NCBI GenBank assembly: GCA_041660305.1
Contig: JBAZWO010000001.1
Span: 113,909 to 177,908, forward strand
DNA length: 64,000 nt
Direction: 5' to 3'
DNA from: Patescibacteria group bacterium
GTDB taxonomy: Bacteria > Patescibacteriota > Patescibacteriia > UBA9570
Shown here: positions 1-64,000 of the stretch, piece by piece
Layout: every line of letters begins with the position of its first letter
How positions within the stretch are numbered: the stretch's first letter is position 1
Notes under the pieces: generated by a model
What the model was told of the DNA's origin: nothing
Seen by the model: the letters and a program-made list of their open reading frames with translations, nothing else
Databases searched by the model: none
Translations under genes and position numbers: made by a program

Positions 1-27
1 TTGGGCGGAATGCCCGTGACATCCTTC

Positions 28-732
28 TTACCGGTTGGTTCCCGGAAAAGAAGGAGTTGTCATCATCGCTGCCTGGCCGCCGGTGTTGACATCGCCACCA
101 TTTGCAGTCACTAATGGCTGCTTCATGTGGGTCAGCCCGTACGTGAGCAAACCTGTCGCGATGACCACCCCGGTCGTGATGATTGCGGGCCGGACCCAGG
201 AGCGGTTCCGGCGTGGGGGCTCGTCGGCGGGCAGATCGGCGCCGAGGTCGGGGACGTCGTCGTTCCGGACGGGGGTCTCGGCGAACGTGAATGCCGGCAT
301 GGAGATACCGGTGGAGGATCCGTCAGCACTATGATTATAGTACTTGAACGTTCCACCACTTGCGTTCCCCGATCCGGCCACATCCGCCGCCCTTTGCGCT
401 GCGAGCAGGCTCGCCGTGGCCTCTAGGCACTTTGCCGAGCTGGTCATACCGAGCCCGACGACCTCACCACCTCTCATCAAGGCGGCTTGGAGTGCCTTGT
501 TGGCCTCTTCCTCACTCCGCAAACAGGCGCCCTGCATCTCGAGTACCGTCAAGTCACCCGAGGGAAGGGCTCGTACCCCGCCCGGCATGCTGTAGCCATA
601 GCCAGTGGGGAGGGTCGGGAGAGGCTGAGCGGCCACCGGAGCAGAATTCTGTGCAAAAACAGAGAACTGAACCGCCATCATGATAACGCCCACGATGGCA
701 CAAGCGACGATCAGACTGATCGACTTTTTCAT
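28..732 (-). CDS. hypothetical secreted/membrane-anchored protein (N-terminal signal peptide, C-terminal TM helix), GC-rich
   Basis: 234-aa ORF. N-terminus MKKSISLIVACAIVGVIMMAVQFSVFAQ is signal-peptide-like. There is a C-terminal hydrophobic helix and an AAGGAG ribosome-binding site upstream of the ATG. Local GC is about 62%, against about 35% for the window bulk. Confidence 0.5.
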   Translation of the reverse strand: MKKSISLIVACAIVGVIMMAVQFSVFAQNSAPVAAQPLPTLPTGYGYSMPGGVRALPSGDLTVLEMQGACLRSEEEANKALQAALMRGGEVVGLGMTSSAKCLEATASLLAAQRAADVAGSGNASGGTFKYYNHSADGSSTGISMPAFTFAETPVRNDDVPDLGADLPADEPPRRNRSWVRPAIITTGVVIATGLLTYGLTHMKQPLVTANGGDVNTGGQAAMMTTPSFPGTNR

Positions 733-881
733 AACTCAATCTCCTTGATTTTCTGAAAGCCAGCGACCTCGATGGTCGTGTGATACTTCAGGATGAATAC
801 CTGAGGCCGCTGGCAGATTTTACCGAGAAAAACTGGAATCGGACTGCCCACTTCTACGGTGTGGGCAAAAACCGTGCGGCC

Positions 882-1466
882 TTAGCGCGCCGCAGGTGTC
901 GTCGCCGGAATGCCCGATGCACAGAAACTGTAGTAACCGTTTTGACCGGCCGCTACAAGTCCTGCTGCGAGCTTCTCACACAGAGTGAGCGGCTTGGCTT
1001 TGACCACCACGTGCTTTTTGGGCGGGCGCTTGGTGGTTTCGGCCGGCTTCTCGACTTCTTCGGGGGCGGGGGTAGGCTTGGAACAGTCTGTACCGCAGTT
1101 GACGTTGACCACGGTTGTCCCGGGCGGTACGATGGTCGTCGTTCCAGTAGGAGTCGCAGTGGTGGTCGGAGCGGGCGGCTGGCTGGAGCTGGCTCCCGTC
1201 GCTTCCGGTGCCGGAGTCTCCTCCGGTCCGTAGAGCTTGAGAGCGCTCTCGGCTTCCTGCTTCCAGGAGCTTGCCTTCGCCTCCGCCGCTTTCTTCTCAG
1301 CCAAACGCTCGCGCGCCTGGGCGAGAGGCCCGGTGGGCTCACCGGTTACCTCGGCCGCCGAGGCTGCGCCGTTCTTGTCGAGCCAGCGCCCGGCGTACTT
1401 ACCAAGATTCAACGCACCAAAAACGATGATGATGATGATGAGAATAGCTGTGATTCCGCGAAACAT
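882..1466 (-). CDS. N-terminally anchored Pro/Thr-rich protein (TonB-like topology: TM, Pro/Thr linker, Cys-containing C-terminal domain)
   Basis: The ORF track opens with a TTG; the first ATG gives MFRGITAILIIIIIVFGALNLG (one TM). A PAPEATGASSSQPPAPTTTATPTGTTT linker and a four-Cys C-terminal domain follow. The opposite-strand ORF 780..1550 is Arg-rich nonsense. GC-rich. Confidence 0.45.
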   Translation of the reverse strand: MFRGITAILIIIIIVFGALNLGKYAGRWLDKNGAASAAEVTGEPTGPLAQARERLAEKKAAEAKASSWKQEAESALKLYGPEETPAPEATGASSSQPPAPTTTATPTGTTTIVPPGTTVVNVNCGTDCSKPTPAPEEVEKPAETTKRPPKKHVVVKAKPLTLCEKLAAGLVAAGQNGYYSFCASGIPATTPAAR

Positions 1467-1491
1467 AGTGAACCTCCAAATCTGAACGGTG

Positions 1492-2319
1492 TTAAGCCAG
1501 GAAATACATACCAATTAAGAACGCCGCGATCCCGGCAAGAATCGCAATGATCGCCCACTGCTCGTTGGTCACCGCATCGATTCCGGTTTTAGCCGGAATG
1601 GCGGGCTGAGCGGGCGGGATCTCGATCTTGACGACCGCGGTTGCTGGCTCGGGATCCGGCTTGGCCTTCTTGGCTTCTTCGAGTTGCTTACGCAACTCTG
1701 CCAACTCGGCCTCACGCCGACTTTCCGTTGCCTTACGCGCGATCTCAGCTTCTGTCGCCTTCCGATCCGCTTCCACCTTCTGGAGCCGCTCACGCAGCTC
1801 CTTGGTTTCAGCTTCGGCTTGCTCGCGCGCCGCTTTTTCCTCGGCCAGCTTGCGCTGTGCCTCGGGTTCGGTCTGAACCGGATGCACGGACTCGCGGTCC
1901 TTGCGGAGAACGGAGAACCGGCCGGCAGAGCGGGGAGTCGACTCCTCAGGGGCAGGGGTGGGCTCGGATTTTCCCATCACGCTCTCCCGCACCTTCTTGG
2001 TATCAACGGTCTTGAACAACTCCTCCAGATGGAGGGCGTCACCGTCAATGACCTTGAAGGAAGCGGGAGGTGCGGTAACGGGCGTTTCCGAAGTGAACGT
2101 TGAAATCATTTCGTCCGCCCTTACCTCGGCCTTGCAGCCATAGCTGGTTCGCTTGTTGGCGTGTTCAACCGACAGTTTGCCTTCATCCGTGAAGATGATA
2201 TGGCTTTCCGTACGGTCTGCGTCCAACAGAACGATCAGCAGCACTGCGAACTCGATGGCCGAAGGGGTGTAACCCTCCGGCAGTGCGCGGACGACTTTTC
2301 CGACTGTCAACGAACTCAT
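1492..2319 (-). CDS. tail-anchored coiled-coil protein with N-terminal globular domain
   Basis: ATG at 2317-2319 with GGAGG seven nucleotides upstream (MSSLTVGKVV...). The middle is a charged coiled coil (EAQRKLAEEKAAREQAEAETKELRERLQKVEADRK...). A C-terminal TM helix WAIIAILAGIAAFLIGMYFLA closes the protein. GC-rich. Confidence 0.5.
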   Translation of the reverse strand: MSSLTVGKVVRALPEGYTPSAIEFAVLLIVLLDADRTESHIIFTDEGKLSVEHANKRTSYGCKAEVRADEMISTFTSETPVTAPPASFKVIDGDALHLEELFKTVDTKKVRESVMGKSEPTPAPEESTPRSAGRFSVLRKDRESVHPVQTEPEAQRKLAEEKAAREQAEAETKELRERLQKVEADRKATEAEIARKATESRREAELAELRKQLEEAKKAKPDPEPATAVVKIEIPPAQPAIPAKTGIDAVTNEQWAIIAILAGIAAFLIGMYFLA

Positions 2320-2551
2320 GATAGACCTCCTTTTACTGTAAGAACCTGCCTCCAATCCGCGGATTTGCGGATGGAGGCTACGTTGATTGAACATGTTGCA
2401 CTAAGCTAGTGATATCCTAGAATCTAAGATACCGTTAGCTTAGTACAGACATGCTCTGTAAAAACTTTTTTCATATATTTGCCTATTGTGTGTTGTCAAA
2501 GTACATCCGCCTACGCCCCTTGCGGGACTTCGGCGAGACGCGTCCGATTAT

Positions 2552-2613
2552 CTCCCTCTTCCTCCTCTCCCCCTTCTCCTAAATTAGGAGAAGGGGGTCG
2601 GGGGGTTGAGGTG
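2552..2613. repeat. GC-rich nested-palindromic intergenic repeat (family A copy)
   Basis: cccccttctcct-aaatt-aggagaaggggg hairpin followed by ggggggttgaggtg. Confidence 0.7.
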
Positions 2614-2760
2614 TTTATATCGAACTGTCAGGGATAGATACAAGCATAAGCCTATATCCATCCATCTGACAGCTCAATACAATCCATCCAGCTGCTTGCC
2701 CGCCGTAGTCCTTCGTAGCTTTTAGCGGAGAAGGACGTAGGGGGGACAGCTCGGTACAAG

Positions 2761-2865
2761 CAACCTACCCTACCTCCCGGCCTCCTCCCCTCTAAAGGGA
2801 GGAGGAGAATTTCTCCCCTCCCTCTTTATAGGAGGGAGGGGCCGGGGGTGGAAGGTAGAATGAAA
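2761..2865. repeat. family A repeat copy (two hairpins)
   Basis: cctcctcccctctaaagggaggagg and cccctccctctttataggagggagggg. Confidence 0.7.
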
Positions 2866-2986
2866 AAGGCGCATTCTCGCGATCTACTAGGACGCAATTC
2901 TGACCACCGTTTACATCTATATATATTGTATATAGCTGGGAGCGGCTGCTAAATTGCTAGATCGTATTGAAAATACGCCTTTTTCA

Positions 2987-3032
2987 CTCTTCTCCCTCCC
3001 TTTGCAGGGGAGGGTTGGGGTGGGGTCTGTAA
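2987..3032. repeat. family A repeat fragment
   Basis: ccctccctttgcaggggaggg hairpin plus a G-run. Confidence 0.55.
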
Positions 3033-3228
3033 TTATCGGGTCCTAGACCGATAAAGTTAATTATTGATTTTAAAGAACTAAACACTATAATACTTTTTTA
3101 TGATTCTGTCAATAGCCTGGGAATGGTGGGCTGTGGATATCACAAAAAATACCTAAAAATAGCAATTTTTGACCAACCTAGAAATTTTTGCTATTATCCT
3201 TTTGTCCAACCACAATTAATTATTAATT

Positions 3229-3684
3229 ATGGTTTTTATGCAAGTACAGCCGGTGAATATTAGCCCAACCAATGCCGATTTAATGTTGGCTATCCAACAA
3301 AATAATCGGAAATTAGATCAGCACATTAAAGAATCCGATACTAATCGTATGGAAATTTTATTGGCAATTAACGGTTTTGCTAATTATATGCAAGATAACA
3401 TGGTTACCAAAGAAGAATTTGGCGTAGTAAAACAAGATGTATCAGTGCTCAAACAAGATGTATCGACATTAAAACAAGATGTTAGTGAATTAAAACAGAA
3501 TGTAGCGGTATTAAATAAAAAAGCTAATGATACCGAAATTATTTTAGATGGCATTGCTACCAATGTTCATACCATTCAAACCGATCATTCTTTTGCCATT
3601 GAATGGCTAAAAAGCCATGATAAAAAATTAGACACGCATGAAGCTGACATTAAAAACTTACAGTTTCAATTAGGTTCGATTTGA
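3229..3684 (+). CDS. coiled-coil protein with tandem heptad repeats (KQDVSxL x4)
   Basis: 151 aa with VKQDVSVLKQDVSTLKQDVSELKQNVAVL. Same architecture as the paralogs at 33027 and 35621. Confidence 0.6.
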   Translation: MVFMQVQPVNISPTNADLMLAIQQNNRKLDQHIKESDTNRMEILLAINGFANYMQDNMVTKEEFGVVKQDVSVLKQDVSTLKQDVSELKQNVAVLNKKANDTEIILDGIATNVHTIQTDHSFAIEWLKSHDKKLDTHEADIKNLQFQLGSI

Positions 3685-3936
3685 AATACAGCTAGAATCA
3701 CAGATGGCGCAGATAAAATGCTGATTGCACAGATAAATTCAATTAATTAATTGTATTATCTGTGCTATCAGAAATTAATATCTGTGTAATCTGTGATTCA
3801 AGCATTTTGACCACATTATTCTATATTTGTCAATATATACGAGTGTTAAGACGTAAAAAAACTCGCTAATCACTGGTATAAAGAATCGGAACATAGTTGG
3901 GATGTAGTTTTTTGAAATTATCAATGAGTTTTATTT

Positions 3937-4266
3937 ATGGCTAAAAAAAGAATACTCCCAAAGGCAATAAGCCCATACGTTACAGCGTATTTAACTGTGT
4001 TAAAGGAACAACGTAAATTACCAATTACGGCCGCTTATGTATTTGGTTCGTGGTCAAAAGGCACACAACACGAAGATAGTGATATTGACATGTGTATAAT
4101 TTCACCAAAATTAACCGGCTGGATGAGAAGAGTAGATAAATTATCACCTGTGCCCTACTCTGATTTATTTATTATCGAACCACATGGTTTCACCCCCAAA
4201 GAATTTGACCCAAAAACAGACCCCTTAGCCTACGAGATTGTGAAGTATGGGATTAGGGTGATTTAG
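3937..4266 (+). CDS. minimal nucleotidyltransferase (MNT antitoxin-type), solo
   Basis: GSWSKGTQHEDSDIDMCIIS matches the GS...DxD polymerase-beta nucleotidyltransferase signature. Paralog of 32275..32601. No HEPN partner is adjacent. Confidence 0.75.
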   Translation: MAKKRILPKAISPYVTAYLTVLKEQRKLPITAAYVFGSWSKGTQHEDSDIDMCIISPKLTGWMRRVDKLSPVPYSDLFIIEPHGFTPKEFDPKTDPLAYEIVKYGIRVI

Positions 4267-4280
4267 AATAATAATTCTCA

Positions 4281-4607
4281 GTGATTCAAACATTCAGTAA
4301 AACATGTTACAATATAAGTATGGATAAAGATATGTTAATAAAAACAGTTGTTCAGCTTATTCAGCATGAGCTACCCAATAATTATCGTGTTATATTGTTC
4401 GGTTCCTGGGCAAAAGGTAATGCCCTGCCTGCCTCCGATATGGATTTCGGCATTATTGGTGAACAAGCCTTGCCTTGGGAAAAATATTTATCAATAAAAA
4501 GACAACTAGATAGCATTCCTACGTTGCGCAGTATCGATTTAGTAGATATGAATAGAGTAGATGAACATTTTAAAAAAAATGCCCTGGCATATGCTCAATA
4601 TTTATAA
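4281..4607 (+). CDS. nucleotidyltransferase (MNT, HI0073-like antitoxin)
   Basis: ILFGSWAKGNALPASDMDFGII nucleotidyltransferase motif, directly upstream of a HEPN gene. Confidence 0.75.
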   Translation: MIQTFSKTCYNISMDKDMLIKTVVQLIQHELPNNYRVILFGSWAKGNALPASDMDFGIIGEQALPWEKYLSIKRQLDSIPTLRSIDLVDMNRVDEHFKKNALAYAQYL

Positions 4608-4615
4608 ATAATATT

Positions 4616-4987
4616 ATGCGAGAAATTATTGAATCTTTCGAACAATCCATTAATCGATTAAAAGAAATTTTGCAAGAACAACCAACGATTGCTAATCGTG
4701 ATTCGGCTATTAAGCGTTTTGAATTAACTTGCGAGTTAGCTTGGAAATCATTACAAAAATATTTACGTGAAGAAAAAATTCTTTGTTATTCACCAAAAGA
4801 TTGTTTAAAACAAGCTTTTAAGCTTAATTTAATTCAAGATGATGAACGTTGGTTAAATATGATTGAAGATAGAAATTTATCCGTTCACGTGTATGATGAG
4901 TCTTTTGCCATAGAACTTTATAAGCGTTTACCAAATTACCTGTCTATATTTGAACAGTTATTAAAAACTTTTAAATCGAAATTGTGA
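4616..4987 (+). CDS. HEPN domain protein (HI0074-like nucleotidyltransferase substrate-binding / HEPN toxin)
   Basis: 123 aa, helical, with an R-x4-H-x-Y motif in DRNLSVHVY. Forms an MNT-HEPN pair with 4281..4607. Confidence 0.7.
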   Translation: MREIIESFEQSINRLKEILQEQPTIANRDSAIKRFELTCELAWKSLQKYLREEKILCYSPKDCLKQAFKLNLIQDDERWLNMIEDRNLSVHVYDESFAIELYKRLPNYLSIFEQLLKTFKSKL

Positions 4988-5005
4988 AGTGCGAGATTAA
5001 AGTGT

Positions 5006-5072
5006 TTCAATTATAAAACCCCACTAGACTGTATAGATGCAACTCTGTGCAATCTAGCCTAGTGGGGGTTTA
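5006..5072. terminator. putative bidirectional intrinsic terminator
   Basis: aaaaCCCCACTAG ... CTAGTGGGGgtttattttttt: a 9-bp stem flanked by an A-run and a T-run, just after the HEPN stop. The loop is long at about 31 nt. Confidence 0.45.
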
Positions 5073-5194
5073 TTTTTTTATTATTCCGCTAACCTCATCT
5101 TAAACTTATTGAAAGATAAAGTTACTGGGATATGGCTCAATTCGTCGTGTACAAGTACAGACAAGGCTGAGCCGGAACCTTAGAAAGGAACAAA

Positions 5195-5215
5195 GAGGAT
5201 TTTTTGGAAAAAAGG
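5195..5215. repeat. left terminal inverted repeat of GC-rich island (GAGGATTTTTTGGAAA)
   Basis: Reverse-complement partner at 9029-9048 (TTTCCAAAAAAAATCCTC). GC content jumps between these two sites. Confidence 0.5.
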
Positions 5216-5222
5216 CCGCCGG

Positions 5223-5966
5223 CTACTGGCTGCGGCGCAGACGGATCTCGATCCGTCGCCGCGCCTGGTCATTCCGCTGTTTGGTAGTCCCGGTCGCGAG
5301 AGAACCATCAGGCATCTGGGTCTGACCGGCCGATAGCGGCAACACCTGCAGTTTGCCACCCGTGATACGAGTGTCATTCAGCAGGAACTTGGCCACCGTC
5401 ACGGCTCGGGACAAACCCAGATCAGCGTTCGACCCTAAGGCCACGATCTCGTTGGCTTGTCCACTCAAGAACAGGAGCAAGTCCCGATCGAGAGTGGACA
5501 TCTTTCCGTACATAACCGTTTCGTCGGTATGTCCGACTACTTCGATTATGTCCGTGCCATAGGTCGCGGCCAACGTCAGAATTTGCGGGACGATCTTATC
5601 CCGCAGCTTTGCCTCGAAAGTGGCATCAACGTCCGCAGATCCGGACGTGAACGACCAACCACCCGCTTCGGACAGCGCGATGATGGGAGGCTGATCGTTC
5701 TTGGCCTCGGCCTGAAGCTTCTTCAACTTCTCGGCGTCCATGCCGAGTTTTTTTAGCTCCTCGGCCATGGCGCACACCTGCGCCTCGAGCTTTTTGTTTC
5801 TCTCGACGACCTCCTGTGAGGTCGTTTTTGCCAGGTTCTCCTGCAGCCGGTTGGCGTTGGCTGCAAGGATCATGTTTCCTATCATGGAAAGTGTTAGCAA
5901 AAGCAGAAGCACTTCCCAGCCCATGAGCGACTGGAGAAGTGCAGTGTTTCGTTGGTGTGCTGCCAT
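5223..5966 (-). CDS. MotB/OmpA-like protein (one N-terminal TM, coiled coil, OmpA-type peptidoglycan-binding C-terminal domain)
   Basis: C-terminal domain shows GHTDETVMYG...NADLGLSRAVTVAKFL...RRIEIRLRR, the OmpA_C signature. TM helix WEVLLLLLTLSMIGNMILAA. Its ATG overlaps the upstream stop (TAATG). Confidence 0.75.
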   Translation of the reverse strand: MAAHQRNTALLQSLMGWEVLLLLLTLSMIGNMILAANANRLQENLAKTTSQEVVERNKKLEAQVCAMAEELKKLGMDAEKLKKLQAEAKNDQPPIIALSEAGGWSFTSGSADVDATFEAKLRDKIVPQILTLAATYGTDIIEVVGHTDETVMYGKMSTLDRDLLLFLSGQANEIVALGSNADLGLSRAVTVAKFLLNDTRITGGKLQVLPLSAGQTQMPDGSLATGTTKQRNDQARRRIEIRLRRSQ

Positions 5967-6616
5967 TAATTTTTCCCCCCAGCATTCTGGTCAGGGAAAA
6001 AATCATTCAGATCCACCAACAACTTTCCAATTCCCGCGACCAGTACCCGGAACGCCTCGAGATCACCATTGAGCGCGTCCGAGTTCAGACGAGCTCGAGA
6101 CAACGACGTCCGCAATGCTTCCACCTCGGCCGTCACCGCTCCGATATTGCCGCTCCCGCCACCAACATTGCCCGTGTTACCACCACCACTTGCCGATCCG
6201 CCTCCGGAAAGCCCATCGATATAGTTTAGGGCCACCATACAGGTGAGCCCTATTGCCACCGACATCAGACCCTCCATCAGTGGAGCAACGATCTGACCGA
6301 CGGGCATGTCGGTCAGAGCTTTTGTTTTTACCCCGTCGAACACGATCCCCAAGGAAACTGCAAGAGCAGCAACCAGAGAGATAATGCCAATGGCTTGAAC
6401 CAAGGTAGCCACGGCGGTCAGTTGGACAGGATATTCCGTAGGGTCGTTTCTCAAAAACCACCTAACAGAAGTCACTGTGATAAAGATCATTCCCCCGAAT
6501 GCGGCTATGGGGAAGAGAACCTTCATCACGTTCAGGCTGCCAGAGAACCAGGACACGAGGAGCGCGAGCACAATCGCCACGAGAACTGGCAGCACTCGCC
6601 GAATGAGAAACTTCAT
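5966..6616 (-). CDS. MotA/TolQ/ExbB-like four-TM membrane protein with Gly-rich cytoplasmic tail
   Basis: 216 aa with four predicted TM helices; the last two are spaced like a MotA/ExbB family channel. AGGAGG ribosome-binding site. Tightly coupled to the OmpA-like gene downstream. Confidence 0.5.
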   Translation of the reverse strand: MKFLIRRVLPVLVAIVLALLVSWFSGSLNVMKVLFPIAAFGGMIFITVTSVRWFLRNDPTEYPVQLTAVATLVQAIGIISLVAALAVSLGIVFDGVKTKALTDMPVGQIVAPLMEGLMSVAIGLTCMVALNYIDGLSGGGSASGGGNTGNVGGGSGNIGAVTAEVEALRTSLSRARLNSDALNGDLEAFRVLVAGIGKLLVDLNDFFPDQNAGGKN

Positions 6617-6624
6617 GTCACCTC

Positions 6625-7680
6625 CTACTTTTTGCCATCCGTGAGCAGCTTATTACCGAAATCTTGCGATCCGGAAGACAACTGCCCAGCGTATTTTGCC
6701 ATGTAGTCCTGTACCACCTTTTTTCCGGCCACACCGCCACCCTTGAGGGCGGCCAGAATGGCCATCACGGCCATGTCCCGAACTGCCTCGGACCCGTCCA
6801 AGATTCCGCACTGCCCACCGCCGGCTTTGGCGATGGCCTTGAAGTTCTCGAGCGCGAGAGGGCTACCCTCTTTGCACTCGGAATCCTCGGGATGCGGAAC
6901 GTGGAACGTGTGGATGATGACCTTGCTGTCGCGAAGAGTCTTGGCGACATCGGTCGCGACCCCGTTTGGAACGGGGTATCCTCGCTTCCGATAGTACACC
7001 AGTTCCTCTGCGCTGTGGGCACGGGCATCACCAATTATCAGCACCATGTCCACCACATCCTGCATCTGCACCACTTCGTTCAACCCGTATTCCAGAGCCT
7101 CGGGGTAAGGATATGGATCCTCTCCCCGCTCTCCACCGCCGGCCGCGTAGATACCGCGCAACCACTGCTTGATCTGGCCGGGGTCGTTTCTGAATCCGGA
7201 ACGCTCGATGATCTTGCTGTCACCATAGTCTCGATATGCGATAACCTCGACCTGAAGACGCTCTCCGGCCTGCTCTCTTGCCCGCATGACAATGTCATCC
7301 ATCTGATTCCGGACGCCATTGATGGTGGGTTGTTGAGAACCTGTGGCATCGATGAGGATCACGACCTTGCCCTCTTTCTGGGCCGAGGTCTGCTCTTCCT
7401 TCGCCTGCTGGCCTGCCTGCCGATACCGAGCCATACGATCTTCCTGAGACTCAGACAGCCGACCGACGGCGGTTGACTGAGGCTGCTGCCTGGCCACACC
7501 AGTTACGGTGCTTCCAGGCAGAGCCTTGGGCCCGCTGCCACTGCTGGAGCTCTGCTGGGCACTTCCCGGAGGAAGCGCGCGCTGAGGCTGCTGCTGGCCG
7601 CTGCTGCTTGCTGCTTGCTGCTCGGGGTTCTTTTTTTCTACGTCCTTGTCTCCACCACGAAGCTTGCTAAAAAGTCCCAT
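6625..7680 (-). CDS. von Willebrand factor A (vWA) domain protein with Gln/Ser-rich N-terminal region
   Basis: VVILIDATGSQQ is a MIDAS-like D-x-T-x-S, followed by VEVIAYRDYGDS and MVLIIGDARAH beta-strand motifs typical of the vWA fold. AAGGAG ribosome-binding site. Confidence 0.6.
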   Translation of the reverse strand: MGLFSKLRGGDKDVEKKNPEQQAASSSGQQQPQRALPPGSAQQSSSSGSGPKALPGSTVTGVARQQPQSTAVGRLSESQEDRMARYRQAGQQAKEEQTSAQKEGKVVILIDATGSQQPTINGVRNQMDDIVMRAREQAGERLQVEVIAYRDYGDSKIIERSGFRNDPGQIKQWLRGIYAAGGGERGEDPYPYPEALEYGLNEVVQMQDVVDMVLIIGDARAHSAEELVYYRKRGYPVPNGVATDVAKTLRDSKVIIHTFHVPHPEDSECKEGSPLALENFKAIAKAGGGQCGILDGSEAVRDMAVMAILAALKGGGVAGKKVVQDYMAKYAGQLSSGSQDFGNKLLTDGKK

Positions 7681-7691
7681 CGTTCATCTCC

Positions 7692-8972
7692 TTATTTCTT
7701 CGGTTTTCCCTTATCAAGGGTCGCTCTATGCTTAGCAGCGTCCTTGAACAAACGTTCATGCTCTTCGCGCTCCTTGGGAGGAGCGGAGGTATGTCTGTCC
7801 GGATGGTGCTTGAGAGCCATCTTGCGATACGCCTTTTTGATTGTCTCAGCGCTATGCTCGGTGTCCCGAGCATAGCCGAAGAAATCGCAAGCGTCGCACC
7901 AGGCTTGCCAGTCCTTGTCGAACGTGGAAGCCTGTTTCGGATCTTGCCACTTGCCGCCACCATACTGCGCCTGGATCTGCTTGATAAAGGCGTCAATGTC
8001 GCCCCGTACTTGAGCGAGTGACTCGAGCAGTTCAATTACCTCGTCTAGCGACGAGGCATCGTGCACTGCTTTTTCGAGCCGCTCTTTCTCAACAACGAGA
8101 CCGTCCATCAACGCTTCGTTGGCCTTAACCCAGTCCAAAACCTTCTGCTTGCGCATCAGGTCCGGATTCTGAGCCGGCCAATACTGCAGCATCCAGGCGA
8201 TCTGGCCGCCCAGAACGGAGATGAGAAACTGAAAGTTACCCCATTCCTTCTGGAAATCGACCAGTAGAGACCGTGCTTCATTGGCTTCCTCAAGAGAAAG
8301 CCCTGTGGGGTTCGAACTGAACGGCTTGAGCATCTTGAGAAACTGCTCGAAAGCCGCCAGCTGAATTTTTCCACGGAGCCCCTCCGCCTCGGGCACCACC
8401 GCTAACATGATTCTGGCGGTGTCGAGGAGTGTTTCAGCCTGCTGGTGATTAGCCATGTGCATAGCTGAAATAATTTGGTCACGCGAACCGTCCGACAGCC
8501 TACCCCGAAACTCACCGAGCTCGAGGAGGATGCCGATAACCTGGTTGAGACGTACAAACTCCGCCGGGGACTTGGCGCGTATACGATCCACGTTGATCCC
8601 GTAAGCGGAGCAGAACTCCCGGAATGCCTGAACCGGCCCCGGGTGAGTCGCTAAAAGCTGAAAGTACTCACCCGGTATCCACTCCAGCCCCAGCCGCGCG
8701 AACAGAGCATTTGCAGCTCGTTTTTGCAACCGAGGCAGAGCGGGGTGTGCCGTAGGATCAAAACGAGCGAGTCGCGACCGTTTGGGAACCCCGCCGATGC
8801 CGGATCCCGAAACGCGCTGCACCCGCTGCTTGGCCTGCGGCCCGACAGACTGTGGGGTTGAAGGGTCAGGGACCCCCAACCGCCGTCGAAGCCCAATAGG
8901 CAGACGGTGGCCGAGGGCGAGAAGCACACTCAAGAACCTCTTGAGTAGCTCCTCTAGGGCGGACTTAATCAT
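7692..8972 (-). CDS. large helical protein with C-terminal DnaJ J-domain (HPD motif)
   Basis: C-terminus SAETIKKAYRKMALKHHPDRH is a canonical J-domain. Start chosen at MIKSALEEL, with GGGAGG four nucleotides upstream. The ORF track extends to 9050. Confidence 0.8.
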   Translation of the reverse strand: MIKSALEELLKRFLSVLLALGHRLPIGLRRRLGVPDPSTPQSVGPQAKQRVQRVSGSGIGGVPKRSRLARFDPTAHPALPRLQKRAANALFARLGLEWIPGEYFQLLATHPGPVQAFREFCSAYGINVDRIRAKSPAEFVRLNQVIGILLELGEFRGRLSDGSRDQIISAMHMANHQQAETLLDTARIMLAVVPEAEGLRGKIQLAAFEQFLKMLKPFSSNPTGLSLEEANEARSLLVDFQKEWGNFQFLISVLGGQIAWMLQYWPAQNPDLMRKQKVLDWVKANEALMDGLVVEKERLEKAVHDASSLDEVIELLESLAQVRGDIDAFIKQIQAQYGGGKWQDPKQASTFDKDWQAWCDACDFFGYARDTEHSAETIKKAYRKMALKHHPDRHTSAPPKEREEHERLFKDAAKHRATLDKGKPKK

Positions 8973-9028
8973 CGAACCTCCCTTGTGGCCATTCGTTAGC
9001 CACGTTTTTCGTTTTCTAAAATCAAAAA

Positions 9029-9048
9029 AATTTCCAAAAAAAATCCTC
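9029..9048. repeat. right terminal inverted repeat of GC-rich island
   Basis: TTTCCAAAAAAAATCCTC is the reverse complement of the left repeat at 5195-5212, allowing for T-run length. Confidence 0.5.
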
Positions 9049-9103
9049 AATTTTCAACGATCAAGCCTGTAACAAAGATATTATCCTTGCCAGGCTAATT
9101 TAA

Positions 9104-9204
9104 GCGGAGGATATCTCTTCACCCTAACCCCTGGGTTCCCGCCTGCCTCCTTAGACGGAGTACGGCGGGCAGGTACCCCAGTGGGTTAGAAGAGAGCTCT
9201 GCTT
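9104..9204. repeat. GC-rich nested palindromic repeat (family A variant)
   Basis: ctaacccctgg ... ccagtgggttag outer arms and a cccgcctgcc ... ggcgggcagg inner arm. Confidence 0.55.
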
Positions 9205-9405
9205 AAATCAACCGAGCAAAAAGCACAATACCACCTTATTTTAGGTTATTTATTATAATTTTTGGTAGGTAATGTGGTTCATATAAGAACGAGCCAGAAT
9301 ATCACTTTTTTTTGATTTTGTCAATACCAAATCTGTTTAGCACCATATTATTGTATATTTGTCAATATATACGTGTGTTAGTTAGCTTGTTATAATAACA
9401 ATATT

Positions 9406-9717
9406 ATGAGTACAAAACAGCTGAATGATATTGTAAAAACCATTACTAAAGAAATACAGCCAGAACAAGTGGTGTTGTTTGGTTCACAAGTATGGGGTAC
9501 TCCTCACATAGGTAGCGATATTGATTTATTAGTAGTAGCCAATACTACTGGTAAAATGGAGTATTTACGTAAAATACGCCAAGTTTTATTTGGCCACAAC
9601 TTTCCGCCGATAGATTTAATCACCTATTCAGCCTCGGAAATTAAGCAGCGTATTACTCAAGGCGATAGTTTTTTGGCAGAAATTATGAACAGAGGCAAAA
9701 TAGTTTATGAACGCTAA
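9406..9717 (+). CDS. nucleotidyltransferase (MNT antitoxin)
   Basis: VVLFGSQVWGTPHIGSDIDLLVV. Overlaps the downstream HEPN gene by 11 nt. Confidence 0.75.
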   Translation: MSTKQLNDIVKTITKEIQPEQVVLFGSQVWGTPHIGSDIDLLVVANTTGKMEYLRKIRQVLFGHNFPPIDLITYSASEIKQRITQGDSFLAEIMNRGKIVYER

Positions 9718-10123
9718 TATTTTGCCGATCATTGTTCAAGAATGGCTAGACAAAGCTAATAATGATGAATTAAACGCTCAATCAATTTTAAAACATAAAG
9801 ACGGCACACCAAGTGGTGTTTGTTTTTTGTCGCAACAAATGGCTGAAAAATATTTGAAAGCTTTTTTAATGTTTCATAAAAAACCATTACAAAAAATCCA
9901 TGCGTTAGATCGGTTATTAGAATCTTGCATTGAAATAAATAATGATTTAAGCACACTGAAAGATGATGTAATTTTTTTAACAGATTTCTATATTTCCACA
10001 CGTTACCCAGCTGATATACCGGATTCATCCTGGAATGACGCTGAACATGCTCTAACGGCCGCTAAGCATGTAAAAGATGTAATAATAAAAACATTAGCAT
10101 TATCAGCGTCATCAGAAATTTAA
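9707..10123 (+). CDS. HEPN domain protein (PF05168-like)
   Basis: QQMAEKYLKAFL and a C-terminal ISTRYPAD motif typical of HEPN. Paired with the MNT gene upstream. Confidence 0.7.
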   Translation: MNANILPIIVQEWLDKANNDELNAQSILKHKDGTPSGVCFLSQQMAEKYLKAFLMFHKKPLQKIHALDRLLESCIEINNDLSTLKDDVIFLTDFYISTRYPADIPDSSWNDAEHALTAAKHVKDVIIKTLALSASSEI

Positions 10124-10140
10124 TCTGCGTAATCTGTGAT

Positions 10141-10950
10141 TCAGCGTTTCAAATGATCCTGCATGCTCACTGGCTCATCTGGTTTGCCGTCTACCGCGTT
10201 AAAACGATCTAACACTTTATATTGTGGGGGTTCCACTGGTTCCACGATGGTAGAGACGCCCCGGCGGGGCGTCTCTACCTTGTTGGGCAACGTCTCTACC
10301 TTAGGTGTTTCTACAGGGGATTCCTGTGGGAACGCGATATATCGCGTTCTCTTCGCCTCAAATTTTAACAAATAATACGTATAAGACGCTAACAAGCCTA
10401 GCGCGCCAGCGGCTGCTCCATTGAGTGGTATATTTGGTTTTACTGGTCTATTACTAGTAACCGGCCCTTCAATTTGTTTTATGTATACGCTATCTCCCCC
10501 ACCATAATAATCAGAGGAGTTAGTAGTTAACACCTGCGCAACACCGGTAGCAATGCCTTCCGCGTTAGCAGGATTAGTGCCATAACCAAATATTTTAATA
10601 ATACCGGTTTCTGGCACTACTTCGGCGCTTACCAGTTTTTCCCAAGCACTTTTTTTATCATTCGAATCGATACTAAACTGCTCTGGTTTTACCTGGCCAG
10701 TTTCTAATACTCGATTCAAAAAATCTAGTGAAGTAATTACGTTTACCAAGCTGTTTCCCAAGCTAGCGGCCGCCCGTTGCGCTGTGTAGGAATCTACCGT
10801 AGCGCTTTGCTTTTGCACAATTAGTAAATCTACTTCCGATTTATATAATTGATCGGGAATAAACGATAAACCAACGGCAATAGCCGCGCATACTAACGTG
10901 CTGCATGTTATTACTAGCCAGTGTTCTTTAATCAGAAGTAAATAACGCAT
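10141..10950 (-). CDS. Wzz-like polysaccharide chain-length determinant protein (TM-periplasmic-TM)
   Basis: N-terminal TM plus a C-terminal TM (GAAAGALGLLASYTYYLLK). The C-terminal region carries an in-frame copy of the palindrome GTAGAGACGC...GCGTCTCTAC. Confidence 0.55.
   Translation of the reverse strand: MRYLLLIKEHWLVITCSTLVCAAIAVGLSFIPDQLYKSEVDLLIVQKQSATVDSYTAQRAAASLGNSLVNVITSLDFLNRVLETGQVKPEQFSIDSNDKKSAWEKLVSAEVVPETGIIKIFGYGTNPANAEGIATGVAQVLTTNSSDYYGGGDSVYIKQIEGPVTSNRPVKPNIPLNGAAAGALGLLASYTYYLLKFEAKRTRYIAFPQESPVETPKVETLPNKVETPRRGVSTIVEPVEPPQYKVLDRFNAVDGKPDEPVSMQDHLKR
10250..10323. repeat. family B perfect palindrome (GTAGAGACGC-ccccggcgggg-GCGTCTCTAC) plus two degenerate half-copies, inside CDS
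   Basis: 29-bp perfect palindrome at 10250-10278. Other copies are at 16646-16673 and 29766-29793. Confidence 0.8.
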
Positions 10951-10958
10951 AAATTTAT

Positions 10959-13900
10959 TTAGCCTTGCAATGTAGCATTTAAAATGTCTTTACCATCGAA
11001 TTCAACTTTATGTGGCAACAAACCTCGTTCTAAGGCGTGTTGAATAACACTAAGGGCTTCTTTAGCAGCCGGATCACCAGCCGAAGCATGCTTAGAAATA
11101 TCTTGAGCTACATCTACCCAACGCTGCGCTTGAGCGAGCAAACCTGAATTGCGTTCAAAGCCAAGTGAAAAATGTAAAAGAGGTTCACCATGATGCCCAG
11201 CTATTTCAGCAACCGGATAATGTGGCTTTAACACTCCGGATATTTTATCCATGGCTCTATGCATGCCTTCTGCTACTGCTTCCTTAATCTGGCCAACACT
11301 ATTGGAAGCACTCACATGAATAGGTTCCACCCCAGCTACTTTGGTAGATATATCAATCTGCGCCATTTTTCCTATTACTTCCTCTTTAAAATAAACACCA
11401 TGTTCATAACGTCCTTTACACGTAGAAAAACTATCTTCGACTTGTTTTAATAATTGTTTAGCCTGCCAGATAGTTTCAGCTGGTGCCCGCTGCGCTTTAT
11501 AATCAGCCAACATATCCTGCATTTGTTTTACTTGTTGTTCTTGAGCAATAATATCTTTAATCGCTCCTACTCTCATTTCTGGCGGAACAAACTTGCCTGA
11601 GAGCGGTTCTCCATAATGGCTTAAATCAACATCATTATATTTTAATCCATTATTATATGGCGCAACAATTTTATCCCAATCTGCCGTGCCTGGTTTTACG
11701 GAAATTACTTCTGCTACACCATCATTATTATGCACGTAAAAATATTCTGGCTGGTGGGTAATTGGATTCGTTACTTGGCGTAACGGTTCATCAAATGGTT
11801 CATAATCGGAAGAAACATATAAATCTGTTTCTAAACCTTCCATGCTTGTACCAGGATTAGTACCTACCGCCGGAAAATGATAATCTACACCATGAAAACG
11901 TTCTGGGTGTTGCAACATATCAGTTTGGGTATGTGCCCACTGTTGCTCAGAAGTTAAAGCCTGCTCAATGCCGTGCGGATTCAGATCAGCACGTGCCCCA
12001 GCTGGTTCTACAGAATTACCAGCCCCATGCCCAACCCCGTGTCCGTGCGGCAAATCCACCGCTGGTGCCTGGTCACCGGCCTCAAACGAATAATGCGCCT
12101 GGCCGTCACTGCCTACATTAGCCACCACTTTATCACCTTCATGCGTTAAATTATACCACTGTCCTTTACTTTTTAATTCCTGCATTGCGTTAGCAAATTC
12201 TTTCTTCACCCAAGCCGATTCGCTTATATCGGAACTTTTATCATAACCTAATTCTTTCGCGTTTTGCCGGATTAAATGCAATAATGATCTTGACTCAAAA
12301 TCCTTACCACTTGTGCCGGTAATTTCATCTTCAATTTTTACCATTGGCGCAGTATGATCTGGAGTCAACGTACCAGCTTCTTGCGCTCGAGATAAATCTT
12401 CCCGAACAGCGGCTGCTGCTCGCTGAATTTGCTCGTTAGTAAATGGCCGATCAATAATTTCCTGACGATCCTTAGCCCATTGTTTTTGAAAATTGGATTC
12501 TGTCTGAGCAGTGGCTCGTTGTGCTAACCATTCATTGAGTTCGTGCATGCCAATGGCACCCAAAGCCGCTCCGGCTACACCGCCAGCTACTTTATAGCCT
12601 AATTTAACATGATCAAATTGTTTTTGTTTTTCATAATGCTCTACAATATGATCATTCTGCTGGGTGGCTAACCCTAAGCTCATTCTAGCATCGTTAACTA
12701 ATAATTCTTCTAACCGTTGCGCTTCAGTTTGTAAACGAACATATTCTATTGAACGCTGGCCTTGTTCATTGGTTTGGGCTTTAACATATTTTGGATTATT
12801 TAATTGTTCACGCACTTGCGCTAATTTTAAGCTTAACTCTTTCGGTGAAGTTACCTTATCAATATCATGTAATTCCTTAGCGGTAATAGCGCTGGCATAC
12901 TCTGCGCCCATAACTGCACTAGCCCGTTTTGTACCAACTTTTTCACCTAACATCATGCCCAGCTTACCACCAGCTAGTGCTCCAGTATATACACGTAATC
13001 CAGGTACATAGCGAGTGGCTATACCAACGCCAGCAAATAAAAATGCTTGGATAGATTTTTCTGTAGTTGTATTTTTTCCAACCCCTAACGTAAGTACATT
13101 AGCTACTCGTTTTACCCAGCTATTATCCAGAGCCTTAGCCATTTTACCTGGCTGATTATGTTGCATATCTGCCTCAAATAAATCGTTACCAGCTTCTACT
13201 AAATATAGTTTTTTTACTGCTTCCGCCATTTGTTCAATAGGCTTAATCATTTTTTCCCAGGCATCTTTCTTGTTTTTATCTGTCGGATTGGCATCGTAAT
13301 CATCTCGAATAGCTTCATAATTAGCTATGCCATAACGCTTGGCTAATTGATCCAATGAGCCACGTTCAATTTGGTTGGCTCGTTGTGATATTAAATGATC
13401 TAAACCAGTTTTAAAAGCACCTTTATCTTTATCCTTCGCTGCAACGTATTGTTTAGTAGTATTTTCTATTGAAACTTCTAATGGCACGGTACCGTCACGT
13501 TTGGTTTTAACTTTTTGTTCCACCGCCACGGCAATTCTGGCTAACACATCGTTAACACATTGTTTATATTTATCGCTATCTGTTTTTTCTAATTCAGAAC
13601 GAATACCTTTTTCTTGTTTTACCGCGCCTTTTTTATCACGAAAATGTTCGTGCAAATTAAATACCATTCTGGCAGCCAACGCACCAGCCGCTCCAACTGC
13701 AAACGCTGGCATAGCTACAGCTAAGGTAGTAGCTGCCAAACCAGCCCCAATACCAACACCGGCTATGGTGCCAATTTTTCCGGCCGTCCGCCAAAAGCTT
13801 TTAGGTACCGCTGTCTGCTGATCGGCTCTAGCCTGTTCATACACCTGCTGATCCTGCATTAAAAACATCAGCTGCGCATCTGTTTCTGCCAAGCCAATAT

Positions 13901-15836
13901 GATCGGCTAAATTTTTTAGTTCAGCCGCATCTAATTTTAATACTGTACCTGCTTTACCAGCATCTTTATTAGCTAAAGCACTAATTAATTTTTCTATGTA
14001 TTTTTTTAAATCTCCGCCTTTAGCCAATTCCGCTTCCAAATTTTTCATTACAGCATACTTGTCCTTAGCTTCGTCACGTTTCGCTGTTTCCATGCGCACT
14101 GTATTTAATAATTCTTTAGTATTCGGTTGATCAGTAAATTTTTTGGCGGCACAGCTAGTTTCAATAGCCGCAATAAACCCATCATGAGCCTTTTTAATGT
14201 CGGCCGGATCTTTCACGTCCACTGTAATTTCCGCACCACCTTCCTCTAATTGATAAGTTACTACCGTTTTATCTTTATCAACATGCAATTTAAATACCGC
14301 TGGTTTATCAGCGTATTTTGCTTTCGTAGTTGGATTTACTGTATAATCACGCGTGAGTGTGTAATTTATTTCCGTATCTTTTTTATCTTCTTTTGCTTTA
14401 CCAAGTGCTAAATATTCTGGTATTTCTTTACCAATTACGCCAACGCCTGGCAAATTCCATTCATCAGCAGCTACTGGACTATCTACTAATTTTTTAGCTT
14501 CGGCTTCTAATGCTGCTTTAGCTGCGGCAGTTTCTAATTTGGCTTTTTTTTCAGTACAGAATTTTTCGGTTTCTTTAACAAATTTATCATTAAATATACT
14601 TTGTAATACACCAGCATCATTGGCTTTTAATTTTTGCGCTTTAGCACTATCCGCTACTTTATATTCCACAGCCGCCGGCTTATTTGGTTCAATCACTATT
14701 TTAAAATAAGCGCCCGTAGAACTATAGGCCCTATCTTTGTATGGTTTAGTTAATGTAATGGTTCTAGATTTTCCTGCACTAACACTTTCAGAAATACTAC
14801 CACTATCCAAATAGTCATCTAATGATAACTTTAAACTTTCATTATTAGCTAAATCGATTTGTTCATCATGAGCGTCGGTTAAATATTTTTCTATGGTACT
14901 AGTTAAATCTGCTTCATCTTTTTCTTGTTTAACTTTTTTATCGGCTTCCGTTTTAATAAAGTTAGTTACTTCACTTTGAAAATTTCTATATTCACGTACC
15001 GCGGCTGCTGGATTAGGTGCTGGTTTAGGACCAACGGTTCTGCCACCATATGCTGTATACTCAATAGTTACTCCATGGTCTGTTACTAACATAGTAAATT
15101 CAGCTGGCACAGCACTTAGTGCTGGCGTTCCTTCGTATGGCTGTATATAATTATAAGCTATGCTATCGCCTATAGAAGCCGCTCCACTAAAATCAGAGCG
15201 TGTTAATTCAGCATGACCTAATTCTGGCAAATCCAACGCCGCAAAAGCTTTCCCACCAATTTCCCAATTTACATCTCCGTCTTTAAAATTGGTAACGTAT
15301 CGCTTATCAAGATCTTTTATCTGTTCTGCCGGTATTCCTTTGCGAGCTACTTCTTGAGCATTAACTACACCAACCATTTTAGCTTGATAAATCCGTTCAG
15401 TTTCCTTAGCTAAATCATCCAGCTGTTTTATTAATTGTTCATTATCAATTGTAAAACCTGTTATTAAAGTCATATCAAGAATATCTCTTAAATCAGATTT
15501 GAAACGTTGTTCGGCTCGTTCAATAACCTTTTGTAATTCTACCAAAGCTGCTTTAGCTGTGTCTTTAGCTAATTCTACATTTTCTTTAGCAGTAATTATT
15601 TTGTCTTCCGTGTCAGCGTCTTTCAATTCTTTACTAGCAGCTTTAAATGCATCACGAGCAGCATTTACATCTTTAACCGCTTGTTCCGCGCGCCCAACAA
15701 AACGTTGCCGTTGTTCGGCTGGATTAATAGCATCACCTGCACTCACTGGAGCACTACCAGCAGCTGAATCTGGTTTTGCTTTTTTCTTTTTCTCGTCTTT
15801 TTTATCTTTTTTTAGATCTTTATCGTGTTTGCCCAT
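10959..15836 (-). CDS. giant protein (1625 aa) with internal glycine-zipper TM segments
   Basis: Single uninterrupted ORF. Lys-rich N-terminus and no signal peptide. Three Gly/Ala-rich hydrophobic segments (GTIAGVGIGAGLAATTLAVAMPAFAVGAAGALAA, AFLFAGVGIATRY, VAGGVAGAALGAIGM). A His/Gly-rich region occurs near residue 1190. Confidence 0.6.
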   Translation of the reverse strand: MGKHDKDLKKDKKDEKKKKAKPDSAAGSAPVSAGDAINPAEQRQRFVGRAEQAVKDVNAARDAFKAASKELKDADTEDKIITAKENVELAKDTAKAALVELQKVIERAEQRFKSDLRDILDMTLITGFTIDNEQLIKQLDDLAKETERIYQAKMVGVVNAQEVARKGIPAEQIKDLDKRYVTNFKDGDVNWEIGGKAFAALDLPELGHAELTRSDFSGAASIGDSIAYNYIQPYEGTPALSAVPAEFTMLVTDHGVTIEYTAYGGRTVGPKPAPNPAAAVREYRNFQSEVTNFIKTEADKKVKQEKDEADLTSTIEKYLTDAHDEQIDLANNESLKLSLDDYLDSGSISESVSAGKSRTITLTKPYKDRAYSSTGAYFKIVIEPNKPAAVEYKVADSAKAQKLKANDAGVLQSIFNDKFVKETEKFCTEKKAKLETAAAKAALEAEAKKLVDSPVAADEWNLPGVGVIGKEIPEYLALGKAKEDKKDTEINYTLTRDYTVNPTTKAKYADKPAVFKLHVDKDKTVVTYQLEEGGAEITVDVKDPADIKKAHDGFIAAIETSCAAKKFTDQPNTKELLNTVRMETAKRDEAKDKYAVMKNLEAELAKGGDLKKYIEKLISALANKDAGKAGTVLKLDAAELKNLADHIGLAETDAQLMFLMQDQQVYEQARADQQTAVPKSFWRTAGKIGTIAGVGIGAGLAATTLAVAMPAFAVGAAGALAARMVFNLHEHFRDKKGAVKQEKGIRSELEKTDSDKYKQCVNDVLARIAVAVEQKVKTKRDGTVPLEVSIENTTKQYVAAKDKDKGAFKTGLDHLISQRANQIERGSLDQLAKRYGIANYEAIRDDYDANPTDKNKKDAWEKMIKPIEQMAEAVKKLYLVEAGNDLFEADMQHNQPGKMAKALDNSWVKRVANVLTLGVGKNTTTEKSIQAFLFAGVGIATRYVPGLRVYTGALAGGKLGMMLGEKVGTKRASAVMGAEYASAITAKELHDIDKVTSPKELSLKLAQVREQLNNPKYVKAQTNEQGQRSIEYVRLQTEAQRLEELLVNDARMSLGLATQQNDHIVEHYEKQKQFDHVKLGYKVAGGVAGAALGAIGMHELNEWLAQRATAQTESNFQKQWAKDRQEIIDRPFTNEQIQRAAAAVREDLSRAQEAGTLTPDHTAPMVKIEDEITGTSGKDFESRSLLHLIRQNAKELGYDKSSDISESAWVKKEFANAMQELKSKGQWYNLTHEGDKVVANVGSDGQAHYSFEAGDQAPAVDLPHGHGVGHGAGNSVEPAGARADLNPHGIEQALTSEQQWAHTQTDMLQHPERFHGVDYHFPAVGTNPGTSMEGLETDLYVSSDYEPFDEPLRQVTNPITHQPEYFYVHNNDGVAEVISVKPGTADWDKIVAPYNNGLKYNDVDLSHYGEPLSGKFVPPEMRVGAIKDIIAQEQQVKQMQDMLADYKAQRAPAETIWQAKQLLKQVEDSFSTCKGRYEHGVYFKEEVIGKMAQIDISTKVAGVEPIHVSASNSVGQIKEAVAEGMHRAMDKISGVLKPHYPVAEIAGHHGEPLLHFSLGFERNSGLLAQAQRWVDVAQDISKHASAGDPAAKEALSVIQHALERGLLPHKVEFDGKDILNATLQG

Positions 15837-15841
15837 ACAAG

Positions 15842-16054
15842 TTAGTTGTTATTAATATCTTGTAATATTTGTTGAATTTTTTGGTGATCGATGCGCTGCA
15901 AGGCCTGGTTAATTACGTCTTTTTTTTGCTGTTTAATTACTTTCATTTCTTTAGTAAAATCATGCACAATCTCATTAATACGCTTAATTTTTTCCTCAAT
16001 CTGTGCGGGGGTTAAATCGGTAGCCACTAATTGTTTATTGAAATCATCCCCCAT
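15842..16054 (-). CDS. small helical hypothetical protein
   Basis: 70-aa ORF immediately upstream of the giant gene. Confidence 0.35.
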   Translation of the reverse strand: MGDDFNKQLVATDLTPAQIEEKIKRINEIVHDFTKEMKVIKQQKKDVINQALQRIDHQKIQQILQDINNN

Positions 16055-16090
16055 AAAAAATATAAATGATCAACGATCCTTTTTGTTTAT

Positions 16091-16429
16091 TTATTTTTTA
16101 CCAGTTTCTAAGAAATTTTTAGCTAGTTCATCTAAACCAACTTTTAATTTTTCGGAAAAATTTTCAATATGGCTTTCTAAAAATTGATTAACCGCTGCCT
16201 GATCTGCTTTACTTGGATTTTCTCCTACTAGTTGGTTAAACGCTACTACGTCTTGTTCTGGTAATTCATTTACTACAATCAAGCCAATTCTACGATACAC
16301 TTGGGTTAATAATTGCTCGCGATAAGATAACTGAAAATTCTCTGGTAAATTATTATAGCCGGCTTCTGTTATGAGATAATCCACAAATGATTCTAATGGA
16401 TTAGTTTGTGTAGAAGTAATATTTGACAT
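16091..16429 (-). CDS. hypothetical protein
   Basis: 112-aa ORF with no recognisable motif. Confidence 0.4.
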   Translation of the reverse strand: MSNITSTQTNPLESFVDYLITEAGYNNLPENFQLSYREQLLTQVYRRIGLIVVNELPEQDVVAFNQLVGENPSKADQAAVNQFLESHIENFSEKLKVGLDELAKNFLETGKK

Positions 16430-16470
16430 AAAATATATTTTTTATTTCAATAAATTATTATTATAATACA

Positions 16471-17250
16471 CTATTTTTTACGAAAAGTCAAGTAAAAACC
16501 ACAAAGTACCGAAACAACCCCAATATACTGCGCCGCCGTTAAACCAAACCAGCGGCTATCTAGTATGCGATCAAAATCCAACATTACCCTGACTAATCCA
16601 TCCCAGATTAAAAACAGACCTACGAAAAACGGCGGTTTTGTTTTTGTAGAGACGCATTGCAATGCGTCTCTACAAAAATGTTTAATCAACGTGAACACCC
16701 CAAACAACCCGGCGCCGCTAATGGCCAAATATAATCCATGGTTATGCCGCACTAGCCCATCGCCGTAATACACTTCCCCTAGAAAAAAATTAGTAACACT
16801 GCCAGGATGATCGAATATAAAAAAGCAGCCTAAGCGGCCAATAGCTAAGCCAAGCGGCAATACAAACGCGGCCAAATCGGCATATGGCCAGAATGGTAAC
16901 TTTTTTTTACGTAAATAAATAACCGCGGTAATAATAGCCCCAAGAAATCCCCCACTAATAGACATGCCCCCATCCCAAATTTTAAATATTTCTACAAAGT
17001 TACTAGTAAAATATTGCCATTCAGTAATAACATAAAACAATCTAGAGCCGATAAACGCGGCTAACACTACCCAAAACGTTAAATCGATCATGGTTTCTCC
17101 GGATATTTTCCATTGCGCCGCTGAACGCTTGGCTACTAACGCGGCCGCTAAAATACCCAGTGCCACAAACAAGCCCCATACTTGAATATTGATGAGGCTA
17201 AGTGGAATTGTAGACCAGTGGAGATTGGGTAACATAGGGATAGACCTCAT
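16471..17250 (-). CDS. lgt: prolipoprotein diacylglyceryl transferase
   Basis: Polytopic membrane protein with GRLGCFFIFDHPG, an Lgt-like signature. The annotated ATG lies inside the repeat end, so the true start is probably MLPNLHW at about 17235. An in-frame palindrome insertion lies at 16646-16673. Confidence 0.7.
   Translation of the reverse strand: MRSIPMLPNLHWSTIPLSLINIQVWGLFVALGILAAALVAKRSAAQWKISGETMIDLTFWVVLAAFIGSRLFYVITEWQYFTSNFVEIFKIWDGGMSISGGFLGAIITAVIYLRKKKLPFWPYADLAAFVLPLGLAIGRLGCFFIFDHPGSVTNFFLGEVYYGDGLVRHNHGLYLAISGAGLFGVFTLIKHFCRDALQCVSTKTKPPFFVGLFLIWDGLVRVMLDFDRILDSRWFGLTAAQYIGVVSVLCGFYLTFRKK
16646..16673. repeat. family B perfect palindrome inserted in-frame in lgt
   Basis: GTAGAGACGCattgcaatGCGTCTCTAC encodes ...CRDALQCVS... 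within Lgt. Confidence 0.8.
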
Positions 17251-17350
17251 CCCCCTAACCCCCTTCTCCTGCAGGAGAAGGGGGAAAAATTAATTTAACC
17301 TCCCCCTCTTCCCTTTACAGGGGAAGAGGGGGCCGGGGGGTGATGAGGTC
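17244..17350. repeat. family A MITE-like element with terminal inverted repeats GACCTCATC/GATGAGGTC
   Basis: gacctcatcc...cccccttctcctgcaggagaaggggg...cccctcttccctttacaggggaagaggggg...gatgaggtc. Fills the lgt to dsbA-like intergenic gap exactly. Confidence 0.8.
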
Positions 17351-18124
17351 TTACGGATTAAGGTAAGTTTTTAATTCACTTTCCAAGTACTCATGATTCA
17401 CATAACCATTCACGGATTCCAGTTTGCCATCGTTATGCCAAATAATCAAAGCTGGCTGGCTGTGTAAATCTAGGCTAACGGCTTCAGTAGCATCTTTGCT
17501 AATTTGCTGTTCTGTGGCCGGTAACGCTAAACACTGTTGAAATTGTTCAATATTTAACTCTAACGATTTCGCCACTGTTAATTCCGTTTCCGTAGACAAA
17601 TTAATTTGAAACTCATATAACTGCTCCAGATATTCACGTAGCTTATTTTGTTTAGCCGCACATTCTGCCGCCATAGCCGCTAATTTTGCCTGCGGATGAA
17701 TTTGCTCTAACGGATAGTGTTTGATAATTAAGCGCACATTATTAGGATGATCATTAACAAACTGGTTCACTTCCGGAAAAAACTTTTTACAAAACCGGCA
17801 CTCTACATCTACATATTCTACGAGAGTGACTGTGTAATTTTCTTTGGCACCAAAAATATGTTGTTCGTCTGGCACTATTACACTAGCCTGACTAGCTGTA
17901 ACCGGAGCGGTAGCGTCTTTTAATAAACTCGGGGTAAAATCTAGCGGCATAGTAGTATAGGTACCAATATTACCACCGGATAACGCGTACATAAAAAACC
18001 CGGCGCCAATTAACGTCATAATCAAAATTCCCACAACCGTACCAATAATAAACGTGAGCCTGGCATTGGAATGCGCCGTAAATAAATGTGGATCGGGTAC
18101 TGACGCTGGCGTTGGCGTATTCAT
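17351..18124 (-). CDS. membrane-anchored thioredoxin-fold thiol:disulfide oxidoreductase (DsbA-like)
   Basis: N-terminal TM plus a CRFC active-site motif in YVDVECRFCKKF. Confidence 0.6.
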   Translation of the reverse strand: MNTPTPASVPDPHLFTAHSNARLTFIIGTVVGILIMTLIGAGFFMYALSGGNIGTYTTMPLDFTPSLLKDATAPVTASQASVIVPDEQHIFGAKENYTVTLVEYVDVECRFCKKFFPEVNQFVNDHPNNVRLIIKHYPLEQIHPQAKLAAMAAECAAKQNKLREYLEQLYEFQINLSTETELTVAKSLELNIEQFQQCLALPATEQQISKDATEAVSLDLHSQPALIIWHNDGKLESVNGYVNHEYLESELKTYLNP

Positions 18125-18165
18125 TAAGTTAATATATATGAAATTACGTAATAATTCAAATTCCT

Positions 18166-18310
18166 ACCTCACCTCCAACCTCCTCTCCTCTAAGGAGAGG
18201 AGGAGAAATTTATTAAATTTTATTTTATTCCCCCTCTCTCCTTAGAGGAGAGAGGGGGTAGGGGAAGTGAGGTAGGCTGTTTAGGGGAAGGGGGTTAGGG
18301 TGATGAGGTC
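18166..18310. repeat. family A repeat (long form)
   Basis: cctcctctcctctaaggagaggaggag ... ccccctctctccttagaggagagaggggg ... gatgaggtc. Confidence 0.8.
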
Positions 18311-19531
18311 TTATTTACACAGTTTCGGCCAATCCTGTTGATATTGGGCTAAAGCTTTACCTAAAATAACTACCGCTTCTTTAATAATGGCGCTATCAAT
18401 TACATAGCTTAACCGAATTTGATCTTTGCCTTTACCTGGCGTGCAATAAAAGCCATCAGCTGGCGATACACAAATAGTGGTGTTGTTGTAGCGGAAATCG
18501 GTTAATAACCATTTAGCAAAATGGCTGGAATCTTTAATGGGTAAACCAATAATAATGTAAAACGCGCCTTCTGGCTTACGTACAATTGCGCCAGGAATTT
18601 TTAACAACTCTTTATAAATTACATCGCGGCGTTGTTTGAACAACTTAATAGAAGGCTGATAATACTTTTTAGCATTTTCTAATAATTTCACTACCGCTAC
18701 TTGCTCAATAGTGGGTACCGATTCACGGGCTTGCGCTAGTTTTAATAGCTCCGTCATGAACTCTTGGTTATGGCTGGCAATCGCCCCAACGCGCGCACCA
18801 CATAAGTTAAAGCGCTTGGAAGTAGTGTCCGTAATAATTACTCGATCACGCACCGATTTGATTTTGCCCATGGATATAGCGGCTCGTTCGAAACCATATT
18901 CACGATACACTTCATCAGCGATAATCCATAAATTATTTTTCTTAGCAAATTGGGCTACGGTTTTTACTTCTTGTTCTGTAAACACCACACCGGTAGGATT
19001 AGATGGATTGCAGAACAAAATAGCTTTGGTTTTTTTAGTTACTTGCTTCTGCATCTCTTTAACCGGCGGTAAATGAAAGCCGTTTTTAATATCCAAGCTA
19101 ATCGGCACTAATTTGGCACCTAAAATATCTAACTGGTTAGCGTAATACGGATAATACGGTTCTAATATTAAAATTTCATCACCCGGATCCAGTAAAGCCG
19201 CTTGCGCTAAAAATAACGCCTCTACGCCGCCAAGCGTAACAATAATTTCCGGGGCGGTAAAATCCAAACCAATGCTCTTAAAATACACTGCCCAAGCTTT
19301 TTGCGTTTCCGCTCGGCCTTGCGATGGAGCATAGGCTACTACTTTCTCATTATATTTTCTTACTTCAGTAAAAAAATCAGGTGGCGTTGGAAAATCGGGT
19401 TGACCAATATTAAAATGATGCACTTTCACCCCTTTGGCTTTTTGTTCGTTGGCTAAATTCACTAACTTACGAATCGGCGAAGCTTTGGTTTTAAGCACGC
19501 GGTTAGAGAGTTGGAGTTTTTTTTGAGACAT
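18311..19531 (-). CDS. class I/II pyridoxal-phosphate aminotransferase
   Basis: TTSKRFNLCGARVG PLP-lysine region and overall aminotransferase-like layout. Confidence 0.65.
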   Translation of the reverse strand: MSQKKLQLSNRVLKTKASPIRKLVNLANEQKAKGVKVHHFNIGQPDFPTPPDFFTEVRKYNEKVVAYAPSQGRAETQKAWAVYFKSIGLDFTAPEIIVTLGGVEALFLAQAALLDPGDEILILEPYYPYYANQLDILGAKLVPISLDIKNGFHLPPVKEMQKQVTKKTKAILFCNPSNPTGVVFTEQEVKTVAQFAKKNNLWIIADEVYREYGFERAAISMGKIKSVRDRVIITDTTSKRFNLCGARVGAIASHNQEFMTELLKLAQARESVPTIEQVAVVKLLENAKKYYQPSIKLFKQRRDVIYKELLKIPGAIVRKPEGAFYIIIGLPIKDSSHFAKWLLTDFRYNNTTICVSPADGFYCTPGKGKDQIRLSYVIDSAIIKEAVVILGKALAQYQQDWPKLCK

Positions 19532-19569
19532 AATTTATGTTACTTGATTAATTATTTAAAATTAGAAGC

Positions 19570-19738
19570 CCCCTAAATCACCTTTCCCCAACCTACCTCA
19601 CCTCCCAGCCTCCTCTCCTCTCAGGAGAGGAGGAGAAATTTCTTAAATTGCATTTTATTCCCCCTCTCTCCTCAGAGGAGAGAGGGGGTAGGGGGAGTGA
19701 GGTAGGATGTTTAGAGGGGGTCGGGGGGTGATGAGGTC
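19570..19738. repeat. family A repeat (long form)
   Basis: Same nested palindromes as 18166-18310. Ends in gatgaggtc. Confidence 0.8.
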
Positions 19739-19764
19739 TTTCCCTTTTTATATCAAAAAAACCC

Positions 19765-21060
19765 TTATTTGACCAGGATCATAATCACATCACCAACATT
19801 CGTGCCGGTGGGGCCGGTAATAATATGACAACCTAATTTCTTTAAAACCGCATAAGAATCGTTATTGGTTAAATAATATTGTAGATTAATTTTTTTCGCT
19901 TTACTGCGTAACAATGTTTTATAATCAGCCAGTGCGCCGGCCACTGGTTTGGGAGTAAAACCGTCTACCCCATCGGTAGCCAGCGACATAATAGCAACAT
20001 TTTTAGTTAAGTGAGGCAGTGCCGCCAACACTAGTTCTTGATTGCGGCCGCCGCTTCCTTCTCCAGTAACCGTAACGGTTGTTTCGCCGCCGCTTAATAA
20101 TAATGCCGGTCGACGTACTGGTCGATTATATTTTTTTATTTCTTGCACAATAGCCATTAATACTTGGGTAACTTGGCGAGTTTCACCTTGCAACGTAGAC
20201 GTTAAAATATAAGGATGTAATTTTAATTGTTTAGCAACATTAGCCGCCGCTACTAATGCCTGTTGGTTACTGCCGATTATAATATTATGTACATTATTTA
20301 ATAACTGTTTAGGAGTTTCATGCTGATGTAATAAACGCTGCCAATGAACCGTGCATAGATTATAATGTTTTAACACAGCAATAGCTTCATCAGACGTAGA
20401 CATGTCCACTGCCGTTGGACTTGAGGCAATAACATCTAATTGATCGCCAATAACATCAGAAATTATCAAACTAATAACAGTAGCTGGTTTAGCGGCTAAT
20501 GCTAATTGGCCACCTTTGATGGCTGACAAATGCTTGCGTACCACATTTAATTCAGTGATATTCGCGCCAGCTAACATAAGTTGCTGGGTAAGAATAATTT
20601 TGTCATTTAACGATACTTTCGCAATTGGTAATGGCAATAAACTGGAACAACCGCCACTAATTAAACAAATCACCAGATCATCTTTAGTGGCTTGCTTAAC
20701 TAATTGCATAACCAAACGTGCCCCGCGTTCTCCGGCCGCATTAGGCAAAGGATGCGACGCTTTATTAACAATAATATTACCAATGGTTTTGGTATGAGCC
20801 AACGGCACATTAATATAGCCAGCGGTAATACGCTTGCCTAATAAGTGATTAATTTGCTTGGCCATGCCATAAGTGGCCTTGCCGGCACCGACTACGTAAA
20901 TATTTTTAAACTGCCGTAAATTATAACGCTGTTTGTTAATCACTAAAACACCACCTCGTAATTGTACGGCTTTAGCTAATAATTTTTCCGGCTGTAAAGC
21001 TTGTAAAACTGTTTTGGCGAGAATTTGTAAGATTTTTTTTGATTCCATAATTTTACGCAT
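19765..21060 (-). CDS. glycerate kinase (MOFRL family, GckA/TtuD-like)
   Basis: VVGAGKATYGMA N-terminal motif and LLSGGETTVTVTGEGSGGRNQELVLAAL, the MOFRL signature. Confidence 0.75.
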   Translation of the reverse strand: MRKIMESKKILQILAKTVLQALQPEKLLAKAVQLRGGVLVINKQRYNLRQFKNIYVVGAGKATYGMAKQINHLLGKRITAGYINVPLAHTKTIGNIIVNKASHPLPNAAGERGARLVMQLVKQATKDDLVICLISGGCSSLLPLPIAKVSLNDKIILTQQLMLAGANITELNVVRKHLSAIKGGQLALAAKPATVISLIISDVIGDQLDVIASSPTAVDMSTSDEAIAVLKHYNLCTVHWQRLLHQHETPKQLLNNVHNIIIGSNQQALVAAANVAKQLKLHPYILTSTLQGETRQVTQVLMAIVQEIKKYNRPVRRPALLLSGGETTVTVTGEGSGGRNQELVLAALPHLTKNVAIMSLATDGVDGFTPKPVAGALADYKTLLRSKAKKINLQYYLTNNDSYAVLKKLGCHIITGPTGTNVGDVIMILVK

Positions 21061-21228
21061 AGACCTCTATCCCCAACCCTTTCCCAACCTACCTCACCTC
21101 CCGGCCTCCTCTCCTCTAAGGAGAGGAGGAGAAATTTATTAAATTTTATTTTATTCCCCCTCTCTCCTCTGAGGAGAGAGGGGGTAGGGGGAGTGAGGTA
21201 GGCTGTTTAGGGGGCTGGGGGGCTTAGA
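21061..21228. repeat. family A repeat (long form)
   Basis: agacctctatcccc ... same palindromes as other long copies. Confidence 0.8.
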
Positions 21229-22201
21229 TTTTATTCACCGGGCTAATTAACGGCTTGCCTTGAATAAACGCCACGATATTTTTAGCGGCTAACATGGCCA
21301 TAGCCGTGCGCGTAGTATAAGTAGCCGAACCAATGTGCGGTAACAACACGGTATTCTGCAAAGTTTTTAAACCGGCCGCCATTAACGGTTCTTTTTCATA
21401 AACATCCAAACCTGCTCCGGCAATGGTTTTATTTTTTAAAGCTGATACTAAAGCCTGCTCATCAATCACCGGTCCGCGTGAAGTATTCACCAAACAAGCG
21501 GTTGGCTTCATTATAGCTAATTCTTTTTTGCCGATTAAATGGTGAGTTTGCGGCGTTAACGGCACGTGCAGACTAACAAAATCGGCTTGCTTGAATAATT
21601 GTTTTAAGGTAACTGATTTGGCTTGTAAAGATTTATCCACCTCGGTAACCGCTCGATCATTATAATAAATAATATTCATGTTAAAACCATATTTGGCAAT
21701 TTCAGCTACCCGTTTACCGATTCTGCCCATGCCTACAATGCCTAGTGTTTTGCCGTTAATATCATAACCCATATACAGCATTGGCCCCCAACCTGGGTAC
21801 TTACCGGTACGCATAATAGCATCGGTTTCTACAATTCTTCTGGCCACTGCTAAAATTAAGGTAAAGGTTAATTCCGCTGTGGCAGTGGTAAGTACACCGG
21901 GCGTGTTGGTAACCGGCACCCGCTGAGCCGTACAAGCACCAATATCAATATTGTTAAAACCGGCACCGTAATTGGCAATTAATTTTAATTGTGGGTTCGC
22001 TTGTAAAAAGGCTTCGTCAATTTTATCAGTCAGAATTGGTAATAAAATATCGGCCTTTTTAGCACCGGCCAATAATTCTTTACGAGAAATAGCGCTGTTG
22101 GTTTTACGTAAAATAACCGTGGCATAACGTTTAATTAAATCGATGCCAGGCTGTGGAATGGGCCGCGTAATAAATACTACCGGTTTTTTTAATTGGTTCA
22201 T
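21224..22201 (-). CDS. D-isomer-specific 2-hydroxyacid dehydrogenase (glyoxylate/hydroxypyruvate reductase-like)
   Basis: GIVGMGRIGKRVAE NAD-binding fold and a catalytic His region (LLPHIGSAT). Confidence 0.75.
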   Translation of the reverse strand: MNQLKKPVVFITRPIPQPGIDLIKRYATVILRKTNSAISRKELLAGAKKADILLPILTDKIDEAFLQANPQLKLIANYGAGFNNIDIGACTAQRVPVTNTPGVLTTATAELTFTLILAVARRIVETDAIMRTGKYPGWGPMLYMGYDINGKTLGIVGMGRIGKRVAEIAKYGFNMNIIYYNDRAVTEVDKSLQAKSVTLKQLFKQADFVSLHVPLTPQTHHLIGKKELAIMKPTACLVNTSRGPVIDEQALVSALKNKTIAGAGLDVYEKEPLMAAGLKTLQNTVLLPHIGSATYTTRTAMAMLAAKNIVAFIQGKPLISPVNKI

Positions 22202-22983
22202 AAATGATTAATTAACTTAATTATTGAATGATGTAATTTGGGATTAGCTACCACAATTTGCTGATTATTGGTTGGCCAATGCCAAGGTTGATTAGTTAAT
22301 GTTGTAATTTTTCCACCCGCTTCCGTTACTAACAACGCGCCGGCCGCGATATCCCACGGATACGCTCCACCTAATATCCAAGCATCAATTCTGCCACAAG
22401 CTACGGCTGATAACACCTGTGCCGCTGAACCATAGGCTTTGTAATAAGTAGTATGCAAAGCCACTTTTTTACGTAACTCGGCAAAATACGCCTGATCGCT
22501 ACGTTGAGGAATATTGCTAATCGACACAATCATGTTATCTAGATTATGTTGCTTACTAACCTGAATGCGTTTTTTATTACAATAACTGCCCTGTTTGTAT
22601 TTGGCGTAAAAAAATTCATCGTGAATAGGGTCATAAATAGCGCCATGCAACACCTGGTTACCTTTAGCTAACGTTATAATAATACCAAATAACGGGATAT
22701 GCTTGGCAAAATTATTGGTACCATCAATGGGATCAACAATCCAAGTATAATCACTTTTTTTATCAAGTAGCCCGGCTTCTTCGCTTAAAATATTGTGTTG
22801 GGGATACTTTTGTTGAATGGCTTTTAATATAATCCGCTCACATTCGTAATCGGCTTCCGTAACAATATCGTGAATGCCGGTTTTAATTTTACCAGTAGTA
22901 ACCACGCCAAAATTACACTTAGCACTTTTGCCAGCGGCACGAATAGTAGTTTCGATAAATCGATCAATGGCTGTTATGCGCAT
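22198..22983 (-). CDS. inositol monophosphatase / FBPase family protein
   Basis: WIVDPIDGT metal-binding motif and ILSEE. Confidence 0.75.
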   Translation of the reverse strand: MRITAIDRFIETTIRAAGKSAKCNFGVVTTGKIKTGIHDIVTEADYECERIILKAIQQKYPQHNILSEEAGLLDKKSDYTWIVDPIDGTNNFAKHIPLFGIIITLAKGNQVLHGAIYDPIHDEFFYAKYKQGSYCNKKRIQVSKQHNLDNMIVSISNIPQRSDQAYFAELRKKVALHTTYYKAYGSAAQVLSAVACGRIDAWILGGAYPWDIAAGALLVTEAGGKITTLTNQPWHWPTNNQQIVVANPKLHHSIIKLINHL

Positions 22984-22984
22984 G

Positions 22985-23977
22985 TTAAGCTAGTTTACGT
23001 TGCTGAACTTTTTTAATGGCGGCAATAATATCAGTAGCCGTTAAATGAAACTTGGCAAATAATTCTGGAGCACTGCCAGATTCACCGTAATGATCTTGTA
23101 TACCAATAAACTCTATTGGCGCCGGATAATGTTTGGCTAGAGTTTCTGCCACGGCTCCACCTAAACCGCCAATTACCGTAGCTTCTTCAGCCGTTACTAC
23201 CGCGCCGGTTTTCTTTACGGAATTTACGATAGTTTCCACGTCTAACGGTTTAATAGTGGTAGAATCGATCACTTCCACGCTAATTTGTCCTTCTAATTGT
23301 TTGGCCGCTAACAAAGCTTCATAAACCATTGGCCCACACGCTACTACCGTTACATCACTGCCTTCATAAAACACTTCCGCTTTGCCAATTTGGAACGGCG
23401 TTTCTTCGGTGGTAAAAACCGGATAATTATCTCTACCAAACCGAATATACGCTAAGCTTGGCACGTTGTGCGCCGCCATAGTGGCTTGCTTGGCTCGAAT
23501 TGCATCACACGGCGCTAATACTACTCCACCGGCAATCGTGCGCATAGTGGCAATATCTTCTACGGCTTGATGAGTGGCACCATCAGGCCCCACTGATACA
23601 CCGGCATGAGCGCCACCAACAATACCGTGCAGAGCACTGTAGCCAAAATTGGTACGAATTTGTTCCCAACAGCGGCCTGGCGAAAACGCCGCATACGAAA
23701 CCATATAAGGTATTTTTCCAGCGGCGGCTAAACCAGCCCCGACCGTAATTAAATTTTGTTCCGCTACGCCAACTTGAATGTAACGCTTAGGAAATTCTTT
23801 TTGAAACCAATGACATCGCGTAGATTCGCTTAAATCGGCACACAATACTACCACGCGTTCATCTTTTTTTCCTAATTCTACCAACGCTTTGCCCCAACCA
23901 TCACGGGTGCCGGCCATGGTTAAATTTTTGGTATCAAATAAATTGTTAACTAATTTTGCAGATTGTGATAATGGCAT
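22985..23977 (-). CDS. transketolase, C-terminal (pyrimidine-binding) subunit
   Basis: Split transketolase. Pyr-binding and C-terminal domains with a high Gly/Ala beta-alpha pattern. Follows the N-terminal subunit gene. Confidence 0.75.
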   Translation of the reverse strand: MPLSQSAKLVNNLFDTKNLTMAGTRDGWGKALVELGKKDERVVVLCADLSESTRCHWFQKEFPKRYIQVGVAEQNLITVGAGLAAAGKIPYMVSYAAFSPGRCWEQIRTNFGYSALHGIVGGAHAGVSVGPDGATHQAVEDIATMRTIAGGVVLAPCDAIRAKQATMAAHNVPSLAYIRFGRDNYPVFTTEETPFQIGKAEVFYEGSDVTVVACGPMVYEALLAAKQLEGQISVEVIDSTTIKPLDVETIVNSVKKTGAVVTAEEATVIGGLGGAVAETLAKHYPAPIEFIGIQDHYGESGSAPELFAKFHLTATDIIAAIKKVQQRKLA

Positions 23978-24000
23978 TGCAATATATATTAATGTTTAAG

Positions 24001-24156
24001 CCCCCTTTCCCAACCTACCTCACCTCCCGGCCTCCTCTCCTCTAAGGAGAGGAGGAGAAATTTATTAAATTGCATTTTATTCCCCCTCTCTCCTCAGAGG
24101 AGAGAGGGGGTAGGGGGAGTGAGGTAGGATGTTTAGTGAGTCGGGGGTGATGAGGT
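24001..24156. repeat. family A repeat (long form)
   Basis: Same nested palindromes. Ends in gatgaggtc. Confidence 0.8.
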
Positions 24157-24160
24157 CGAT

Positions 24161-25009
24161 CTATTCTCGTTCAATTTGTTTTTTTAATGTTTCTATTTCC
24201 TCAACCGCCTTGGCTAATTGCTCCTGCGTAGGCGGCTTGCCATGCCAAGTATAATCATCAGCCATAAAACTAACGCCATAGCCTGGAATAACATTGGCAA
24301 TAATTAGTGTTGGCCGATTATGAATGTGTTTGGCTTCCGTCATGGCCCAGACAATTTGTTCCATATTATGGCCATCTATTTCCATTACATTCCAATTAAA
24401 CGAACGATATTTATCACCTAACGGATCCAGCGGCATTACATCTTCCGTAGAGCCTTCAATTTGAATATAATTGCGATCAATAATTACGGTTAAATTATCT
24501 AGCTTTTTGGCGGCCGCAAACATTACCCCTTCCCAAATATTACCTTCTTGTTGTTCACCATCACTACCTACACACCACACGTGTTGCTTGGTGCCGTCCA
24601 TTTTAAACGCATAGGCCATACCGGCCGCTTGCGATAATCCAGAACCTAGTGGACCACTGGTGGTTTCTAAGCCAGGCAGTTCAGTGCGATGTGGATGACC
24701 TTGTAAACGAGTACCTAATTTACGCAAAGTAAGTAGTTCTTCCCGTGGAAAAAAACCCGCTTGCGCCATAGCCGCATATAATACCGGGCAAACGTGGCCA
24801 TGTGATAACACAATCCGATCCCGTTCCGGCCAGTCTGGCCGCTGTGGATCGATATTAGCTACATTTAAATATAAAGCCGCAAACACATCGGCAATCCCTA
24901 ATGGGCCAGCCGAATGGCCAGATTTAGCCGCCGTTAACGCCTGCAACACATCGATACGAATATCCATGGCCTGTAGACGCAATTGTTTGATACTGGTTGT
25001 TTTCGTCAT
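24161..25009 (-). CDS. transketolase, N-terminal (TPP-binding) subunit
   Basis: GHSAGPLGIADV and GSDGEQQEGNIWE TPP-binding motifs. Confidence 0.75.
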   Translation of the reverse strand: MTKTTSIKQLRLQAMDIRIDVLQALTAAKSGHSAGPLGIADVFAALYLNVANIDPQRPDWPERDRIVLSHGHVCPVLYAAMAQAGFFPREELLTLRKLGTRLQGHPHRTELPGLETTSGPLGSGLSQAAGMAYAFKMDGTKQHVWCVGSDGEQQEGNIWEGVMFAAAKKLDNLTVIIDRNYIQIEGSTEDVMPLDPLGDKYRSFNWNVMEIDGHNMEQIVWAMTEAKHIHNRPTLIIANVIPGYGVSFMADDYTWHGKPPTQEQLAKAVEEIETLKKQIERE

Positions 25010-25653
25010 GAGGAAATTGTTCTTAAATTATTAATACTGTCTTCAATGTTAGAAGATTTAAAAATGAAACTATTGGCGCACAATACATCCGCTCCCGCTT
25101 TAATAATACTATCTTTCGTGGCGCTATTTACTCCACCATCCACCATAATTAATAAATCAGAACGTAATGAGCGCAGATAACTAATTTTTTGTAACACATC
25201 CGCATTAAACGCCTGGGTAGAATAACCCGGCTCCACTCCCATTACTAATACCGCGTCTAAATCGTTAATAACATCAGCTAGCGTATATGTAGCTGTGTGC
25301 GGATTAATCGCTATACCAGCTTTTTTGCCTAACTGCTTAATAAGCCGAATTTCTTCTACCAAATTACTACTCGCTTCCGCGTGAATAATCATTAACTCCA
25401 CGGCTGGTAGAGCCCATTTTTTTAAATACAAAACAGGGTTTTTTATCATTAAATGTAATGATATTTTTACAGCACCCCAATTAATGGTTGCTAACAAATC
25501 TGGATCGTTCACTGTTGTATTAGAGACAAATTCACCATCCATAATATCTAAATGCACCATAGAGCAAAATGGTTTTACTAAAGCTAGCTTGCGCTGGATT
25601 TCACTGGCTTCTTGCTCCAAAATAGCCGGATAAACTTGAATAGTGTTAGACAT
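25006..25653 (-). CDS. rpe: ribulose-phosphate 3-epimerase
   Basis: HLDIMDG motif. TIM-barrel length. Confidence 0.75.
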   Translation of the reverse strand: MSNTIQVYPAILEQEASEIQRKLALVKPFCSMVHLDIMDGEFVSNTTVNDPDLLATINWGAVKISLHLMIKNPVLYLKKWALPAVELMIIHAEASSNLVEEIRLIKQLGKKAGIAINPHTATYTLADVINDLDAVLVMGVEPGYSTQAFNADVLQKISYLRSLRSDLLIMVDGGVNSATKDSIIKAGADVLCANSFIFKSSNIEDSINNLRTISS

Positions 25654-25656
25654 AAT

Positions 25657-26103
25657 TTAAACTTGCTCTTTTAATGAAATTTTATCTAATCGACGCTGAT
25701 GCCGAACCTCACCAGAAAATGCTGTAGTTAACCATTGTTGAATCATGGTTTTGGCGGTAGCTTCATCTAACCAATCGCCCGATAAGCCTAATACATTAGC
25801 ATTATTATGTAAGCGTGAATGAACGGCGGCTTCTACATTAGCCGGTGCCACGGCGCGCACTCCTGTTATTTTATTCGCCGCAATAATTACGCCCGCGGCG
25901 GATCGACACGCTAAAATACCCTTGTGTTCAGTAGGATTATTAGCCACTGCTTCGGCTACCGCAAACGCAAAATCCGGATAATCATCCTCTGGATTAAGCT
26001 GAAATGCCCCCTTGTCTGCATAGGCTATGCCGGCATCCTTTAGCCATTGTTTAATTTTCTCTTTTAAGTGAAAACCACCGTGATCGGCTCCTAAATACAC
26101 CAT
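25657..26103 (-). CDS. rpiB: ribose-5-phosphate isomerase B
   Basis: MVYLGADHGG ... ILACRSAAGV RpiB/LacAB signature. Confidence 0.75.
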   Translation of the reverse strand: MVYLGADHGGFHLKEKIKQWLKDAGIAYADKGAFQLNPEDDYPDFAFAVAEAVANNPTEHKGILACRSAAGVIIAANKITGVRAVAPANVEAAVHSRLHNNANVLGLSGDWLDEATAKTMIQQWLTTAFSGEVRHQRRLDKISLKEQV

Positions 26104-26142
26104 AGTTAAATTATTATAGCACGTTTTAAAGCATGAGCAATA

Positions 26143-26215
26143 CAGACCTCATCCCCCTAGCCCCCTTCTCCTAACAACCTACCTCATCCCCAGCCCTTCT
26201 CCTCTCAGGAGAAGG
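26143..26215. repeat. family A repeat (short form)
   Basis: gacctcatccccctagcccccttctcct ... ctcaggagaaggg. Confidence 0.7.
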
Positions 26216-26279
26216 GAGTTATACTACTATTATTGAGCGCTCACATTTTTTTAATTGAGCGTTTTTATATTTATTTTTT

Positions 26280-26606
26280 ATGTTTATTCGTCCACAACAA
26301 TCTAACACCATTGAATTACAACATCGTTTACAATATATCGCTAAAAAATTTCGTAAAAAACCAACCGTAACTGAACAAAAATTATGGCAATATTTACGAA
26401 ATCGTAAATTAAATGGTTTAAAATTTAATCGACAACATCCAATCTATCAATACATTGCTGATTTTTATTGCCATGAGTATAAGTTGATTAGGGATTTAAT
26501 GTTAAAAAAATATGACTATACCGTATTACGTTTTAATAATGAACAAGTGATGAATAATATTAGTTATGTGTTAAAACAAATTAAATCTACTCCCCCTTCT
26601 CCTTAG
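26280..26606 (+). CDS. DUF559-type endonuclease-like protein, apparently with an internal deletion (possible pseudogene)
   Basis: PTVTEQKLWQYLRNRKLNGLKFNRQHPIYQYIADFYCHEYKLI matches DUF559. The expected catalytic core (...IEVDG...) is missing. The C-terminal residues and stop come from the family A repeat. Confidence 0.5.
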   Translation: MFIRPQQSNTIELQHRLQYIAKKFRKKPTVTEQKLWQYLRNRKLNGLKFNRQHPIYQYIADFYCHEYKLIRDLMLKKYDYTVLRFNNEQVMNNISYVLKQIKSTPPSP

Positions 26607-26674
26607 AGGAGAAGGGGGTTGGGGGGATGAGGTAGGATGTTTAAATTAGGGAGAGGGGGCTAGGGGGATGAGGT
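26590..26674. repeat. family A repeat
   Basis: cccccttctccttagaggagaaggggg ... ctagggggatgaggtc. Confidence 0.75.
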
Positions 26675-26677
26675 CTA

Positions 26678-27331
26678 TTATTGCAAAGTCTGTAAAGCCT
26701 CTTCCCATTCTTCTAACGTATACACTCCGGTTAGTTTCACGCCGTTTACAAAATAAGTTGGGGTACGATCTACTCCCGCTAACACGCCGGCATCAAAATC
26801 TTGTTGCACCTCTTCCTGATATTTTTGACTGCTTAAACAGCTGGCAAATTGGGTACCGTTTAATTTTAACTTATCCGCCCAGGTTTGAAAAATATTAGCT
26901 TGAGTAATATTTTTTTGTTCAGCAAACATTAAATCATGATACGCCCAAAACTTGTTCTGCTCATTAGCACAATTTGCCGCTAACGCTGCCGGCCAGGCTT
27001 GCGCGTGTAATGTAGTAAGTGGAAAATCTCGATACACAAATAAAATATCATTAGGATATTTTTGCACTAATTGTCGCTCAATAGCATAAGCCTGTTCACA
27101 ATACGGACACTGAAAATCCTCGAACGCAATAATTTGCATAGGCGCTTTAGCATTGCCCATCGCCGGATCGTTATCGATAGTTGGTAATATAACACCTAGG
27201 TTATTAACTGGGTTTGCATTTGATAAAACAGTTTTGTTACTACTCCACCAAACATAACCAAACGCTACTGCACCAATAGCCCCACAAATAATTAATAAAC
27301 TAACAACAAGTTTTCCACCAGTATTTTCCAT
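26678..27331 (-). CDS. DsbA-family thiol:disulfide oxidoreductase (membrane-anchored)
   Basis: N-terminal TM plus FEDFQCPYCEQAY, a CPYC active site. Confidence 0.7.
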   Translation of the reverse strand: MENTGGKLVVSLLIICGAIGAVAFGYVWWSSNKTVLSNANPVNNLGVILPTIDNDPAMGNAKAPMQIIAFEDFQCPYCEQAYAIERQLVQKYPNDILFVYRDFPLTTLHAQAWPAALAANCANEQNKFWAYHDLMFAEQKNITQANIFQTWADKLKLNGTQFASCLSSQKYQEEVQQDFDAGVLAGVDRTPTYFVNGVKLTGVYTLEEWEEALQTLQ

Positions 27332-27368
27332 ATTATTTTAATATCTGTTCTTTAAGTATACAAAAAAG

Positions 27369-27396
27369 CGTGGTTTTACGCCACGCTAATTTGTGC
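27369..27396 (-). terminator. rho-independent terminator downstream of murB
   Basis: On the minus strand: AGCGTGGcgtaaaaCCACGCTTTTTTG. Confidence 0.6.
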
Positions 27397-27489
27397 TGAA
27401 CTAGCAATTACAATTGCCACCACAGCAGTCTCCACCTTGTTTCATAAAATTTAGTAATAAATAATTAAACTAGCACAATTAGTGTACCA

Positions 27490-28383
27490 TCAAAACCCTA
27501 CATAGTCAACTTCTTCCATTAATTGGACGCCGGTTTTATCACGCACTTGCTGTTTTACATAAGAAATTAATTGCACAAGATCATTCACGGTAGCTGTACC
27601 GGTATTTAATATAAAATTGCCGTGTTTTTCAGAAATCTTCGCTCCGCCTATTTGATAACCTTTTAAGCCTAACTCATCAATTAGCTGTCCAGCGGATTTA
27701 GTAGTTTGCGTAAGTGGATTTCGAAAAGCACAACCAGCACAAGCTACACCAATATCTTGTTGTTCGGATTTTAATTTAGTTAACGTTAACACAGTTTGTT
27801 TTAGTTCAGCCACGGGTTTGGTTTGTAAATTAAACGTAGCCGCTAAAATAACCCAGCGTTCGTGTTTAAAACGGCTAGCACGATAACTAAATTGGCAAGC
27901 TTGGTTAGAAAATGTTTTCTTATTGCCGGCTAAATCACACACTTCTACACTGTGCAATACTTGGCTAATATCTGAACCACGACAACCTAAATTCGCCCAA
28001 ATAGCGCCCCCAATCGAAGCCGGCACACCACTGGCATATTCCAAACCACTGAACCCCTGTTGCATGCAAAAACGAATTGCTCCATTTATTGGTACCCCCG
28101 CTTCAGCATATAGCTGTTGCTCATTAATAATCCGTTGTTGATTAAGCTCCATTTTAATTACTAAACCAGGAAAACCACGTTCACTTACTAAAATATCGCT
28201 ACCACCGCCTAAAATAAATACCGGAATTTTTTCTGCTTGAGCCATTTGCAAAGCCGTGATGACCTGGGCTTTGTTTTTGGCGCGCAAAAACAAGCGCGCC
28301 ACGCCGCCTAACTTAAATGTGGTAAAGGGAGCTAGCGCCACGTTTTGCTCTATTTGCTCTATTGTTGATAATTGGTTAAACAT
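27490..28383 (-). CDS. murB: UDP-N-acetylenolpyruvoylglucosamine reductase
   Basis: FAD-binding N-terminus (FTTFKLGGVARLFL...IPVFILGGGSD). Confidence 0.8.
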   Translation of the reverse strand: MFNQLSTIEQIEQNVALAPFTTFKLGGVARLFLRAKNKAQVITALQMAQAEKIPVFILGGGSDILVSERGFPGLVIKMELNQQRIINEQQLYAEAGVPINGAIRFCMQQGFSGLEYASGVPASIGGAIWANLGCRGSDISQVLHSVEVCDLAGNKKTFSNQACQFSYRASRFKHERWVILAATFNLQTKPVAELKQTVLTLTKLKSEQQDIGVACAGCAFRNPLTQTTKSAGQLIDELGLKGYQIGGAKISEKHGNFILNTGTATVNDLVQLISYVKQQVRDKTGVQLMEEVDYVGF

Positions 28384-29762
28384 AATTCTTCCGCTATAGT
28401 ATAAATATCGCCCGCGCCAACAATTAATACTATATCATTGGCTCGAACTTGTTCAGCCAATAACTGCTTAGTATTAATATGCTTGGCTGAATAAAAAACT
28501 TGCTGTTCGCTAGAAGGTATCGCTTGCACTAAATCATTGGATGAAATCGCTTGATCGGATTGTTCTTCTCGACCTACTACATCAAATATTTCTTGAATAA
28601 TTAGTATATCAACATTATGAAACGCATCAATAAATTGATCGAATAATTTTAACGTCCGATTATGTTGGTGTGGCTGAAACACCATTACAATTCTTTGTTG
28701 TGGATAGCGCTCTTTAGTGGCTTTTAATAAATTACGAATCGCTGTGGGATGATGGGCATAATCAGAAATCACCAACGCATCATGATACGTGCCTACTACT
28801 TCAAACCGGCGAGCGGTACCGGTAAAGCGTTTTAACCCTTCATAAATTTTATCCGGCGTAACACCAATCGCCGTGGCATAGCTAATTACCGCTAAGGCAT
28901 TGTACACATTAAAATCACCCGGCACGTTTAATTCGTAAGTAGTACCATTTACGGTAAAATGCTGCACGTTTTTATATTTTAAAATAGTGTGCGCTCGAAT
29001 ATGCGCCCGCCGATTTAAACCATAGGTAATTGTTTTGCCGGAGTAATGAATCATGGCACTGCCTGGATCATCAATGTTTTGTACAAACACGCCATTAGTT
29101 GGCAGCTTATTAACATAGGTTTGAAAAGTGTCTTGAATATGTGCCAGATTACGATAATAATCTAAATGATCCGCTTCAATATTAGTTAATACAATAGCGT
29201 TTGGACATAGCTCTAACATATGCGCATTATGTTCACAGGCCTCAATCACACAATACTCGTTATTGGCACTGGTACGAATATTACTATTTAACACCGGTAC
29301 GGTACTACCAATTAAAGCCGTGGGGTCTAAGCCAGCCGCTTCTAACACTAAGGTTAACATGGCCGTAGTAGTGGTTTTACCGTGGGTACCAGATACGGCA
29401 ATGCGTTGGTGAAATAGGCTCATGAATTCACCTAACGCGTGAAAATAAGTACATTTTTTTTGATTCAACCTTAATGAACGAATAGCCTGTCGCTCAATAT
29501 TATCAGCCGGCACTGCATCAGAATATACAAATAAATCGGCTTTAGCCGGCACATTACTAGCCGCCTGTGGCACGGCTACAACAATTCCTTCCGCTCGTAA
29601 CGCTTTAGTAATAGCCGTTTCAGCTACATCCGAACCGCTCACCTGTTTGCCTTGCGCCTTTAGCAAACGTGCCAAGCCACTTACCCCAGCTCCGCCGATA
29701 CCCAAACAATACACTTGTTTTATTTCAGAAAAGTTCATAGCAATATTATAGCATAATATCAA
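28359..29762 (-). CDS. murC: UDP-N-acetylmuramate--L-alanine ligase
   Basis: CLGIGGAGVSGLARLLKAQGKQVSGSD and Mur ligase central GTHGKTTTT. The true start is probably MNFSEIK. Confidence 0.8.
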   Translation of the reverse strand: MILCYNIAMNFSEIKQVYCLGIGGAGVSGLARLLKAQGKQVSGSDVAETAITKALRAEGIVVAVPQAASNVPAKADLFVYSDAVPADNIERQAIRSLRLNQKKCTYFHALGEFMSLFHQRIAVSGTHGKTTTTAMLTLVLEAAGLDPTALIGSTVPVLNSNIRTSANNEYCVIEACEHNAHMLELCPNAIVLTNIEADHLDYYRNLAHIQDTFQTYVNKLPTNGVFVQNIDDPGSAMIHYSGKTITYGLNRRAHIRAHTILKYKNVQHFTVNGTTYELNVPGDFNVYNALAVISYATAIGVTPDKIYEGLKRFTGTARRFEVVGTYHDALVISDYAHHPTAIRNLLKATKERYPQQRIVMVFQPHQHNRTLKLFDQFIDAFHNVDILIIQEIFDVVGREEQSDQAISSNDLVQAIPSSEQQVFYSAKHINTKQLLAEQVRANDIVLIVGAGDIYTIAEELCLTNYQQ

Positions 29763-29765
29763 AGT

Positions 29766-29793
29766 GTAGAGACGCCCGGCCGGGCGTCTCTAC
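29766..29793. repeat. family B perfect palindrome in murC 5' region
   Basis: GTAGAGACGCccggccggGCGTCTCTAC. Confidence 0.8.
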
Positions 29794-29802
29794 TTTAATG
29801 AT

Positions 29803-30114
29803 TTATAAAGGTTCAGCTTTTGGAGAAGGGATAGATTGTATAATACGAAATATACCTTCAGTATTAGCACAATTTACTTTTTGTTTACCACCAGCCGTTT
29901 CAATTAAAAGGGGATGTTCAATTTGAACCCACCCTTTTTCGAGTTCTTTGTCTCGATTTAACATGTTTTTTAAATACTGTTTGGAATTCACCGAATCTGT
30001 TAAAACTTCAATAACGTCTGTAATTACAAACCACCACTCATTACGATAAATGGTTTTTCTAATAGTTTTGCCTCTAAATAAGGCAATTTGCGTAGTTGAG
30101 CTGGCATTGATCAT
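29803..30114 (-). CDS. Bro-N/KilA-N-like domain protein (DinD-like)
   Basis: IALFRGKTIRKTIYRNEWWFVITDVIEVL pattern. Confidence 0.45.
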   Translation of the reverse strand: MINASSTTQIALFRGKTIRKTIYRNEWWFVITDVIEVLTDSVNSKQYLKNMLNRDKELEKGWVQIEHPLLIETAGGKQKVNCANTEGIFRIIQSIPSPKAEPL

Positions 30115-30219
30115 AGTTTTTGATAGTTACCTAACCATGATTTTATGTACCTCCAAAATGAGATTAATAAAAGCATAGTCGCGTTAATTAGTGCGTATAC
30201 TTTATCATTTATACCACAG

Positions 30220-31482
30220 CTATACAAGCTTTTTCTTCATCAATTTCCCGATCATATATAATGACCCGGTAACTAACCCCAAATCTTTAGGTTGCAACAT
30301 TGTTTGTAATTTTTGATAAGCTAAAATAGGATCTTTTTGCAAAATAATTTTAAGACGCGGATTTAATTGTCGGGCAACTTGCCGCAAAGTTAGCAAAGAC
30401 ATGCCTTGATCAAACGAAGTTAAAATTAATACATCGGTAAATTTTAATAACGATCGCAAAGTGGCAGTGGCATCTTTTGAATATTTTAAGGCCAACAACA
30501 CTATCACTTGATTATAATCTTTAACTTTAACTACTTGGCGCAAAGAATCGGTAAAAGCGCGCATTTTTTGCGGATTATGCGCGCCGTCTATAATTATTAA
30601 TGGCTGTTTACTTACTACTTGAAAACGCGCTTTAGATTTAACCTGTTTTAAGCCTTGATAAATAGCCGTTTTATTTACATGCAACGCTTTAGCTACTGTA
30701 ATTGCCAAAATAGCATTGCGCACCTGATATTTACCTACTAAATTTAACTGCACATTTTTAAAAGTTTTATAATTAAATACCGTGCCGGTTAAATTTTGTT
30801 TTAAAATATCAGCCTCATTTAAATTAAGCTGGCGGCCGCATTTTACATAAGTTGAGCCGGTTAAACCGATACAGCCCGGCTTAATAATAACTTCTTTTTC
30901 TTTGGCAATCGCCCGCTTGGTTTTGCCCAATAAATCAGTGTGGTCTAGGCCAACATCTGTTACCACCGCTACTTTAGGAGTAACAACATTAGTGGCGTCT
31001 AACCGTCCGCCTACTCCCACTTCGATCACGGCATAATCAACTTGACTTTGGGCAAAATAATACAAAGCCAGCACGGTAAATAATTCAAAATAAGTGAGCT
31101 GTAAATCTTTGATTTTTTCCCAAACAGAATTCAATAATTTCACAAAAGCAGTTTCACCAATACTGCGGCCGTTAATTACCAATCGTTCCAACGGCCCGGT
31201 TAGATGCGGTGAAGTATAAATGCCGGTTTTGTAACCAGCTGAACGCAGAATAGAGTAAATCATCTGGCAAGTAGACCCTTTGCCAGAAGTGCCACCCACA
31301 TGAATCACTTTATATTTTAACTGCGGATTGTCTAATCTAACCACCGCTTGCTGTACGCGTTCCAATGTATAACAACCAGTGCCGCGCTTAGCATCTTGCT
31401 TATGTAAATAATGCTCGATATCGGCTAAAGAGGTAAAAAATGGCATAAGCACATTATAGCTAGCTTGCCTCTTTTTCGACAC
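30220..31482 (-). CDS. folC: folylpolyglutamate synthase / dihydrofolate synthase (Mur ligase family)
   Basis: VGGTSGKGST P-loop and Mur-ligase central and C-terminal domains. Confidence 0.65.
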   Translation of the reverse strand: MSKKRQASYNVLMPFFTSLADIEHYLHKQDAKRGTGCYTLERVQQAVVRLDNPQLKYKVIHVGGTSGKGSTCQMIYSILRSAGYKTGIYTSPHLTGPLERLVINGRSIGETAFVKLLNSVWEKIKDLQLTYFELFTVLALYYFAQSQVDYAVIEVGVGGRLDATNVVTPKVAVVTDVGLDHTDLLGKTKRAIAKEKEVIIKPGCIGLTGSTYVKCGRQLNLNEADILKQNLTGTVFNYKTFKNVQLNLVGKYQVRNAILAITVAKALHVNKTAIYQGLKQVKSKARFQVVSKQPLIIIDGAHNPQKMRAFTDSLRQVVKVKDYNQVIVLLALKYSKDATATLRSLLKFTDVLILTSFDQGMSLLTLRQVARQLNPRLKIILQKDPILAYQKLQTMLQPKDLGLVTGSLYMIGKLMKKKLV

Positions 31483-31523
31483 TGGACAAAATCGAAAAAA
31501 TGTGATAAAATATTATCATAATT

Positions 31524-32231
31524 ATGAGAACTGGAGTAGAAAAATTACATAGACCAGTAGACAAAAAACAAAATCCTTGGTTGGCACGTGGAGTGGCAGC
31601 CGCGGCTTTATTAGGTATTGGCGGAACTGCTTATGAAAGATGTGCTGCACCATCAGAACCAGATCCAACTGCTGATACAAACCCAGATACAACGAATGAT
31701 AGCAACGATAAAAAACCTATTCCGAGAACAACGAGAGACGTTGCAACACAAGCCTTGCCGCTTAATCTAGAACCTGCAAAACCATCAATGATAAATGATT
31801 TAAAAAAATGGCAAGAAATAGAATCAGAAGGAACTTATACTTTGCCTAGCCGTGTTGATTTAATTAATGATTTATTTTCCGCTTTGTCTCAAGACATAAA
31901 AGATAACCTCGTTGTTCGCGCTGACAAAAATACTGAATTAGCCATTACATTATATAATGTAAATCAAGATTCTTTGCTTTTATCAGTAAATGAATCAGGT
32001 AAATATATATTATCAACTACTAGTTATAATGAAAACAGAAGAGTTGATGTTTCTCATGATGTAGAAATGTTTGATAATGTAGATGAAGTAGTTAAATTTT
32101 TACATAAACTGAAAACAAAGCTCGACCAAAATCAACCCTCAACTGGTCCTAACCGTGCCACAGAAGCAAGTAGAGCCGGAGGAATTATGGCTGAATTTAT
32201 TAAAAATTATAGTACTAGTGAAGAAGAATAA
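31524..32231 (+). CDS. hypothetical secreted protein
   Basis: N-terminal hydrophobic segment AAAALLGIGGTAY and an acidic/Thr-rich region. Confidence 0.4.
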   Translation: MRTGVEKLHRPVDKKQNPWLARGVAAAALLGIGGTAYERCAAPSEPDPTADTNPDTTNDSNDKKPIPRTTRDVATQALPLNLEPAKPSMINDLKKWQEIESEGTYTLPSRVDLINDLFSALSQDIKDNLVVRADKNTELAITLYNVNQDSLLLSVNESGKYILSTTSYNENRRVDVSHDVEMFDNVDEVVKFLHKLKTKLDQNQPSTGPNRATEASRAGGIMAEFIKNYSTSEEE

Positions 32232-32274
32232 TAGGTATATAATTCTTTAAAATAAACTCCATCCAGCGCTACGC

Positions 32275-32601
32275 TTAAACAATCCGTACACCATTTTGTT
32301 TTATTTCCGCCACCAAAGAAGATGTAATGACGCTGAAATCTTTTGGACAAAAACCAACCGGTTCAATCATGGGGTCAAGATTTTTTGGCCGCTTCTGCCA
32401 CAAATATTGCAAAGCCTGCCAGGGCTGTTTAAATTTTGCAGAAATAATACAAACATCAACATCGCTCCAGCGGTGCTGTGTTCCTTTGGCATACGATCCG
32501 AATAGATATACTTGTTTTACCGGTATATTATCTGTTTCGATGTCCTTGACAAATGCGTTAATAGAATTAATTATTTTTTTGGATATTCGTTTTTTAACCA
32601 T
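32275..32601 (-). CDS. minimal nucleotidyltransferase (MNT), paralog of 3937..4266
   Basis: LFGSYAKGTQHRWSDVDVCIIS. Confidence 0.75.
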   Translation of the reverse strand: MVKKRISKKIINSINAFVKDIETDNIPVKQVYLFGSYAKGTQHRWSDVDVCIISAKFKQPWQALQYLWQKRPKNLDPMIEPVGFCPKDFSVITSSLVAEIKQNGVRIV

Positions 32602-32623
32602 AAAAACATCTCTTTAGCTTTCT

Positions 32624-32761
32624 TTAAATTATCTTTTCAATCGCTAAATGTGCATAAAACAACGACGCATCATAATGTTTAGTTTTAAATAAATCCAAAG
32701 ACGTTTTCCAATTACGCTCAGCTGATTGCCTCCAATAGTTAATTTGTTCTTCAAGTATCAT
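32624..32761 (-). pseudogene. truncated HEPN N-terminal fragment (45 codons) upstream of MNT
   Basis: MILEEQINYWRQSAERNWKTSLDLFKTKHYDASLFYAHLAIEKII* looks like the first HEPN helices. It ends before any R-x4-6-H motif. Confidence 0.45.
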
Positions 32762-33026
32762 AACTGCTAAATTTTATCATTTTTTTTAAATAAAATCAAT
32801 CATGGCATTTACAAATCCCTAAATTAGGCGTAAAATAGGGAATGTAATCCTTAAATTAGACATAATATATATTCACTAAGCTACTTTTGTTGTTCATGAT
32901 TGTTTAATAAATTTTGACGTGCTGAGCAGAAAAAACATAAAAATAAACTCATTAGACGTGAAGTGAGGTAGAACGATAAGACACCTAGCGACGTCTCTGT
33001 TTAGCGCCGTCTGGGGAAAACTTGGC

Positions 33027-33440
33027 TTGAAACAAGTGTGTTTTCGTGATAACATGCTCGTACTTATGGAACAAGATACAACTAAATTAGAAATTTTACA
33101 GGCCATCAATAAATTTGCTACTCGTGTTGAAGAAAATTTTACTGAAGTTAAACAAGACATTAAAGATATTAAGAAACGGGTCACAAATCTGGAAACTAAA
33201 GTATCTTCAATTGAGACTAGAGTTGGATCACTTGAAACAGATACTAAATCAATAAGGTCTCAAATGGTAACAAAAAGTTATCTGGATGATAAGCTGTCCG
33301 ACTTGCACGGTGAAACTATTAAATTAACAAAACAAACCAATAATAAAGTCGTTAGTTTGGCTAATCATCTCCATAATGAAGAGAGTTTATCCACCAACAG
33401 TCTAAAACAAGTAATTGCTTTACCGCCATTTGCGGTTTAA
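33027..33440 (+). CDS. coiled-coil heptad-repeat protein, copy 1 (true start probably MLVLMEQ/MEQDTTK)
   Basis: VTNLETKVSSIETRVGSLETDTKSI heptads. About 90% identical to 35621..36097 apart from repeat number. Confidence 0.6.
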   Translation: MKQVCFRDNMLVLMEQDTTKLEILQAINKFATRVEENFTEVKQDIKDIKKRVTNLETKVSSIETRVGSLETDTKSIRSQMVTKSYLDDKLSDLHGETIKLTKQTNNKVVSLANHLHNEESLSTNSLKQVIALPPFAV

Positions 33441-33456
33441 GAAGCTTCACCTTTGA

Positions 33457-34566
33457 TTATTTTGTAAAATAATTTCTAAAATCTAATTGGGTAATTTTAG
33501 AAAAATCAGTTTTGCTATTTTTTGCAATATAAGTAATGGCAAAAACTGGATTTACATTATAGTCGAGTTTTTCAAAATGTAAAATTTCCCCCAAATCTTG
33601 TTTTAACTTATCGTAATCTGGTCGATACTCATTCAGGTTAAGGCCGATAGGATTGTAACACAACACCCAGCCGTAATATTTATGCCGGTGACTTTGAAAA
33701 ATGGTTTGCCAATCAGGCGCCGTACTGTCAAAAAAATGTTGATATGGATTTACGCCAAAACCATAATATGGTAAATCCGCTAAACCAAAGCCACCAAAGC
33801 GCGGCACGTTCAATTCAATCGGCATAAGCCTACCATTCTTTTCCTTAAATTCAGCGTGAATTGGTAAATTTTTTATATGCAATTTTTTATTTAATGCAGT
33901 AAATAAATCAACCACTTGCTTAGCGTAAGTATGATAAATTTCTTCATTCGTATAATACAGCAGGTGAAAATAATCCTGAATAGCAGACAGAGGATGATGA
34001 CAAAAATTCGTTATCACCGGATTACCGGTAGCATTGTAAAATAGATCAAAGGTATACTCATCACCGGTGATATACTCCTCTATCAAAAAATCATTACTAG
34101 TAAATACTTGGGATGAAAAAAATGAACCGCTCTTTTGAATTTCAACTTTAAGTTCTTGCGCTAACCGAGCTAAATTAGTTGTACTATCCATTGCTCTAAC
34201 GCCGATACCAAAGAAGCCCTGCTGTGGCTTAATGATATACTTCTTGCCCGAAGCAATTTTTACGGTCGGTAATTTATCAAGCGTGATCGCTGCAAAATAA
34301 AAATCACTGTGGCTATCCTGCAGCAGCTCACGGCATTGCTTTTTATTTTTTATCTGCTTAATTTTCTGCGGTGTAGTATTACTGGAATATTTTTCCAAAA
34401 CACTTGGTACTGATGTTTCGTCTGGTACGTAGATATAATCATCTGTCGTAAATTCCACTTTTGCGACATTGAGTTCTGCTTCAGATAACACGCTGTAGTC
34501 TTTATGATATCTCAAGGCAGTTAAAAGTGGCGACGTATAATTATGACCCGTGATGATATATTTCAT
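33457..34566 (-). CDS. ATP-grasp domain protein
   Basis: KKYIIKPQQGFFGIGV, LIEEYITGDEYTFDLF and MPIELNVPRFGG motifs. Confidence 0.6.
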   Translation of the reverse strand: MKYIITGHNYTSPLLTALRYHKDYSVLSEAELNVAKVEFTTDDYIYVPDETSVPSVLEKYSSNTTPQKIKQIKNKKQCRELLQDSHSDFYFAAITLDKLPTVKIASGKKYIIKPQQGFFGIGVRAMDSTTNLARLAQELKVEIQKSGSFFSSQVFTSNDFLIEEYITGDEYTFDLFYNATGNPVITNFCHHPLSAIQDYFHLLYYTNEEIYHTYAKQVVDLFTALNKKLHIKNLPIHAEFKEKNGRLMPIELNVPRFGGFGLADLPYYGFGVNPYQHFFDSTAPDWQTIFQSHRHKYYGWVLCYNPIGLNLNEYRPDYDKLKQDLGEILHFEKLDYNVNPVFAITYIAKNSKTDFSKITQLDFRNYFTK

Positions 34567-34688
34567 AAAATTAAAAATAGAGTTATTGGCAATAGTTTAG
34601 AAGTAAACTACATTCTGACAAATACATCCATGCATATTTATCATTTTTATTACCTAATGTTAGATATTTATATAAGAGATAATCTTTT

Positions 34689-35522
34689 TTGTCGGAATCA
34701 TTTGACACTATTGAGAACACTTGCTACCTTACACCAATGGATGCGCTGCTACTCCAAAAACTCACTCAACTTGGCCTACAAAAAAATGAAGCTAAAATCT
34801 ATTTAACAACTCTAGAATTGGGTCAAGGAACAGTGACGACTATTAGTAAAGCTGCCTATATGAACCGAACAACTGGCTATGATATTCTGGAACGTTTATG
34901 TGTGTTTGGAATTGTGAATCGCAGTCTGTTGAAGAAAAAACGTATTTATATTTCTGAGCCACCCATTCGCCTAAAATATTATCTTGAAAATAAAAAAAGA
35001 CAGGCGGAGCGGCGGATGGAAGAACTAGAAACTATGTTGCCAGATTTAAAGTCGCTCCACAATAATACCAACCTAAAACCAATCATTAAGTTTGCTGAAG
35101 GTAAAAAAGCCATGGAACAAATGTATTATCACAAGTTGGATTCTAAAAGCACCATCTACTCTATCCTGAATCAAAAAAATGTGAACCTGTTTGATGAAAT
35201 GGGATCCTTTCAATCGCTTGAACGCTTCAAACGAGGCATTAAAGAAAAAGTTTTGGCCATAGAAAATGACGAAGGTGTTGAGTGGTATAAAAAAATATAT
35301 GGAAAAAATAAAAAAAGACAGGCCAATACGGAATATCGCTGGATCAAAAATGAACAGCGCGGTCAAACCGGCGGTGAAATAAGTATCTTTGATGATAAAG
35401 TCAATGTGCTGCTCTCGAGCTCGACGGAAAATATGGCCTTTGAGATACAAAGTCAAACCTTTGCCGATTTTCTAAAAGTCACGTTTGAACTGGCCTGGAC
35501 TAAAGCGCAAAATAAATTTTGA
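34689..35522 (+). CDS. TrmB-family transcriptional regulator (start probably at 34737 MDALLLQ)
   Basis: N-terminal winged helix LGLQKNEAKIYLTTLELGQGTVTTISKAA...GYDILERL. Confidence 0.6.
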   Translation: MSESFDTIENTCYLTPMDALLLQKLTQLGLQKNEAKIYLTTLELGQGTVTTISKAAYMNRTTGYDILERLCVFGIVNRSLLKKKRIYISEPPIRLKYYLENKKRQAERRMEELETMLPDLKSLHNNTNLKPIIKFAEGKKAMEQMYYHKLDSKSTIYSILNQKNVNLFDEMGSFQSLERFKRGIKEKVLAIENDEGVEWYKKIYGKNKKRQANTEYRWIKNEQRGQTGGEISIFDDKVNVLLSSSTENMAFEIQSQTFADFLKVTFELAWTKAQNKF

Positions 35523-35620
35523 ACCAAACGCCCCTGAACAGCGTTGGATTTGAATAATAATCCATGAATCCTGTTTAGCGACGGTTCTAACAAAATAGCG
35601 CCGTCTGGGGAAAACTTGGC

Positions 35621-36097
35621 TTGAAACAAGTGTGTTTTTGTGATAACATGCTCGTACTTATGGAACAAGATACCACTAAATCAGAAATTTTACAGGCCAT
35701 CAATAAATTTGCTACTAACGTTGAAGAAAATTTTACTGAAGTTAAACAAGACATTAAAGATATTAAGAAACGTGTTACAAAGCTTGAAACCAAAGTAGAA
35801 TCTATTGAAACCAAAGTAAAATCTATTGAAAACAAGGTAGGGTCTCTTGAAATTAATGTGGGATCACTAGAAACCAAAGTCGGATCACTTGATACAACTA
35901 CTACATCAATACGGGCTCAAATGGTAACAAAAAGCTATTTAGACGACAAATTGGCTGACATGTACGGAAAAAATATTACTCATACTAAACAAATCAACAC
36001 TAAAGTTGTTTCTTTAGCTAATCATCTTCGTGATGAAGGAAATTTATCCACCAACAGTCTAAAACAAGTAATTGCTTTACCGCCATTTGCGGTTTAA
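35621..36097 (+). CDS. coiled-coil heptad-repeat protein, copy 2 (three extra heptads)
   Basis: ETKVESIETKVKSIENKVGSLEINVGSLETKVGSL. The 5' and 3' 50 codons are nearly identical to copy 1. Confidence 0.6.
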   Translation: MKQVCFCDNMLVLMEQDTTKSEILQAINKFATNVEENFTEVKQDIKDIKKRVTKLETKVESIETKVKSIENKVGSLEINVGSLETKVGSLDTTTTSIRAQMVTKSYLDDKLADMYGKNITHTKQINTKVVSLANHLRDEGNLSTNSLKQVIALPPFAV

Positions 36098-36157
36098 GTA
36101 TAAATAATTTTGATTTTATCTGCCAAATTTTGAGCGGCGTTGGGCTTATTTAAAGTT

Positions 36158-37357
36158 TTATTGTTTTACCAAACGTAAAGCAATCATATCCATCGCAAAC
36201 AAAGGAGCGTCGTATTGAGCAATGCCATTGTTACTAATCCTGGCACTGGTGCGATTGGCCAAAAAAATATAAAACAATTCTTTATTGTGATTAGCTTTTA
36301 CTAAAAATCCTTGTTTTTGAGCAATCAAACAAATTAATTCTCGTGCTTCGGCCATATCACTTATATATTTAACCCGATCATTTATCGTCATAGGGTCTTC
36401 CTTATAACCATGTTCAATTAAGCAAAAACTACCGCCTGGCCTTAAAACCCGACTAACTTCTGTAAAAATGGCTGTAATTTGTTCTGGAGTAGCCAATCTG
36501 GTGTTCCTTTTGGATTTAGCATGTAAATTATCTAATAAATGGTCCTCGTAAACCTGATCCATACTATCAGCTCGATAAGGCAACGCTAAAGCATTACCTT
36601 GTACTAAACATAAATTATTTTCTCCTTGATATGGCTGAATTAGTTTTACCTGTTTGTCTTTTATTTCAACTACATGATTATGTGAACGCCGATCAAGCTT
36701 TTTACCAAATTTAGCAAACTCACGAGCTGAGTATTTCCCTAAAGAGCCAAGTAATAATAAACTTGGGGCATTGGTTTGCATGCGTAATTTTAAAATTTCT
36801 TCCGGACTAAGTAACTCTAAATAAGTAGGCTCGTTAATTCCAAAAGTAGAATTAAATGCTACTAAATGATTTTCTAAAGTTTCCTCTAAATGTGGGTATT
36901 TTTCGATCGTTTCCAATGAATCTTTTTGTATCTTTAAAATAAGCTCTTGTAATGAATAATCCCTTGACACAACTCCGGCGGATTTAGCTTCTTCTAAAAT
37001 TTCTACTAATACTGAATCGTCATGTAACACTAATTTTTTATAATCCAGTATTGCTTTGAATCGATCCGGCATTAATTCTTGTTCAACATCTTCATATGAC
37101 TCGTTACCATTAGTAATGGTACTAGCAATCTCTGCTATTGTTCCACCCGCCTTTCGTAATTCTGCAATAGCGTTTTTGCCGGCTTCACCCTGTTGTAATA
37201 ATAATCTAAAACCAAGATAAATTAATTCTGGATCTCGTCTATTTCTTAATAATTCCTCCTTAACTAGCGCAACATCACCGGTTTGAGCAACTTTAAAAAT
37301 TTCCGGCACTGGATAATTTTGTCTACTTTCAACGCGAATATCTCGTTCTGGTAACAT
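36158..37357 (-). CDS. class I SAM-dependent methyltransferase with N-terminal helical domain
   Basis: VLRPGGSFCLIEHG, the Methyltransf_11-type motif. Confidence 0.5.
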   Translation of the reverse strand: MLPERDIRVESRQNYPVPEIFKVAQTGDVALVKEELLRNRRDPELIYLGFRLLLQQGEAGKNAIAELRKAGGTIAEIASTITNGNESYEDVEQELMPDRFKAILDYKKLVLHDDSVLVEILEEAKSAGVVSRDYSLQELILKIQKDSLETIEKYPHLEETLENHLVAFNSTFGINEPTYLELLSPEEILKLRMQTNAPSLLLLGSLGKYSAREFAKFGKKLDRRSHNHVVEIKDKQVKLIQPYQGENNLCLVQGNALALPYRADSMDQVYEDHLLDNLHAKSKRNTRLATPEQITAIFTEVSRVLRPGGSFCLIEHGYKEDPMTINDRVKYISDMAEARELICLIAQKQGFLVKANHNKELFYIFLANRTSARISNNGIAQYDAPLFAMDMIALRLVKQ

Positions 37358-37390
37358 ATTCTTTTAAGGATTTTAGCAAAATGTAAAGCA

Positions 37391-38503
37391 TTATTCAAGA
37401 GCAAAAATAATTTCAGCCAAAAGCCGGGCGGCATTGGGTTTAACCAATGATTTTATGTTCTGGCTCAGTTGTTGTTGTAAAACTGTATTATTTAGTAAAT
37501 TTTGAATAGTTTTTGTTAATAATTGCGCTGTTAATCCTGCTTGAGACAGAATAATTGCCACTTGGCGTTTCTTTAAATACTCCGCATTATATTCCTGATG
37601 CGAATGGGGAATGGGGATAATAATAGCCGGCTTGCCTAAAAGCGCTAATTCGGAAATAGTGCCTAAGCCGGCTCGGGCTACTACTATATCGGCTTTATGT
37701 AAAGCCTCGGCATATTCACTGGTTAATAATTCAAACGCATGATAACGAGTGTGTTGAATATTCGGATGTGTTTTATTTTTGCCAGTAACGTGAATGACGT
37801 TCGCTATATCACACAAGTCTGCACTGACTAAATCGTTAATGGCTTGCGCGCCGGTACCGCCGCCGACGATAAATACTGTTGGATAATTTTGATCTAATTT
37901 AAAATAATTAGTAGTAGGAGTTAAATCGCGCACCGGATTGCCAATCCACTCGGCGCCGCGCAATGAAATATCATTAAAAGCTTTGGTAAGCGCCATAGCA
38001 AATGGAGCGGTTAAACGAGTAGTTAAGCTAACCTGTAAATCTTGCTGGTGCACTACTATTTTTACCCCGCAACACCAGCCGGCCCACACCACTGGTGGAG
38101 CAATAAAACTACCAGCTGATATAATTACTTGCGGCTTATATTTTAAAATTAAATATAACGCTTTAAAAAAAGCTAATTTAATAAAGATAATATCAATAAA
38201 ATTGCGCCAAGAAAAATAGCGCCTAAATTTGCCAGCCGGAACGGTTAAATAAGTAAAACGCTCCCCTACCAACATGCGCTCTACACCGGTTTTAGTGCCG
38301 ACAAAATAAATTTTAGCATCAACTAAATGCTCGGCCACGGCCAACAACGGCATTACTGATCCGGCGGTACCACCGCCTACTAAAAAAATACCTACCTCAT
38401 CCCCAACCCTTCTCCTCAAAGGAGAAGGGAGAATTAGCTTTTCATTATTCCCCCTCTCCTCAGAGGAGAGGGGGCTAGGGGGTGAGGTAGGACAAGTTTT
38501 CAT
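37391..38503 (-). CDS. murG: undecaprenyldiphospho-muramoylpentapeptide beta-N-acetylglucosaminyltransferase
   Basis: IFLVGGGTAGSVMPLLAVAEHL, GT28 fold. The N-terminal 40 codons derive from the family A repeat at 38393-38498. Confidence 0.75.
   Translation of the reverse strand: MKTCPTSPPSPLSSEERGNNEKLILPSPLRRRVGDEVGIFLVGGGTAGSVMPLLAVAEHLVDAKIYFVGTKTGVERMLVGERFTYLTVPAGKFRRYFSWRNFIDIIFIKLAFFKALYLILKYKPQVIISAGSFIAPPVVWAGWCCGVKIVVHQQDLQVSLTTRLTAPFAMALTKAFNDISLRGAEWIGNPVRDLTPTTNYFKLDQNYPTVFIVGGGTGAQAINDLVSADLCDIANVIHVTGKNKTHPNIQHTRYHAFELLTSEYAEALHKADIVVARAGLGTISELALLGKPAIIIPIPHSHQEYNAEYLKKRQVAIILSQAGLTAQLLTKTIQNLLNNTVLQQQLSQNIKSLVKPNAARLLAEIIFALE
38393..38498. repeat. family A repeat overlapping murG 5' end
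   Basis: cccttctcctcaaaggagaaggg ... ccccctctcctcagaggagaggggg. Confidence 0.75.
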
Positions 38504-39654
38504 TCCGTTTGCCGTGAAATATTAATTAAAATACCAATAGCCCCTAACAAAGTAATTAACGAGGTGCTACCATAACTGATTAATGGTAAAGGAATGCCAG
38601 TTAATGGCAATAAACCAATCATGGCCATAATATTTACAAACGCCTGAAACGTAATCCAAGTAGTAATTCCACCAGCTAACACTTTACCAAAAATATCCGG
38701 TATTGTTCGCGTAATTTTAAAACCTTGCCACATAATTGCACTGTATAACACCACTAAACCAGCCGTTACAATAAAACCCATTTCTTCAGCAATAACAGCA
38801 AAAATAGAATCAGCCGCTGATTCTGGTAATAAATTCCATTTTTGGCGCGATTGACTATAACCTAACCCTAATAACCCACCAGAACCAACTGCTAATAATG
38901 ATTGGCTGACCTGGTACCCAGCCCCTTGTTTATCAGATTCAAGATTTAAAAAAATAGTAATGCGATCACGTCGATAAGCAAATTGATTTGGCATAACTAC
39001 CGGCAATACCCCAACCATTAGTGTAAATATTATTAAACCTAAGCCACTAATGATTAACATGTGTTTCCATGGTACTTTAGCAATAAAATACCCAGTTAAC
39101 GCAATTATACTAATTACTACCATAGTACCTAAGTCACTTTGAATTATAGCCACTAATATCGCTACTACAGTTAACATAATTAAAAACGGCAATAACCCAG
39201 TTAATGTATGTAATTCATCTTTTTTAGATTCTAACCACGCACCTAAATAGATTAAAAAAGTTAGTTTTATCAATTCGGATGGTTGTAAAATAATACCGCC
39301 AATATTTAACCAACGACGCGCTCCTAGCCACTCCTGCCCAATATGTGATTCTAATACCAATAACGCTAAAATAAGGGAAATCACTAATAACAGTACAGCG
39401 TATTTTTTCCAAATATGATAATCTACCATTGATAATAACCAACAAACCGGCAAACCAATGAGTACGCCATACAACAACTGGTGTGATAAATAATAATATG
39501 GTGTACCTTTATTTTGTAAACTTTCTACAATACTGGCTGATGATAACATTACTAAACCAAACACCAATAATACTATAATTAAACCAACTAAGTTAATATT
39601 TGGTTCATGCCAACTAGATTGTTTACCAGATCTTTTTCGTAACGTTCGCCGCAT
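38500..39654 (-). CDS. ftsW: SEDS-family peptidoglycan glycosyltransferase (FtsW/RodA)
   Basis: Ten-TM protein with a conserved C-terminal LPLTGIPLPLISYGSTSL region. Confidence 0.75.
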   Translation of the reverse strand: MRRTLRKRSGKQSSWHEPNINLVGLIIVLLVFGLVMLSSASIVESLQNKGTPYYYLSHQLLYGVLIGLPVCWLLSMVDYHIWKKYAVLLLVISLILALLVLESHIGQEWLGARRWLNIGGIILQPSELIKLTFLIYLGAWLESKKDELHTLTGLLPFLIMLTVVAILVAIIQSDLGTMVVISIIALTGYFIAKVPWKHMLIISGLGLIIFTLMVGVLPVVMPNQFAYRRDRITIFLNLESDKQGAGYQVSQSLLAVGSGGLLGLGYSQSRQKWNLLPESAADSIFAVIAEEMGFIVTAGLVVLYSAIMWQGFKITRTIPDIFGKVLAGGITTWITFQAFVNIMAMIGLLPLTGIPLPLISYGSTSLITLLGAIGILINISRQTE

Positions 39655-39660
39655 AGTATA

Positions 39661-41454
39661 TTATCGTTTTAATATAGCCATATAAGCTTCCCGTGGAATA
39701 TCTACTTTGCCAATGGATTTCATTTTGGCTTTGCCTTTTTTCTGTTTTTCAAGCACTTTGCGTTTGCGTGATAAATCGCCACCATACAAGCCGGCGGTAA
39801 CATCTTTACGCATGGCAGCTATTCGTTCCGAGGCAATAATTTTTCCACCAATGGCGGCTTGAATTTTTACTTCAAACATCTGGCGCGGTAAAATTGGTTT
39901 TAAATCACTCACAATGGTACGGCCTAACCGCTGGGCTTCAGCTTCATACACAATCGAGGCTAAGGCTTCTACTGGATCACTGGCTACTAAGATATCTAAC
40001 CGCCGCACTTCACACTGTTGATATCCTTTAAATTCATAATTTAACGAAGCGTAGCCGGATGACACATTTTTTAATTTATCATAAAAATCCACTACAATAC
40101 CGGCTAGCGGCACGCGGTAATGAATCATCACGCGCTCGGTTTCCAAATATTCCAGCGAATTCGTAAGTGCCTCTCCATGTCGATCTTGTAATAATTTAAT
40201 AATGTCTCCAATATATTTAGTTGGGGTAATAATATCCACTTGCATCACCGGTTCTTCAATCAAACTAATCATGGTAGGATCCGGCAACTCTAATGGTGAA
40301 GAAATTATTTTTACGTTACCGTTATTTAACGTTACTCGATAAGCTACCGATGGCGCGGTAACAATTAATGCTAAACGATATTCACGGGTTAGGCGTTCCT
40401 GTACCACATCTAAATGTAGTAACCCTAAAAAGCCACAGCGAAACCCAAAGCCTAAAGCACCAGAACGTTCTGGCTCGTACGTTAATGCAGCATCATTTAA
40501 TTTTAATTTACCAAGCGCCTCTCGTAAATTTGGATAATCATCACCTTCTCTACAAAACAACCCAGCAAATACCATTGGTTTCACTTCGGTGTAACCGGCT
40601 AAGGCTGTAGCCGCCGGTTGATGTGTTAAGGTAACCGTATCGCCCACTTTACAATCGCTTACCTCTTTAAAACCGGTAACAATATAACCAATGTCTCCAG
40701 CCATTAATTGTGTCTGGGCTTTTAATGGTGGTGTAAAATAGCCAACTTCTAACGCTTCAGTAGCTTTATGCGTAGCCATAAAAGTAAGCTTATCACCCCG
40801 CTTAATTTCTCCCTGTAATACTCGCACATAAGCAATTACCCCTCTATAATCATCAAACTTGGAATCAAAAATTAACGCCTGTAATTGTTCTGGCTTAGCC
40901 GTAGGCGGTTGAATTCTTTCTACAATGGCTTCTAATAACGCCGACACATTGGCTCCGGTTTTAGCGGATACCGCGATAATTTCTTCTTCTTTACTACCTA
41001 AAATGTTTTTTATTTCTTGAGTAACCAGCGGCACATTAGCGGCCGGTAGATCAATCTTATTAATCACCGGAATAATTTCCAAATTTTGTTCAATTGCTAA
41101 ATAAAGATTAGCTAATGTTTGAGCCTCCACGCCTTGCGTAGCATCCACCACTAAAATAGCTCCTTCACAGCAAGCTAACGACCGTGATACCTCATATGTA
41201 AAATCCACATGCCCAGGCGTATCAATTAAATTTAGGACATATTCTTCACCCTGATACGTATAATTCATGCGCACCGGCTGTAACTTAATCGTAATGCCGC
41301 GTTCGCGTTCCAAATCCATGGAATCCAATAACTGGGCTTTCATATCGCGTTTACTAACGGTATTAGTAATTTCTAATAACCGATCAGCCAAGGTACTTTT
41401 ACCATGGTCGATATGCGCAATGATACAAAAATTCCGGATCTTAGCCAGTTCCAT
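39661..41454 (-). CDS. lepA: elongation factor 4
   Basis: MELAKIRNFCIIAHIDHGKSTLADRLLE. The ORF track's 38-aa N-terminal extension is probably not translated. Confidence 0.85.
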   Translation of the reverse strand: MELAKIRNFCIIAHIDHGKSTLADRLLEITNTVSKRDMKAQLLDSMDLERERGITIKLQPVRMNYTYQGEEYVLNLIDTPGHVDFTYEVSRSLACCEGAILVVDATQGVEAQTLANLYLAIEQNLEIIPVINKIDLPAANVPLVTQEIKNILGSKEEEIIAVSAKTGANVSALLEAIVERIQPPTAKPEQLQALIFDSKFDDYRGVIAYVRVLQGEIKRGDKLTFMATHKATEALEVGYFTPPLKAQTQLMAGDIGYIVTGFKEVSDCKVGDTVTLTHQPAATALAGYTEVKPMVFAGLFCREGDDYPNLREALGKLKLNDAALTYEPERSGALGFGFRCGFLGLLHLDVVQERLTREYRLALIVTAPSVAYRVTLNNGNVKIISSPLELPDPTMISLIEEPVMQVDIITPTKYIGDIIKLLQDRHGEALTNSLEYLETERVMIHYRVPLAGIVVDFYDKLKNVSSGYASLNYEFKGYQQCEVRRLDILVASDPVEALASIVYEAEAQRLGRTIVSDLKPILPRQMFEVKIQAAIGGKIIASERIAAMRKDVTAGLYGGDLSRKRKVLEKQKKGKAKMKSIGKVDIPREAYMAILKR

Positions 41455-41494
41455 AATGCTGTGTACTATACTAAAAAAAGGCCAAGAAGTACAG

Positions 41495-43093
41495 CTATCG
41501 TTGTATTGTATGACCCAAAAACGTAAACGGATAATCCATGATGCCGATATAATAAGCTTGATTATCACTTAAAGCACGCTGTTCTAATAGTAAACGAGTT
41601 GGTTTTACTGTATTTGGTAATTGATCGAACACTAAAATAACATATTTAATAGATTTGGCTACAGCAACTGTATTAGTATTAGCCCTGATTAATTGATTAT
41701 GCTGGGCTGATAAATAATCTAAGTAATTAGGTGAAAATTGCATTATTTGATAATCAGGCAACACCGCGCTTAATTCGCGAAACGGTTCATCATTTCTAAT
41801 ATTATTACCATAAAGCACATCGCGCCCAGTAATTACTAGGGTAGCTTCGGCTGGATATTGTTCAATTAATATTTTTAAATTTTGCATCCGTTGCTCACTC
41901 GCCTTAATGTTAGAAATATTAGCTTCAGCTAAAGCTGGGGCAAATTTCACTAAACGCTGTAATATTAAATCGATGCGCCGTTGTGGACGGTAATTAGGAT
42001 GCGCATAACTAGGCGTAAAAATTAAAAACACGCTAGCGTGGGCTACTAACCAAACTACTAATAACAAAATACTAAATACTTTCTTATTTAATGAACCACT
42101 ACGATACCAAACGTAATAACACCATTCTATCCCCCGCCCAGCCAATACATAGCCAATTGGCATTAACAATAACGCGTAACCAGTCTGACCAAAATGTATC
42201 AAGCTATAAACCAACGTAGCTAAGCCACCCCAAGCTAACCCCCACCACCAATAAAACCTTTCTCCTACGTAACGATGTTTCCAAACAGTGATGCCTATTG
42301 GTATTAATAACCAGTTCCAACTAACTAAAGTAGTAACTAAAAAATGTTTAAATAAATTTACTGTAAACCAACTAGAGGTACCGGCGTAACCGTATTGCGA
42401 CCAAGATATTTTAAAATATTCTAGCCAACCACTTACGCCTAATAACGGAATAAACCAAATTAGCACACTGCCTATTAATAAACCTGCGCTGATTAAAATA
42501 ATGCGCCATTGTTTTAAATAAATCCATTGTAATACCAATAACGGTAGCAATAACACCAAAGTCGACGGCCGAAAACCACTGCCTAGCCCTAATGTAATAG
42601 CGCTAATATATAACCAACGATTACGTTCTGTTACTACTTTACTGTGCGCAAATAAGTAGGTAAATAATGCTAAGCCAATACCTAAAGCTAAATCTATCGG
42701 ATACGTAGAACCATCCGCTCGATAAAACCAAGTTAATGGATTAACTAACAACGCTATAGTTAAAACAGTAGCTAACCACCGCTGCCGCCAAATTAACCAA
42801 ACTAGTATATAAAATGCTAGGCTGGCTACCAACACAAAAATATTCGTAATTAATAACAAACTAGTGTGCCCTGAAAAAATATTGGCTAATAATTTTCCAG
42901 TTAATTCATATAACGGATAGCCTGGTGGATGTGGCTGATGCATAGCTACTGAAAAATGCTCCACTCCTAAAGTATACTGAGCCGCATCCCAACTAATAGG
43001 ATAACGCGTTATTACCGGTACTGTGGTTAATAACCACAAACCAATAATTAATAGCATATAACGATAATGTGTTTTTAATTTAGTACTCGCCAT
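41495..43093 (-). CDS. GT-C fold membrane glycosyltransferase-like protein (PMT/ArnT/DUF2723-like)
   Basis: Polytopic with many Trp/Tyr-rich TM helices, an N-terminal periplasmic loop containing HPPGYP, and a large C-terminal soluble domain. Confidence 0.45.
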   Translation of the reverse strand: MASTKLKTHYRYMLLIIGLWLLTTVPVITRYPISWDAAQYTLGVEHFSVAMHQPHPPGYPLYELTGKLLANIFSGHTSLLLITNIFVLVASLAFYILVWLIWRQRWLATVLTIALLVNPLTWFYRADGSTYPIDLALGIGLALFTYLFAHSKVVTERNRWLYISAITLGLGSGFRPSTLVLLLPLLVLQWIYLKQWRIILISAGLLIGSVLIWFIPLLGVSGWLEYFKISWSQYGYAGTSSWFTVNLFKHFLVTTLVSWNWLLIPIGITVWKHRYVGERFYWWWGLAWGGLATLVYSLIHFGQTGYALLLMPIGYVLAGRGIEWCYYVWYRSGSLNKKVFSILLLVVWLVAHASVFLIFTPSYAHPNYRPQRRIDLILQRLVKFAPALAEANISNIKASEQRMQNLKILIEQYPAEATLVITGRDVLYGNNIRNDEPFRELSAVLPDYQIMQFSPNYLDYLSAQHNQLIRANTNTVAVAKSIKYVILVFDQLPNTVKPTRLLLEQRALSDNQAYYIGIMDYPFTFLGHTIQR

Positions 43094-44661
43094 ATTTTTT
43101 TAACATACACCTTTATTAAATCTGCCTCCTCAAATTTATAATACATCGCCAAGGTCACATAAATAAAGCCCCCAGCCGCCAAACTAGTTGTAGTTTGTAT
43201 GAACAGACCTAATGTAGTATGCATGTCCACATAAGGCGCTACCAAATAACGAATGCCATGGATCACTAAACCCATGGCGCTACTGGCCGCTACAATTTTT
43301 GCAATTGAACTAATAATCCGTTTATCATCTAAATCTCCATATTTTACCCGTAAAATACATAATAATATTAGCATCGCGATAATATTAGAAATACTGTAAG
43401 CCAAGGCAATCCCATATAAGCCTAATGTAGTACCTGATAATATCCAAGCTAAGCTCACATTAAGCACTAACTGTGCCATACTAACATACACCGGAGTTTT
43501 GGTATTATGGTGAGCAAAAAACACCCGCGTCATTAATGGTATGGTAGCTTGTGCAAATAACGACAAAGAAAATACCCCTAAAATTTGAGCCGTAATAATA
43601 GTGTCTTGCCAACTAAATAACGTTTTGCCTAATGAAGCAAATAATAATCGCACTAATTGCGCGCGCAATAATAACATTACGATACTTAATGGAATAATTA
43701 CAAATAATATTCTGCGAATATTATTTGAAAACAACTCTTTAAATTTAGCAAAATCATTATCGGCCAAGGCCTGAGAAAATACCGGAAAAGATGATAAAGC
43801 CAAAGACACACCAATTACGTTAATTGGCACGTTGAATAAATTATCAGCATACGTCCAGTTAGTAAGATAGTTAGTATTAAAACCAAGCACAAATATAGAT
43901 AAGACAAAACTAGTTAACTGCATAATGCCTAACGATAACGCTCGCGGCGGCATTAACTGAAATATTTTTTTTACCCCAGTCACATTTAAACAAAAAATCC
44001 ATTGATAACGATAACCGCTATGCCACGCGGCTACCCATTGCGCCACACAATGAAAAAACGCGCCCAATACTACTCCATAAGCTAGACCCATTAAACCAAA
44101 GCGTGGATAGAAACCAATGGCTCCTATAATAATGCCAATGTTATATAAAATTGGTGCTAAAGAATAAGCTAAAAACCGGCGCATGGCATTTAACATACCG
44201 GCCATCACATTACTAACCGTAAAAAACCATACACAAACCAACATAACCCGTAACATTTGTGCGGTAAGTATTTGCTGCTCCGGATGAGTCCGCATTAATA
44301 ATTTAGAAATTTGTGGCGCTAATAACAAACCGAAACCAATACCAATAGTTACTACTACTAACAAAATATTTAAGACACTATTAGCTAACGTAAACGCGGT
44401 AGTAGTATCGTGTTTCTTTTTCACTGCAATAAACACCGGAATAAACGAAGCTGATAACGCTCCCAACACTACGATATTAAAAATTAAATCCGGAATTTTA
44501 AAGGCTGCCAAATACACCCCTAGCTCACTAGACGGAACATATTTAACCATTAAATTATCCCGCAATAAACCCAATGCCCGTGAAACAATGGAAGCGGCAC
44601 CAATAATTACAGCCGCCCCTGTAACACTCCCTGATAATCGTTGCCACCAGGAATAAAGCAT
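43075..44661 (-). CDS. murJ: lipid II flippase
   Basis: GLLRDNLMVKYVPSSELGVYLAAFKIPDLIFNIVV N-terminal signature. Fourteen TM helices. Confidence 0.8.
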   Translation of the reverse strand: MLYSWWQRLSGSVTGAAVIIGAASIVSRALGLLRDNLMVKYVPSSELGVYLAAFKIPDLIFNIVVLGALSASFIPVFIAVKKKHDTTTAFTLANSVLNILLVVVTIGIGFGLLLAPQISKLLMRTHPEQQILTAQMLRVMLVCVWFFTVSNVMAGMLNAMRRFLAYSLAPILYNIGIIIGAIGFYPRFGLMGLAYGVVLGAFFHCVAQWVAAWHSGYRYQWIFCLNVTGVKKIFQLMPPRALSLGIMQLTSFVLSIFVLGFNTNYLTNWTYADNLFNVPINVIGVSLALSSFPVFSQALADNDFAKFKELFSNNIRRILFVIIPLSIVMLLLRAQLVRLLFASLGKTLFSWQDTIITAQILGVFSLSLFAQATIPLMTRVFFAHHNTKTPVYVSMAQLVLNVSLAWILSGTTLGLYGIALAYSISNIIAMLILLCILRVKYGDLDDKRIISSIAKIVAASSAMGLVIHGIRYLVAPYVDMHTTLGLFIQTTTSLAAGGFIYVTLAMYYKFEEADLIKVYVKKIWRVLN

Positions 44662-44666
44662 GTAAT

Positions 44667-46994
44667 TTACTTGGCTAACACTAAACCAGCTAACAAATCC
44701 GCATTTAGCGCGCCTGAAAATAACTCATGATGATTCACCTGTTCGGTAATAACGGTATTAGGATAAGACCACATTACCGTTAAATCCTGCGGATACGTTA
44801 CTTCGGAAATAATCGTATCAGCGGCTGCACCTGGTTGTTTCTGAAATAAAATACTATAGCGATCAGATTGTTTTAATAAACCAGCTAAATTTAATTTAAA
44901 TGGCAAGCGATACTGCAATACTACTCGCGCCGTTTCTCCTGGCCTAACTTCCACCCAATTACCAAATACCGTTTTATTAAATTCATCATTAGTACGTACC
45001 CCAGTAGTTTCATCAATTGAAACCGTACCAGACACAGCTTGCAGATCTCTATCTACCTCCGCTCCAAGCGGTGGATCTAATTCCAATTTTGGATCTGGTC
45101 GACTAAAACCGCTAGTGGCTAATAATTTACTACCTTGTGGTGTATAAACTCGTAAATAACTTAGATTATTTTGATTCACTAACGGCTCATCGGATTTTCC
45201 ATAATGTGTGCGCGTGATAGTTACTGTATCGATTATACTGCCATCTTCAGCAATGTTAGCTTGGTGTTGAATAGTTTGCTGCACAGCCTGATTAGTTTTT
45301 CCACCGGCAATATTAGTATCCACTACTTGCAAATAATCTTGCTCGGTATTTTGGATGGCTCCAGCCCAACCACGAGCGACAATATCTTGCTGAATAAAAT
45401 TGTTATTAAAATACAGTAAAATATTTTTTTCATTCAAGGAATTATATAATAACTGTAATACCGGTACATAATCTTTAGTATCTAAGCTAAATAGTTTATC
45501 TAATAATTTTGGCGTTAAATCACCAATTATTTTTTTTGATTCTCTAGTAACTTCATATTTTTGTTCAGCTAATTCCTGTGTTACTTGATAAAAATTATTT
45601 TGATCAATCACTACACCGTAAGGATCGGTCATATCAATCGGACCAGTTACTGCTAACATTTGTTCTACTACATCTGGCGTTAAACCAATTACTCCATCTA
45701 CTGTGGTGCCACCACTGTTACTATAAAACCATTCCACTTTTTTAAACGACGTGGGACAATCTGCCCACCAGTTAGCATCTTGCATTTGCCATAATGGATT
45801 CACTCGATGTAACGGCTGGGGTGAAATTAAAGCCTGATTAAAATTACCTAATAAATCATAGGTACCGCCGCCAGGAATATCCATTTTGGTAACCCGCCCT
45901 TTATTAATATCCACTTGAGCAAAACTACCAATAAACCCACCACAAGCTCGCAATTCACGATTATTCAAAAATAACACCAAATAGCGTTTATTTTCCTGAG
46001 CGCCTAGCAATGTGATGAGTGTATCGCTTAATGACAATAATTGTTTAACATTGCTAGTAACACTAGGTAAACTAGTTTGTGCTGTAGTGACTGTGGCTTG
46101 ATATTCACTAGGTAATTCATTTACCTGTACCTTTTGTAATTCAGTATTAGCTTGTTCTAATTCTGGCACCGTAGATCGTAAACTAGTATGTACCGCTACT
46201 AACAAATCGGTTAAAGCTGGCTGATTAATTTGTGCCGTGGTTGATGTAGTGTTTTGTTTAAAATCAGCTAACAACTTAAAAGCTTGTGTAACCGCTCCAC
46301 CGGCCACTGATAAATGTTCACCAGCACTAAGCAAAGCTGTAGCATTAGTTACCTGAGATTTTGTTCCTGGTAAATTTTGAGCAATAGTTAACACGCCCGG
46401 AGCGATGGTAGTTAATTCTGTTTGAGCAGTTTTAAAATCACCTGATGCAGCCGAAAAAGATTGTTCAGCGGTGCTAAAATCTTGCTGAGTAACAGATTCT
46501 TTACCTTGTTTTAATTTATCTAATGCTTGCCCCACCAACGTTAGTACGCTATTACGCACCGTATTAATCCGCTGATACATGGCTATAGCACTAAAAGGCA
46601 ATATTAAAATAAGCACAACCACAGCAAAGGTAAATAATGGCCGCAACCTGATATGACTAGTACGCCGAGGCTTTACTTTAATTTTAGCCTGTTCAGGTAC
46701 AGGCTGAGCTGGCAAGGCTGGTGCTAATTTAATAGTTTTAACTGATTTAGTTGTTTTACTTTTATACCAAGTTAACCAGGGTCGTTTTTTATTTACGGAT
46801 TTATTAATTTTATTATTAATTTTAGTTTTATTACTATTAACCTGGCCGTTAACATGATTATGAATATTGTTAGACACGGTTTTTTTTGCACCACGCAAAT
46901 CCACTACGTTAGTTTTAGGCACTCCTAACGTGCGCGCTTTATCGATATGAGTGTGTAAGGCTTTGGGTTTAAGATTGGGTGAAAATTGACTCAT
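44667..46994 (-). CDS. large membrane-anchored extracytoplasmic protein (possibly DUF4012-like)
   Basis: Lys-rich cytoplasmic N-terminus, single TM (FAVVVLILILPFSAIAMY) and a 600-aa extracellular region. Confidence 0.4.
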   Translation of the reverse strand: MSQFSPNLKPKALHTHIDKARTLGVPKTNVVDLRGAKKTVSNNIHNHVNGQVNSNKTKINNKINKSVNKKRPWLTWYKSKTTKSVKTIKLAPALPAQPVPEQAKIKVKPRRTSHIRLRPLFTFAVVVLILILPFSAIAMYQRINTVRNSVLTLVGQALDKLKQGKESVTQQDFSTAEQSFSAASGDFKTAQTELTTIAPGVLTIAQNLPGTKSQVTNATALLSAGEHLSVAGGAVTQAFKLLADFKQNTTSTTAQINQPALTDLLVAVHTSLRSTVPELEQANTELQKVQVNELPSEYQATVTTAQTSLPSVTSNVKQLLSLSDTLITLLGAQENKRYLVLFLNNRELRACGGFIGSFAQVDINKGRVTKMDIPGGGTYDLLGNFNQALISPQPLHRVNPLWQMQDANWWADCPTSFKKVEWFYSNSGGTTVDGVIGLTPDVVEQMLAVTGPIDMTDPYGVVIDQNNFYQVTQELAEQKYEVTRESKKIIGDLTPKLLDKLFSLDTKDYVPVLQLLYNSLNEKNILLYFNNNFIQQDIVARGWAGAIQNTEQDYLQVVDTNIAGGKTNQAVQQTIQHQANIAEDGSIIDTVTITRTHYGKSDEPLVNQNNLSYLRVYTPQGSKLLATSGFSRPDPKLELDPPLGAEVDRDLQAVSGTVSIDETTGVRTNDEFNKTVFGNWVEVRPGETARVVLQYRLPFKLNLAGLLKQSDRYSILFQKQPGAAADTIISEVTYPQDLTVMWSYPNTVITEQVNHHELFSGALNADLLAGLVLAK

Positions 46995-48120
46995 AAATCT
47001 GTAAGGTTTTTTTGGCTAGCGCCGGCCAACTATAACGCTCTACTTGTTTAATTCCTGCGGCGATTAACCGCTGACGCAAATCAGTTTTGGTAATATTAGA
47101 TTGCAGTGAAAAAATATGTTTTATTATAACATTAATGTCTTTAAAGTTAAAGTATAACGCCGCATCACCTAAAATTTCTGGCAAACAAGATGCCTGTGAT
47201 GATAATACCGGGGTACCATAATACATGGCCTCTAGGGGTGGCAAACCAAACCCTTCGTACTTTGAAGGAAAAATATAAGCCAACGCTGAACGATACAAAC
47301 TGGGCAATTCGGCATCCGGTATAAAACCAGTAAACACGGTGTGTTTATCTAAATTCATGGCCCACACTTGCTGTTTTAAGCGTTGATAAAAGTAATCTTC
47401 TTTACCAACAAATACCATTTTAAAAAACAACCGGTTTTGCTGTTTCAGCTCTTTCATCATGTTTAAAATAATTTCTAAATTTTTATGCGGATAAGCGTTG
47501 CCGATATATAATAAATACGGTTGGGTAATTTGATATTGCTTTAAAATATCACGCGCGGTTAATTTGGTAGTTTCTACAAACGCGTCTACGGCTTCGTAGG
47601 TTACCATAATGCGCTCGGCGGGCAGTTTAAAATAATCCATCATGTCCTGTTTGGAATATTCCGATACCGTAATGATTTTTTTGGCGCGCCGCGCCGCATG
47701 GGCAATCACCCGATGATAAGCGAATTGTTTCAAACGATACGTTACCGGCGCCAAAGTAGTAGCTCGTTCGGTTGGAAACCGGCTGATAATCAAATCGTGA
47801 ATGGTAACTACGAAAGGCCGCCAATAAATTAACGGCACGTTAAAATGCGGAAAATGCATTAAATCCACTTTAGCGCGGTAAATCAGCCACGGAAAAAATA
47901 TTTGTTCCGCCAATGAATACCAGTGATATGGTGCCAGTACTACTGCTACTTTAGTTGATAACGCTTTAATTTTTTTTTGAGCGGCAACGTCCCGCACAAA
48001 CACTACATACTGGTGTTCATTATCTAAACACAGCAAATACTCCAGCAGTTTCTGCGTATACCGCCCCAGCCCCTTAGATTGTTCCCCGCCATAAAATCGG
48101 GCATCGATACCAATGCGCAT
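46969..48120 (-). CDS. glycosyltransferase family 4
   Basis: EGFGLPPLEAMYYGTPVLSS E-x7-E motif. Confidence 0.75.
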   Translation of the reverse strand: MRIGIDARFYGGEQSKGLGRYTQKLLEYLLCLDNEHQYVVFVRDVAAQKKIKALSTKVAVVLAPYHWYSLAEQIFFPWLIYRAKVDLMHFPHFNVPLIYWRPFVVTIHDLIISRFPTERATTLAPVTYRLKQFAYHRVIAHAARRAKKIITVSEYSKQDMMDYFKLPAERIMVTYEAVDAFVETTKLTARDILKQYQITQPYLLYIGNAYPHKNLEIILNMMKELKQQNRLFFKMVFVGKEDYFYQRLKQQVWAMNLDKHTVFTGFIPDAELPSLYRSALAYIFPSKYEGFGLPPLEAMYYGTPVLSSQASCLPEILGDAALYFNFKDINVIIKHIFSLQSNITKTDLRQRLIAAGIKQVERYSWPALAKKTLQIYESIFTQS

Positions 48121-48207
48121 AGCACATTTCAGTATACATCATTCGTAAAAAAAATCACCCCGCTTCAATGAAGTAACGAGGTGATTTTGTTTTTTTAGAT
48201 GATATGA

Positions 48208-50628
48208 TTAATTTGTTTTAGTAGAATATGTCAGTTCTATTTTATATGTCATTGTTGTAGCGTCATTGGCTAATTGGCCAAAATAAACGTAGCCGTCTAC
48301 AGCATTATCACTGCTCATTGTTAGCTGGCTTTGCTGGCTATAACTATTGGTGCCGGCATCATATTTGGAAACTTTTGCCGTAACCACCTGTTTAACGCCG
48401 TTATTGTTTACTAGCTTCATTTTGAACATATCAGCATCATAAGCCGCTAAATAACCATCAATACCTTGCGTACAGTTATAATAAACTTCCGTAGCGTGAG
48501 CATTGTCATCGCCAAAGTCACTAGCAGATTCATTAATTATTGATGCACAGTTATGATTATTATCTTCTACAGCGACTGTAAAATCCTTAGCAGTATCACC
48601 AGCATAAGAATGTAATTTTAACGTATATGTCTGTGTACAAGTTGTTGCACTATTAGAACAGCCCTCTGCTGTGATACCACTAATAACATAGGAAGCTTGA
48701 CTTTGATTGCTTGTATACACATAACCTGATTTTACAACTTTTCCAGTAGTTTTGTTAGTCAGTGTGTAATCAAATTTCTCGAAAGAATTATATACTGAAT
48801 AATTAATATTAAAGGTATTGCCAACTATTACTGTACTGGGGTCAGCACTAGCCGAATTAATAACTGTTTTGCCAATGTTTATCGTTTGAGAGCCAATACC
48901 ATATTTAGTGTCGGAAACAATATTAAATACACGCGCTTCAATGGTATATTTACCTTCCTTTGCCGACGCTACCGCTTTTGCTTGAGCAGATACAGTTTCT
49001 CCTGTACCGTCTGCTTCAGGCGTTAACTTATAAATACTAAACTCGGATAGATTGTCTTCGCTGTTAATTGTTGTTACGCTGTCTGGCGAGCCAGTGCTGT
49101 TATTATATTTATAATAAATCGTTTGTATTTCCACTTTAGCGATCTTTGATTCTGCATCTGTTGCTGACACTTCGAACGTTATTGGCTTGCCGATATTGTT
49201 TCCGCTTATTACATCAACCGCTAAATAAGTGCTGTTTATCACCGGAGCAGTACCATCACCCGCAACGGAAAAATCTAGCCTTTTTACTGCGCTGTTCATA
49301 TCCGCTAAATTGTTACCAACCATTTCCACATAATAATCGCCGCCTTCGCTTAAAGTTATCGAATCAGACGTAAACGTATCTTCATTTTTATATGTTTCTG
49401 TATCACTCTCATTAACTTTATTCCAAGTAGCTAACCATTTAGATGAAGATCCGTTATCATCTAACAATTTATACAATTTCATGGTACAACCGGCCGCTTT
49501 GGCTTCATTATCTTTAACTATACATTTAAATTTAACTCCCGTACCACTGGCAATCTTTTCAGCCGTATTAATAGTATTATTATTATCTGCCCGAATAACC
49601 GAGCCGCTACTGATAGTTGGTACAGTATCATCGATTACTAAAACGTAATCATTTTCTGTAGACTTATCTAACCAATCAGTTGTTGTAACAGTTATGCTAT
49701 ACATATCTTTTAAAACTAACTGCTTTTCGGTATTTGGACCATAAGAAAACGTAACATTATTATATTCTTGCGAATATATATTTGGATAGGCAGACACTGT
49801 AAATGACTTTTCATCGTTTAAGCTTAACGTATTGCCAGCATAACCAGTAAATTCTAACTGTACTTTTTTAACGGCTATATCATCGTATAAATTTAATACA
49901 AAATCTAATTGCGAACGACTGGCATCATAAGCTAAATAATAAATCCCCGATGTAGTAGCAGCTGATTCCCCACCAATTTTTAAAGATGCCTGAGCCGGAT
50001 TACTTTTGTCTACATATGGCTTATATGCAACCTCCTGACTGCTTTTGGCAGTAACGTACTGATCAGAATAAGCGACTGGATTAAAAACGGTTCTTGCTTT
50101 GAACTCTGTACTAGTAGAACGAACACTGTAAGTTTGTGAGGATACTAATAAACGAATAAGACATTGGCCGGTTCGTTGAGTGGCATCAAAATAACAAGCA
50201 ATCGGCTTACTAACACTGGTATTTAAACTGGTTTCTGGCATTAAATAATCAGCTAATTTTATCACCACGCCCCCGTCGGATGGTATAGCTGTCCCATTGG
50301 CTAATTGTCCGTGATTAGTACCTGTATAAAAAGTTAATGCACTCTTTGACATGTCTACACTAGAAGAAATTTTAGCAATACTGGTGCTAAATTCAATATA
50401 TTCCGCGCCGGCTACAGTAGTATCATTACCGATAAATTTTACAGATGGATCATATACTGCAGCGGCGCTAATCACGTTATAAGTCCCTGGGGTACCGCTT
50501 TGTTTATCAGCATATCTGCCGGTTAATTCAGCGGCCGATGCGCTTTGTGCGCTAAATAATACAATAGCTAATACAGTAGAACTGTAAAGCATTATTTTTT
50601 TTAAATTATTCATAATCATAATTATCAA
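48208..50628 (-). CDS. large secreted Ser/Thr-rich surface protein (putative adhesin / S-layer-like)
   Basis: Signal peptide MNNLKKIMLYSSTVLAIVLFSAQSASA. 806 aa, beta-rich with low-complexity T/S/N composition. Confidence 0.5.
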   Translation of the reverse strand: MIIMIMNNLKKIMLYSSTVLAIVLFSAQSASAAELTGRYADKQSGTPGTYNVISAAAVYDPSVKFIGNDTTVAGAEYIEFSTSIAKISSSVDMSKSALTFYTGTNHGQLANGTAIPSDGGVVIKLADYLMPETSLNTSVSKPIACYFDATQRTGQCLIRLLVSSQTYSVRSTSTEFKARTVFNPVAYSDQYVTAKSSQEVAYKPYVDKSNPAQASLKIGGESAATTSGIYYLAYDASRSQLDFVLNLYDDIAVKKVQLEFTGYAGNTLSLNDEKSFTVSAYPNIYSQEYNNVTFSYGPNTEKQLVLKDMYSITVTTTDWLDKSTENDYVLVIDDTVPTISSGSVIRADNNNTINTAEKIASGTGVKFKCIVKDNEAKAAGCTMKLYKLLDDNGSSSKWLATWNKVNESDTETYKNEDTFTSDSITLSEGGDYYVEMVGNNLADMNSAVKRLDFSVAGDGTAPVINSTYLAVDVISGNNIGKPITFEVSATDAESKIAKVEIQTIYYKYNNSTGSPDSVTTINSEDNLSEFSIYKLTPEADGTGETVSAQAKAVASAKEGKYTIEARVFNIVSDTKYGIGSQTINIGKTVINSASADPSTVIVGNTFNINYSVYNSFEKFDYTLTNKTTGKVVKSGYVYTSNQSQASYVISGITAEGCSNSATTCTQTYTLKLHSYAGDTAKDFTVAVEDNNHNCASIINESASDFGDDNAHATEVYYNCTQGIDGYLAAYDADMFKMKLVNNNGVKQVVTAKVSKYDAGTNSYSQQSQLTMSSDNAVDGYVYFGQLANDATTMTYKIELTYSTKTN

Positions 50629-50768
50629 AATTAATATTAAAAAATTTCGTTCAAGGGCACCATTATATCGAAAAAATCAATTCTGTCAAGGGTAGTTATC
50701 AACAACCAGTTATCAACAATTATTAATGTAACTACTAAAACAACCAATAATGTTGTAATATTAGTCTT

Positions 50769-51476
50769 ATGAATATTTTATCTACCTTAAAAGGAATAAT
50801 TCTAATATTTCTCATGGGCGGAATCGCCTTGTTGCTGGCGGGCGGCACCTGGAGTGGCATAGCTTGGCTGATTGATTATCAAACAGACATAACCACTGGC
50901 ACCGTTACTGAATTCCAAACAGACGCCAAACATAACACTAACACTGCCAATCGACCGGTTGTAACGTTTACCACTTCAACCGGACAAACCTTAACCACAA
51001 CTGGAAAACCAGATTTGTATTACCTTAATCAGCTGGGTGATCAAGTTAAAGTACAGTACCAGCGGACTAATCCAGCCCAAGCTAAAATACTAGAGACCGG
51101 TGATAATAAAGCTATTAGATTCATACTAACTCTTATCGGCGGAATACTTACTGGCATATTTGGCAGTGCGCTGTACTATTTACATTGGCAAATAAAACAC
51201 TATGTTTGGTTAAAACAACACGGCCAAACTATTGCCACCACCTTTCACAGTGCGCCACAATTTTGGTTGAGCTGGTCGGCTATTAATACTCCTTTTCAAA
51301 TTTTCAGCGAATGGGTAGATCCGCAAACTAAGCAAAAACGCTGTTTTGTTAGCAACATTATCCAAAATGGCGCCTTAAAAAACTACACCACCAAAGAACC
51401 GGTGCTGGTATATTTAAACCCAAACAATCCTAGTGATTATTACGTTGATGCCGAACCGTTTGAAAATCTAAAATAA
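50769..51476 (+). CDS. DUF3592-like membrane protein
   Basis: TM, then a beta domain (...VKVQYQRTNPAQAKI), then a second TM. Confidence 0.4.
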   Translation: MNILSTLKGIILIFLMGGIALLLAGGTWSGIAWLIDYQTDITTGTVTEFQTDAKHNTNTANRPVVTFTTSTGQTLTTTGKPDLYYLNQLGDQVKVQYQRTNPAQAKILETGDNKAIRFILTLIGGILTGIFGSALYYLHWQIKHYVWLKQHGQTIATTFHSAPQFWLSWSAINTPFQIFSEWVDPQTKQKRCFVSNIIQNGALKNYTTKEPVLVYLNPNNPSDYYVDAEPFENLK

Positions 51477-51490
51477 TTATCTGCTTAAAT

Positions 51491-52366
51491 TTACTCTTTT
51501 ATCTTATCAGCCGCATAAGGCTGCCAACCATCGCGCGAATTCCACCATTCACCAACCACACGATCCGGTCCAACTACTTCGGCAGATACAATCACCGCGT
51601 CTGGATCGCCGTGGTTAACTTCATAAGTTAAAAAGTTGCCTTCAGGATTAACGCTAAAACCACCAATAACGGTTTCTCCAGAACCGGTGGCGTTATCAGA
51701 TAACACGGCCTCGCCTTGTAATTTTTCACCTCTAAATTCAACGTAAGAATCATTCGCTTCTGCGCCACCCCAATATTGGTGCCAGCGTCCGCGGACATCA
51801 TAATCTTCAATCGTTATATCATCAGATGTATCAATATCTGAATCAGTGTTAGTGTTGGTGTCTGAATCGTTAGTTATATCAGTATCGTCTGTTGCATCAC
51901 TATCAGCGCTAGTGGCTTCAGCCGAGCCCTGTTGCATATCATCGCCGTCGGTACTGGTTATGGTGCCGTTTAGATTGCCATCGCTGGATAGCTCTCCAGT
52001 AAAAACTGTGTCATCAAAAGCAAAAGTTACTGTGCCATCTTCCAAAGCACAGGTACCAATTTCTTCTCCGTCTTCATATAAAATACCGTCGTTTGAATCG
52101 GTGGTAGTTTCGTTTGGTTGACACTCTACTGTTTCCGCATCTGTAGTACCGTCTTCCCATTGCACGGCTATGGTCCACTGCGCATAAATTGTATATGTAC
52201 CGTCGTTGGCGTTGGTATTGGCATTAGTAACCGCTTGATTAGTTTGATTAGTATTGCTGTTAGAAACCGGAACAGGAGCAGTGCAACCAGCGCCAATAAC
52301 CGTTAAAGCGGCTATAAACACAGCTGTTACAGCCGCTGTTAATTTGATATTTGATTGTTTAAACAT
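51491..52366 (-). CDS. acidic Asp/Thr-rich putative lipoprotein
   Basis: Signal peptide with VIGAGC lipobox-like Cys. An lgt gene is present in the window. Confidence 0.45.
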   Translation of the reverse strand: MFKQSNIKLTAAVTAVFIAALTVIGAGCTAPVPVSNSNTNQTNQAVTNANTNANDGTYTIYAQWTIAVQWEDGTTDAETVECQPNETTTDSNDGILYEDGEEIGTCALEDGTVTFAFDDTVFTGELSSDGNLNGTITSTDGDDMQQGSAEATSADSDATDDTDITNDSDTNTNTDSDIDTSDDITIEDYDVRGRWHQYWGGAEANDSYVEFRGEKLQGEAVLSDNATGSGETVIGGFSVNPEGNFLTYEVNHGDPDAVIVSAEVVGPDRVVGEWWNSRDGWQPYAADKIKE

Positions 52367-52447
52367 ATATTTGTTGTGCTTTTAAACTAAATTAACTAAT
52401 TAGTCCTCCGTAACGCAATCATTATATTATAGAATGGTGTAAAAAGT

Positions 52448-53611
52448 CTATTTTTCTTTAATCCAAGCAAACACTTCTGACCAAGGCAACACAGTAACAT
52501 CACCAACTTGGCGGCGTTGTGGTGTTAAACATACGCAGGCTAGTTTAGCTTTAGAAACAATTTCTTTAAACGAATGTAAGCCATGCAAATGCACCGATTG
52601 TATGCGGTCGGTCGATTTAATCTCAATGGCTTTTATAGCGCCGCGCGGCGTTTCTAAAATAAGATCAACTTCGGCACCATGTTCAGTTCGGTAATACGAC
52701 ATGGTGTAATCCAACCGCTGATATTGAATCGTGCGCATAATTTCAAGAATGATAAAATGTTCAAAGGCTCTACCGAAATCATCGGTCTGGCGCTCTAACG
52801 ACACGGTTAGAGTTTTTGTTAAGGCTCGAACAATGCCACGGTCAAAAAAATAAAATTTTGGATGCTGGCTTAAACGTTTGCGCACAGATTTTTTATAAGC
52901 CAATAGAAAAAAACCAATTAATGTATCTTCTAAAATTTGATAATACGCTTTAACAGTTTGATAAGATACGCCGGTTTCACGAGCGATATTGGTAAAATGA
53001 ATGCTATTGCCATTGTCGTGCGCCGCTAATGTTAAAAATTGGATAAATGGATTTAAATTGCGCACCTGGGCTTCTAGTTGGATCTCCTCTTTTAAATACG
53101 TTTCCACATATGATCGTAATAAAGCATTAGCTATCTCACGATCTGGTTCCGTATATATTTTGGGAAGAGTGCCAATTTCCAGCGCTTTTTGCAAAGAAAA
53201 CTGTTCACCTAATTCCATACCGAGCAAAGGAAATAGTTGCAACGTTAACGCTCGACCGCCTAATAAATTGGCCTGACCACGTTTTAATTTTCTTGCGCTA
53301 GAACCAGTTAAAATAATTACCGGAGCCTTCGGTTGTTCCAAAATAAAATGCGCTTCATTTAATAAAGCCGGGATGCGCTGCACTTCGTCGATAACCACAT
53401 GTGTTATAGAAGAATGACGCGTTAATACTTCTTCACGAAATAATTCTGGATGAGTAGACAAACGCAAATACTCTTCTGTTTTAAGCAAATCATAATATAA
53501 AGTATGTTGCCGCGACAATACTTTTTTTAATAAAGTACTTTTCCCCGTTTGACGTGGGCCAAACAAAAAAAAGCTGTTCTTCAAAGGTAATTGTATTACT
53601 CTTGTAATCAT
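52448..53611 (-). CDS. AAA+ ATPase with DUF4143 (COG1373-type)
   Basis: FLFGPRQTGKSTLLKK Walker A and typical length. Confidence 0.65.
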   Translation of the reverse strand: MITRVIQLPLKNSFFLFGPRQTGKSTLLKKVLSRQHTLYYDLLKTEEYLRLSTHPELFREEVLTRHSSITHVVIDEVQRIPALLNEAHFILEQPKAPVIILTGSSARKLKRGQANLLGGRALTLQLFPLLGMELGEQFSLQKALEIGTLPKIYTEPDREIANALLRSYVETYLKEEIQLEAQVRNLNPFIQFLTLAAHDNGNSIHFTNIARETGVSYQTVKAYYQILEDTLIGFFLLAYKKSVRKRLSQHPKFYFFDRGIVRALTKTLTVSLERQTDDFGRAFEHFIILEIMRTIQYQRLDYTMSYYRTEHGAEVDLILETPRGAIKAIEIKSTDRIQSVHLHGLHSFKEIVSKAKLACVCLTPQRRQVGDVTVLPWSEVFAWIKEK

Positions 53612-53723
53612 ACTTCTATATTACAGCGTAATTTAGAAGTTGTCAATCCGTCCCATAGATCTCTTTTTTAATATCATCTAGCTGTTGCACAGCCGCCTAA
53701 TTCAATAAACCCGCAGTCTAGAC

Positions 53724-54842
53724 TTAGTAATGATCGTATTTATAATAATAATAACTAATGGCCTCAAGCTCGCATGCAGAAACTGTATAAAAATACGATC
53801 GCCTACTAAAAGTTTTATTGCTCTGATTTAGTTGCATTGTTTTTTTACGATAGCGCGGATAAATAATATTGACGTAAATATCATACAACGATGTTTTTCC
53901 AGTACAGAATTTAATAAAACGTTCATAAAGTCTGAATAGCTTATTTAATAAATAAAGCAATATAATTGGACTAGGTAGCGCACAAATTAATATAGGGATG
54001 CTGATAATAAGTGTTATTGTTGATTCATTTATTTTTAAAATAACAGCAAAAATATATAATGCTACAATCATTGATATTAAAAGTATAAAAGATGTTATTA
54101 TTAAAATAACAGATAAGATAATTGTTGAAATTATTGACATCGTCCAACCAGCCGCTGGCGTTGCAGAAAAAATTTTTCCAACTGCATCAAGTCGCACTAC
54201 CTTTTTATTATCTAGCTCATTTAAATACTGAATAATTTTTATCACGTCTTTATAGTATTCTCTATCGCAAATAATCAGTCTAGCTGGTTTTTTTTCATCT
54301 TGAGTAAAATCAAGATATAATGATATTTCATAAAAAAGTTTTGTAAAACGACCAAGTGTATTTGGCAACCTATTGAAAGGCCCTATATCAATATATTCCT
54401 CGGTGATTATATTAATTTGGTTAAAAGGGATGACTTTATCTTGTTGACTATTAACATAATAACAAAATAATTTTTTTTGTTCAAAATCAAATATCATTTT
54501 TTTAACACCTCTGTTTTTTAAAACAGCGGAAACAATAGTAACAATACCAATTATCAAGAAAGTTATTATAATATAAACCGATTTACTATCCGGCTTATCT
54601 AAAAAAAATAAATCAAATAAAACTTTTCCTGCCATAACTAAAGCTACCGTAGTAAAAACAATTCCAAAAATGATTCTGACAAAAGAAAATGGTTTTTTAG
54701 TAATTTCTGTTTTATTATTAATTTTTTTGATATTATACATGCTTTTTTGCCAATTATGAAAATATACAATAATTATACAATAATTACCTTTTTTAATCTT
54801 TAAAATATTCTTTTTTAATATACTCAATATCTCCCATGTCAC
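53724..54842 (-). CDS. hypothetical polytopic membrane protein
   Basis: Ile/Leu-rich TM segments. The start is uncertain because it overlaps the zinc-ribbon gene. Confidence 0.35.
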   Translation of the reverse strand: MTWEILSILKKNILKIKKGNYCIIIVYFHNWQKSMYNIKKINNKTEITKKPFSFVRIIFGIVFTTVALVMAGKVLFDLFFLDKPDSKSVYIIITFLIIGIVTIVSAVLKNRGVKKMIFDFEQKKLFCYYVNSQQDKVIPFNQINIITEEYIDIGPFNRLPNTLGRFTKLFYEISLYLDFTQDEKKPARLIICDREYYKDVIKIIQYLNELDNKKVVRLDAVGKIFSATPAAGWTMSIISTIILSVILIITSFILLISMIVALYIFAVILKINESTITLIISIPILICALPSPIILLYLLNKLFRLYERFIKFCTGKTSLYDIYVNIIYPRYRKKTMQLNQSNKTFSRRSYFYTVSACELEAISYYYYKYDHY

Positions 54843-55080
54843 CGCCTAATTCAATAAAACCACAGTCCAAACACATGGAACTATTATGAACTGGTAATAA
54901 ATTTGGCGTTTTATATACTTTAACTTTACCATTTTTTTCAGTACGTTTATCAATATAAAAATTAACACCATGTTCATAAGAATCCAATTCACCAGTAACT
55001 AATTTTCCACTACCACATTTCATACATTTAGTTTGTGGTTTTAATTTTGGAGTATATGTAGCTACATGAAAAAAAGACAT
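54793..55080 (-). CDS. zinc-ribbon protein (two CxxC pairs)
   Basis: CMKCGSG ... CLDCGFIELGG. A 20-codon copy of the C-terminus recurs at 53680-53740. Confidence 0.5.
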   Translation of the reverse strand: MSFFHVATYTPKLKPQTKCMKCGSGKLVTGELDSYEHGVNFYIDKRTEKNGKVKVYKTPNLLPVHNSSMCLDCGFIELGGDMGDIEYIKKEYFKD

Positions 55081-55111
55081 ATAGATAAATTTTATTTAAT
55101 TAATTGAATAA

Positions 55112-55615
55112 TTAATACAGCACTTTATCACTTTTATTATACCATAATTTAAAAACAGCCAAACCGTCTGCTCTGGCTAGTGGCACTAATTTTAAAGGTA
55201 ACTGCTTTTTATTTTTTGTTTTATTAGTTGCACTAGCTATTTGCTGGTAAATTGTTTGATCTTTAAAACCAAGGCCGGCGGCGTCTTGCTTGGTACAGCT
55301 GTAATACACGGTTTTAATGCCGGCCCAATAAATGGCCGCCAAGCACATAGGGCAAGGTTCGCAGGAAGAATAAAGCGCGCAATCGGATAAATCAAACCGG
55401 CGCAAGCGTTTGGCGGCGGCGCGAATGGCTAACATTTCGGCGTGCGCGGTTGGATCGTTGGTTTTAATCACCTGGTTATGATTTTGCGCTATGGCAATTT
55501 GCTGGCGCGCTTGTTTCCGCACAATCACCGCGCCAAATGGTCCGCCGTGATTAGCCAGCACTCCCCGCTTGGCTTCAGTGATCGCTAGATTCATGAACTT
55601 TTGTTGCTTAGTCAT
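55112..55615 (-). CDS. CDA-fold nucleoside/tRNA adenosine deaminase (TadA-like)
   Basis: HAEMLAI ... CEPCPMC zinc-binding motifs. Confidence 0.7.
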   Translation of the reverse strand: MTKQQKFMNLAITEAKRGVLANHGGPFGAVIVRKQARQQIAIAQNHNQVIKTNDPTAHAEMLAIRAAAKRLRRFDLSDCALYSSCEPCPMCLAAIYWAGIKTVYYSCTKQDAAGLGFKDQTIYQQIASATNKTKNKKQLPLKLVPLARADGLAVFKLWYNKSDKVLY

Positions 55616-55621
55616 ATTTTT

Positions 55622-56752
55622 TTAAATTTGTGAAAAAATTTCCAATATTTGCCGCGCGGATTTTTGCCAAGCGTAATTTTTAATTACCGCCTGGCCAGCT
55701 TGGGTTAACTGCGCACGCAATGCTGTGTTGACGTCAAATTCGTGCAGAGCGGCTGATATTTCCGCTACGGAATACGGATTAATATAATAAACTGCATTTT
55801 GTAATACTTCCGGCAACGCACCAACGTGGCTGGCAATCACCGGTACGCCATATTGCAAAGCTTCCAGTGGCGGAAAACCGAAGCCTTCGTAAATGCTGGG
55901 ATACAGCAAGCCGATAGCCTGCTGTAAAATAGCGGCTTTTTGCGCCGCGGTAACATAGCCTAAATAATGCGCGCGTGGTGTAGTTTGAATAGCTTGCAGA
56001 ATTTTTTTAGATTTCCAGCCAGCTGAACCAACTACCACTAAATGCAAATCGCTCGCTTTATGTAATGCACAAAAATGCTGAAACGCTACTAAGCTGGCTA
56101 ACACGTTTTTGCGCGGCTCCAAGGTAGCCAACAATAAAATATAGCGTTTAGGTAAATCGAGTAAATTAATATTAGTTTCGGTTGGGCTTGCTGTAACTGC
56201 TTCCGGTACGCCCGGATAAATCACTGTAATTTTGTCTGGTGATATTTTATACACCTGTTCTAAATCATGCTTAGTGGTTTGCGAAACCGCAATTAAATGC
56301 TTAGCCCGTTGAAATAGTTTACGGCTACATACGGCCCGATGCCACATGCGTCGGCGCCAAGATAAAAATTCCGGAAACAGCGCGAAACTTAAATCATGCA
56401 CCGTTAATATTAATGGTATATTTTTCGATAACGGCAAAAAATGCAAATTCGGCGCAAACCACCCGTCTACTCCGCCCACAATTTTATCCAGCCGCGGCGC
56501 TAAGCCAAGCCAGGCTAAGCCGTGATAAAACTTGTTCGGCCAGCGCCAGTGCACTAATTTAACGTTTTTATATCTAGCCAATGCCTGTAATCGGCTATTA
56601 TCAGCCAAGTTAACCGACCAGCCGCTGAAAAACAATTTAAACTCGTGATCCGGCACCAGCTCCACCAAATTTTTCACGATATGCCAAACATAAGTCCCCA
56701 CCCCCGATGGCTCCCTGTCCGTTAAAGATCTAACATCAATGCCAATGCGCAT
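55622..56752 (-). CDS. glycosyltransferase family 4
   Basis: EGFGFPPLEALQYGVPVIAS. Confidence 0.75.
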   Translation of the reverse strand: MRIGIDVRSLTDREPSGVGTYVWHIVKNLVELVPDHEFKLFFSGWSVNLADNSRLQALARYKNVKLVHWRWPNKFYHGLAWLGLAPRLDKIVGGVDGWFAPNLHFLPLSKNIPLILTVHDLSFALFPEFLSWRRRMWHRAVCSRKLFQRAKHLIAVSQTTKHDLEQVYKISPDKITVIYPGVPEAVTASPTETNINLLDLPKRYILLLATLEPRKNVLASLVAFQHFCALHKASDLHLVVVGSAGWKSKKILQAIQTTPRAHYLGYVTAAQKAAILQQAIGLLYPSIYEGFGFPPLEALQYGVPVIASHVGALPEVLQNAVYYINPYSVAEISAALHEFDVNTALRAQLTQAGQAVIKNYAWQKSARQILEIFSQI

Positions 56753-56961
56753 AGGGAAAGCATAGAATAAAGCATTAATTAAAACAACCCTTCGACTAAG
56801 CTCAGGGTTATTTTAGTTCTTCTGGGTATAAATATTTATTAATATTGCTACGCAAGAGAACTGGAACGAGAATATAGAGACGAAATGACCTCCTTAAGGA
56901 TGTCTCTCCCCCCGTTCCACGTCTCCGACCAATTTCGGAGCAACACCCTCTTGTAAGGATG

Positions 56962-56990
56962 AGCGGCACGCCTGTTTGCCGCTTTTTTTT
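56962..56990 (+). terminator. orphan plus-strand intrinsic terminator (possible 3' end of a small RNA or small-ORF transcript)
   Basis: AGCGGCAcgcctgttTGCCGCTTTTTTTT. No plus-strand CDS lies within 1.3 kb upstream. Confidence 0.55.
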
Positions 56991-57047
56991 CGTCGTCGTC
57001 GTTTTCAGTCGTCGTCCCCGGGCTTCAGGTCACCCGGGTAGTTCGTG

Positions 57048-57959
57048 CTAGACCTCTTCGTAGGATCTGAGTACGTTTTTTATCTCGACCCTCGTCACGA
57101 AAAAGTCGTGTCCGGAAGATTCGCAGATCGCGTTAAAATTTTCCCTGTCCAGAAAATCCCGAGCCCTTTCGAGAAGAGTGGGAGGCATCACTCCCACCAA
57201 CTTGACGAGCATCGGCATATTGAACAACGGAGAAAATCTACGTACGACCCCCTTGTTGTTTACGAGATACGCCACATTTGTTCCCGTTGAATCCAGCGGA
57301 ACTGGAGACGCTCCTTTGGCTATCATAATCAGCTCCTCAAAACCGCCTCCATAATGTCCAGAGGCCAGCCACAATTCGAGCACCTTGGAATCAGAAGAAA
57401 CTACGTTGATCTCGAATACCGACCCCCACAAAACACGAAACTCTCCAGTTCTATCCGGAGGAGCTATAGTATCTGGATCAATTTTTACCACGATCGGCTC
57501 TCCTCCGGGTGCCAGCTCCACAGACGCCTCGATCTTGGTCAGCTCTCCGCCGCAGAGACTGGCGGTCTCGGCGTCGAACGCGACGTCAGTCAACAAAAAA
57601 AACTTTCCGGTTTCTGACTCGAACTTGACTTTGTCTCCATCGCGCCAGACAGGAGCGAGCTTCACCAGCACTGCAGAGACTTTTTCCCCCTCAACAATAA
57701 ATGTGACGGGGAGGACAAGCTCAAGTGCTTGATTGATGCGATCGCTGGTTGGACTGAATTCCGGCGGCCAGTTCGCCGGAGTTTTGAGCGTTCTAGCAGC
57801 CTCTATGGCATCCTGGCAGACAATTTCCAGTTTCTCCAGCGAAAAACTGTAGCCGTCCGCTGGAACGGAAAGACACAACCCCTTCCGAACCACCTTGAGC
57901 TCGACCAGGTCGAGACTCTCGGCTGTAAGAAGGGTTTTCGGGTTTCGAACCTTTGCCAT
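57048..57959 (-). CDS. hypothetical protein, GC-rich orphan
   Basis: 303 aa with ATG at 57957-57959 and AGGAGAAGG upstream. About 52% GC, against about 33% in the flanks. Confidence 0.5.
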   Translation of the reverse strand: MAKVRNPKTLLTAESLDLVELKVVRKGLCLSVPADGYSFSLEKLEIVCQDAIEAARTLKTPANWPPEFSPTSDRINQALELVLPVTFIVEGEKVSAVLVKLAPVWRDGDKVKFESETGKFFLLTDVAFDAETASLCGGELTKIEASVELAPGGEPIVVKIDPDTIAPPDRTGEFRVLWGSVFEINVVSSDSKVLELWLASGHYGGGFEELIMIAKGASPVPLDSTGTNVAYLVNNKGVVRRFSPLFNMPMLVKLVGVMPPTLLERARDFLDRENFNAICESSGHDFFVTRVEIKNVLRSYEEV

Positions 57960-58198
57960 CACCTTCTCCTATTTCGTGCCATTCTGTAACAAAAAAGCAT
58001 CGAGCGCGGCACGGACGCTGCGACGCTTTACGAACAACGAAAAATTTTGTTCAAAACAAATGAATAAGGTTTATAAATATATAACAAAAAAATGACTATA
58101 AACATCATTCCTCTATCTTCAAATTATATGTAAAAGAGCAATTGTTACATATAAATTGTAACGCATCACCTTAACTAATTTTTTGGTTTTTGTCAATA

Positions 58199-59692
58199 CT
58201 ACTTGTAAACACCCGTGCTCTCTTCTACATCCTCATCATTGACTGGCCGTTTTCTGAATAAGATAAAATTATCTGTCGCTTTAGCATACGTGTTGGCTGT
58301 TTTTTGTACTGCTTCTAAATAGGCAATTTTTTCTAGTAGTGCAGTATGGTTTGCTCCAGCTGGCATTGTTTTTTCTTGATCTTTTAAGGCTTGGGTTCGG
58401 CTAATTAATTTTTTATTTTCGGCAATGTCTTTAAAATAAGCGCGCAATGATTCTACGCCAGCCACCATGGCGGCTTCTTGTTCTCCTAAAAGCGCATAAG
58501 CTAAGCCGTAGCTTTTGGCAAATCCAAAGGCTAAAGACACCGGCAAGGGGGTATTGTAAGCAATGGCCACATCTAAGTTTACATTTTGGTCGCACATGGC
58601 TCGCTTAGTAAATGGAGCAGACCAACAAGACATTATTATTGCTGCCCTTAAGTTAGGGTTAACTTCAGTAGCTCGTTTTAAGTAATTTGTTACTTGTTGA
58701 TCAGATAACACAATTCTGCCAGTTTTTGCAGGAGCGTAACCAACCTCTATGCCACGCACTTCTTCCGTGTCGGCATAATCAATTTTTTGTGCCGTAACTA
58801 CAAAAGAACCGGTTACTACTCTATCGCCAGAGTTTACGGTTTGCATAATTGTTTTAGTTTTTAAATCAAGCGTATCTCCTAACGTGCCGTGAGCACAAAG
58901 AAAAATCGTTTCTGCGCCTGGATTTTCTTTAATTGCTGAAGTCATTTCTCCAATTTGTACTCGCTCATGAATAGATACAACCGGAGGGTGAGATAATCGT
59001 TGCAAGCCTTCTTGTAAAACATGCGCTATGCCCGTACCTTCTTCGGCCATAACTAAAGCAACAATTGGCTTGAGTTCACTTGTTGTTGCAGTTGTTAAAT
59101 CAGATTTTTCTGTAAAACCTAATTCAGCTGAAGCTACTGCAACCTGTTGATCTGCTTGCTGAGTAAAATCGGTAGCTGTTTTAGCGGCAGCTACAATGCG
59201 TTGTTCTTTTTGTAGATCATTTGATTGATCATTTGATGCTTCCCCTCTATAAACATCTTCTTCCGCTTGATTTTGATCATCAATCGACAAAATTGCTAGA
59301 TCAGCTTCCGTAGCTTTTGTTTTAGCTAAAAAATATTGTTCACGTTCATTATCGGACAATTCATTAACAATCACTGAAGTGCGCATATCAAATAAGCGCA
59401 ATAATTTTTTCAGATGGGTTCGTGCCCATTCGGCTATTTCTTGTTTTTTTAGCTTATCATTCCGATCGTTATTAAATGTTCTTAAATCAACCTTAAGGTC
59501 GGTAGCGTTTGCTGAGGCTTGGGTAAAAACATCTGTTATTTCCGCATCGATAGCAATAATTTTTTCTTGCGGAGTTTTCGCCTTTTCAAGAGCATATTCT
59601 AAAAGGATTCTTCCTCTTACTCCATCCCTACTATTATTATTTGGTTCTTTATTGTCATGAGACATAGATATAATTTTGCTTAAAAATAGCAC
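58199..59692 (-). CDS. hypothetical protein with possible caspase/CHAT-like His-Cys dyad
   Basis: ETIFLCAHGTLGD (His) and RAAIIMSCWSAP (Cys) in a beta/alpha context, with a long acidic N-terminal region. Confidence 0.3.
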   Translation of the reverse strand: MLFLSKIISMSHDNKEPNNNSRDGVRGRILLEYALEKAKTPQEKIIAIDAEITDVFTQASANATDLKVDLRTFNNDRNDKLKKQEIAEWARTHLKKLLRLFDMRTSVIVNELSDNEREQYFLAKTKATEADLAILSIDDQNQAEEDVYRGEASNDQSNDLQKEQRIVAAAKTATDFTQQADQQVAVASAELGFTEKSDLTTATTSELKPIVALVMAEEGTGIAHVLQEGLQRLSHPPVVSIHERVQIGEMTSAIKENPGAETIFLCAHGTLGDTLDLKTKTIMQTVNSGDRVVTGSFVVTAQKIDYADTEEVRGIEVGYAPAKTGRIVLSDQQVTNYLKRATEVNPNLRAAIIMSCWSAPFTKRAMCDQNVNLDVAIAYNTPLPVSLAFGFAKSYGLAYALLGEQEAAMVAGVESLRAYFKDIAENKKLISRTQALKDQEKTMPAGANHTALLEKIAYLEAVQKTANTYAKATDNFILFRKRPVNDEDVEESTGVYK

Positions 59693-59735
59693 AGATTACC
59701 GAAAAAATCAAGTACCTGATATAATCTGTGATTCT

Positions 59736-60419
59736 TTATTCCGGAATAATATTTATTATAAAAATAACTTTTTCTATAATATATAAACCAATTAAGCCAA
59801 ACATTAACAACCGGTATTTTAACCGCTGAAGCGGCACGGTAGTTTGTTTTATCCGTACGTGGCACCAGCGCGTGCCGGCAATGAGTATAAATAAATACGG
59901 AATAATAAGCAGGGCTAAAATTCTAGACATGACCAAAGAGCCGGCTTGAAAAACCAATGACGGCGTAAGAATAATAAATGGCCAAAACCACCGGTTATCC
60001 GCCGGATCCCACCACGCCAAAATGATATAAAGCCCGCCGATAACTAAACTAATTATTAATGAACTAGTAATAATGGGGTTAGTTTTTTTATTGATTATTT
60101 TTACCGGTTGATGCACTGTAGCTAATGCGTTATAACGCAGACTAAACAAGCTACCAAGGCTAGCTAAAATTAGATTAGGTATAATTATTAAACTCAAAAT
60201 CGGCCAGAGATTAAGCACATAGGCTAAAACGCATTGCGTGGCACCATAAATAATTAAAGAAATAATCAATTGCCAGAATCTATGGCTCTTAATCTTTCGC
60301 AACATAAAAAACCCAACGCCAGCTGGCACTAACAACATTGCAATTATCATCGCTCCATAAGTCAGTACTGTCGATTCTGCTTTAGCTAAAATACCGGCGA
60401 TTAAACCGTAAAAAAGCAT
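59736..60419 (-). CDS. hypothetical polytopic membrane protein
   Basis: Six or seven hydrophobic helices. Confidence 0.4.
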   Translation of the reverse strand: MLFYGLIAGILAKAESTVLTYGAMIIAMLLVPAGVGFFMLRKIKSHRFWQLIISLIIYGATQCVLAYVLNLWPILSLIIIPNLILASLGSLFSLRYNALATVHQPVKIINKKTNPIITSSLIISLVIGGLYIILAWWDPADNRWFWPFIILTPSLVFQAGSLVMSRILALLIIPYLFILIAGTRWCHVRIKQTTVPLQRLKYRLLMFGLIGLYIIEKVIFIINIIPE

Positions 60420-60534
60420 GTAACTTAAATCAGTAATAATTGCTCCGCCGCCGCCAATTATCCAGGCTTTGCGCCAATTTATATTAATTATATTAATAAA
60501 AAATTTGTTAATATTTTTTTAGTTTATGTGTTAT

Positions 60535-60993
60535 TTATCTTGGTCTTCTGCGGCGTGGTTTTGTTGCTTCATTATAAGCTGCTGTTAATGGCTGGCCAAC
60601 TTTACGTTCTAATTCGCTAGCTAATTTTTTATCCGGTTCAGCTAAAAATTTTTCAGGCTTTAATGGTTCATGTGTTCTTACAATACGCTTTTTTGATTCA
60701 CTAGGAGATGTTTTATCTATTGCTGGCCCCTGTTCTTCTTTTAAATAAATTCTTACTATATCAGTAAGCTGGTGTAAATTTGGGCCAACAGAATGGTAAC
60801 CCTTTTCAGCCAACTCAAAAATGTGTTTAACATGTTCATCTGATATATCTTCTAACGTTACTTTTGGTATTGGTTGATTACAATTACTACAGTCTACTTT
60901 ACCTAAATAAGCCGCTACAGCTGCTTCTGTCTTATCTGCATAATTATCAATATTATCTTGGTTACAACCCGGACAAACGCAAATTTCTATCAT
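60535..60993 (-). CDS. zinc-ribbon hypothetical protein
   Basis: CVCPGCNQ ... CSNCNQ and a basic C-terminus RRRRPR. Confidence 0.4.
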   Translation of the reverse strand: MIEICVCPGCNQDNIDNYADKTEAAVAAYLGKVDCSNCNQPIPKVTLEDISDEHVKHIFELAEKGYHSVGPNLHQLTDIVRIYLKEEQGPAIDKTSPSESKKRIVRTHEPLKPEKFLAEPDKKLASELERKVGQPLTAAYNEATKPRRRRPR

Positions 60994-61002
60994 ATTTTTT
61001 AA

Positions 61003-61058
61003 ATCATTCCCCCTCTCTCCTTAGAGGAGAGAGGGGGTAAGGGGGAGTGAGGTAGTTT
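61003..61058. repeat. family A repeat (short)
   Basis: ccccctctctccttagaggagagaggggg. Confidence 0.75.
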
Positions 61059-61665
61059 AACTCTGCAAATATCTTTTCAAATAAACTAATACTCCAGCTA
61101 ATAACCAACCGGCTACTAACCCGGCTCCGGCTACTAACCAAGGATTAAGTGGTTCATACACAATCACCGGCGTACTAGCTGTTAATGAAAATAAATTTTT
61201 ACCAGCTTCATTTTGTTGTGCGGCTACAGCATGTTCAGTTAATACTGTAGTCATGGCTTTTGCTAAAGTATCCGCTTCAGCTTGTTGATAACGACTAAAT
61301 TTAACGGTAAATTGTTGTGCAGAACCTTGATCGGCTCTAAATTGACTAGTAAACTTGGCTAAATTAGTAATATCATAGCCAACGTTAGCTTGCTGATAAA
61401 TTTGCTCAATCACACCAGCGCTATTTAACAAACTCATTAAATATTGAGTAAATAATTCCGCTCCTTTTAAATCATAGTAAGAACCATATTGATAATCGGC
61501 TGAAACCGGCCGATTCACTAAGCTTACTTCATAATCTACCACGGTCGTATAAATTGGCTGGCGTTGCTTTACTATCACAAAAGCCGCCACAGCCGTAATG
61601 ATACCGAAGCCGATAATAAACCAAGTAAATTTCTTTAAATATTGTAACTCTTGTTTTAATTCCAT
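61057..61665 (-). CDS. Wzz-like chain-length determinant protein
   Basis: N-terminal and C-terminal TM helices flank a periplasmic domain. Paralogous layout to 10141..10950. Confidence 0.5.
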   Translation of the reverse strand: MELKQELQYLKKFTWFIIGFGIITAVAAFVIVKQRQPIYTTVVDYEVSLVNRPVSADYQYGSYYDLKGAELFTQYLMSLLNSAGVIEQIYQQANVGYDITNLAKFTSQFRADQGSAQQFTVKFSRYQQAEADTLAKAMTTVLTEHAVAAQQNEAGKNLFSLTASTPVIVYEPLNPWLVAGAGLVAGWLLAGVLVYLKRYLQS

Positions 61666-61685
61666 AAAATTGATGAGCTTGAAAA

Positions 61686-62816
61686 TTAATTAATCAATAT
61701 ATTTTTTTTATACTCTTGATACGAGGTTGTAACATAAGCTTGTATACTGGCTTTGAATTTGGTTAATGAAAACTCTTCGGCGCGCGCTCCAATAGTTTGT
61801 GCATTGTATTGTTCTGGTTTAAAATGCATAATAGCATCGGCCAAATCTTCCCAAGTTTGTTCCGCAAAAAACTCTCCAGTAATGCCGGGCTGCACAATTT
61901 CCGTAGCACCACCGCGTTGATACGCTAACACCGGCCTACCACAAGCCATGGCCTCAATCATGGTGATACCAAAATCTTCCACCTGCGGATTAATAAACGC
62001 CAACGCTCCGCCGTATAATTTATTTAATTGCTCGCCAGACACTCGCCCAACAAATTCAATATTTGATTTAGCTAATCTTTTCAACGAATTTAATTCTGGG
62101 CCATCACCAAAAATTTTAATTGGCCGACCAATTCTGTTAAATGCCGCCACAATTAAATCAAATCGTTTGTACGCCACCATGCGCCCACCCGCTAAATAAT
62201 AATCTTGCGGCTGACCAATATTAAACTGCGCTGTATTTACTGGCGGATAAATAATGGTGCTGGATTTTTTATAATATTTTTGAATCCGGGTTTGCACTAA
62301 TTTTGAATTAGCAATATATTCATCCACCCGATCGGCGGCCATTTTATCCCAAATTCTGATGTTCGATAAAAAAAACGGTAATAACTTTTTTACTAGTCGA
62401 TTCACTCCCAACTCCTGCACATAACTATGCGTATCACTCCACAAATAACGCGTCGGCGTGTGACAATAACAAATATGTAACGTGTCCGGCCGAGTAATAA
62501 CGCCCTTAGCAAACGAGGCCGTGCTAGATAATACCACATCATAATCCATCAAATCGTAACTCTCTACGGCCGTTGGCATTAATGGAAAAAACCATTGATA
62601 ATGTGATACACCAAATGGCAGGTGTTGTAAAAAAGAAGTTTGTATATGGCGTTGCCTAAAAATAGGATTAGCTGACCGCACATCATGAACTAATACAAAC
62701 GTGGGCGCAGTTGGCCATATTTCCTGGAACGCCTGCAATACTTTTTCGGCGCCGCCATCCTGGGCTAAATGATCGTGTACTAAAGCAATTTTCATATAGT
62801 TAATATCATAACACAT
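61686..62816 (-). CDS. glycosyltransferase family 4
   Basis: MKIALVHDHLAQDGGAEKV N-terminus and GT4 C-terminal domain. Confidence 0.7.
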   Translation of the reverse strand: MCYDINYMKIALVHDHLAQDGGAEKVLQAFQEIWPTAPTFVLVHDVRSANPIFRQRHIQTSFLQHLPFGVSHYQWFFPLMPTAVESYDLMDYDVVLSSTASFAKGVITRPDTLHICYCHTPTRYLWSDTHSYVQELGVNRLVKKLLPFFLSNIRIWDKMAADRVDEYIANSKLVQTRIQKYYKKSSTIIYPPVNTAQFNIGQPQDYYLAGGRMVAYKRFDLIVAAFNRIGRPIKIFGDGPELNSLKRLAKSNIEFVGRVSGEQLNKLYGGALAFINPQVEDFGITMIEAMACGRPVLAYQRGGATEIVQPGITGEFFAEQTWEDLADAIMHFKPEQYNAQTIGARAEEFSLTKFKASIQAYVTTSYQEYKKNILIN

Positions 62817-64000
62817 TATAACGCTTCCCGTTCTTTAAACATCGCTAACGGCGTTTTAAACGAAATATACAAATCCAGCCAAATACTCCAATTTTCCATA
62901 TAATAGATATCCAAATTCACCTCTTCTTCAAAGTCTAAATCCGAGCGCCCAAAAATTTGCGCCAAGCCAGTAATACCCGGTTTCATATTTAAAACGATTT
63001 TATGCTGATCGGTATACTTAGCTACTTCCCGTGGTTGATGCGGCCGTGGCCCTATTATGCTCATTTGCCCTAATAATACATTGGCAAATTGTGGCAACTC
63101 ATCTAGTGAAGTACGCCGGATAAAGCGCCCTACTTTTGTTACGCGCGGATCATTTTTTATTTTGTATAATGGCCCCACTTTAATACTTTTTTCTGTAATT
63201 AATTGTTGTTCTAATTTTAAAGCTTCATTGGAACTATCAAACTGTTCGCCAATACAATATTGAGCAAACATGGAACGAAATTTATATGTGTCAAATGGCT
63301 TACCGTTTTCACCAATTCGGCGATTACGATAAATCACTGGGCCAGTAGATTCTATTTTTATAGCCAAAGCAATACCGGCTAATAACGGGCTAATTAATAT
63401 TAGAACAAAAGCTGAAAACACCAGGTCTAGGGAGCGTTTTACGATTCTGCCCCAGCCACGTAACGCAGTATTATGCACTTCTACAATCGGAATACCGGCT
63501 AGTGGCCGAATGGTCATGTTTGTAATTTGGGCATCAAACAAATCAGCGGCGTATTTAAATTGCAAATGATGCACTTTGCAAAACTGAATTAACTGATTGG
63601 CTTGGGCGCGCGTAAAATCCGGATCCGTGACAATTACTTCGTCTACTTGTTTTAGCTTGATAATTTTTTCTAATTTAGTGAACAAATCCATAGTAATTTT
63701 ATTGGCTCGCTCTACAACCCGTAAGCCTAATTGCGGATAACGGGTAATTGTATCATTTAACACCCGGGCGGTACGATTATCGCCAATTAATAATACTTGA
63801 TGGGCACCTAAACCACGTTTTAACAAAAACCGTTCAATTTGAATAACCGTAAAGCGCATCAGCGCTACTAACACAATGCTAATGGCCCAAGTAGTAAGAA
63901 TAATAAAACGTGAAGAAAATAATTCACGATTAAAAAATAAAAAAATAATTACAAACGTTATTCCCGTAGAACACGCTACAAATATTTTACGAAATTCATC
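62816..64000 (-). CDS. polyprenyl glycosylphosphotransferase (WbaP/bacterial sugar transferase family), 5'-partial at window edge
   Basis: C-terminal PF02397-type motifs (GPRPHQPREV ... GITGLAQI). The reading frame stays open through 64000 and encodes TM helices. Confidence 0.75.
   Translation of the reverse strand, partial: DEFRKIFVACSTGITFVIIFLFFNRELFSSRFIILTTWAISIVLVALMRFTVIQIERFLLKRGLGAHQVLLIGDNRTARVLNDTITRYPQLGLRVVERANKITMDLFTKLEKIIKLKQVDEVIVTDPDFTRAQANQLIQFCKVHHLQFKYAADLFDAQITNMTIRPLAGIPIVEVHNTALRGWGRIVKRSLDLVFSAFVLILISPLLAGIALAIKIESTGPVIYRNRRIGENGKPFDTYKFRSMFAQYCIGEQFDSSNEALKLEQQLITEKSIKVGPLYKIKNDPRVTKVGRFIRRTSLDELPQFANVLLGQMSIIGPRPHQPREVAKYTDQHKIVLNMKPGITGLAQIFGRSDLDFEEEVNLDIYYMENWSIWLDLYISFKTPLAMFKEREAL

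Follow-up and report, generated by a model that had tools for sequence, protein, structure and literature searches.

The window analysed here, a stretch of 64,000 nucleotides, comes from an AT-rich Patescibacteria (CPR) MAG of about 38% GC. Three minus-strand genes, C (1492-2319), B (882-1466) and A (28-732), lie at window positions 1-2400, which make up the larger part of a GC-rich block of about 3.7 kb (block 1). The first-pass annotation had described three GC-rich minus-strand genes with ribosome-binding sites at 1-2400, and the open reading frames, the Shine-Dalgarno sites, the GC content of 59-62% and the GC3 signal bear this out. The block itself does not end at position 1; it runs about 1.25 kb further left, with a fourth gene.

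Left of window position 1: gene 4, a 250-aa, Cys-rich, lipoprotein-like protein with a PF11617 motif
28..732, minus strand: gene A, a 234-aa orphan protein (NCBI MFA5994920, 'Patescibacteria group bacterium')
875..894, minus strand: terminator-like GC hairpin with a T-run, overlapping the B stop codon; a weak indication from a consensus scan, as terminator-like sites overall occur at shuffle expectation
882..1466, minus strand: gene B, a 194-aa orphan protein (NCBI MFA5994921, singleton cluster)
1492..2319, minus strand: gene C, a 275-aa orphan protein, its ATG behind a Shine-Dalgarno site

Genes of block 1

Genes A, B and C stand apart from their host in composition. Their GC content is 0.59-0.62 versus 0.33-0.43 in the host, and their GC3 is 0.69-0.71 (0.69 in gene C) versus 0.25-0.39 in host genes. 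An assembly chimera behind the GC/AT mosaic was rejected, as five independent contigs span the GC/AT junctions of block 1, and independent assemblies (L001-L004, L093) agree with it fully, with 100% identity in both sequence and junctions. All recovered copies of the three genes are identical, and the gene calls agree among NCBI, JGI and others.

It is quite improbable that the three frames are non-functional, either as decaying foreign DNA or as chance ORFs in stop-poor GC-rich sequence. Such a reading would fit the finding of homologues nowhere, the large share of low-complexity or disordered sequence with low AF2 confidence, and the ease with which such DNA produces a single long ORF by chance (in shuffles the longest averages 180 aa, and one antisense ORF reaches 256 aa). 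Against it, all three genes follow Shine-Dalgarno sites at the correct spacing, their hydrophobic anchors fall exactly at the termini, and the GC3>GC1>GC2 coding pattern is confined to the called frames and missing from overlapping ORFs in alternative frames. The genes carry no frameshifts or internal stops and have the compact spacing of an operon, with 25 nt between C and B, and three same-strand ORFs of at least 190 aa arose in 0 of 300 dinucleotide shuffles. At the level of sequence, A, B and C are shown to be real, compositionally foreign, orphan genes.

Gene A is preceded by the ribosome-binding site AAGGAG (746-741, spacer 8 nt). Its product begins with a hydrophobic, signal-peptide-like segment (residues 1-29, ending VFA before Q) and continues with an Ala/Gly-rich middle part that holds two of its three Cys. 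Another hydrophobic stretch (183-201) comes next, and the last 33 aa form a tail. A search of 5.8e9 proteins returned A alone. Among 1.84e9 representatives it was joined by P0123, which was rejected as a relative because it is an Ig-like repeat protein matching by composition. A sequence search of the PDB found nothing, and there are no relatives in 2.9 million viral contigs.

Gene B has the ribosome-binding site GGAGG (1477-1473, spacer 6 nt); its mechanical ORF stretches to a TTG at 1514. The protein opens with a hydrophobic transmembrane helix at about residues 3-26 (AF2 helix 3-33, pLDDT 82-86), and AF2 predicts a second helix at 47-78. Of its 194 residues 20 are Pro and 22 are Thr, clustered in a spacer at about 80-150, with disorder predicted by AF2 at 80-86, 91-115 and 133-159. 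B carries four Cys and has a small C-terminal end, where AF2 places at low confidence an element of about 25 residues (helix 161-172 and strand 177-182). Its last 79 aa match no Pfam family at E<=10, the whole protein has no match in a PDB sequence search or in 2.9 million viral contigs, and metagenome contigs returned only B itself.

Gene C has the ribosome-binding site AGGAGG (2331-2326, spacer 6 nt). The maximal ORF runs to 2394 and equals the NCBI call of 300 aa, and the JGI call matches the 275-aa version. The N-terminal region of the protein is predicted at low confidence. It is followed by a long helix spanning 151-219 (AF2 pLDDT >90) and a Pro-rich linker, and a transmembrane segment at about 252-275 forms a C-terminal tail anchor. 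By both hydropathy and AF2, its sole transmembrane segment is the extreme C-terminus. C found itself alone among 5.8e9 proteins, its N-terminal part found nothing in a PDB sequence search, and relatives are absent from 2.9 million viral contigs.

For all three proteins, Pfam, NCBIfam, PADLOC and PHROGs yielded only coiled-coil or low-complexity noise. Single-sequence AF2 models of B and C have a mean pLDDT of 56, with the helices alone confident. Because the predictions are of low confidence outside the helices, B or C may contain a small novel fold. The membrane anchoring claimed for the termini of A, B and C is upheld by hydropathy for all three and by AF2 helices for B and C. The positive-inside rule gives no clear answer for B and A, so that their extracytoplasmic orientation is putative.

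The AT-rich segment and the neighbouring cassette

Upstream of block 1, an AT-rich segment leads to a second GC-rich block (block 2), which is a self-contained cassette of four genes encoding a J-domain protein, a vWA protein, a 4-TM protein and a MotB-like protein.

2400..3020: leader/spacer upstream of C, about 50% GC, with hairpins at 2555-2611, 2775-2848 and 2994-3014
3084..3114, minus strand: P1 promoter-like element, TTGACA-17-TATAGT, in the AT-rich flank upstream of block 1
3229..4987, plus strand: AT-rich intervening segment, about 32% GC, four plus-strand genes
3229..3684, plus strand: coiled-coil protein with a paralogue left of the window (43% identity)
3937..4266 and 4281..4607, plus strand: two nucleotidyltransferases
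4616..4987, plus strand: NTase-substrate-binding/HEPN-like protein
5223..5966, minus strand: MotB-like protein; transmembrane helix with Gly-x-Glu, DQPPII linker, OmpA-like GHTDE...RRRIEIR
5966..6616, minus strand: 4-TM protein ('MotA') with a Gly-rich linker and a helical C-terminal tail
6625..7680, minus strand: cytosolic vWA-domain protein (Pfam VWA_4 E 5.6e-6, 26.5 bits versus a curated cut-off of 27 bits)
7692..8972, minus strand: J-domain protein, C-terminal J-domain with HPD motif, 426-aa gene call
9296..9326, minus strand: P2 promoter-like element, TTGACA-17-TATTCT, TG-extended, upstream of the cassette

The hairpins of the spacer are polypyrimidine/polypurine repeats of a type found throughout the intergenic spacers of this genome. 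Their status as island-specific leader elements was rejected, as many spacers between host genes carry the same kind of hairpin pair, and Rfam gave only sub-threshold microRNA-hairpin matches on 2400..3020. An 18-nt inverted repeat (2697-2714 / 9154-9171) is at chance level by our own estimate. The P1 23-mer at 3092-3114 matches P2 at 21/23 positions, and this near-identical promoter-like 23-mer occurs only twice in the 64 kb, once upstream of each GC-rich block. Recent duplication of toxin-antitoxin modules is an unlikely source of this likeness, the MNT proteins being only 31-38% identical. A second element, of 39 nt, is common to the regions upstream of the MNT genes.

The first-pass annotation had called block 2 a MotA/MotB island. 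In the MotB-like protein, Gly16 and Glu18 are at least 90% conserved among 25 homologues and lie at the cytoplasmic end of the N-terminal helix, and the OmpA-like motifs GHTDE, N..LG..RA and RRRIEIR are invariant in the family. Its Pfam OmpA score is 22.4 bits versus a cut-off of 27.2 bits, and its NCBIfam MotB match (E 2.2e-8) is far under the family cut-off. The 4-TM family of the 'MotA' has an invariant P-x-x-E-G-L in its last transmembrane helix, and neither Pfam nor the PDB gave a match to the MotA_ExbB channel domain for seven family members. In hhalign against E. coli TolQ the 4-TM protein has a probability of 0.4%, with P-x-x-E-G-L aligned to PGIAEAL; weak ZorA matches occur in some members (best E 8.6e-4, in one). 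The vWA protein has no transmembrane segment and is conserved in L015, L076, L024, L010 and L028. The J-domain protein scores above the curated Pfam DnaJ cut-off (E 1.5e-7) and is conserved in L076, L024, L015 and L008.

The cassette resembles the 5:2 stators of the MotAB, ExbBD and ZorAB type, a comparison that concerns block 2 and not A-C. Its 4-TM protein is translationally coupled to the next one, which has an N-terminal transmembrane helix, a conserved acidic residue and, judged by motifs, a putative OmpA-like peptidoglycan-binding domain, and the helical C-terminal tail of the 4-TM protein, variable in length, recalls ZorA. It differs in that the acidic residue is Glu and not the canonical Asp, in the missing MotA_ExbB match, in ZorA/ZorB matches only at E of about 1e-3, and in its partners, which are cytosolic vWA and J-domain proteins and not ZorC-G, FliG or TonB. 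Zorya searches gave ZorB matches only at E 3e-4 to 4e-3 and none to ZorC-G, and the literature holds no described system that matches a vWA, J-domain and MotAB/Zor-like cassette.

Relatives of the MotB-like protein number 315 among GTDB genome representatives. The best 80 loci are mostly from Alphaproteobacteria, with some from Bryobacterales and five CPR genomes. The four-gene order is complete in three other CPR genomes, and the cassette is GC-rich relative to its flanks in 5/5 other CPR loci. In one of these genomes (L015) an AT-rich toxin gene sits inside the cassette, so AT-rich toxin-antitoxin insertions into such islands do happen. Homologues of A, B or C beside MotA/MotB-like genes, which the earlier reading had led us to look for in related genomes, did not appear: tblastn found relatives of A, B, C or gene 4 in 0/87 cassette-related loci, and the downstream ORFs of L076 and L015 and the gene tables of L008-L011 contain none like A-C. 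In L005 their place is taken by a different protein, a Cys-rich repeat protein. Elsewhere, the cassette has proved to be an autonomous mobile module.

Comparison with TonB and TolA

B had been proposed as a TonB-type transducer and C as a TolA-like protein, which with A would form an envelope-spanning half powered by the MotA/MotB-like stator. We consider this very unlikely. B does show the gross layout of TonB, in that one transmembrane helix at the N-terminus leads into an extended Pro-rich spacer and then a small C-terminal part, and Ala/Lys/Glu-rich helical stretches in C and B resemble TolA domain II. Both blocks also have strand, compositional signature and promoter-like element in common. 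Missing sequence similarity alone is not decisive, because stator-coupled transducers can end in C-terminal domains unrelated to TonB, such as vWA (PMC12204202). Motor binding by the transmembrane helix uses the Ser/His motif SHLS (PMC12204202). The transmembrane helix of B, GITAILIIIIIVFGALNLG, has neither Ser nor His, and both are likewise missing from the helix as read for the SHLS test, MFRGITAILIIIIIVFGALNLGKY. TonB_C (PF03544) is a globular C-terminal domain of about 80-90 aa that binds its target through beta-strand addition, whereas only about 25 ordered residues are predicted at the end of B. A comparison of this end with TonB_C and TolA_C came back empty in Pfam (E<=10), the PDB and BLASTP.

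TolA has an N-terminal membrane anchor, a periplasmic helical domain II and a C-terminal domain III. C has the opposite polarity, with a C-terminal anchor and a cytoplasmic N-terminal part, and Pfam finds no TolA_C in it. Its coiled coil gives a weak match to NCBIfam tolA_full (E 0.002, 17.5 bits versus a cut-off of 59.45 bits). BLASTP against E. coli TonB and TolA gave nothing beyond coiled-coil noise; the TolA search was blank for C and gave only a compositional 39-residue match for B. The tolQ-tolR-tolA-tolB-pal context was not found, the neighbours being orphan and toxin-antitoxin genes. B has no adjacent ExbB/ExbD: the nearest candidate stator pair is 3.7 kb off, behind four genes on the opposite strand, and the DNA between the blocks also contains separate promoter-like sites. 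To our knowledge, CPR/Patescibacteria cells have no outer membrane to pull on, and the host group therefore offers no TonB-dependent target. The idea that A-C are the other half of a Tol/Ton-like machine also runs against the cassette loci, where relatives of A, B and C are missing in 87/87 cases, including the complete copies in three CPR genomes. A TonB/TolA-type partnership with the cassette is not supported by any test, and the proposal is already weakened.

Origin of the island and possible roles of A-C

The dinucleotide distance delta* between blocks 1 and 2 is 43.8, which is within the same-genome range, and their distances to the host are 183-192. For block 1 the distance to the host is 183 versus a host baseline of 72-97. 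Distances to 59 unrelated GC-rich genomes are 106+/-33, none of them <=43.8. The first-pass annotation had suggested that the two blocks were once contiguous or act together. One origin is plausible, in view of delta*, the twin 23-mers and the insertion in L015, and A-C probably arrived together with the Mot/Zor-like cassette; the functional partnership is not supported. Real co-regulation with the cassette would account for the common promoter-like element equally well and would argue for a functional link.

The blocks are part of an island located between mfd and a Wzz-like gene. In this mosaic, GC-rich blocks take turns with AT-rich toxin-antitoxin segments, and MNT/HEPN and RelE/YafQ-type toxin-antitoxin genes flank each block. 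Genomic islands are common in aquifer Patescibacteria (PMC12455944). The island resembles such genomic and defence islands in being a compositionally deviant segment of a groundwater-type CPR genome with hypothetical and membrane proteins and toxin-antitoxin modules (PMC12455944). It differs in its GC-rich/AT-rich mosaic and in its borders: the window has no tRNA, neither window 1-10200 nor L001 encodes an integrase or transposase, and flanking direct repeats do not exceed chance.

The best explanation, to which we give a little better than an even chance as a whole, is that A, B and C are lineage-restricted orphan proteins tethered to the cytoplasmic membrane, as the gene 4 product would be, and are orphan envelope-protein cargo of a horizontally acquired genomic or defence-type island. 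Block 1 would have arrived with the cassette from one GC-rich source, and AT-rich toxin-antitoxin insertions would later have parted the two. C would be tail-anchored with its coiled coil in the cytoplasm. B would be a single-pass protein whose N-terminal anchor carries a Pro/Thr-rich stalk and a tiny four-Cys knob into the wall zone, and A would be a secreted protein with a C-terminal anchor. The three, exposed at the wall or the cell surface, may have structural, adhesive or exclusion functions rather than act as force transducers of the TonB/TolA type. Such a surface, adhesion or exclusion role is guessed only from their architecture and gene neighbourhood.

Two further readings place A-C in a machine or a mobile element. 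It is unlikely that they are membrane proteins of a prophage or mobile element that serve phage exclusion, abortive infection or lysis (holin/spanin-like) as defence-island cargo. The mfd-to-wzz interval is packed with toxin-antitoxin pairs and includes a ZorA/ZorB-type pair with a weak likeness to Zorya. For A there is a borderline PHROG match (phrog_11275, E 7.5e-4), and the tail of C has a faint holin-family match (E 0.076), but these family matches are at noise level. B resembles inner-membrane spanins of the Rz/Rz1 type in its N-terminal anchor, helix and Cys, and the gene downstream, left of the window, is Cys-rich and lipoprotein-like; spanins, however, act across an outer membrane, which the host group is not known to have, and B has neither phage context nor a PHROG match. 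No phage structural, integrase or lysis-enzyme genes are nearby, the 2.9 million viral contigs hold no relatives, and PADLOC gave no match. It is highly improbable that blocks 1 and 2 work as a single co-regulated, horizontally mobile envelope apparatus in a CPR cell that has a wall but no outer membrane. There, A-C and the Cys-rich lipoprotein would serve as lineage-specific modules for output or sensing, transmembrane-coupled to a Mot/Zor-like 5:2 stator that signals to the cytosolic vWA and J-domain proteins. The common promoter-like element and the compositional signature of the two blocks are compatible with such an apparatus.

If the one-apparatus reading were true, it would be a stator-driven machine of a new kind, acting across the wall or in phage sensing, and orphan proteins coupled to the stator would form the first stator-driven envelope device in CPR bacteria. 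Orphan membrane-protein cargo of an island, the preferred reading, is ordinary and belongs to a category already documented in Patescibacteria. The value of the analysis is mostly corrective, as it removes a tempting but unsupported TonB/TolA annotation from an organism whose group is not known to have an outer membrane. The cassette is conserved, autonomous and widely distributed, its GC-rich island is found in at least six CPR genomes, and it is a candidate uncharacterised stator-based, possibly Zorya-like, system. The promoter-like element common to both GC-rich operons provides a testable handle on co-regulation.

Genes A, B and C

The GC-rich block 1 (1-2400) carries three genes, A, B and C, each with a start codon behind a Shine-Dalgarno site.

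1492..2319, minus strand: gene C, 275 aa
882..1466, minus strand: gene B, 194 aa
28..732, minus strand: gene A, 234 aa

The NCBI and JGI gene callers agree on them (MFA5994920-22), except that the NCBI start for C is longer (300 aa). GC content is 59-62% and GC3 is 0.69-0.71, with host genes in the same window at a GC3 of 0.25-0.39 and the window outside the islands at ~38% GC. ORFs that overlap these genes in other frames, one of them a 256-aa antisense ORF, do not show the GC3>GC1>GC2 coding pattern. Three same-strand ORFs of at least 190 aa arose in 0/300 dinucleotide shuffles; single long ORFs did arise. By hydropathy and structure prediction, the N-terminus of A resembles a signal peptide, and a further hydrophobic segment lies at 183-201. 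B is predicted to form an N-terminal helix and another at 47-78; it contains four Cys, and its Pro/Thr-rich stretch is predicted to be disordered. In C a very confident helix (151-219) is combined with a transmembrane helix at the very C-terminal end of the protein. ORFs, composition, shuffles and topologies therefore confirm the first-pass annotation, which had described three minus-strand GC-rich genes with ribosome-binding sites and these topologies.

The large protein searches covered A and C. Among 5.8 billion clustered proteins, A and C each retrieved only themselves; when A was run exhaustively with phmmer against 1.84 billion representatives, the only hit besides A was a compositional one, to a repeat protein. 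A pattern-seeded metagenome scan for B, sensitive to close relatives only, found just B itself, and clustering at 90% identity leaves B on its own. The clusters of all three are either singletons or contain the protein and an alternative start. Viral contigs and PDB sequences yielded no relatives, and Pfam, NCBIfam, PADLOC and PHROGs gave coiled-coil or low-complexity noise only. By these comparisons A, B and C appear related to nothing in the collections searched, which were narrower for B than for A and C.

B had been proposed as a TonB-type transducer, the defining features of which are described in PMC12204202, and C as TolA-like. B shares with TonB an N-terminal helix and a Pro-rich spacer, but its helix (GITAILIIIIIVFGALNLG) has neither Ser nor His. 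No Pfam family is hit by the last 79 residues of B, even at E<=10; BLASTP against E. coli TonB and TolA was negative, and the C-terminal part of B is predicted, at low confidence, to form only a 12-residue helix and a 6-residue strand. C has a polarity opposite to that of TolA, and its sole similarity is a below-threshold coiled-coil match. Patescibacteria, with their Gram-positive-like envelope, are not known to have an outer membrane; the target of a Ton/Tol-type system would therefore be missing. The TonB/TolA force-transducer reading fails all testable defining features, gross topology excepted.

The neighbouring MotB-like cassette

Block 2 (5223-9050, minus strand) is a cassette of J-domain, vWA, 4-TM and MotB-like genes. 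The MotB-like protein (5223..5966) belongs to a populous family with 315 relatives among GTDB representatives. The family is marked by a Gly-x-Glu (at least 90% conserved) where the transmembrane helix begins, along with a DQPPII linker and the OmpA-like motifs GHTDE and RRRIEIR. The 4-TM protein ahead of the MotB-like one is likewise from a conserved family: P-x-x-E-G-L in the last helix is invariant, and a helical tail varies in length. This 4-TM protein has no MotA_ExbB match in Pfam and none in PDB. A statistically insignificant hhalign alignment sets P-x-x-E-G-L against TolQ PGIAEAL, and PADLOC finds only weak ZorA/ZorB matches for the pair. These motifs and weak similarities make a distant Mot/Exb/Zor-type unit plausible, if unproven.

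The best 80 of the 315 loci lie mostly in Alphaproteobacteria, with a few in Bryobacterales and five in CPR genomes. The four-gene order recurs in two Uhrbacteria genomes and one Saccharibacteria genome, and partially elsewhere; literature searches found no described system that matches it. The cassette, or its 4-TM/MotB-like core, is richer in GC than its flanks in 5/5 other CPR loci (L005, L007, L015, L024, L076). In loci with flanks inspected, the adjoining genes vary. The first-pass annotation had proposed to check whether homologues of A, B and C sit beside MotA/MotB-like genes in related genomes: in 87 cassette-related loci, nothing related to A, B or C, or to gene 4 (a Cys-rich gene left of the window), occurs within 7 kb. 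The cassette is therefore autonomous, and A-C are no conserved part of it.

Another Patescibacteria genome has a GC-rich gene (L005 6129-6878, plus strand) upstream of the 4-TM/MotB-like pair. Its 249-aa product is built from Cys-rich repeats (CQRS..C..GRC) and is unrelated to A-C, again an orphan-like Cys-rich cargo.

A mosaic island and the origin of block 1

An NCBI MAG labelled 'Patescibacteria group bacterium' encodes an identical copy of protein A on a contig of 491,640 bp, and contigs obtained independently in four further samples or assemblies match the window at 100% identity. Samples in which the organism occurs are ERZ27249449, SRR18595301, SRR6484324 and JGI 3300014208. The leftward extension called for in the first-pass annotation is supplied by one of the matching contigs, L001, in which the GC-rich block runs on for ~1.25 kb and contains both hairpin repeats of the host type and a fourth gene rich in GC.

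L001 1729-2481, plus strand: gene 4, 250 aa, Cys-rich, lipoprotein-like signal

Gene 4 carries the PF11617 'MopE' putative metal-binding motif (E 7.7e-12); in NCBI it is present only as 86-aa fragments at contig ends. Farther out come toxin-antitoxin genes of the RelE/YafQ type, which are AT-rich, then a paralogue of the coiled-coil gene 3229..3684, and finally mfd. Right of the second island, another MNT/HEPN pair is followed by ordinary genes (Wzz-like, Lgt, DsbA-like, metabolic). From mfd to wzz the DNA thus forms a variable mosaic island of alternating GC-rich blocks and AT-rich toxin-antitoxin segments. Genomic islands of this kind are documented to be common in aquifer Patescibacteria (PMC12455944).

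An assembly chimera is ruled out as the source of this mosaic, since the independently assembled L093 spans C, the AT-rich segment and the entire second island. Three of the five independent assemblies (L001, L003, L004) end at 1230/1231 and L093 restarts at 1339; L002 and the source MAG read through. The 107-nt gap (1232-1338) is the GC-richest stretch of gene B (0.67-0.73), and no repeat was found within it. The break is likely a coverage dropout; strain variation could also account for it.

The dinucleotide signatures of blocks 1 and 2 lie a delta* of 43.8 apart, against 183-192 between either block and the host. Between block 1 and 59 unrelated GC-rich genomes the distance is 106+/-33 (minimum 54.7), and between the two ends of a single foreign locus it is 74+/-27. 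Each block also has a promoter-like site in its AT-rich upstream flank.

3092-3114, minus strand: promoter-like 23-mer, TATTGACAGAATCATAAAAAAGT
9304-9326, minus strand: promoter-like 23-mer, TATTGACAAAATCAAAAAAAAGT
L015 5544-5918, minus strand: AT-rich PIN-domain-like toxin gene between the vWA and 4-TM genes, Baikal Uhrbacteria MAG

The 23-mers are identical at 21/23 positions, with a TTGACA -35 and an A-rich spacer; similarity runs on through the -10 region and then a downstream GTTCTT. A search of the 64 kb allowing <=3 mismatches finds just these two copies (0.01 expected). The PIN gene indicates that such AT-rich insertions are able to split GC-rich islands. It is therefore reasonable that the two blocks were once contiguous, as had been suggested, or share an origin. 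The L015 insertion has its counterpart in the window, where AT-rich toxin-antitoxin segments separate the GC-rich blocks.

The promoter twin could reflect co-regulation of the blocks. It could also belong to repeated borders of toxin-antitoxin modules, because a second element is common to the regions upstream of MNT genes.

3810-3848 and 9342-9380: shared 39-nt element, 92% identical, directly upstream of two MNT genes

The MNT nucleotidyltransferase genes behind it are otherwise divergent (31-38% identical), and the element is possibly a common operator or promoter of toxin-antitoxin modules.

Block 1 is best read as the envelope cargo of a horizontally acquired island, consisting of orphan, membrane-anchored proteins that probably came in together with the Mot/Zor-like cassette. 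With a wall-spanning stalk, anchors and a Cys knob, the proteins would act in a surface, adhesion or exclusion role, our best guess, of modest confidence, from architecture and a defence-island-like neighbourhood. A role specifically in phage exclusion or lysis is unlikely; the neighbourhood fits, and the viral and PADLOC searches offer A-C no counterpart. That A-C are non-functional relics is more doubtful still: they are orphans, and their frames are open behind Shine-Dalgarno sites. Functional coupling to the stator, for which the shared signature and promoter-like sites might speak, seems the least probable given the 87 loci.

Other features of the region

Two coiled-coil proteins (window 3229-3684, plus strand; L001 4518-4871, plus strand) are 43% identical, with VKQDVSxLKQ heptad-like repeats and weak PHROG matches to coiled coils of phage minor head and tail-fibre proteins. 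Both genes sit in AT-rich toxin-antitoxin-rich segments flanking a GC-rich block. The ORF at 57048-57962 (minus strand, 304 aa) has no Pfam match and a locally elevated GC of 0.52 vs ~0.38, and is possibly another foreign insertion. The 1625-aa ORF at 10959-15836 (minus strand) adjoins the Wzz-like gene, has a host-like composition and matches no Pfam family at E<=0.001.

Paired polypyrimidine/polypurine hairpins (e.g., CCCCCTCTCTCCT-loop-AGGAGAGAGGGGG) form a genome-wide family.

17259-17332, 18179-18258, 19609-19688, 21105-21184, 24031-24110: hairpins in the window
26194-26216, 26592-26618, 38407-38474, 61009-61037: further hairpins in the window
2555-2611, 2775-2848, 2994-3014; L001 1530-1556: hairpins near block 1

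An Rfam scan of the stretch with the three copies in 2555-3014 gave no family for them; the other copies lie outside it. The hairpins are intergenic, between same-strand genes, and usually occur as two ~50 nt apart. Their purine arm holds a Shine-Dalgarno-like AGGAG.

Follow-up and report, generated by a model that had tools for sequence, protein, structure and literature searches.

A stator-like four-gene cassette with vWA and J-domain proteins, probably related to the Zorya anti-phage system

Introduction

In a 64,000-nucleotide stretch of Patescibacteria DNA (contig JBAZWO010000001.1, hereafter the window), four adjacent genes combine a stator-like pair of membrane proteins, here called A and B, with a vWA protein and a J-domain protein. 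The question raised by this locus is whether it corresponds to a known machine and, if not, what it may do. The analysis reported here suggests that it probably represents a previously undescribed system related to Zorya, an anti-phage system, and that it would act through host DnaK and not through a nuclease.

Organization and composition of the cassette

All four ORFs lie on the minus strand and span 5223–8972, in the order J, vWA, A, B. ORF calling places the J protein (426 amino acids) at 7692–8972, behind a GGGAGG ribosome-binding site (RBS), the vWA protein (351 amino acids) at 6625–7680, the four-transmembrane (TM) protein A (216 amino acids) at 5966–6616, and protein B (247 amino acids), possessing a TM helix and an OmpA-type domain, at 5223–5966. 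The J stop codon overlaps the RBS of the vWA gene (TAAGGAG), the vWA stop codon overlaps that of A (TAGGAGG), and A and B overlap via TAATG, a pattern from which the four genes are predicted to be translationally coupled. This agrees with the tight coupling described in an earlier note on this DNA, and the motifs quoted there were all found (KKAYRKMALKHHPDRH, DATGS, GHTDE, NADLGLSRA and RRRIEIRL). The J protein length of 427 residues given there is corrected to 426, counted from the ATG following the GGGAGG RBS; an alternative TTG start at 9050 would yield 452 residues, and independent gene calls use 426.

The operon had also been described as GC-rich, and its genes indeed have a GC content of 54–59% (57% overall; GC3 60–70%), versus 38.6% elsewhere in the window, 33% in the flanking toxin-antitoxin genes and 39% for the host chromosome. 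Since the region 5101–9400, encompassing the cassette and both junctions, is 100% identical across three independent assemblies, this jump is not the product of a chimera.

A promoter-like site on the minus strand (TTGACA-17-TATTCT with TG, 9296–9324), a consensus match only (10 of 12 positions in a consensus scan), lies ∼320 nucleotides upstream of the J start. The putative leader between this site and the J gene contains a long GC-rich hairpin (9100–9210, minus strand), with a minimum free energy of −59.2 kcal/mol (z −5.3), equalled by none of 200 shuffled sequences. It is present in a single copy within the window, has no match in an Rfam search, and its sequence is not conserved upstream of J at other loci. 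Finally, an imperfect, AT-rich 18-nucleotide inverted repeat (pair I2, 83% complementary) has its arms at the left (5188–5205) and right (9038–9055) GC boundaries, which may reflect chance pairing.

Proteins A and B resemble a stator

In protein B, one TM helix and a coiled coil precede an OmpA-type peptidoglycan-binding domain (∼residues 94–244; 5235–5687, minus strand). It matches the NCBIfam MotB family (E 2e-8) and, more weakly, PADLOC ZorB (E 0.004); the Pfam OmpA score is 22.4 bits, below the 27.2 cut-off, and 8 of 9 relatives match this profile, the best at 1e-7. With a profile of the B family, PomB is retrieved first (1e-4), followed by MotB and ZorB II. Within the TM helix, the position of Glu18 (5913–5915, minus strand) is invariably acidic, following an invariant Gly in 12 of 12 sequences. 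It is therefore strongly supported, at the sequence level, that B is a MotB/PomB/ZorB-type subunit with its peptidoglycan-binding domain predicted outside the membrane, in agreement with the OmpA/MotB-like domain noted earlier.

Protein A is more divergent: neither Pfam nor PADLOC contains a match for it, and NCBIfam provides chance-level matches only. Nonetheless, its best TM match among 177,635 PDB sequences is ZorA II, which (PDB 8VVI) is also the best natural structural match to its membrane part. The model of A has a mean pLDDT of 67, and a Foldseek search with it against the PDB gave no significant match, with TolQ and ExbB at E 0.3–1. Alignment with hhalign to TolQ, ExbB and ZorA II gave a single register, placing Glu115 of A (6272–6274, minus strand) on ExbB E176 and TolQ E173, with scores of 22.8–24.3 and probabilities of just 8–32%; 12 unrelated TM proteins scored at most 15.3, and a reversed ExbB sequence 19.9 over a short stretch. 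One relative (P0009) matches Pfam MotA_ExbB (E 0.017) across the same hairpin. This hairpin, which lines the channel in ExbB and TolQ, contains the most conserved positions of A, namely G77 and the near-invariant E115. The loop between TM2 and TM3 is only ∼9 residues long.

The four-TM core of A (residues 1–133; 6218–6616, minus strand) continues into a Gly-rich linker and then a cytoplasmic C-terminal helix whose last residues are FF (5969–6217, minus strand); this tail is ∼50 residues of helix in most members, within a range of ∼50–200. That A has a ZorA/ExbB membrane-core fold with a cytoplasmic C-terminal helix is strongly supported. The earlier MotA/ExbB-like assignment stands on fold similarity and on weak profile matches in a consistent register, but not on any curated HMM; the description of the pair as stator-like is supported. 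The modeled linker is probably flexible, and such a linker could not transmit rotation in the manner proposed for the rigid 70-nm ZorA tail.

Two soluble partners

At its N-terminus, the vWA protein carries a conserved MG-x-F-x-K peptide, after which come a disordered Q/S-rich linker, the vWA domain, and a conserved, helical C-terminal part. Its Pfam VWA_4 score (E 5.6e-6, 26.5 bits) is just below the cut-off of 27, and its relatives carry precomputed VWA_4 matches. The MIDAS-like motif D111-A-T-G-S115 (7336–7350, minus strand) noted previously is retained as D-x-T-G-S in 6 of 6 sequences, and a G-D motif in 8 of 8. The protein sequence shows no hydrophobic or TM segment and no signal peptide. 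A soluble, cytoplasmic vWA protein with its metal-site motif preserved is thus strongly supported as a prediction.

In the J protein, a family-specific helical domain of ∼350 residues, for which no homologues were found outside the four-gene set, precedes a C-terminal J-domain (∼residues 358–420; 7713–7901, minus strand). J-domains dock on the Hsp70 DnaK and trigger its ATPase. Pfam DnaJ scores 32 bits, above the 27.8 gathering cut-off, the family profile retrieves the J-domain of E. coli DnaJ (1bqz; E 2e-13), and the HPD motif (residues 390–392; 7797–7805, minus strand) is invariant in all 7 family members (6 of 6 aligned, plus L016). As first described, this J-domain appears canonical, and a true, functional-looking domain is strongly supported by these matches. 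All four domain assignments of the earlier note are upheld, that of A with the qualification given above, while VWA_4 and OmpA score below their Pfam thresholds.

Distribution and genomic neighborhood

The same gene families are syntenic in 13 distinct loci, in Patescibacteria and diderm bacteria, and because of this the arrangement is far beyond chance. In each of the 12 loci that show the relevant flank, B immediately follows A, and vWA is upstream of A in 11 of 12. J was found in all 5 loci that extend far enough to either side, as well as in 2 partial loci; it either opens the operon or lies convergent behind B. A set of 1.84 billion representative proteins contains just 13 clusters of A, and the family was not found in GenBank phages or PLSDB plasmids.

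At this locus, MNT/HEPN toxin-antitoxin pairs flank the cassette on both sides. Elsewhere, on what is a handful of contigs, its usual neighbors are toxin-antitoxin, restriction or TIR genes. The neighbors seen comprise HsdR, RelE, ParE, TacAT, a UvrD helicase, a TIR protein, a transposase, an IS element and a PIN toxin gene inserted inside the operon. One locus directly adjoins an ATP synthase operon. The cassette is rare and horizontally transferred, and encodes no nuclease or toxic effector recognizable by Pfam, PADLOC or NCBIfam.

Proposed function and alternatives

I favor, at roughly even odds, a horizontally mobile, Zorya-like conflict module that has a DnaK-based output via a cytoplasmic arm and no nuclease. 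By analogy with the rest of the superfamily, five A would surround two B to form an ion-conducting complex, switched on when the outer domain of B engages the cell wall. The trigger could be phage entry or some other event that locally perturbs the envelope, as proposed for ZorAB (for the Zorya mechanism and the small type II ZorA, see PMC11946911 and PMC11890865). The cytoplasmic tail of A would be the docking or signaling site for the vWA protein, plausibly through contact of the vWA metal site with an acidic residue close to the conserved C-terminal FF, and the N-terminal domain of the J protein would also dock there. The J-domain would then load host DnaK onto a client at this site, and therefore the output would be chaperone-driven remodeling or sequestration, not DNA cleavage. 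DnaK may unfold or disassemble a phage component, incoming or assembling, or may be diverted from phage processes requiring it. The cassette is, on this reading, a putative defense system; a link of host DnaJ with phage sensing has been described for bNACHT25 (PMC12169576). Weighing against the reading are the failure of curated HMMs to recognize A, the non-significant Foldseek result, the short tail of A with its flexible-looking linker, the lack of a recognizable nuclease or toxic effector, and the failure to find the family in GenBank phages and PLSDB plasmids.

Alternatively, the cassette could be an accessory sensor of envelope stress or cell-wall integrity, in which the wall-anchored A/B pair reports on the envelope and the J protein couples this report to DnaK-dependent signaling or membrane protein quality control. 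E. coli DjlA, a membrane-anchored protein with a C-terminal J-domain, couples DnaK to Rcs capsule signaling in this manner, and DjlA is the best non-DnaJ NCBIfam match of the J protein (E 3.5e-6), whose J-domain is likewise C-terminal; but its score of 26.8 bits is far under the 162 cut-off. The missing toxic effector domain, the flexible-looking linker of A and the adjoining ATP synthase operon would all suit such a sensor. I nonetheless consider it unlikely, as extreme rarity, patchy occurrence in unrelated phyla and foreign GC content better fit selfish or defense cargo, as do the mostly toxin-antitoxin, restriction, TIR and IS neighbors.

Two further readings concern the membrane pair itself. 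Protein A might be an unrelated four-helix membrane protein, forming with B a static, wall-anchored scaffold on which the vWA and J proteins are held in position, without ion flow or a 5:2 motor. The lack of any HMM match over threshold, the Foldseek E-values above 0.3, and the failure of BLASTP to link A of the window with A of another locus (L004) are consistent with this. It is quite unlikely, however, given that three independent methods select the same superfamily in the same register, that conserved G77 and E115 fall in the channel-lining hairpin, and that A is always followed by a stator-B-type gene whose product has an invariant acidic residue where its TM helix begins. Least plausible, and indeed highly improbable, is a stator that serves motility, secretion or uptake in a machine of the flagellar, gliding, Tol-Pal or Ton-like kind, with the genes for the remaining components located elsewhere. 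While the periplasmic domain of B is nearest to flagellar PomB and MotB, none of the 13 loci is flanked by flagellar, Glt/Agl, GldLM, TolA/B/Pal or TonB genes, the short TM2-TM3 loop of A replaces the ∼100-residue rotor-contacting loop of MotA, and the pair is constantly accompanied by a J protein and a cytoplasmic vWA protein. Some hosts are moreover Patescibacteria, which are not known to have an outer membrane to energize.

Comparison with known systems

A description of the four-gene set was found neither in PADLOC v2, which lacks models for both the vWA and the J protein, nor in the searchable literature, and the cassette comes without ZorC-G, TonB/TolA or flagellar partners; the earlier view of an undescribed system without ZorC/D/E, TolA/B or TonB is upheld. 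Two of the distinctions then drawn do not survive. Protein A had been set apart as far shorter than ZorA, but in type II ZorA the membrane core takes up only ∼100 of 378 residues (PMC11890865), and because this small ZorA is the best natural structural match, the cassette is closer to Zorya than had been assumed. The statement that no such motor is paired with a vWA protein is out of date, since there are published TolQ-like motors whose partners are periplasmic vWA proteins tethered to the membrane (PMC12204202).

Type II ZorAB (Sulfuricurvum kujiense, PDB 8VVI) and the cassette share a small A core with a cytoplasmic C-terminal helical tail, a B with an acidic TM residue and a peptidoglycan-binding domain, soluble partners in the operon, and a defense-island location. 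In contrast to Zorya, the cassette lacks ZorC, D, E, F and G; its soluble proteins, without PADLOC matches, are a vWA protein and a J-domain co-chaperone, with no nuclease. Its A has four TM helices instead of three, the extra one being N-terminal, and a much shorter tail (∼50–200 residues) joined via the Gly-rich linker. ZorA and ZorB HMMs score below significance against the window proteins, and the cassette belongs to no named Zorya subtype.

MotAB/PomAB similarly have a four-TM A and an acidic residue at the cytoplasmic end of the B TM helix, and their peptidoglycan-binding domain is the closest in sequence, whereas the cassette A has no large cytoplasmic TM2-TM3 domain, bears a C-terminal tail absent from MotA, and has no flagellar genes nearby. 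Unlike ExbB-ExbD-TonB and TolQ-TolR-TolA, the cassette has an OmpA/MotB-type and not an ExbD/TolR-type B, lacks TonB and TolA, and also occurs in bacteria without an outer membrane. The TolQ-like/vWA motors also have a 5:2-type motor gene syntenic with a vWA-domain gene, but their vWA proteins are TM-anchored, proposed periplasmic force transducers or B replacements (PMC12204202), while that of the cassette is predicted to be cytoplasmic, with no TM or signal peptide, and is accompanied by a separate B and an added J protein. DjlA, a type III J-domain protein, resembles the J protein in its C-terminal J-domain, weak NCBIfam similarity and action at the membrane; the J protein itself lacks a TM anchor, however, and its 350-residue N-terminal domain is different and family-specific. 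Lastly, the TerY-P triad of defense loci joins a vWA protein to a PP2C phosphatase and a Ser/Thr kinase (PMC11090510); the cassette has no kinase or phosphatase and its vWA family (Pfam VWA_4) differs, but in the cassette, too, a cytoplasmic vWA protein would be a component of a conflict system.

Organization and base composition of the cassette

The cassette consists of four ORFs on the minus strand, arranged head to tail in an operon without further genes. They are the J protein gene (7692–8972, encoding 426 aa), the vWA protein gene (6625–7680), the gene for the four-TM protein A (5966–6616), and the gene for protein B (5223–5966), which combines one transmembrane (TM) helix with an OmpA-type domain. 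The junctions are as the earlier note had described: the J stop codon lies within the ribosome-binding site of the vWA gene (TAAGGAG), the vWA stop codon lies within that of A (TAGGAGG), and A overlaps B in the sequence TAATG. The J protein starts at an ATG behind GGGAGG, which yields the 426 aa that is also the length in public gene calls.

The GC content of the four genes is 54–59% (GC3 60–70%), compared to 38.6% in the remainder of the window and 33% in the toxin-antitoxin genes on both sides. The cassette comes from a Patescibacteria MAG, in which its contig is 491 kb long, and, together with both junctions, it is 100% identical across three independent assemblies. This rules out a chimeric assembly as the source of the GC jump; the jump is genuine and suggests that the cassette was acquired horizontally.

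Several other features of the window were recorded. An imperfect inverted repeat of 18 nt (15 of 18 positions complementary; 5188–5205 and 9038–9055) is found exactly at the two GC boundaries of the cassette, and may be the remnant of an insertion event or a chance match of AT-rich sequence. A GC-rich hairpin of ∼110 nt (9100–9210, minus strand; −59 kcal/mol, z −5.3) lies in the divergent intergenic region, with the J gene on one side and a promoter-like site on the other. No Rfam family matches it, and the window contains a single copy; upstream of J at the other loci, a stable hairpin is found each time, with no common sequence. The window was also scanned for Rfam families and tRNA genes, with no matches. 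Local GC content also rises to 47.6% at 56001–58000, where the surroundings are at 34–40%, and a second GC-rich island (59.5% GC) occupies positions 1–2400, with minus-strand ORFs at 28–732, 882–1514 and 1492–2394. The proteins of this island are rich in Ala, Pro and Glu and carry hydrophobic anchors, and a low-GC toxin-antitoxin cluster separates it from the cassette. I considered the second island (28–2394) as a possible part of the cassette and rejected it, as none of the other loci encodes relatives of its proteins.

Conservation and distribution of the gene set

The gene set is conserved and rare. An exhaustive HMMER search with A identified only 13 clusters among 1.84 billion representative proteins, all of them 207–240 aa in length and matching over almost their full length. 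Contig look-ups and pattern scans recovered 13 distinct loci. The gene for B is directly downstream of A wherever that side can be seen (12 of 12 loci), and the vWA gene is upstream of A in 11 of 12; at the truncated locus L016, A has the J gene immediately upstream. All five loci that have sufficient flank on both sides contain a J gene, either as the first gene of the operon (the window, L006 and L017) or convergent just after B (L004 and L008/L018), and the truncated loci L015 and L016 have one, too. Identities in pairwise comparisons are 22–43%, indicating that the synteny is old and maintained, and not the result of a recent copy. Two of the hosts are Patescibacteria, namely that of the window and a Candidatus Uhrbacteria, and diderm bacteria are included as well (L004, with a TonB-dependent receptor fragment, and L018, with an AsmA gene).

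Other searches returned few relatives. A word-based homologue search with A gave its self-match only, and the same type of search with the vWA protein added to the self-match one genuine relative and one marginal match. The J profile retrieved its own family, followed by generic DnaJ and DjlA proteins through the J-domain only. There was no match for the vWA protein in the IMG/VR contigs, nor for B in GenBank phages, and the matches of the vWA protein in the PLSDB plasmids were discarded, consisting only of unrelated Rhodococcus 'cutinase' loci.

Proteins A and B resemble a stator-like pair

Protein B has a cytoplasmic N-terminus, one TM helix, a coiled coil of variable length and an OmpA-type domain. 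At the start of the TM helix, an invariant Gly and a variable residue precede a Glu or Asp, in 12 of 12 sequences. The Pfam OmpA model matches eight of nine members (best E-value 1e-7), and the NCBIfam MotB family matches B with an E-value of 2e-8. Against solved structures, the B profile is closest to PomB (1e-4), followed by MotB and ZorB II (chain 8vvi_A, E 0.15). A PDB sequence search with the first B alignment, of 2 sequences, gave no matches. The PADLOC ZorB models match B members weakly (E 3e-4 to 0.02). ZorB is defined by a TM helix with a conserved Asp and a peptidoglycan-binding domain, and both are found in B, the acidic residue being Glu or Asp here.

Protein A is considerably more divergent. 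Its four TM helices are followed by a Gly-rich linker and a C-terminal helix, which has a conserved FF at its end; conserved Ser/Glu positions are found in TM3 and TM4. The A protein of the window has no Pfam or PADLOC match and no meaningful NCBIfam match, and no member of the family is above any curated threshold. Specifically, 15 of 16 A members have no match to Pfam MotA_ExbB (PF01618), and the family is therefore outside that model; one homologue matches it below threshold (15.3 bits versus 22.9, E 0.017), over the TM3–TM4 hairpin. When the family profile of A was compared to 177,635 PDB sequences, the only match in the membrane region was chain 8vvi_F, which is the type II ZorA of Sulfuricurvum kujiense (PMC11890865). 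In hhalign comparisons with E. coli TolQ, ExbB and the ZorA II core, TM3–TM4 of A aligned to the conserved channel hairpin in one register, placing the near-invariant Glu115 on ExbB E176 and TolQ E173 (P 0.0005–0.005). These three scored 22.8–24.3, versus at most 15.3 for 12 unrelated TM proteins; a control with reversed ExbB scored 19.9, over a short stretch.

A Foldseek search of the A model against the PDB found no significant match, with TolQ, ExbB and MotA among the top 50 (E 0.3–3), and a PDB search with the first 3-sequence A alignment, which returned designed coiled coils only, was set aside. The PADLOC ZorA models have no match on the membrane part of A. They do match the long-tailed homologue of L008, in its coiled coil only and alongside the SMC-like models LmuB, JetC and PbeC, and I consider these matches artefacts of composition. 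In ZorA, a long C-terminal cytoplasmic tail follows a MotA/ExbB-type membrane core. In A, a tail is present, short and flexibly linked, and the fold and the weak profile matches point towards a core like that of ZorA. The PDB profile match, the hhalign register and the sub-threshold Pfam match are independent of each other and converge on membership of the MotA/ExbB/ZorA superfamily. A is thus very probably a highly divergent ZorA/ExbB-like subunit, on evidence that is moderate and not decisive.

The J and vWA proteins

The J protein matches Pfam DnaJ with 32 bits, above the gathering threshold of 27.8, and its family profile matches the J-domain of E. coli DnaJ with an E-value of 2e-13. The HPD tripeptide, located between helices II and III, is present in all seven J proteins. 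J-domains stimulate the ATPase activity of DnaK. From its sequence, the J-domain of this protein is bona fide, and stimulation of the DnaK ATPase is its putative activity. Relatives of its helical N-terminal domain (∼350 aa) come from this gene set only, and no PDB sequence matches the domain. A structure model of the J protein, which the earlier note had suggested, was built from two usable sequences and reached a mean pLDDT of 39.6, making it unfit for a fold search.

The vWA protein of the window scores 26.5 bits with Pfam VWA_4, just below the cut-off of 27, and its relatives have precomputed VWA_4 matches. The D-x-T-G-S motif is found in all six vWA proteins, with an invariant G-D downstream, corresponding by sequence to the vWA fold with its D-x-S/T-x-S motif and downstream Thr and Asp ligands; a MIDAS metal site is therefore predicted. 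Domains of the vWA type bind ligands through this metal site. The protein has no hydrophobic segment, and is therefore cytoplasmic. Its N-terminus is polar, disordered and Q/S-rich, with a variable linker. In the window (7530–7680) and in the homologues, it begins with a conserved MG-x-F-[DS]-K peptide, and the linker includes a short hydrophobic L-[LV]-P-G-[SA] motif within an otherwise disordered stretch. This motif may serve for docking or for the binding of DnaK.

Genomic neighbourhood and related cassettes

The neighbours of the cassette are typical of defence or mobile islands. In the window, it is flanked by two MNT/HEPN-type clusters. In L004, the type I restriction subunit HsdR is immediately upstream, and in L006 (Candidatus Uhrbacteria) a gene inserted on the opposite strand between vWA and A (8350–8724), with the cassette intact otherwise, reads as a PIN-domain (VapC-like) toxin. 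RelE/HTH genes follow B in L017, L010 includes a transposase, and the cassette of L018 has ParE and TacA/TacT pairs and an IS element as neighbours. Beside it in the same locus (1967–6408), a TIR_2-Sel1/TPR protein, a 308-aa protein lacking annotation and a 792-aa UvrD-type helicase are encoded in one block, and this block may be another defence system. One locus abuts an ATP synthase operon.

On the left flank in the window (3937–4987) are two NTase genes and an NTase-substrate-binding (HEPN-like) gene, and on the right (9406–10123) an overlapping MNT/HEPN pair, both at ∼33% GC. Further along, the stretch 10141–15836 encodes a 1625-aa protein rich in Lys, Ala and Glu, with internal hydrophobic segments and no Pfam match on record, and after it a Wzz-like membrane protein of 269 aa.

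Relatives of B, with 41–43% identity, are also found within a different cassette, in two prophage-like IMG/VR contigs (L021, 3823–8549, and L022, 4140–9458). This cassette begins with a 470-aa TM/coiled-coil protein and a 284-aa TM protein, continues with a 414-aa protein with a weak ZorA2 match and the B homologue (ZorB1, E 7e-6), and ends with a TM-anchored staphylococcal-nuclease homologue; a CI-repressor gene is nearby. PADLOC recognised no system in it. This branch of A/B-like pairs thus comes with different partner sets, as in Zorya. The other partners and the nuclease of the prophage-like contigs support the view that many effectors can be served by ZorAB-like sensors as an exchangeable front end.

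Proposed mechanism and implications

In the superfamily to which A and B probably belong, five A subunits surround two B helices, the acidic residue of B being inside a ring of polar A residues. Binding of the outer domain of B to peptidoglycan allows ion flow via this acidic residue to drive the complex, and in Zorya the soluble effectors receive the signal through the cytoplasmic ZorA tail (PMC11946911, PMC11890865). By analogy, A and B would form an ion-driven complex of the 5:2 type, which an envelope disturbance would activate. The tail of A would then dock the vWA and J proteins, and the J-domain would load the host DnaK onto a client at this site. With DnaK loaded on a client, the output would be either sequestration of DnaK or remodelling driven by the chaperone. 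The cassette encodes no effector of obvious toxic activity. Transmission of the signal is the weakest step of this mechanism. The Gly-rich linker between core and tail in A disfavours a rigid rotary coupling, as proposed for ZorA; it is more in keeping with a docking peptide on a tether, which would be exposed or clustered differently on activation.

The most far-reaching reading, to which I assign a probability of about 0.3, is that the cassette is a fourth Zorya-type immune motor, with a wall-anchored, ion-driven ZorAB-like sensor and, in place of a nuclease, an effector arm of a vWA adaptor and a dedicated J protein that would turn DnaK on the invader, or withhold it. If true, this would be the first bacterial defence system with the general chaperone machine as its output, working in Patescibacteria and in diderm bacteria. 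The Hsp70 chaperone would join the immune effectors or the guarded host hubs, and Zorya-type sensing would operate in the ultra-small, outer-membrane-less Patescibacteria. If the role is not defence, the cassette would still represent a new class of partners for stator-like complexes. Zorya biology includes the question of how 5:2 motors driven by ions signal to their cytoplasmic partners, and the cassette offers a minimal version of it: A is ∼210 residues long, its tail helix ∼50 residues, and the partners are of well-understood biochemistry, so that the coupling is testable with standard assays. This interest is tempered by the moderate evidence for A, by the rarity of the family and by a function that is wholly inferred.

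Comparison with known systems

Assignment of the cassette to a flagellar, Ton or Tol system fails. In flagellar MotA, the cytoplasmic loop that connects TM2 to TM3 is large and contacts FliG, whereas it is ∼9 residues in A, and no flagellar genes were found at any locus examined. The vWA protein also differs from the vWA force transducers of TolQ-like motors, which are periplasmic and tethered by a TM helix, with either a SHLS motif or a transpore helix with an Asp (PMC12204202); with no hydrophobic segment in the cassette protein, the arrangement is not the same. In the TerY-P triad, a vWA protein is encoded next to a PP2C phosphatase and a Ser/Thr kinase, and no such genes are present at the cassette loci examined. 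The J protein is likewise distinct from DjlA, scoring 26.8 bits with the NCBIfam equivalog (cut-off 162); DjlA has an N-terminal TM anchor, while the sequence of the J protein has no hydrophobic segment of TM length.

The A/B core would work in the manner of ZorAB, and its closest solved relative is the type II ZorAB. Protection against phage by Zorya requires ion flow, the ZorA tail and the binding of peptidoglycan. However, the soluble partners that define the Zorya types (ZorC and ZorD, ZorE, or ZorF and ZorG) are absent, which places the cassette outside types I–III. PADLOC gave no match on the J and vWA proteins at E-values up to 1, where Pfam gives DnaJ and VWA_4. Within the literature searched, the coverage of which is incomplete, no system joins Zorya or MotAB with a vWA protein and a J-domain protein or DnaK, and there is no entry for a 'Zorya type IV', for 'Zorya-like', or for this gene set. 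What I rate as new in the cassette is the pairing of a Zorya-like sensor with a putative effector arm made of a vWA protein and a J-domain co-chaperone.

Follow-up and report, generated by a model that had tools for sequence, protein, structure and literature searches.

The segment at about 5214-9005 of the 64-kb window (the whole stretch of DNA analysed, 64,000 nucleotides) is best explained as a foreign operon, acquired horizontally by a Patescibacteria (CPR) bacterium from a lineage with higher GC content and genes led by SD ribosome-binding sites, and integrated without a mark, the inverted repeat near its edges not being a transposon end. We give this reading as a whole a probability of roughly three in four. 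The island is 3.8 kb long, holds four genes and lies inside the AT-rich genome of an ultra-small bacterium. The break in composition, codon usage, oligonucleotide signature and translation signals is directly seen, both junctions are real, and the same four-gene set recurs in distant bacteria as a discrete unit, often of atypical composition.

The GC content of the island core is 0.569, compared with 0.386 for the host genes (10141-53000), 0.372 for the left spacer (5074-5194) and 0.278 for positions 9049-9084, with the stretches that contain the repeat arms lower still (0.263 for 5195-5213 and 0.209 for 9006-9048). The preliminary description had placed a step from 35% to 62% exactly at the repeat. 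The step itself is there, although its upper level is 0.569 rather than 0.62, and the fit to the repeat is close on the left, where GC-rich DNA begins 3 nt inward of the arm, but not on the right, where it stops 25 nt short. Island genes have a GC3 of 0.60-0.70 versus about 0.17-0.46 in the host, and GC3, a largely neutral measure, has shifted by as much as GC1. The composition-normalised tetranucleotide profile correlates with the host at r = 0.08, whereas host chunks correlate with the host at 0.67-0.92; with unrelated high-GC (proteobacterial) loci the island reaches 0.5-0.74. The contrast in ribosome-binding sites noted earlier also held, with SD sites (GGGAGG, AAGGAG, AGGAGG or GGGGGG, 5-12 nt 5' of ATG) in 4/4 island genes as opposed to 2/45 host genes (Fisher p = 0.002 with this island only, 1.8e-6 when all three GC-rich segments of the window are pooled). 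GC content, codon usage, tetranucleotides and SD usage all set the operon apart from its host, and in composition, codon usage and oligonucleotide signature it looks like a horizontally acquired genomic island.

These measurements bear on the idea of a native, ancient operon whose GC content and SD sites are held by selection, for example for special expression. The genes are intact and carry their own signals, and no near-identical donor copy was found among 5.8 billion proteins, as a native origin would allow; however, GC3 has moved as far as GC1, the tetranucleotides resemble generic high-GC proteobacterial DNA and not the host, the relatives of the operon sit in Alphaproteobacteria, and two further GC-rich, SD-bearing segments (islands A and C) with unrelated genes lie within the same 64 kb. 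We consider a native origin highly improbable. Horizontal acquisition from a high-GC, SD-using donor, as first proposed, is strongly supported by the composition, GC3, tetranucleotides, SD sites and alphaproteobacterial relatives at 61-66% GC.

Sharp GC steps could also arise from a chimeric assembly, to which metagenomes are prone, or from a binning error, joining high-GC DNA to a CPR contig. Against such an artefact, the segment is internal to a 491,640-bp contig of a Patescibacteria group MAG, and both junctions are spanned by a MEGAHIT contig (ERZ27249449), which runs on to the host genes lgt and dsbA, and by a Logan contig (SRR18595301), a second Logan contig (SRR6484324) spanning the left junction, all 100% identical to the window. 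Moreover, the junction sequences are unique and not repeats. The junctions read identically in ENA and Logan assemblies built from different runs, which excludes chimeric assembly, the outcome against which the first proposal had been hedged; an artefact of either kind is extremely unlikely.

Table 1. Features of the island and its immediate surroundings, in window coordinates
Feature	Coordinates	Strand	Description
Left neighbours	3937..4987	+	Two minimal nucleotidyltransferase genes and a gene for a nucleotidyltransferase substrate-binding (HEPN-like) protein
Left arm	5195..5210	+	GAGGATTTTTTGGAAA, 16 nt, GAGGA-T6-GGAAA; in AT-rich DNA, 3 nt short of the GC-rich core
GC-rich core	5214..9005	-	Probably foreign; one four-gene operon; distinguished by 0.569 GC, GC3, tetranucleotides and SD sites
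Terminator-like hairpin	5215..5236	-	GCCGC...GCGGC, from folding; spans the stop codon; followed by U6 (5208-5213)
Gene 4	5223..5966	-	247 aa; predicted N-terminal TM helix, coiled-coil linker, OmpA/MotB-like peptidoglycan-binding domain
Gene 3	5966..6616	-	216 aa; four predicted TM helices, Gly-rich linker, short C-terminal helical tail; SD AGGAGG
Gene 2	6625..7680	-	351 aa; Q/S-rich N-terminus, then predicted vWA domain with DxTGS MIDAS motif; SD AAGGAG
Gene 1	7692..8972	-	426 aa; predicted C-terminal J domain with HPD motif (Pfam DnaJ); SD GGGAGG
Right arm	9031..9048	-	TTTCCAAAAAAAATCCTC, 18 nt; minus strand GAGGATTTTTTTTGGAAA, GAGGA-T8-GGAAA
Promoter match	9296..9324	-	Sigma-70-like, TTGACA-17-TATTCT, 10/12; nearest one pointing into the operon
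Right neighbours	9406..10123	+	Nucleotidyltransferase/HEPN toxin-antitoxin pair of host composition

The operon brings together a J-domain protein, a vWA/MIDAS protein, a four-TM coiled-coil protein and a MotB/OmpA-like anchor, and the core also holds its own SD sites, a 5' leader and a terminator-like hairpin (Table 1). The call of this hairpin is weak, because a consensus terminator scan missed it; the left arm overlaps the U-tract on its 3' side. The promoter match lies in host-type DNA within a 21-nt motif that recurs to the right of both other GC-rich segments. No transposase is encoded in the four ORFs (Pfam, PADLOC and NCBIfam), in agreement with the preliminary description, and no integrase or transposase domain was found in the island or its neighbours between 3229 and 10950.

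From its sequence, gene 1 is predicted to be a J-domain protein with an HPD motif: the Pfam DnaJ match (1.3e-7, 32 bits) is above the cut-off of 27.8, the PDB matches are DnaJ J domains, those to NCBIfam DnaJ/DjlA are partial, and the motif is present in gene 1 and 5/6 orthologues (6/7 in all). No known domain was recognised in its N-terminal region, and a protein search gave no word-level homologue. Gene 2 is predicted to be a vWA domain protein with a DxSxS-type MIDAS motif. Its match to Pfam VWA_4 (5.6e-6, 26.5 bits) is just under the cut-off of 27, its family numbers 53 cluster representatives at E<=1e-10, and the MIDAS residues D111, T113 and S115 do not vary across 40 family members, the best vWA relatives being 38-39% identical. 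Gene 3 matched no Pfam, PDB or NCBIfam family, and its AF2 model (pLDDT 52.7) is too poor to use. An alignment of its orthologues, whose coiled-coil tail is longer than its own, shows an invariant E-G-L in the last TM helix; neither Pfam MotA_ExbB, in the six orthologues, nor a PDB sequence search gave a match, and the PADLOC ZorA matches seen in some orthologues are weak (best 9.6e-4) and stand alongside other coiled-coil matches. Gene 4 fits a B subunit of MotAB/ZorAB type, with an N-terminal TM helix carrying an acidic residue (MGWE here, MGQE in the aligned orthologues) and an OmpA-like domain with conserved GHTD and RRRIEIRLRR motifs. Its matches to Pfam OmpA (1.6e-4), the NCBIfam MotB family (2.2e-8) and PADLOC ZorB (0.004) are all under the curated cut-offs, and 3/6 orthologues also match ZorB (range 1e-3 to 4e-3).

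The same four-gene set is found at loci L007 and L012-L017, in Rhodospirillales, Pseudolabrys, Caulobacterales and other Alphaproteobacteria MAGs (0.61-0.66 GC); among species-representative genomes, Alphaproteobacteria MAGs are the only place in which relatives of the operon were found. The module is rare, conserved and found mainly in high-GC Alphaproteobacteria elsewhere; none of 72,556 plasmids and none of 50,697 phage records contains it. Its GC content is 4-11 points below that of its flanks at L007, L013, L015 and L017. Its neighbours elsewhere include a type I restriction subunit (L007), a DUF2357/PD-(D/E)XK protein with an AAA ATPase (L016) and a phage integrase with a terminase (L020). 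A defence function is suggested by context at only four of nine loci, housekeeping genes adjoining the module at the others.

The preliminary description reported an inverted repeat of about 17 bp whose arms were reverse complements. A repeat is indeed present, at slightly different coordinates; its arms are unequal (16 and 18 nt), differing by a 2-nt indel in the homopolymer (T6 vs T8), and it is both imperfect and of low complexity. Only the two arms occur in the window, and the 5.6 kb past its left end (L008) holds no further copy (~70 kb in total). We judged the repeat against chance by its alignment score of 25, which was reached by 17/4971 random pairs of AT-rich 81-nt windows, by 1/5000 shuffles, by 2/500 shuffles with flanks of ~120 nt, and by 7/300 when the search space was the whole intergenic flanks. 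The resulting p of about 0.003-0.02 varies with the search space, and from these random pairs and shuffles the statistical support for the repeat is therefore marginal. When only the immediate boundaries are compared, the repeat exceeds a typical chance match and may have a role beyond chance.

Such a pair of arms could make the island a non-autonomous transposable cassette, with GAGGA-Tn-GGAAA serving as terminal inverted repeats for a transposase encoded elsewhere. The arms do stand at both compositional boundaries, inverted and nowhere else in the window, with a score met by just 0.3-0.4% of random boundary-sized comparisons, and the 13-mer GAGGATTTTTTGG occurs once at the edge of the homologous module at L007. 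However, that copy is oppositely oriented relative to its module and has a p of about 0.02 per locus, and for the arms themselves p is only about 0.02 when whole spacers are searched. Furthermore, no target-site duplication adjoins the arms, the outer flanks (...GGAACAAA on the left and AATTTTCA... on the right) failing to match; the arms differ in length; the element is single, with no second copy in ~70 kb; AT-rich sequence separates the right arm from the GC-rich DNA; and terminal repeats are lacking at islands A and C, as are inverted or direct flanking repeats above chance at six homologous modules in other genomes. Direct repeats in the flanks of the island itself are at best at chance level. 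The earlier view of a repeat-bounded cassette mobilised in trans is thus not supported, and we regard a transposable cassette as improbable.

A further alternative takes the arms as host DNA, the operon having inserted mid-way into an AT-rich host palindrome or hairpin in the toxin-antitoxin spacer, so that its halves now flank it. The GC content of the arms (0.21-0.26) is host-like, and host spacers are rich in hairpin elements: the left neighbours, a toxin-antitoxin locus of host composition, are followed by a hairpin at 5013-5073, and a 141-nt hairpin lies 37 nt from the right arm. This alternative is also compatible with the absent target-site duplication. Even so, the window contains no intact copy of such a palindrome, similarity between the arms stops at their core, both inward and outward into the flanks, and the proposal names no mechanism or enzyme, so that we hold it to be distinctly unlikely. 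No tRNA is present in the 64-kb window; relatives of the neighbouring host proteins were found neither in JGI metagenomes nor among 5.8 billion proteins, and a 25-mer from the flank is absent from JGI metagenomes.

If the island is instead an unmarked foreign operon, as we prefer, the 16/18-nt repeat is most probably either incidental or part of the insertion site or regulatory DNA, rather than a transposon terminus; the right arm lies 59 nt upstream of the operon's first start codon. Given that reading, we put chance at about even odds, see a local site or regulatory feature as a credible though weaker prospect, and think a true mobility end unlikely. The island is of an ordinary horizontally acquired kind, the repeat being too weak to show transposon-like movement. 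In this model, a self-contained four-gene operon would have arrived from a GC-richer lineage that uses SD-led translation and lodged in the variable spacer between two nucleotidyltransferase/HEPN toxin-antitoxin loci, probably through illegitimate or otherwise unmarked recombination and with no dedicated transposase. The operon is plausibly a mobile accessory module like those of defence islands, in which the TM-anchored MotB/OmpA-like protein and its four-TM coiled-coil partner would assemble into a membrane complex anchored in the envelope and signalling to the cytoplasmic vWA/MIDAS and J-domain proteins, the latter recruiting Hsp70.

A bolder version of this model, which we offer tentatively, is that the cargo represents a conflict or defence system, anchored in the envelope and not described before, that has crossed phyla into the CPR, with the GAGGA-Tn-GGAAA arms as a co-travelling recombination or regulatory site. 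If so, the MotB/ZorB-like anchor and its four-TM coiled-coil partner would provide sensing or energy at the membrane and act through the vWA/MIDAS protein and a J-domain protein recruiting the host's Hsp70. The arms, which recur once next to the module at L007, could travel with such cassettes, and the scarcity of SD sites in host genes would raise the question of how the operon is translated there.

Comparison with known systems places the island among several partial likenesses. MITE-like elements and mobile insertion cassettes, too, are transposase-free segments with short inverted repeats at both ends. Both kinds are by definition multicopy, with termini that match those of an autonomous insertion sequence (IS), whereas the island is single-copy, with unequal arms, no target-site duplication and no matching IS found. 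Like defence islands and cassettes such as Zorya, the operon is compact, without mobility genes of its own and patchy across phyla, and the module is atypical in several hosts and adjoins restriction systems, toxin-antitoxin loci or a prophage integrase. Zorya, which consists of ZorAB plus effectors, shares with it a MotB/ZorB-like anchor and a four-TM protein with a coiled-coil tail that in some orthologues weakly matches ZorA. Unlike Zorya, the module lacks ZorC, D, E, F and G, its partners are vWA/MIDAS and J-domain proteins, its A-like subunit fails Pfam MotA_ExbB in all six orthologues, and no anti-phage activity is known for it. PADLOC placed none of the four proteins in a known system, giving just the weak ZorA/ZorB-like matches and none for the vWA and J-domain partners; with no ZorC/D, ZorE or ZorF/G effectors, we rejected an assignment to Zorya.

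Ion-driven membrane motors of the MotAB, ExbBD and TolQR type, which have peptidoglycan-binding partners (MotB, Pal, the OmpA C-terminal domain), resemble gene 4 in its TM helix with acidic residue, linker and OmpA-like domain, and in its position beside a polytopic membrane protein, one of whose TM helices holds an invariant Glu, although the sequence similarity is below every curated cut-off and no clear MotA/ExbB homology was seen in the A-like protein. In Patescibacteria, genomic islands and genes gained by horizontal transfer are already on record (Gios et al. 2025, mSystems, PMC12455944), and the present island is like them in forming a discrete, compositionally atypical block within a streamlined CPR genome. 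It differs in having no integrase, tRNA or prophage alongside, in carrying an undescribed four-gene module as cargo, and in a contrast that reaches the translation signals, with SD-led genes set in a host nearly devoid of them.

The step in GC content at the four-gene island is both real and sharp, although the preliminary description put the island somewhat too high at 62%. We measured 0.569 at approximately 5214–9005, in a window whose background is mostly AT-rich (0.35–0.45), with adjoining spacers at 0.37 (5074–5194), 0.26 (5195–5213), 0.21 (9006–9048) and 0.28 (9049–9084). The proposed comparison of codon and tetranucleotide usage with the flanks likewise separates island from host, with GC3 values of 0.60–0.70 for the four island genes as opposed to approximately 0.17–0.46 for host genes, and with a composition-normalised tetranucleotide correlation between island and host of 0.08, compared with 0.67–0.92 for host chunks of the same size. 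Strong ribosome-binding sites were correctly said to be present inside the island and mostly missing outside it: all four island genes carry strong SD sites (GGGAGG, AAGGAG, AGGAGG and GGGGGG), whereas an SD-like motif occurs in just 2 of 45 host genes, one of them inside a GC-rich repeat. When the three GC-rich segments of the window (the island and two other stretches, segments A and C) are pooled, SD sites precede 7 of the 8 foreign genes as opposed to these 2 of 45 (Fisher p = 1.8e-6). Taken with the GC, GC3 and tetranucleotide evidence, this shows that the suggestion of horizontal transfer was right. Furthermore, a donor that is both GC-rich and SD-using is well supported because the composition and SD evidence is joined by relatives of the module at 0.61–0.66 GC. 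No transposase or integrase domain is found in the four ORFs of the island, in agreement with the earlier observation that it lacks a transposase.

A chimeric assembly, which had been raised as a possible refutation of the island, is ruled out because the same junctions are seen in independent assemblies, in contigs of different runs that are each 100% identical to the window. These comprise a MEGAHIT contig from ERZ27249449 (window 1339–14987), reaching lgt and a dsbA-like gene in the other direction; a Logan contig from SRR18595301 (2780–9165), with both junctions inside; and a Logan contig from SRR6484324 (1339–8880), with the left junction inside. NCBI annotates the island vWA protein on a 491,640-bp contig of a “Patescibacteria group bacterium” MAG, and the remaining genes of the window are ordinary bacterial ones, encoding Lgt, a DsbA-like protein, transketolase, ribulose-phosphate epimerase, Mur ligases and glycosyltransferases. 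Nucleotidyltransferase/HEPN-type toxin–antitoxin loci lie on both sides of the island (3937–4987 and 9406–10123), and the spacer between them is typically a variable neighbourhood. A 39-nt repeat with 92% identity is present upstream of both loci, and is probably a shared promoter or operator. No tRNA or tmRNA integration site was found in the window or in L007, a contig with a homologous module, and no Rfam family matched the window, including in and around the island. Searches for an empty site gave no relative of the Wzz-like neighbour protein in JGI metagenomes, nothing for the 1625-aa neighbour protein among 5.8 billion proteins, and no match to a flank 25-mer in JGI metagenomes; the organism has no close relative in these collections.

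The inverted repeat described at the island edges is present, but its arms are unequal, differing by two bases in the T run. Within the 64-kb window the two arms are the sole matches to the repeat. The significance of the pairing varies with the search space: among 4971 random pairs of AT-rich 81-nt windows, 17 reached its score, as did 1 of 5000 shuffles, 2 of 500 shuffles with flanks of approximately 120 nt, and 7 of 300 with the complete spacers as search space. The GC change was said to fall exactly at the repeats, which is true of the left arm, abutting GC-rich DNA, but not of the right arm, where a gap of 25 nt separates arm and GC-rich DNA and the first start codon is 59 nt downstream of the arm. 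We found no target-site duplication beside the arms, no similarity past the core in the outer or inner flanks, no terminal repeats on segments A and C, and no flanking inverted or direct repeats above chance in six homologous modules. A cassette bounded by inverted repeats is thus not supported, rather than refuted, and the repeat adds little to the interest of the island.

We also considered whether the repeat marks a conserved end of the modules as a family, and rejected this because loci L012–L017 lack it. At the compositional edge of its module (4908–4935), L007 has an exact 13-mer of the repeat arm, GAGGATTTTTTGG (4916–4928, minus strand), and the bases beside it resemble the right arm of the window (CCAAAAAATCCTCCAATTTT compared with CCAAAAAAAATCCTCAATTTT). 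However, because this match is found in one of seven loci, is oriented to the module in the opposite sense to the window, and has p ~0.02 per locus (Markov null), we do not regard it as a conserved end of the module. The other module edge of L007 (9215–9300) resembles the 3′ half of a tRNA (GGTTCGAGTCC), uncalled by ARAGORN and Rfam. In the direction of the operon, a small hairpin (5215–5236) precedes the left arm, which overlaps the U-tract of this hairpin and so may in part be terminator sequence. The stretch from the right arm to the first gene has no promoter-like site; the nearest one pointing into the operon (9324–9296) is in host-type DNA. Outside the right arm, at a distance of 37 nt, is a 141-nt near-perfect hairpin of 0.55 GC (folding energies −66 and −73.5 kcal/mol for the two strands, z ~ −6.5), which has no Rfam match and no second copy in the window.

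Coordinates of the island, its arms and repeated elements in the window
Feature	Position	Strand	Description
Left arm	5195–5210	plus	GAGGATTTTTTGGAAA
Right arm	9031–9048	minus	GAGGATTTTTTTTGGAAA
Gene 1, J-domain protein	7692–8972	minus	C-terminal J domain; Pfam DnaJ above cut-off
Gene 2, vWA protein	6625–7680	minus	Invariant DxTGS MIDAS motif
Gene 3, four predicted TM helices	5966–6616	minus	No family match
Gene 4, OmpA/MotB-like	5223–5966	minus	MotB and ZorB matches below cut-off
Hairpin outside right arm	9085–9225		
39-nt repeat	3810–3848, 9342–9380		
21-nt motif	3095–3115, 9307–9327, 58179–58199		TTTTTTTGATTTTGTCAATAC
Hairpin repeat, full copies	18146–18301, 19576–19731, 21072–21227, 23998–24153		
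Hairpin repeat, shorter copies	2550–3030, 17240–17350, 26140–26680, 38390–38490, 60997–61055		

Four ORFs, all on the minus strand, fill the GC-rich segment. The DxTGS MIDAS motif is invariant in the vWA protein, and the HPD motif of the J domain is present in six of seven proteins. Gene 3 orthologues share four predicted TM helices with an invariant E-G-L, and their cytoplasmic coiled-coil tail is shortened in the window copy; the orthologues do not match the Pfam MotA_ExbB model, have no sequence match in the PDB, and show only weak ZorA matches beside other coiled-coil matches. An AF2 model of gene 3 from a single sequence was unusable (pLDDT 52.7). Gene 4 and its orthologues combine an N-terminal TM helix bearing a conserved Glu (MGQE; MGWE in the window copy) with an OmpA-like domain containing GHTD and RRRIEIRLRR, and the top family matches are MotB and ZorB, all below cut-off. 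Support for the label “stator-like” extends only to the B-type subunit.

A word-indexed search of 5.8 billion proteins returned a single real relative of the vWA protein (P0002, 32% identity) and none of the J-domain protein, while HMMER, run in full over 1.84 billion representatives, gave a small vWA family (n = 53 at E<=1e-10) of proteins 260–330 aa long and 31–39% identical. L007, which encodes P0002, carries the same four genes beside a type I restriction subunit. Broad vWA alignments were too poor in conserved stretches for a genome profile search, so a closer subfamily was used, and its profile identified six more loci in species-representative genomes, all from Alphaproteobacteria or “Proteobacteria” MAGs and all within the 0.61–0.66 GC range; this alphaproteobacterial bias stems in part from the choice of search profile. 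Their gene order is vWA, TM/coiled-coil, OmpA-like and then a convergent J-domain gene; the window copy is a variant that starts with the J-domain gene, which points the same way as the other three. In L007, L013, L015 and L017 the GC content of the module is 4–11 points under that of its flanks, and the module therefore looks horizontally acquired in these loci as well. Among its neighbours, L016 has a DUF2357/PD-(D/E)XK protein and an AAA ATPase, and the IMG/VR contig L020 has a phage integrase and a terminase; housekeeping genes adjoin it elsewhere. In L020 (IMGVR_UViG_2713896721_000001, 6232–8669) the vWA homologue, which shares 46% identity with the subfamily query, is directly beside the integrase, which stands at the end of a predicted prophage with a gpA-type terminase; the contig stops inside the module. 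The module is absent from plasmid and phage collections, in which the vWA protein had no match.

Segments A and C show the same pairing of high GC with SD sites as the island. Segment A, which is separate from the island, runs from before position 1 to approximately 2400, extending 1.47 kb past the left end of the window (1–2700 of the overlapping contig L008). It is approximately 3.9 kb long at ~0.57–0.60 GC and has four genes on the minus strand, each with a strong SD site. Their products are low-complexity secreted or membrane proteins, including a MopE-like, copper-binding one. Contigs of three different samples start or end at ~1231–1339, within its low-complexity gene 882–1466, which suggests strain variation or a repeat there; one Logan contig (L009) spans this region. 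Segment C (~56880–58030, 0.52 GC) holds a single 304-aa gene (57048–57962, minus), which has the SD site TAGGAGAAG but belongs to no family in Pfam or NCBIfam. Tetranucleotide correlations among the three segments (r 0.55–0.65) do not exceed the values obtained with unrelated high-GC proteobacterial loci (0.5–0.74), and there is therefore no evidence for a common donor. A likeness between the regions upstream of the island and segment C in a MAFFT alignment was likewise discarded, local alignment being at chance (59 of 500 shuffles). A 21-nt motif is present in three copies, 86–100% identical, each 65–260 nt to the right of one GC-rich segment. Its reverse strand holds TTGACA, and at 9324–9296 gives a 10-of-12 promoter match directed toward the foreign genes; the copies may represent either host promoters from which captured genes are expressed or a sequence context favoured for insertion.

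Elsewhere in the window, a family of GC-rich polypurine/polypyrimidine hairpin repeats (e.g. CCCCCTCTCTCCTCAGAGGAGAGAGGGGG) occupies many intergenic spacers and accounts for the raised GC at 2400–3030. A compositional anomaly in the opposite direction is seen at 53700–55100, which is unusually AT-rich (0.20–0.31 GC) and contains a 372-aa ORF (53724–54842, minus) with no Pfam family. A segment of ~0.5 kb is present in two copies, 78–90% identical (33002–33458 and 35596–36115), that include the starts of ORFs 33027–33440 and 35621–36097.

Foreign genes that keep strong SD sites where 43 of 45 host genes have none provide a clean marker of foreign DNA in such genomes, and raise the question of whether SD-led genes can be expressed by an SD-independent translation system. 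The cargo is most economically read as an envelope-anchored membrane complex that would be coupled to a vWA protein and to Hsp70 recruitment. We found no description in the literature of a module combining a J-domain protein, a vWA protein and MotAB-like components, nor is the four-gene module listed in PADLOC, and it is a reasonable candidate for experimental test in a tractable alphaproteobacterium. In kind, the island matches the horizontally acquired genomic islands documented in Patescibacteria (PMC12455944), and it carries an undescribed accessory module as its cargo. Since such islands are already known in this group, the island as such is not new, and the cargo is somewhat more interesting than the island and its repeat. 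The four-gene module is rare and conserved, and it behaves like a mobile defence-type cassette.
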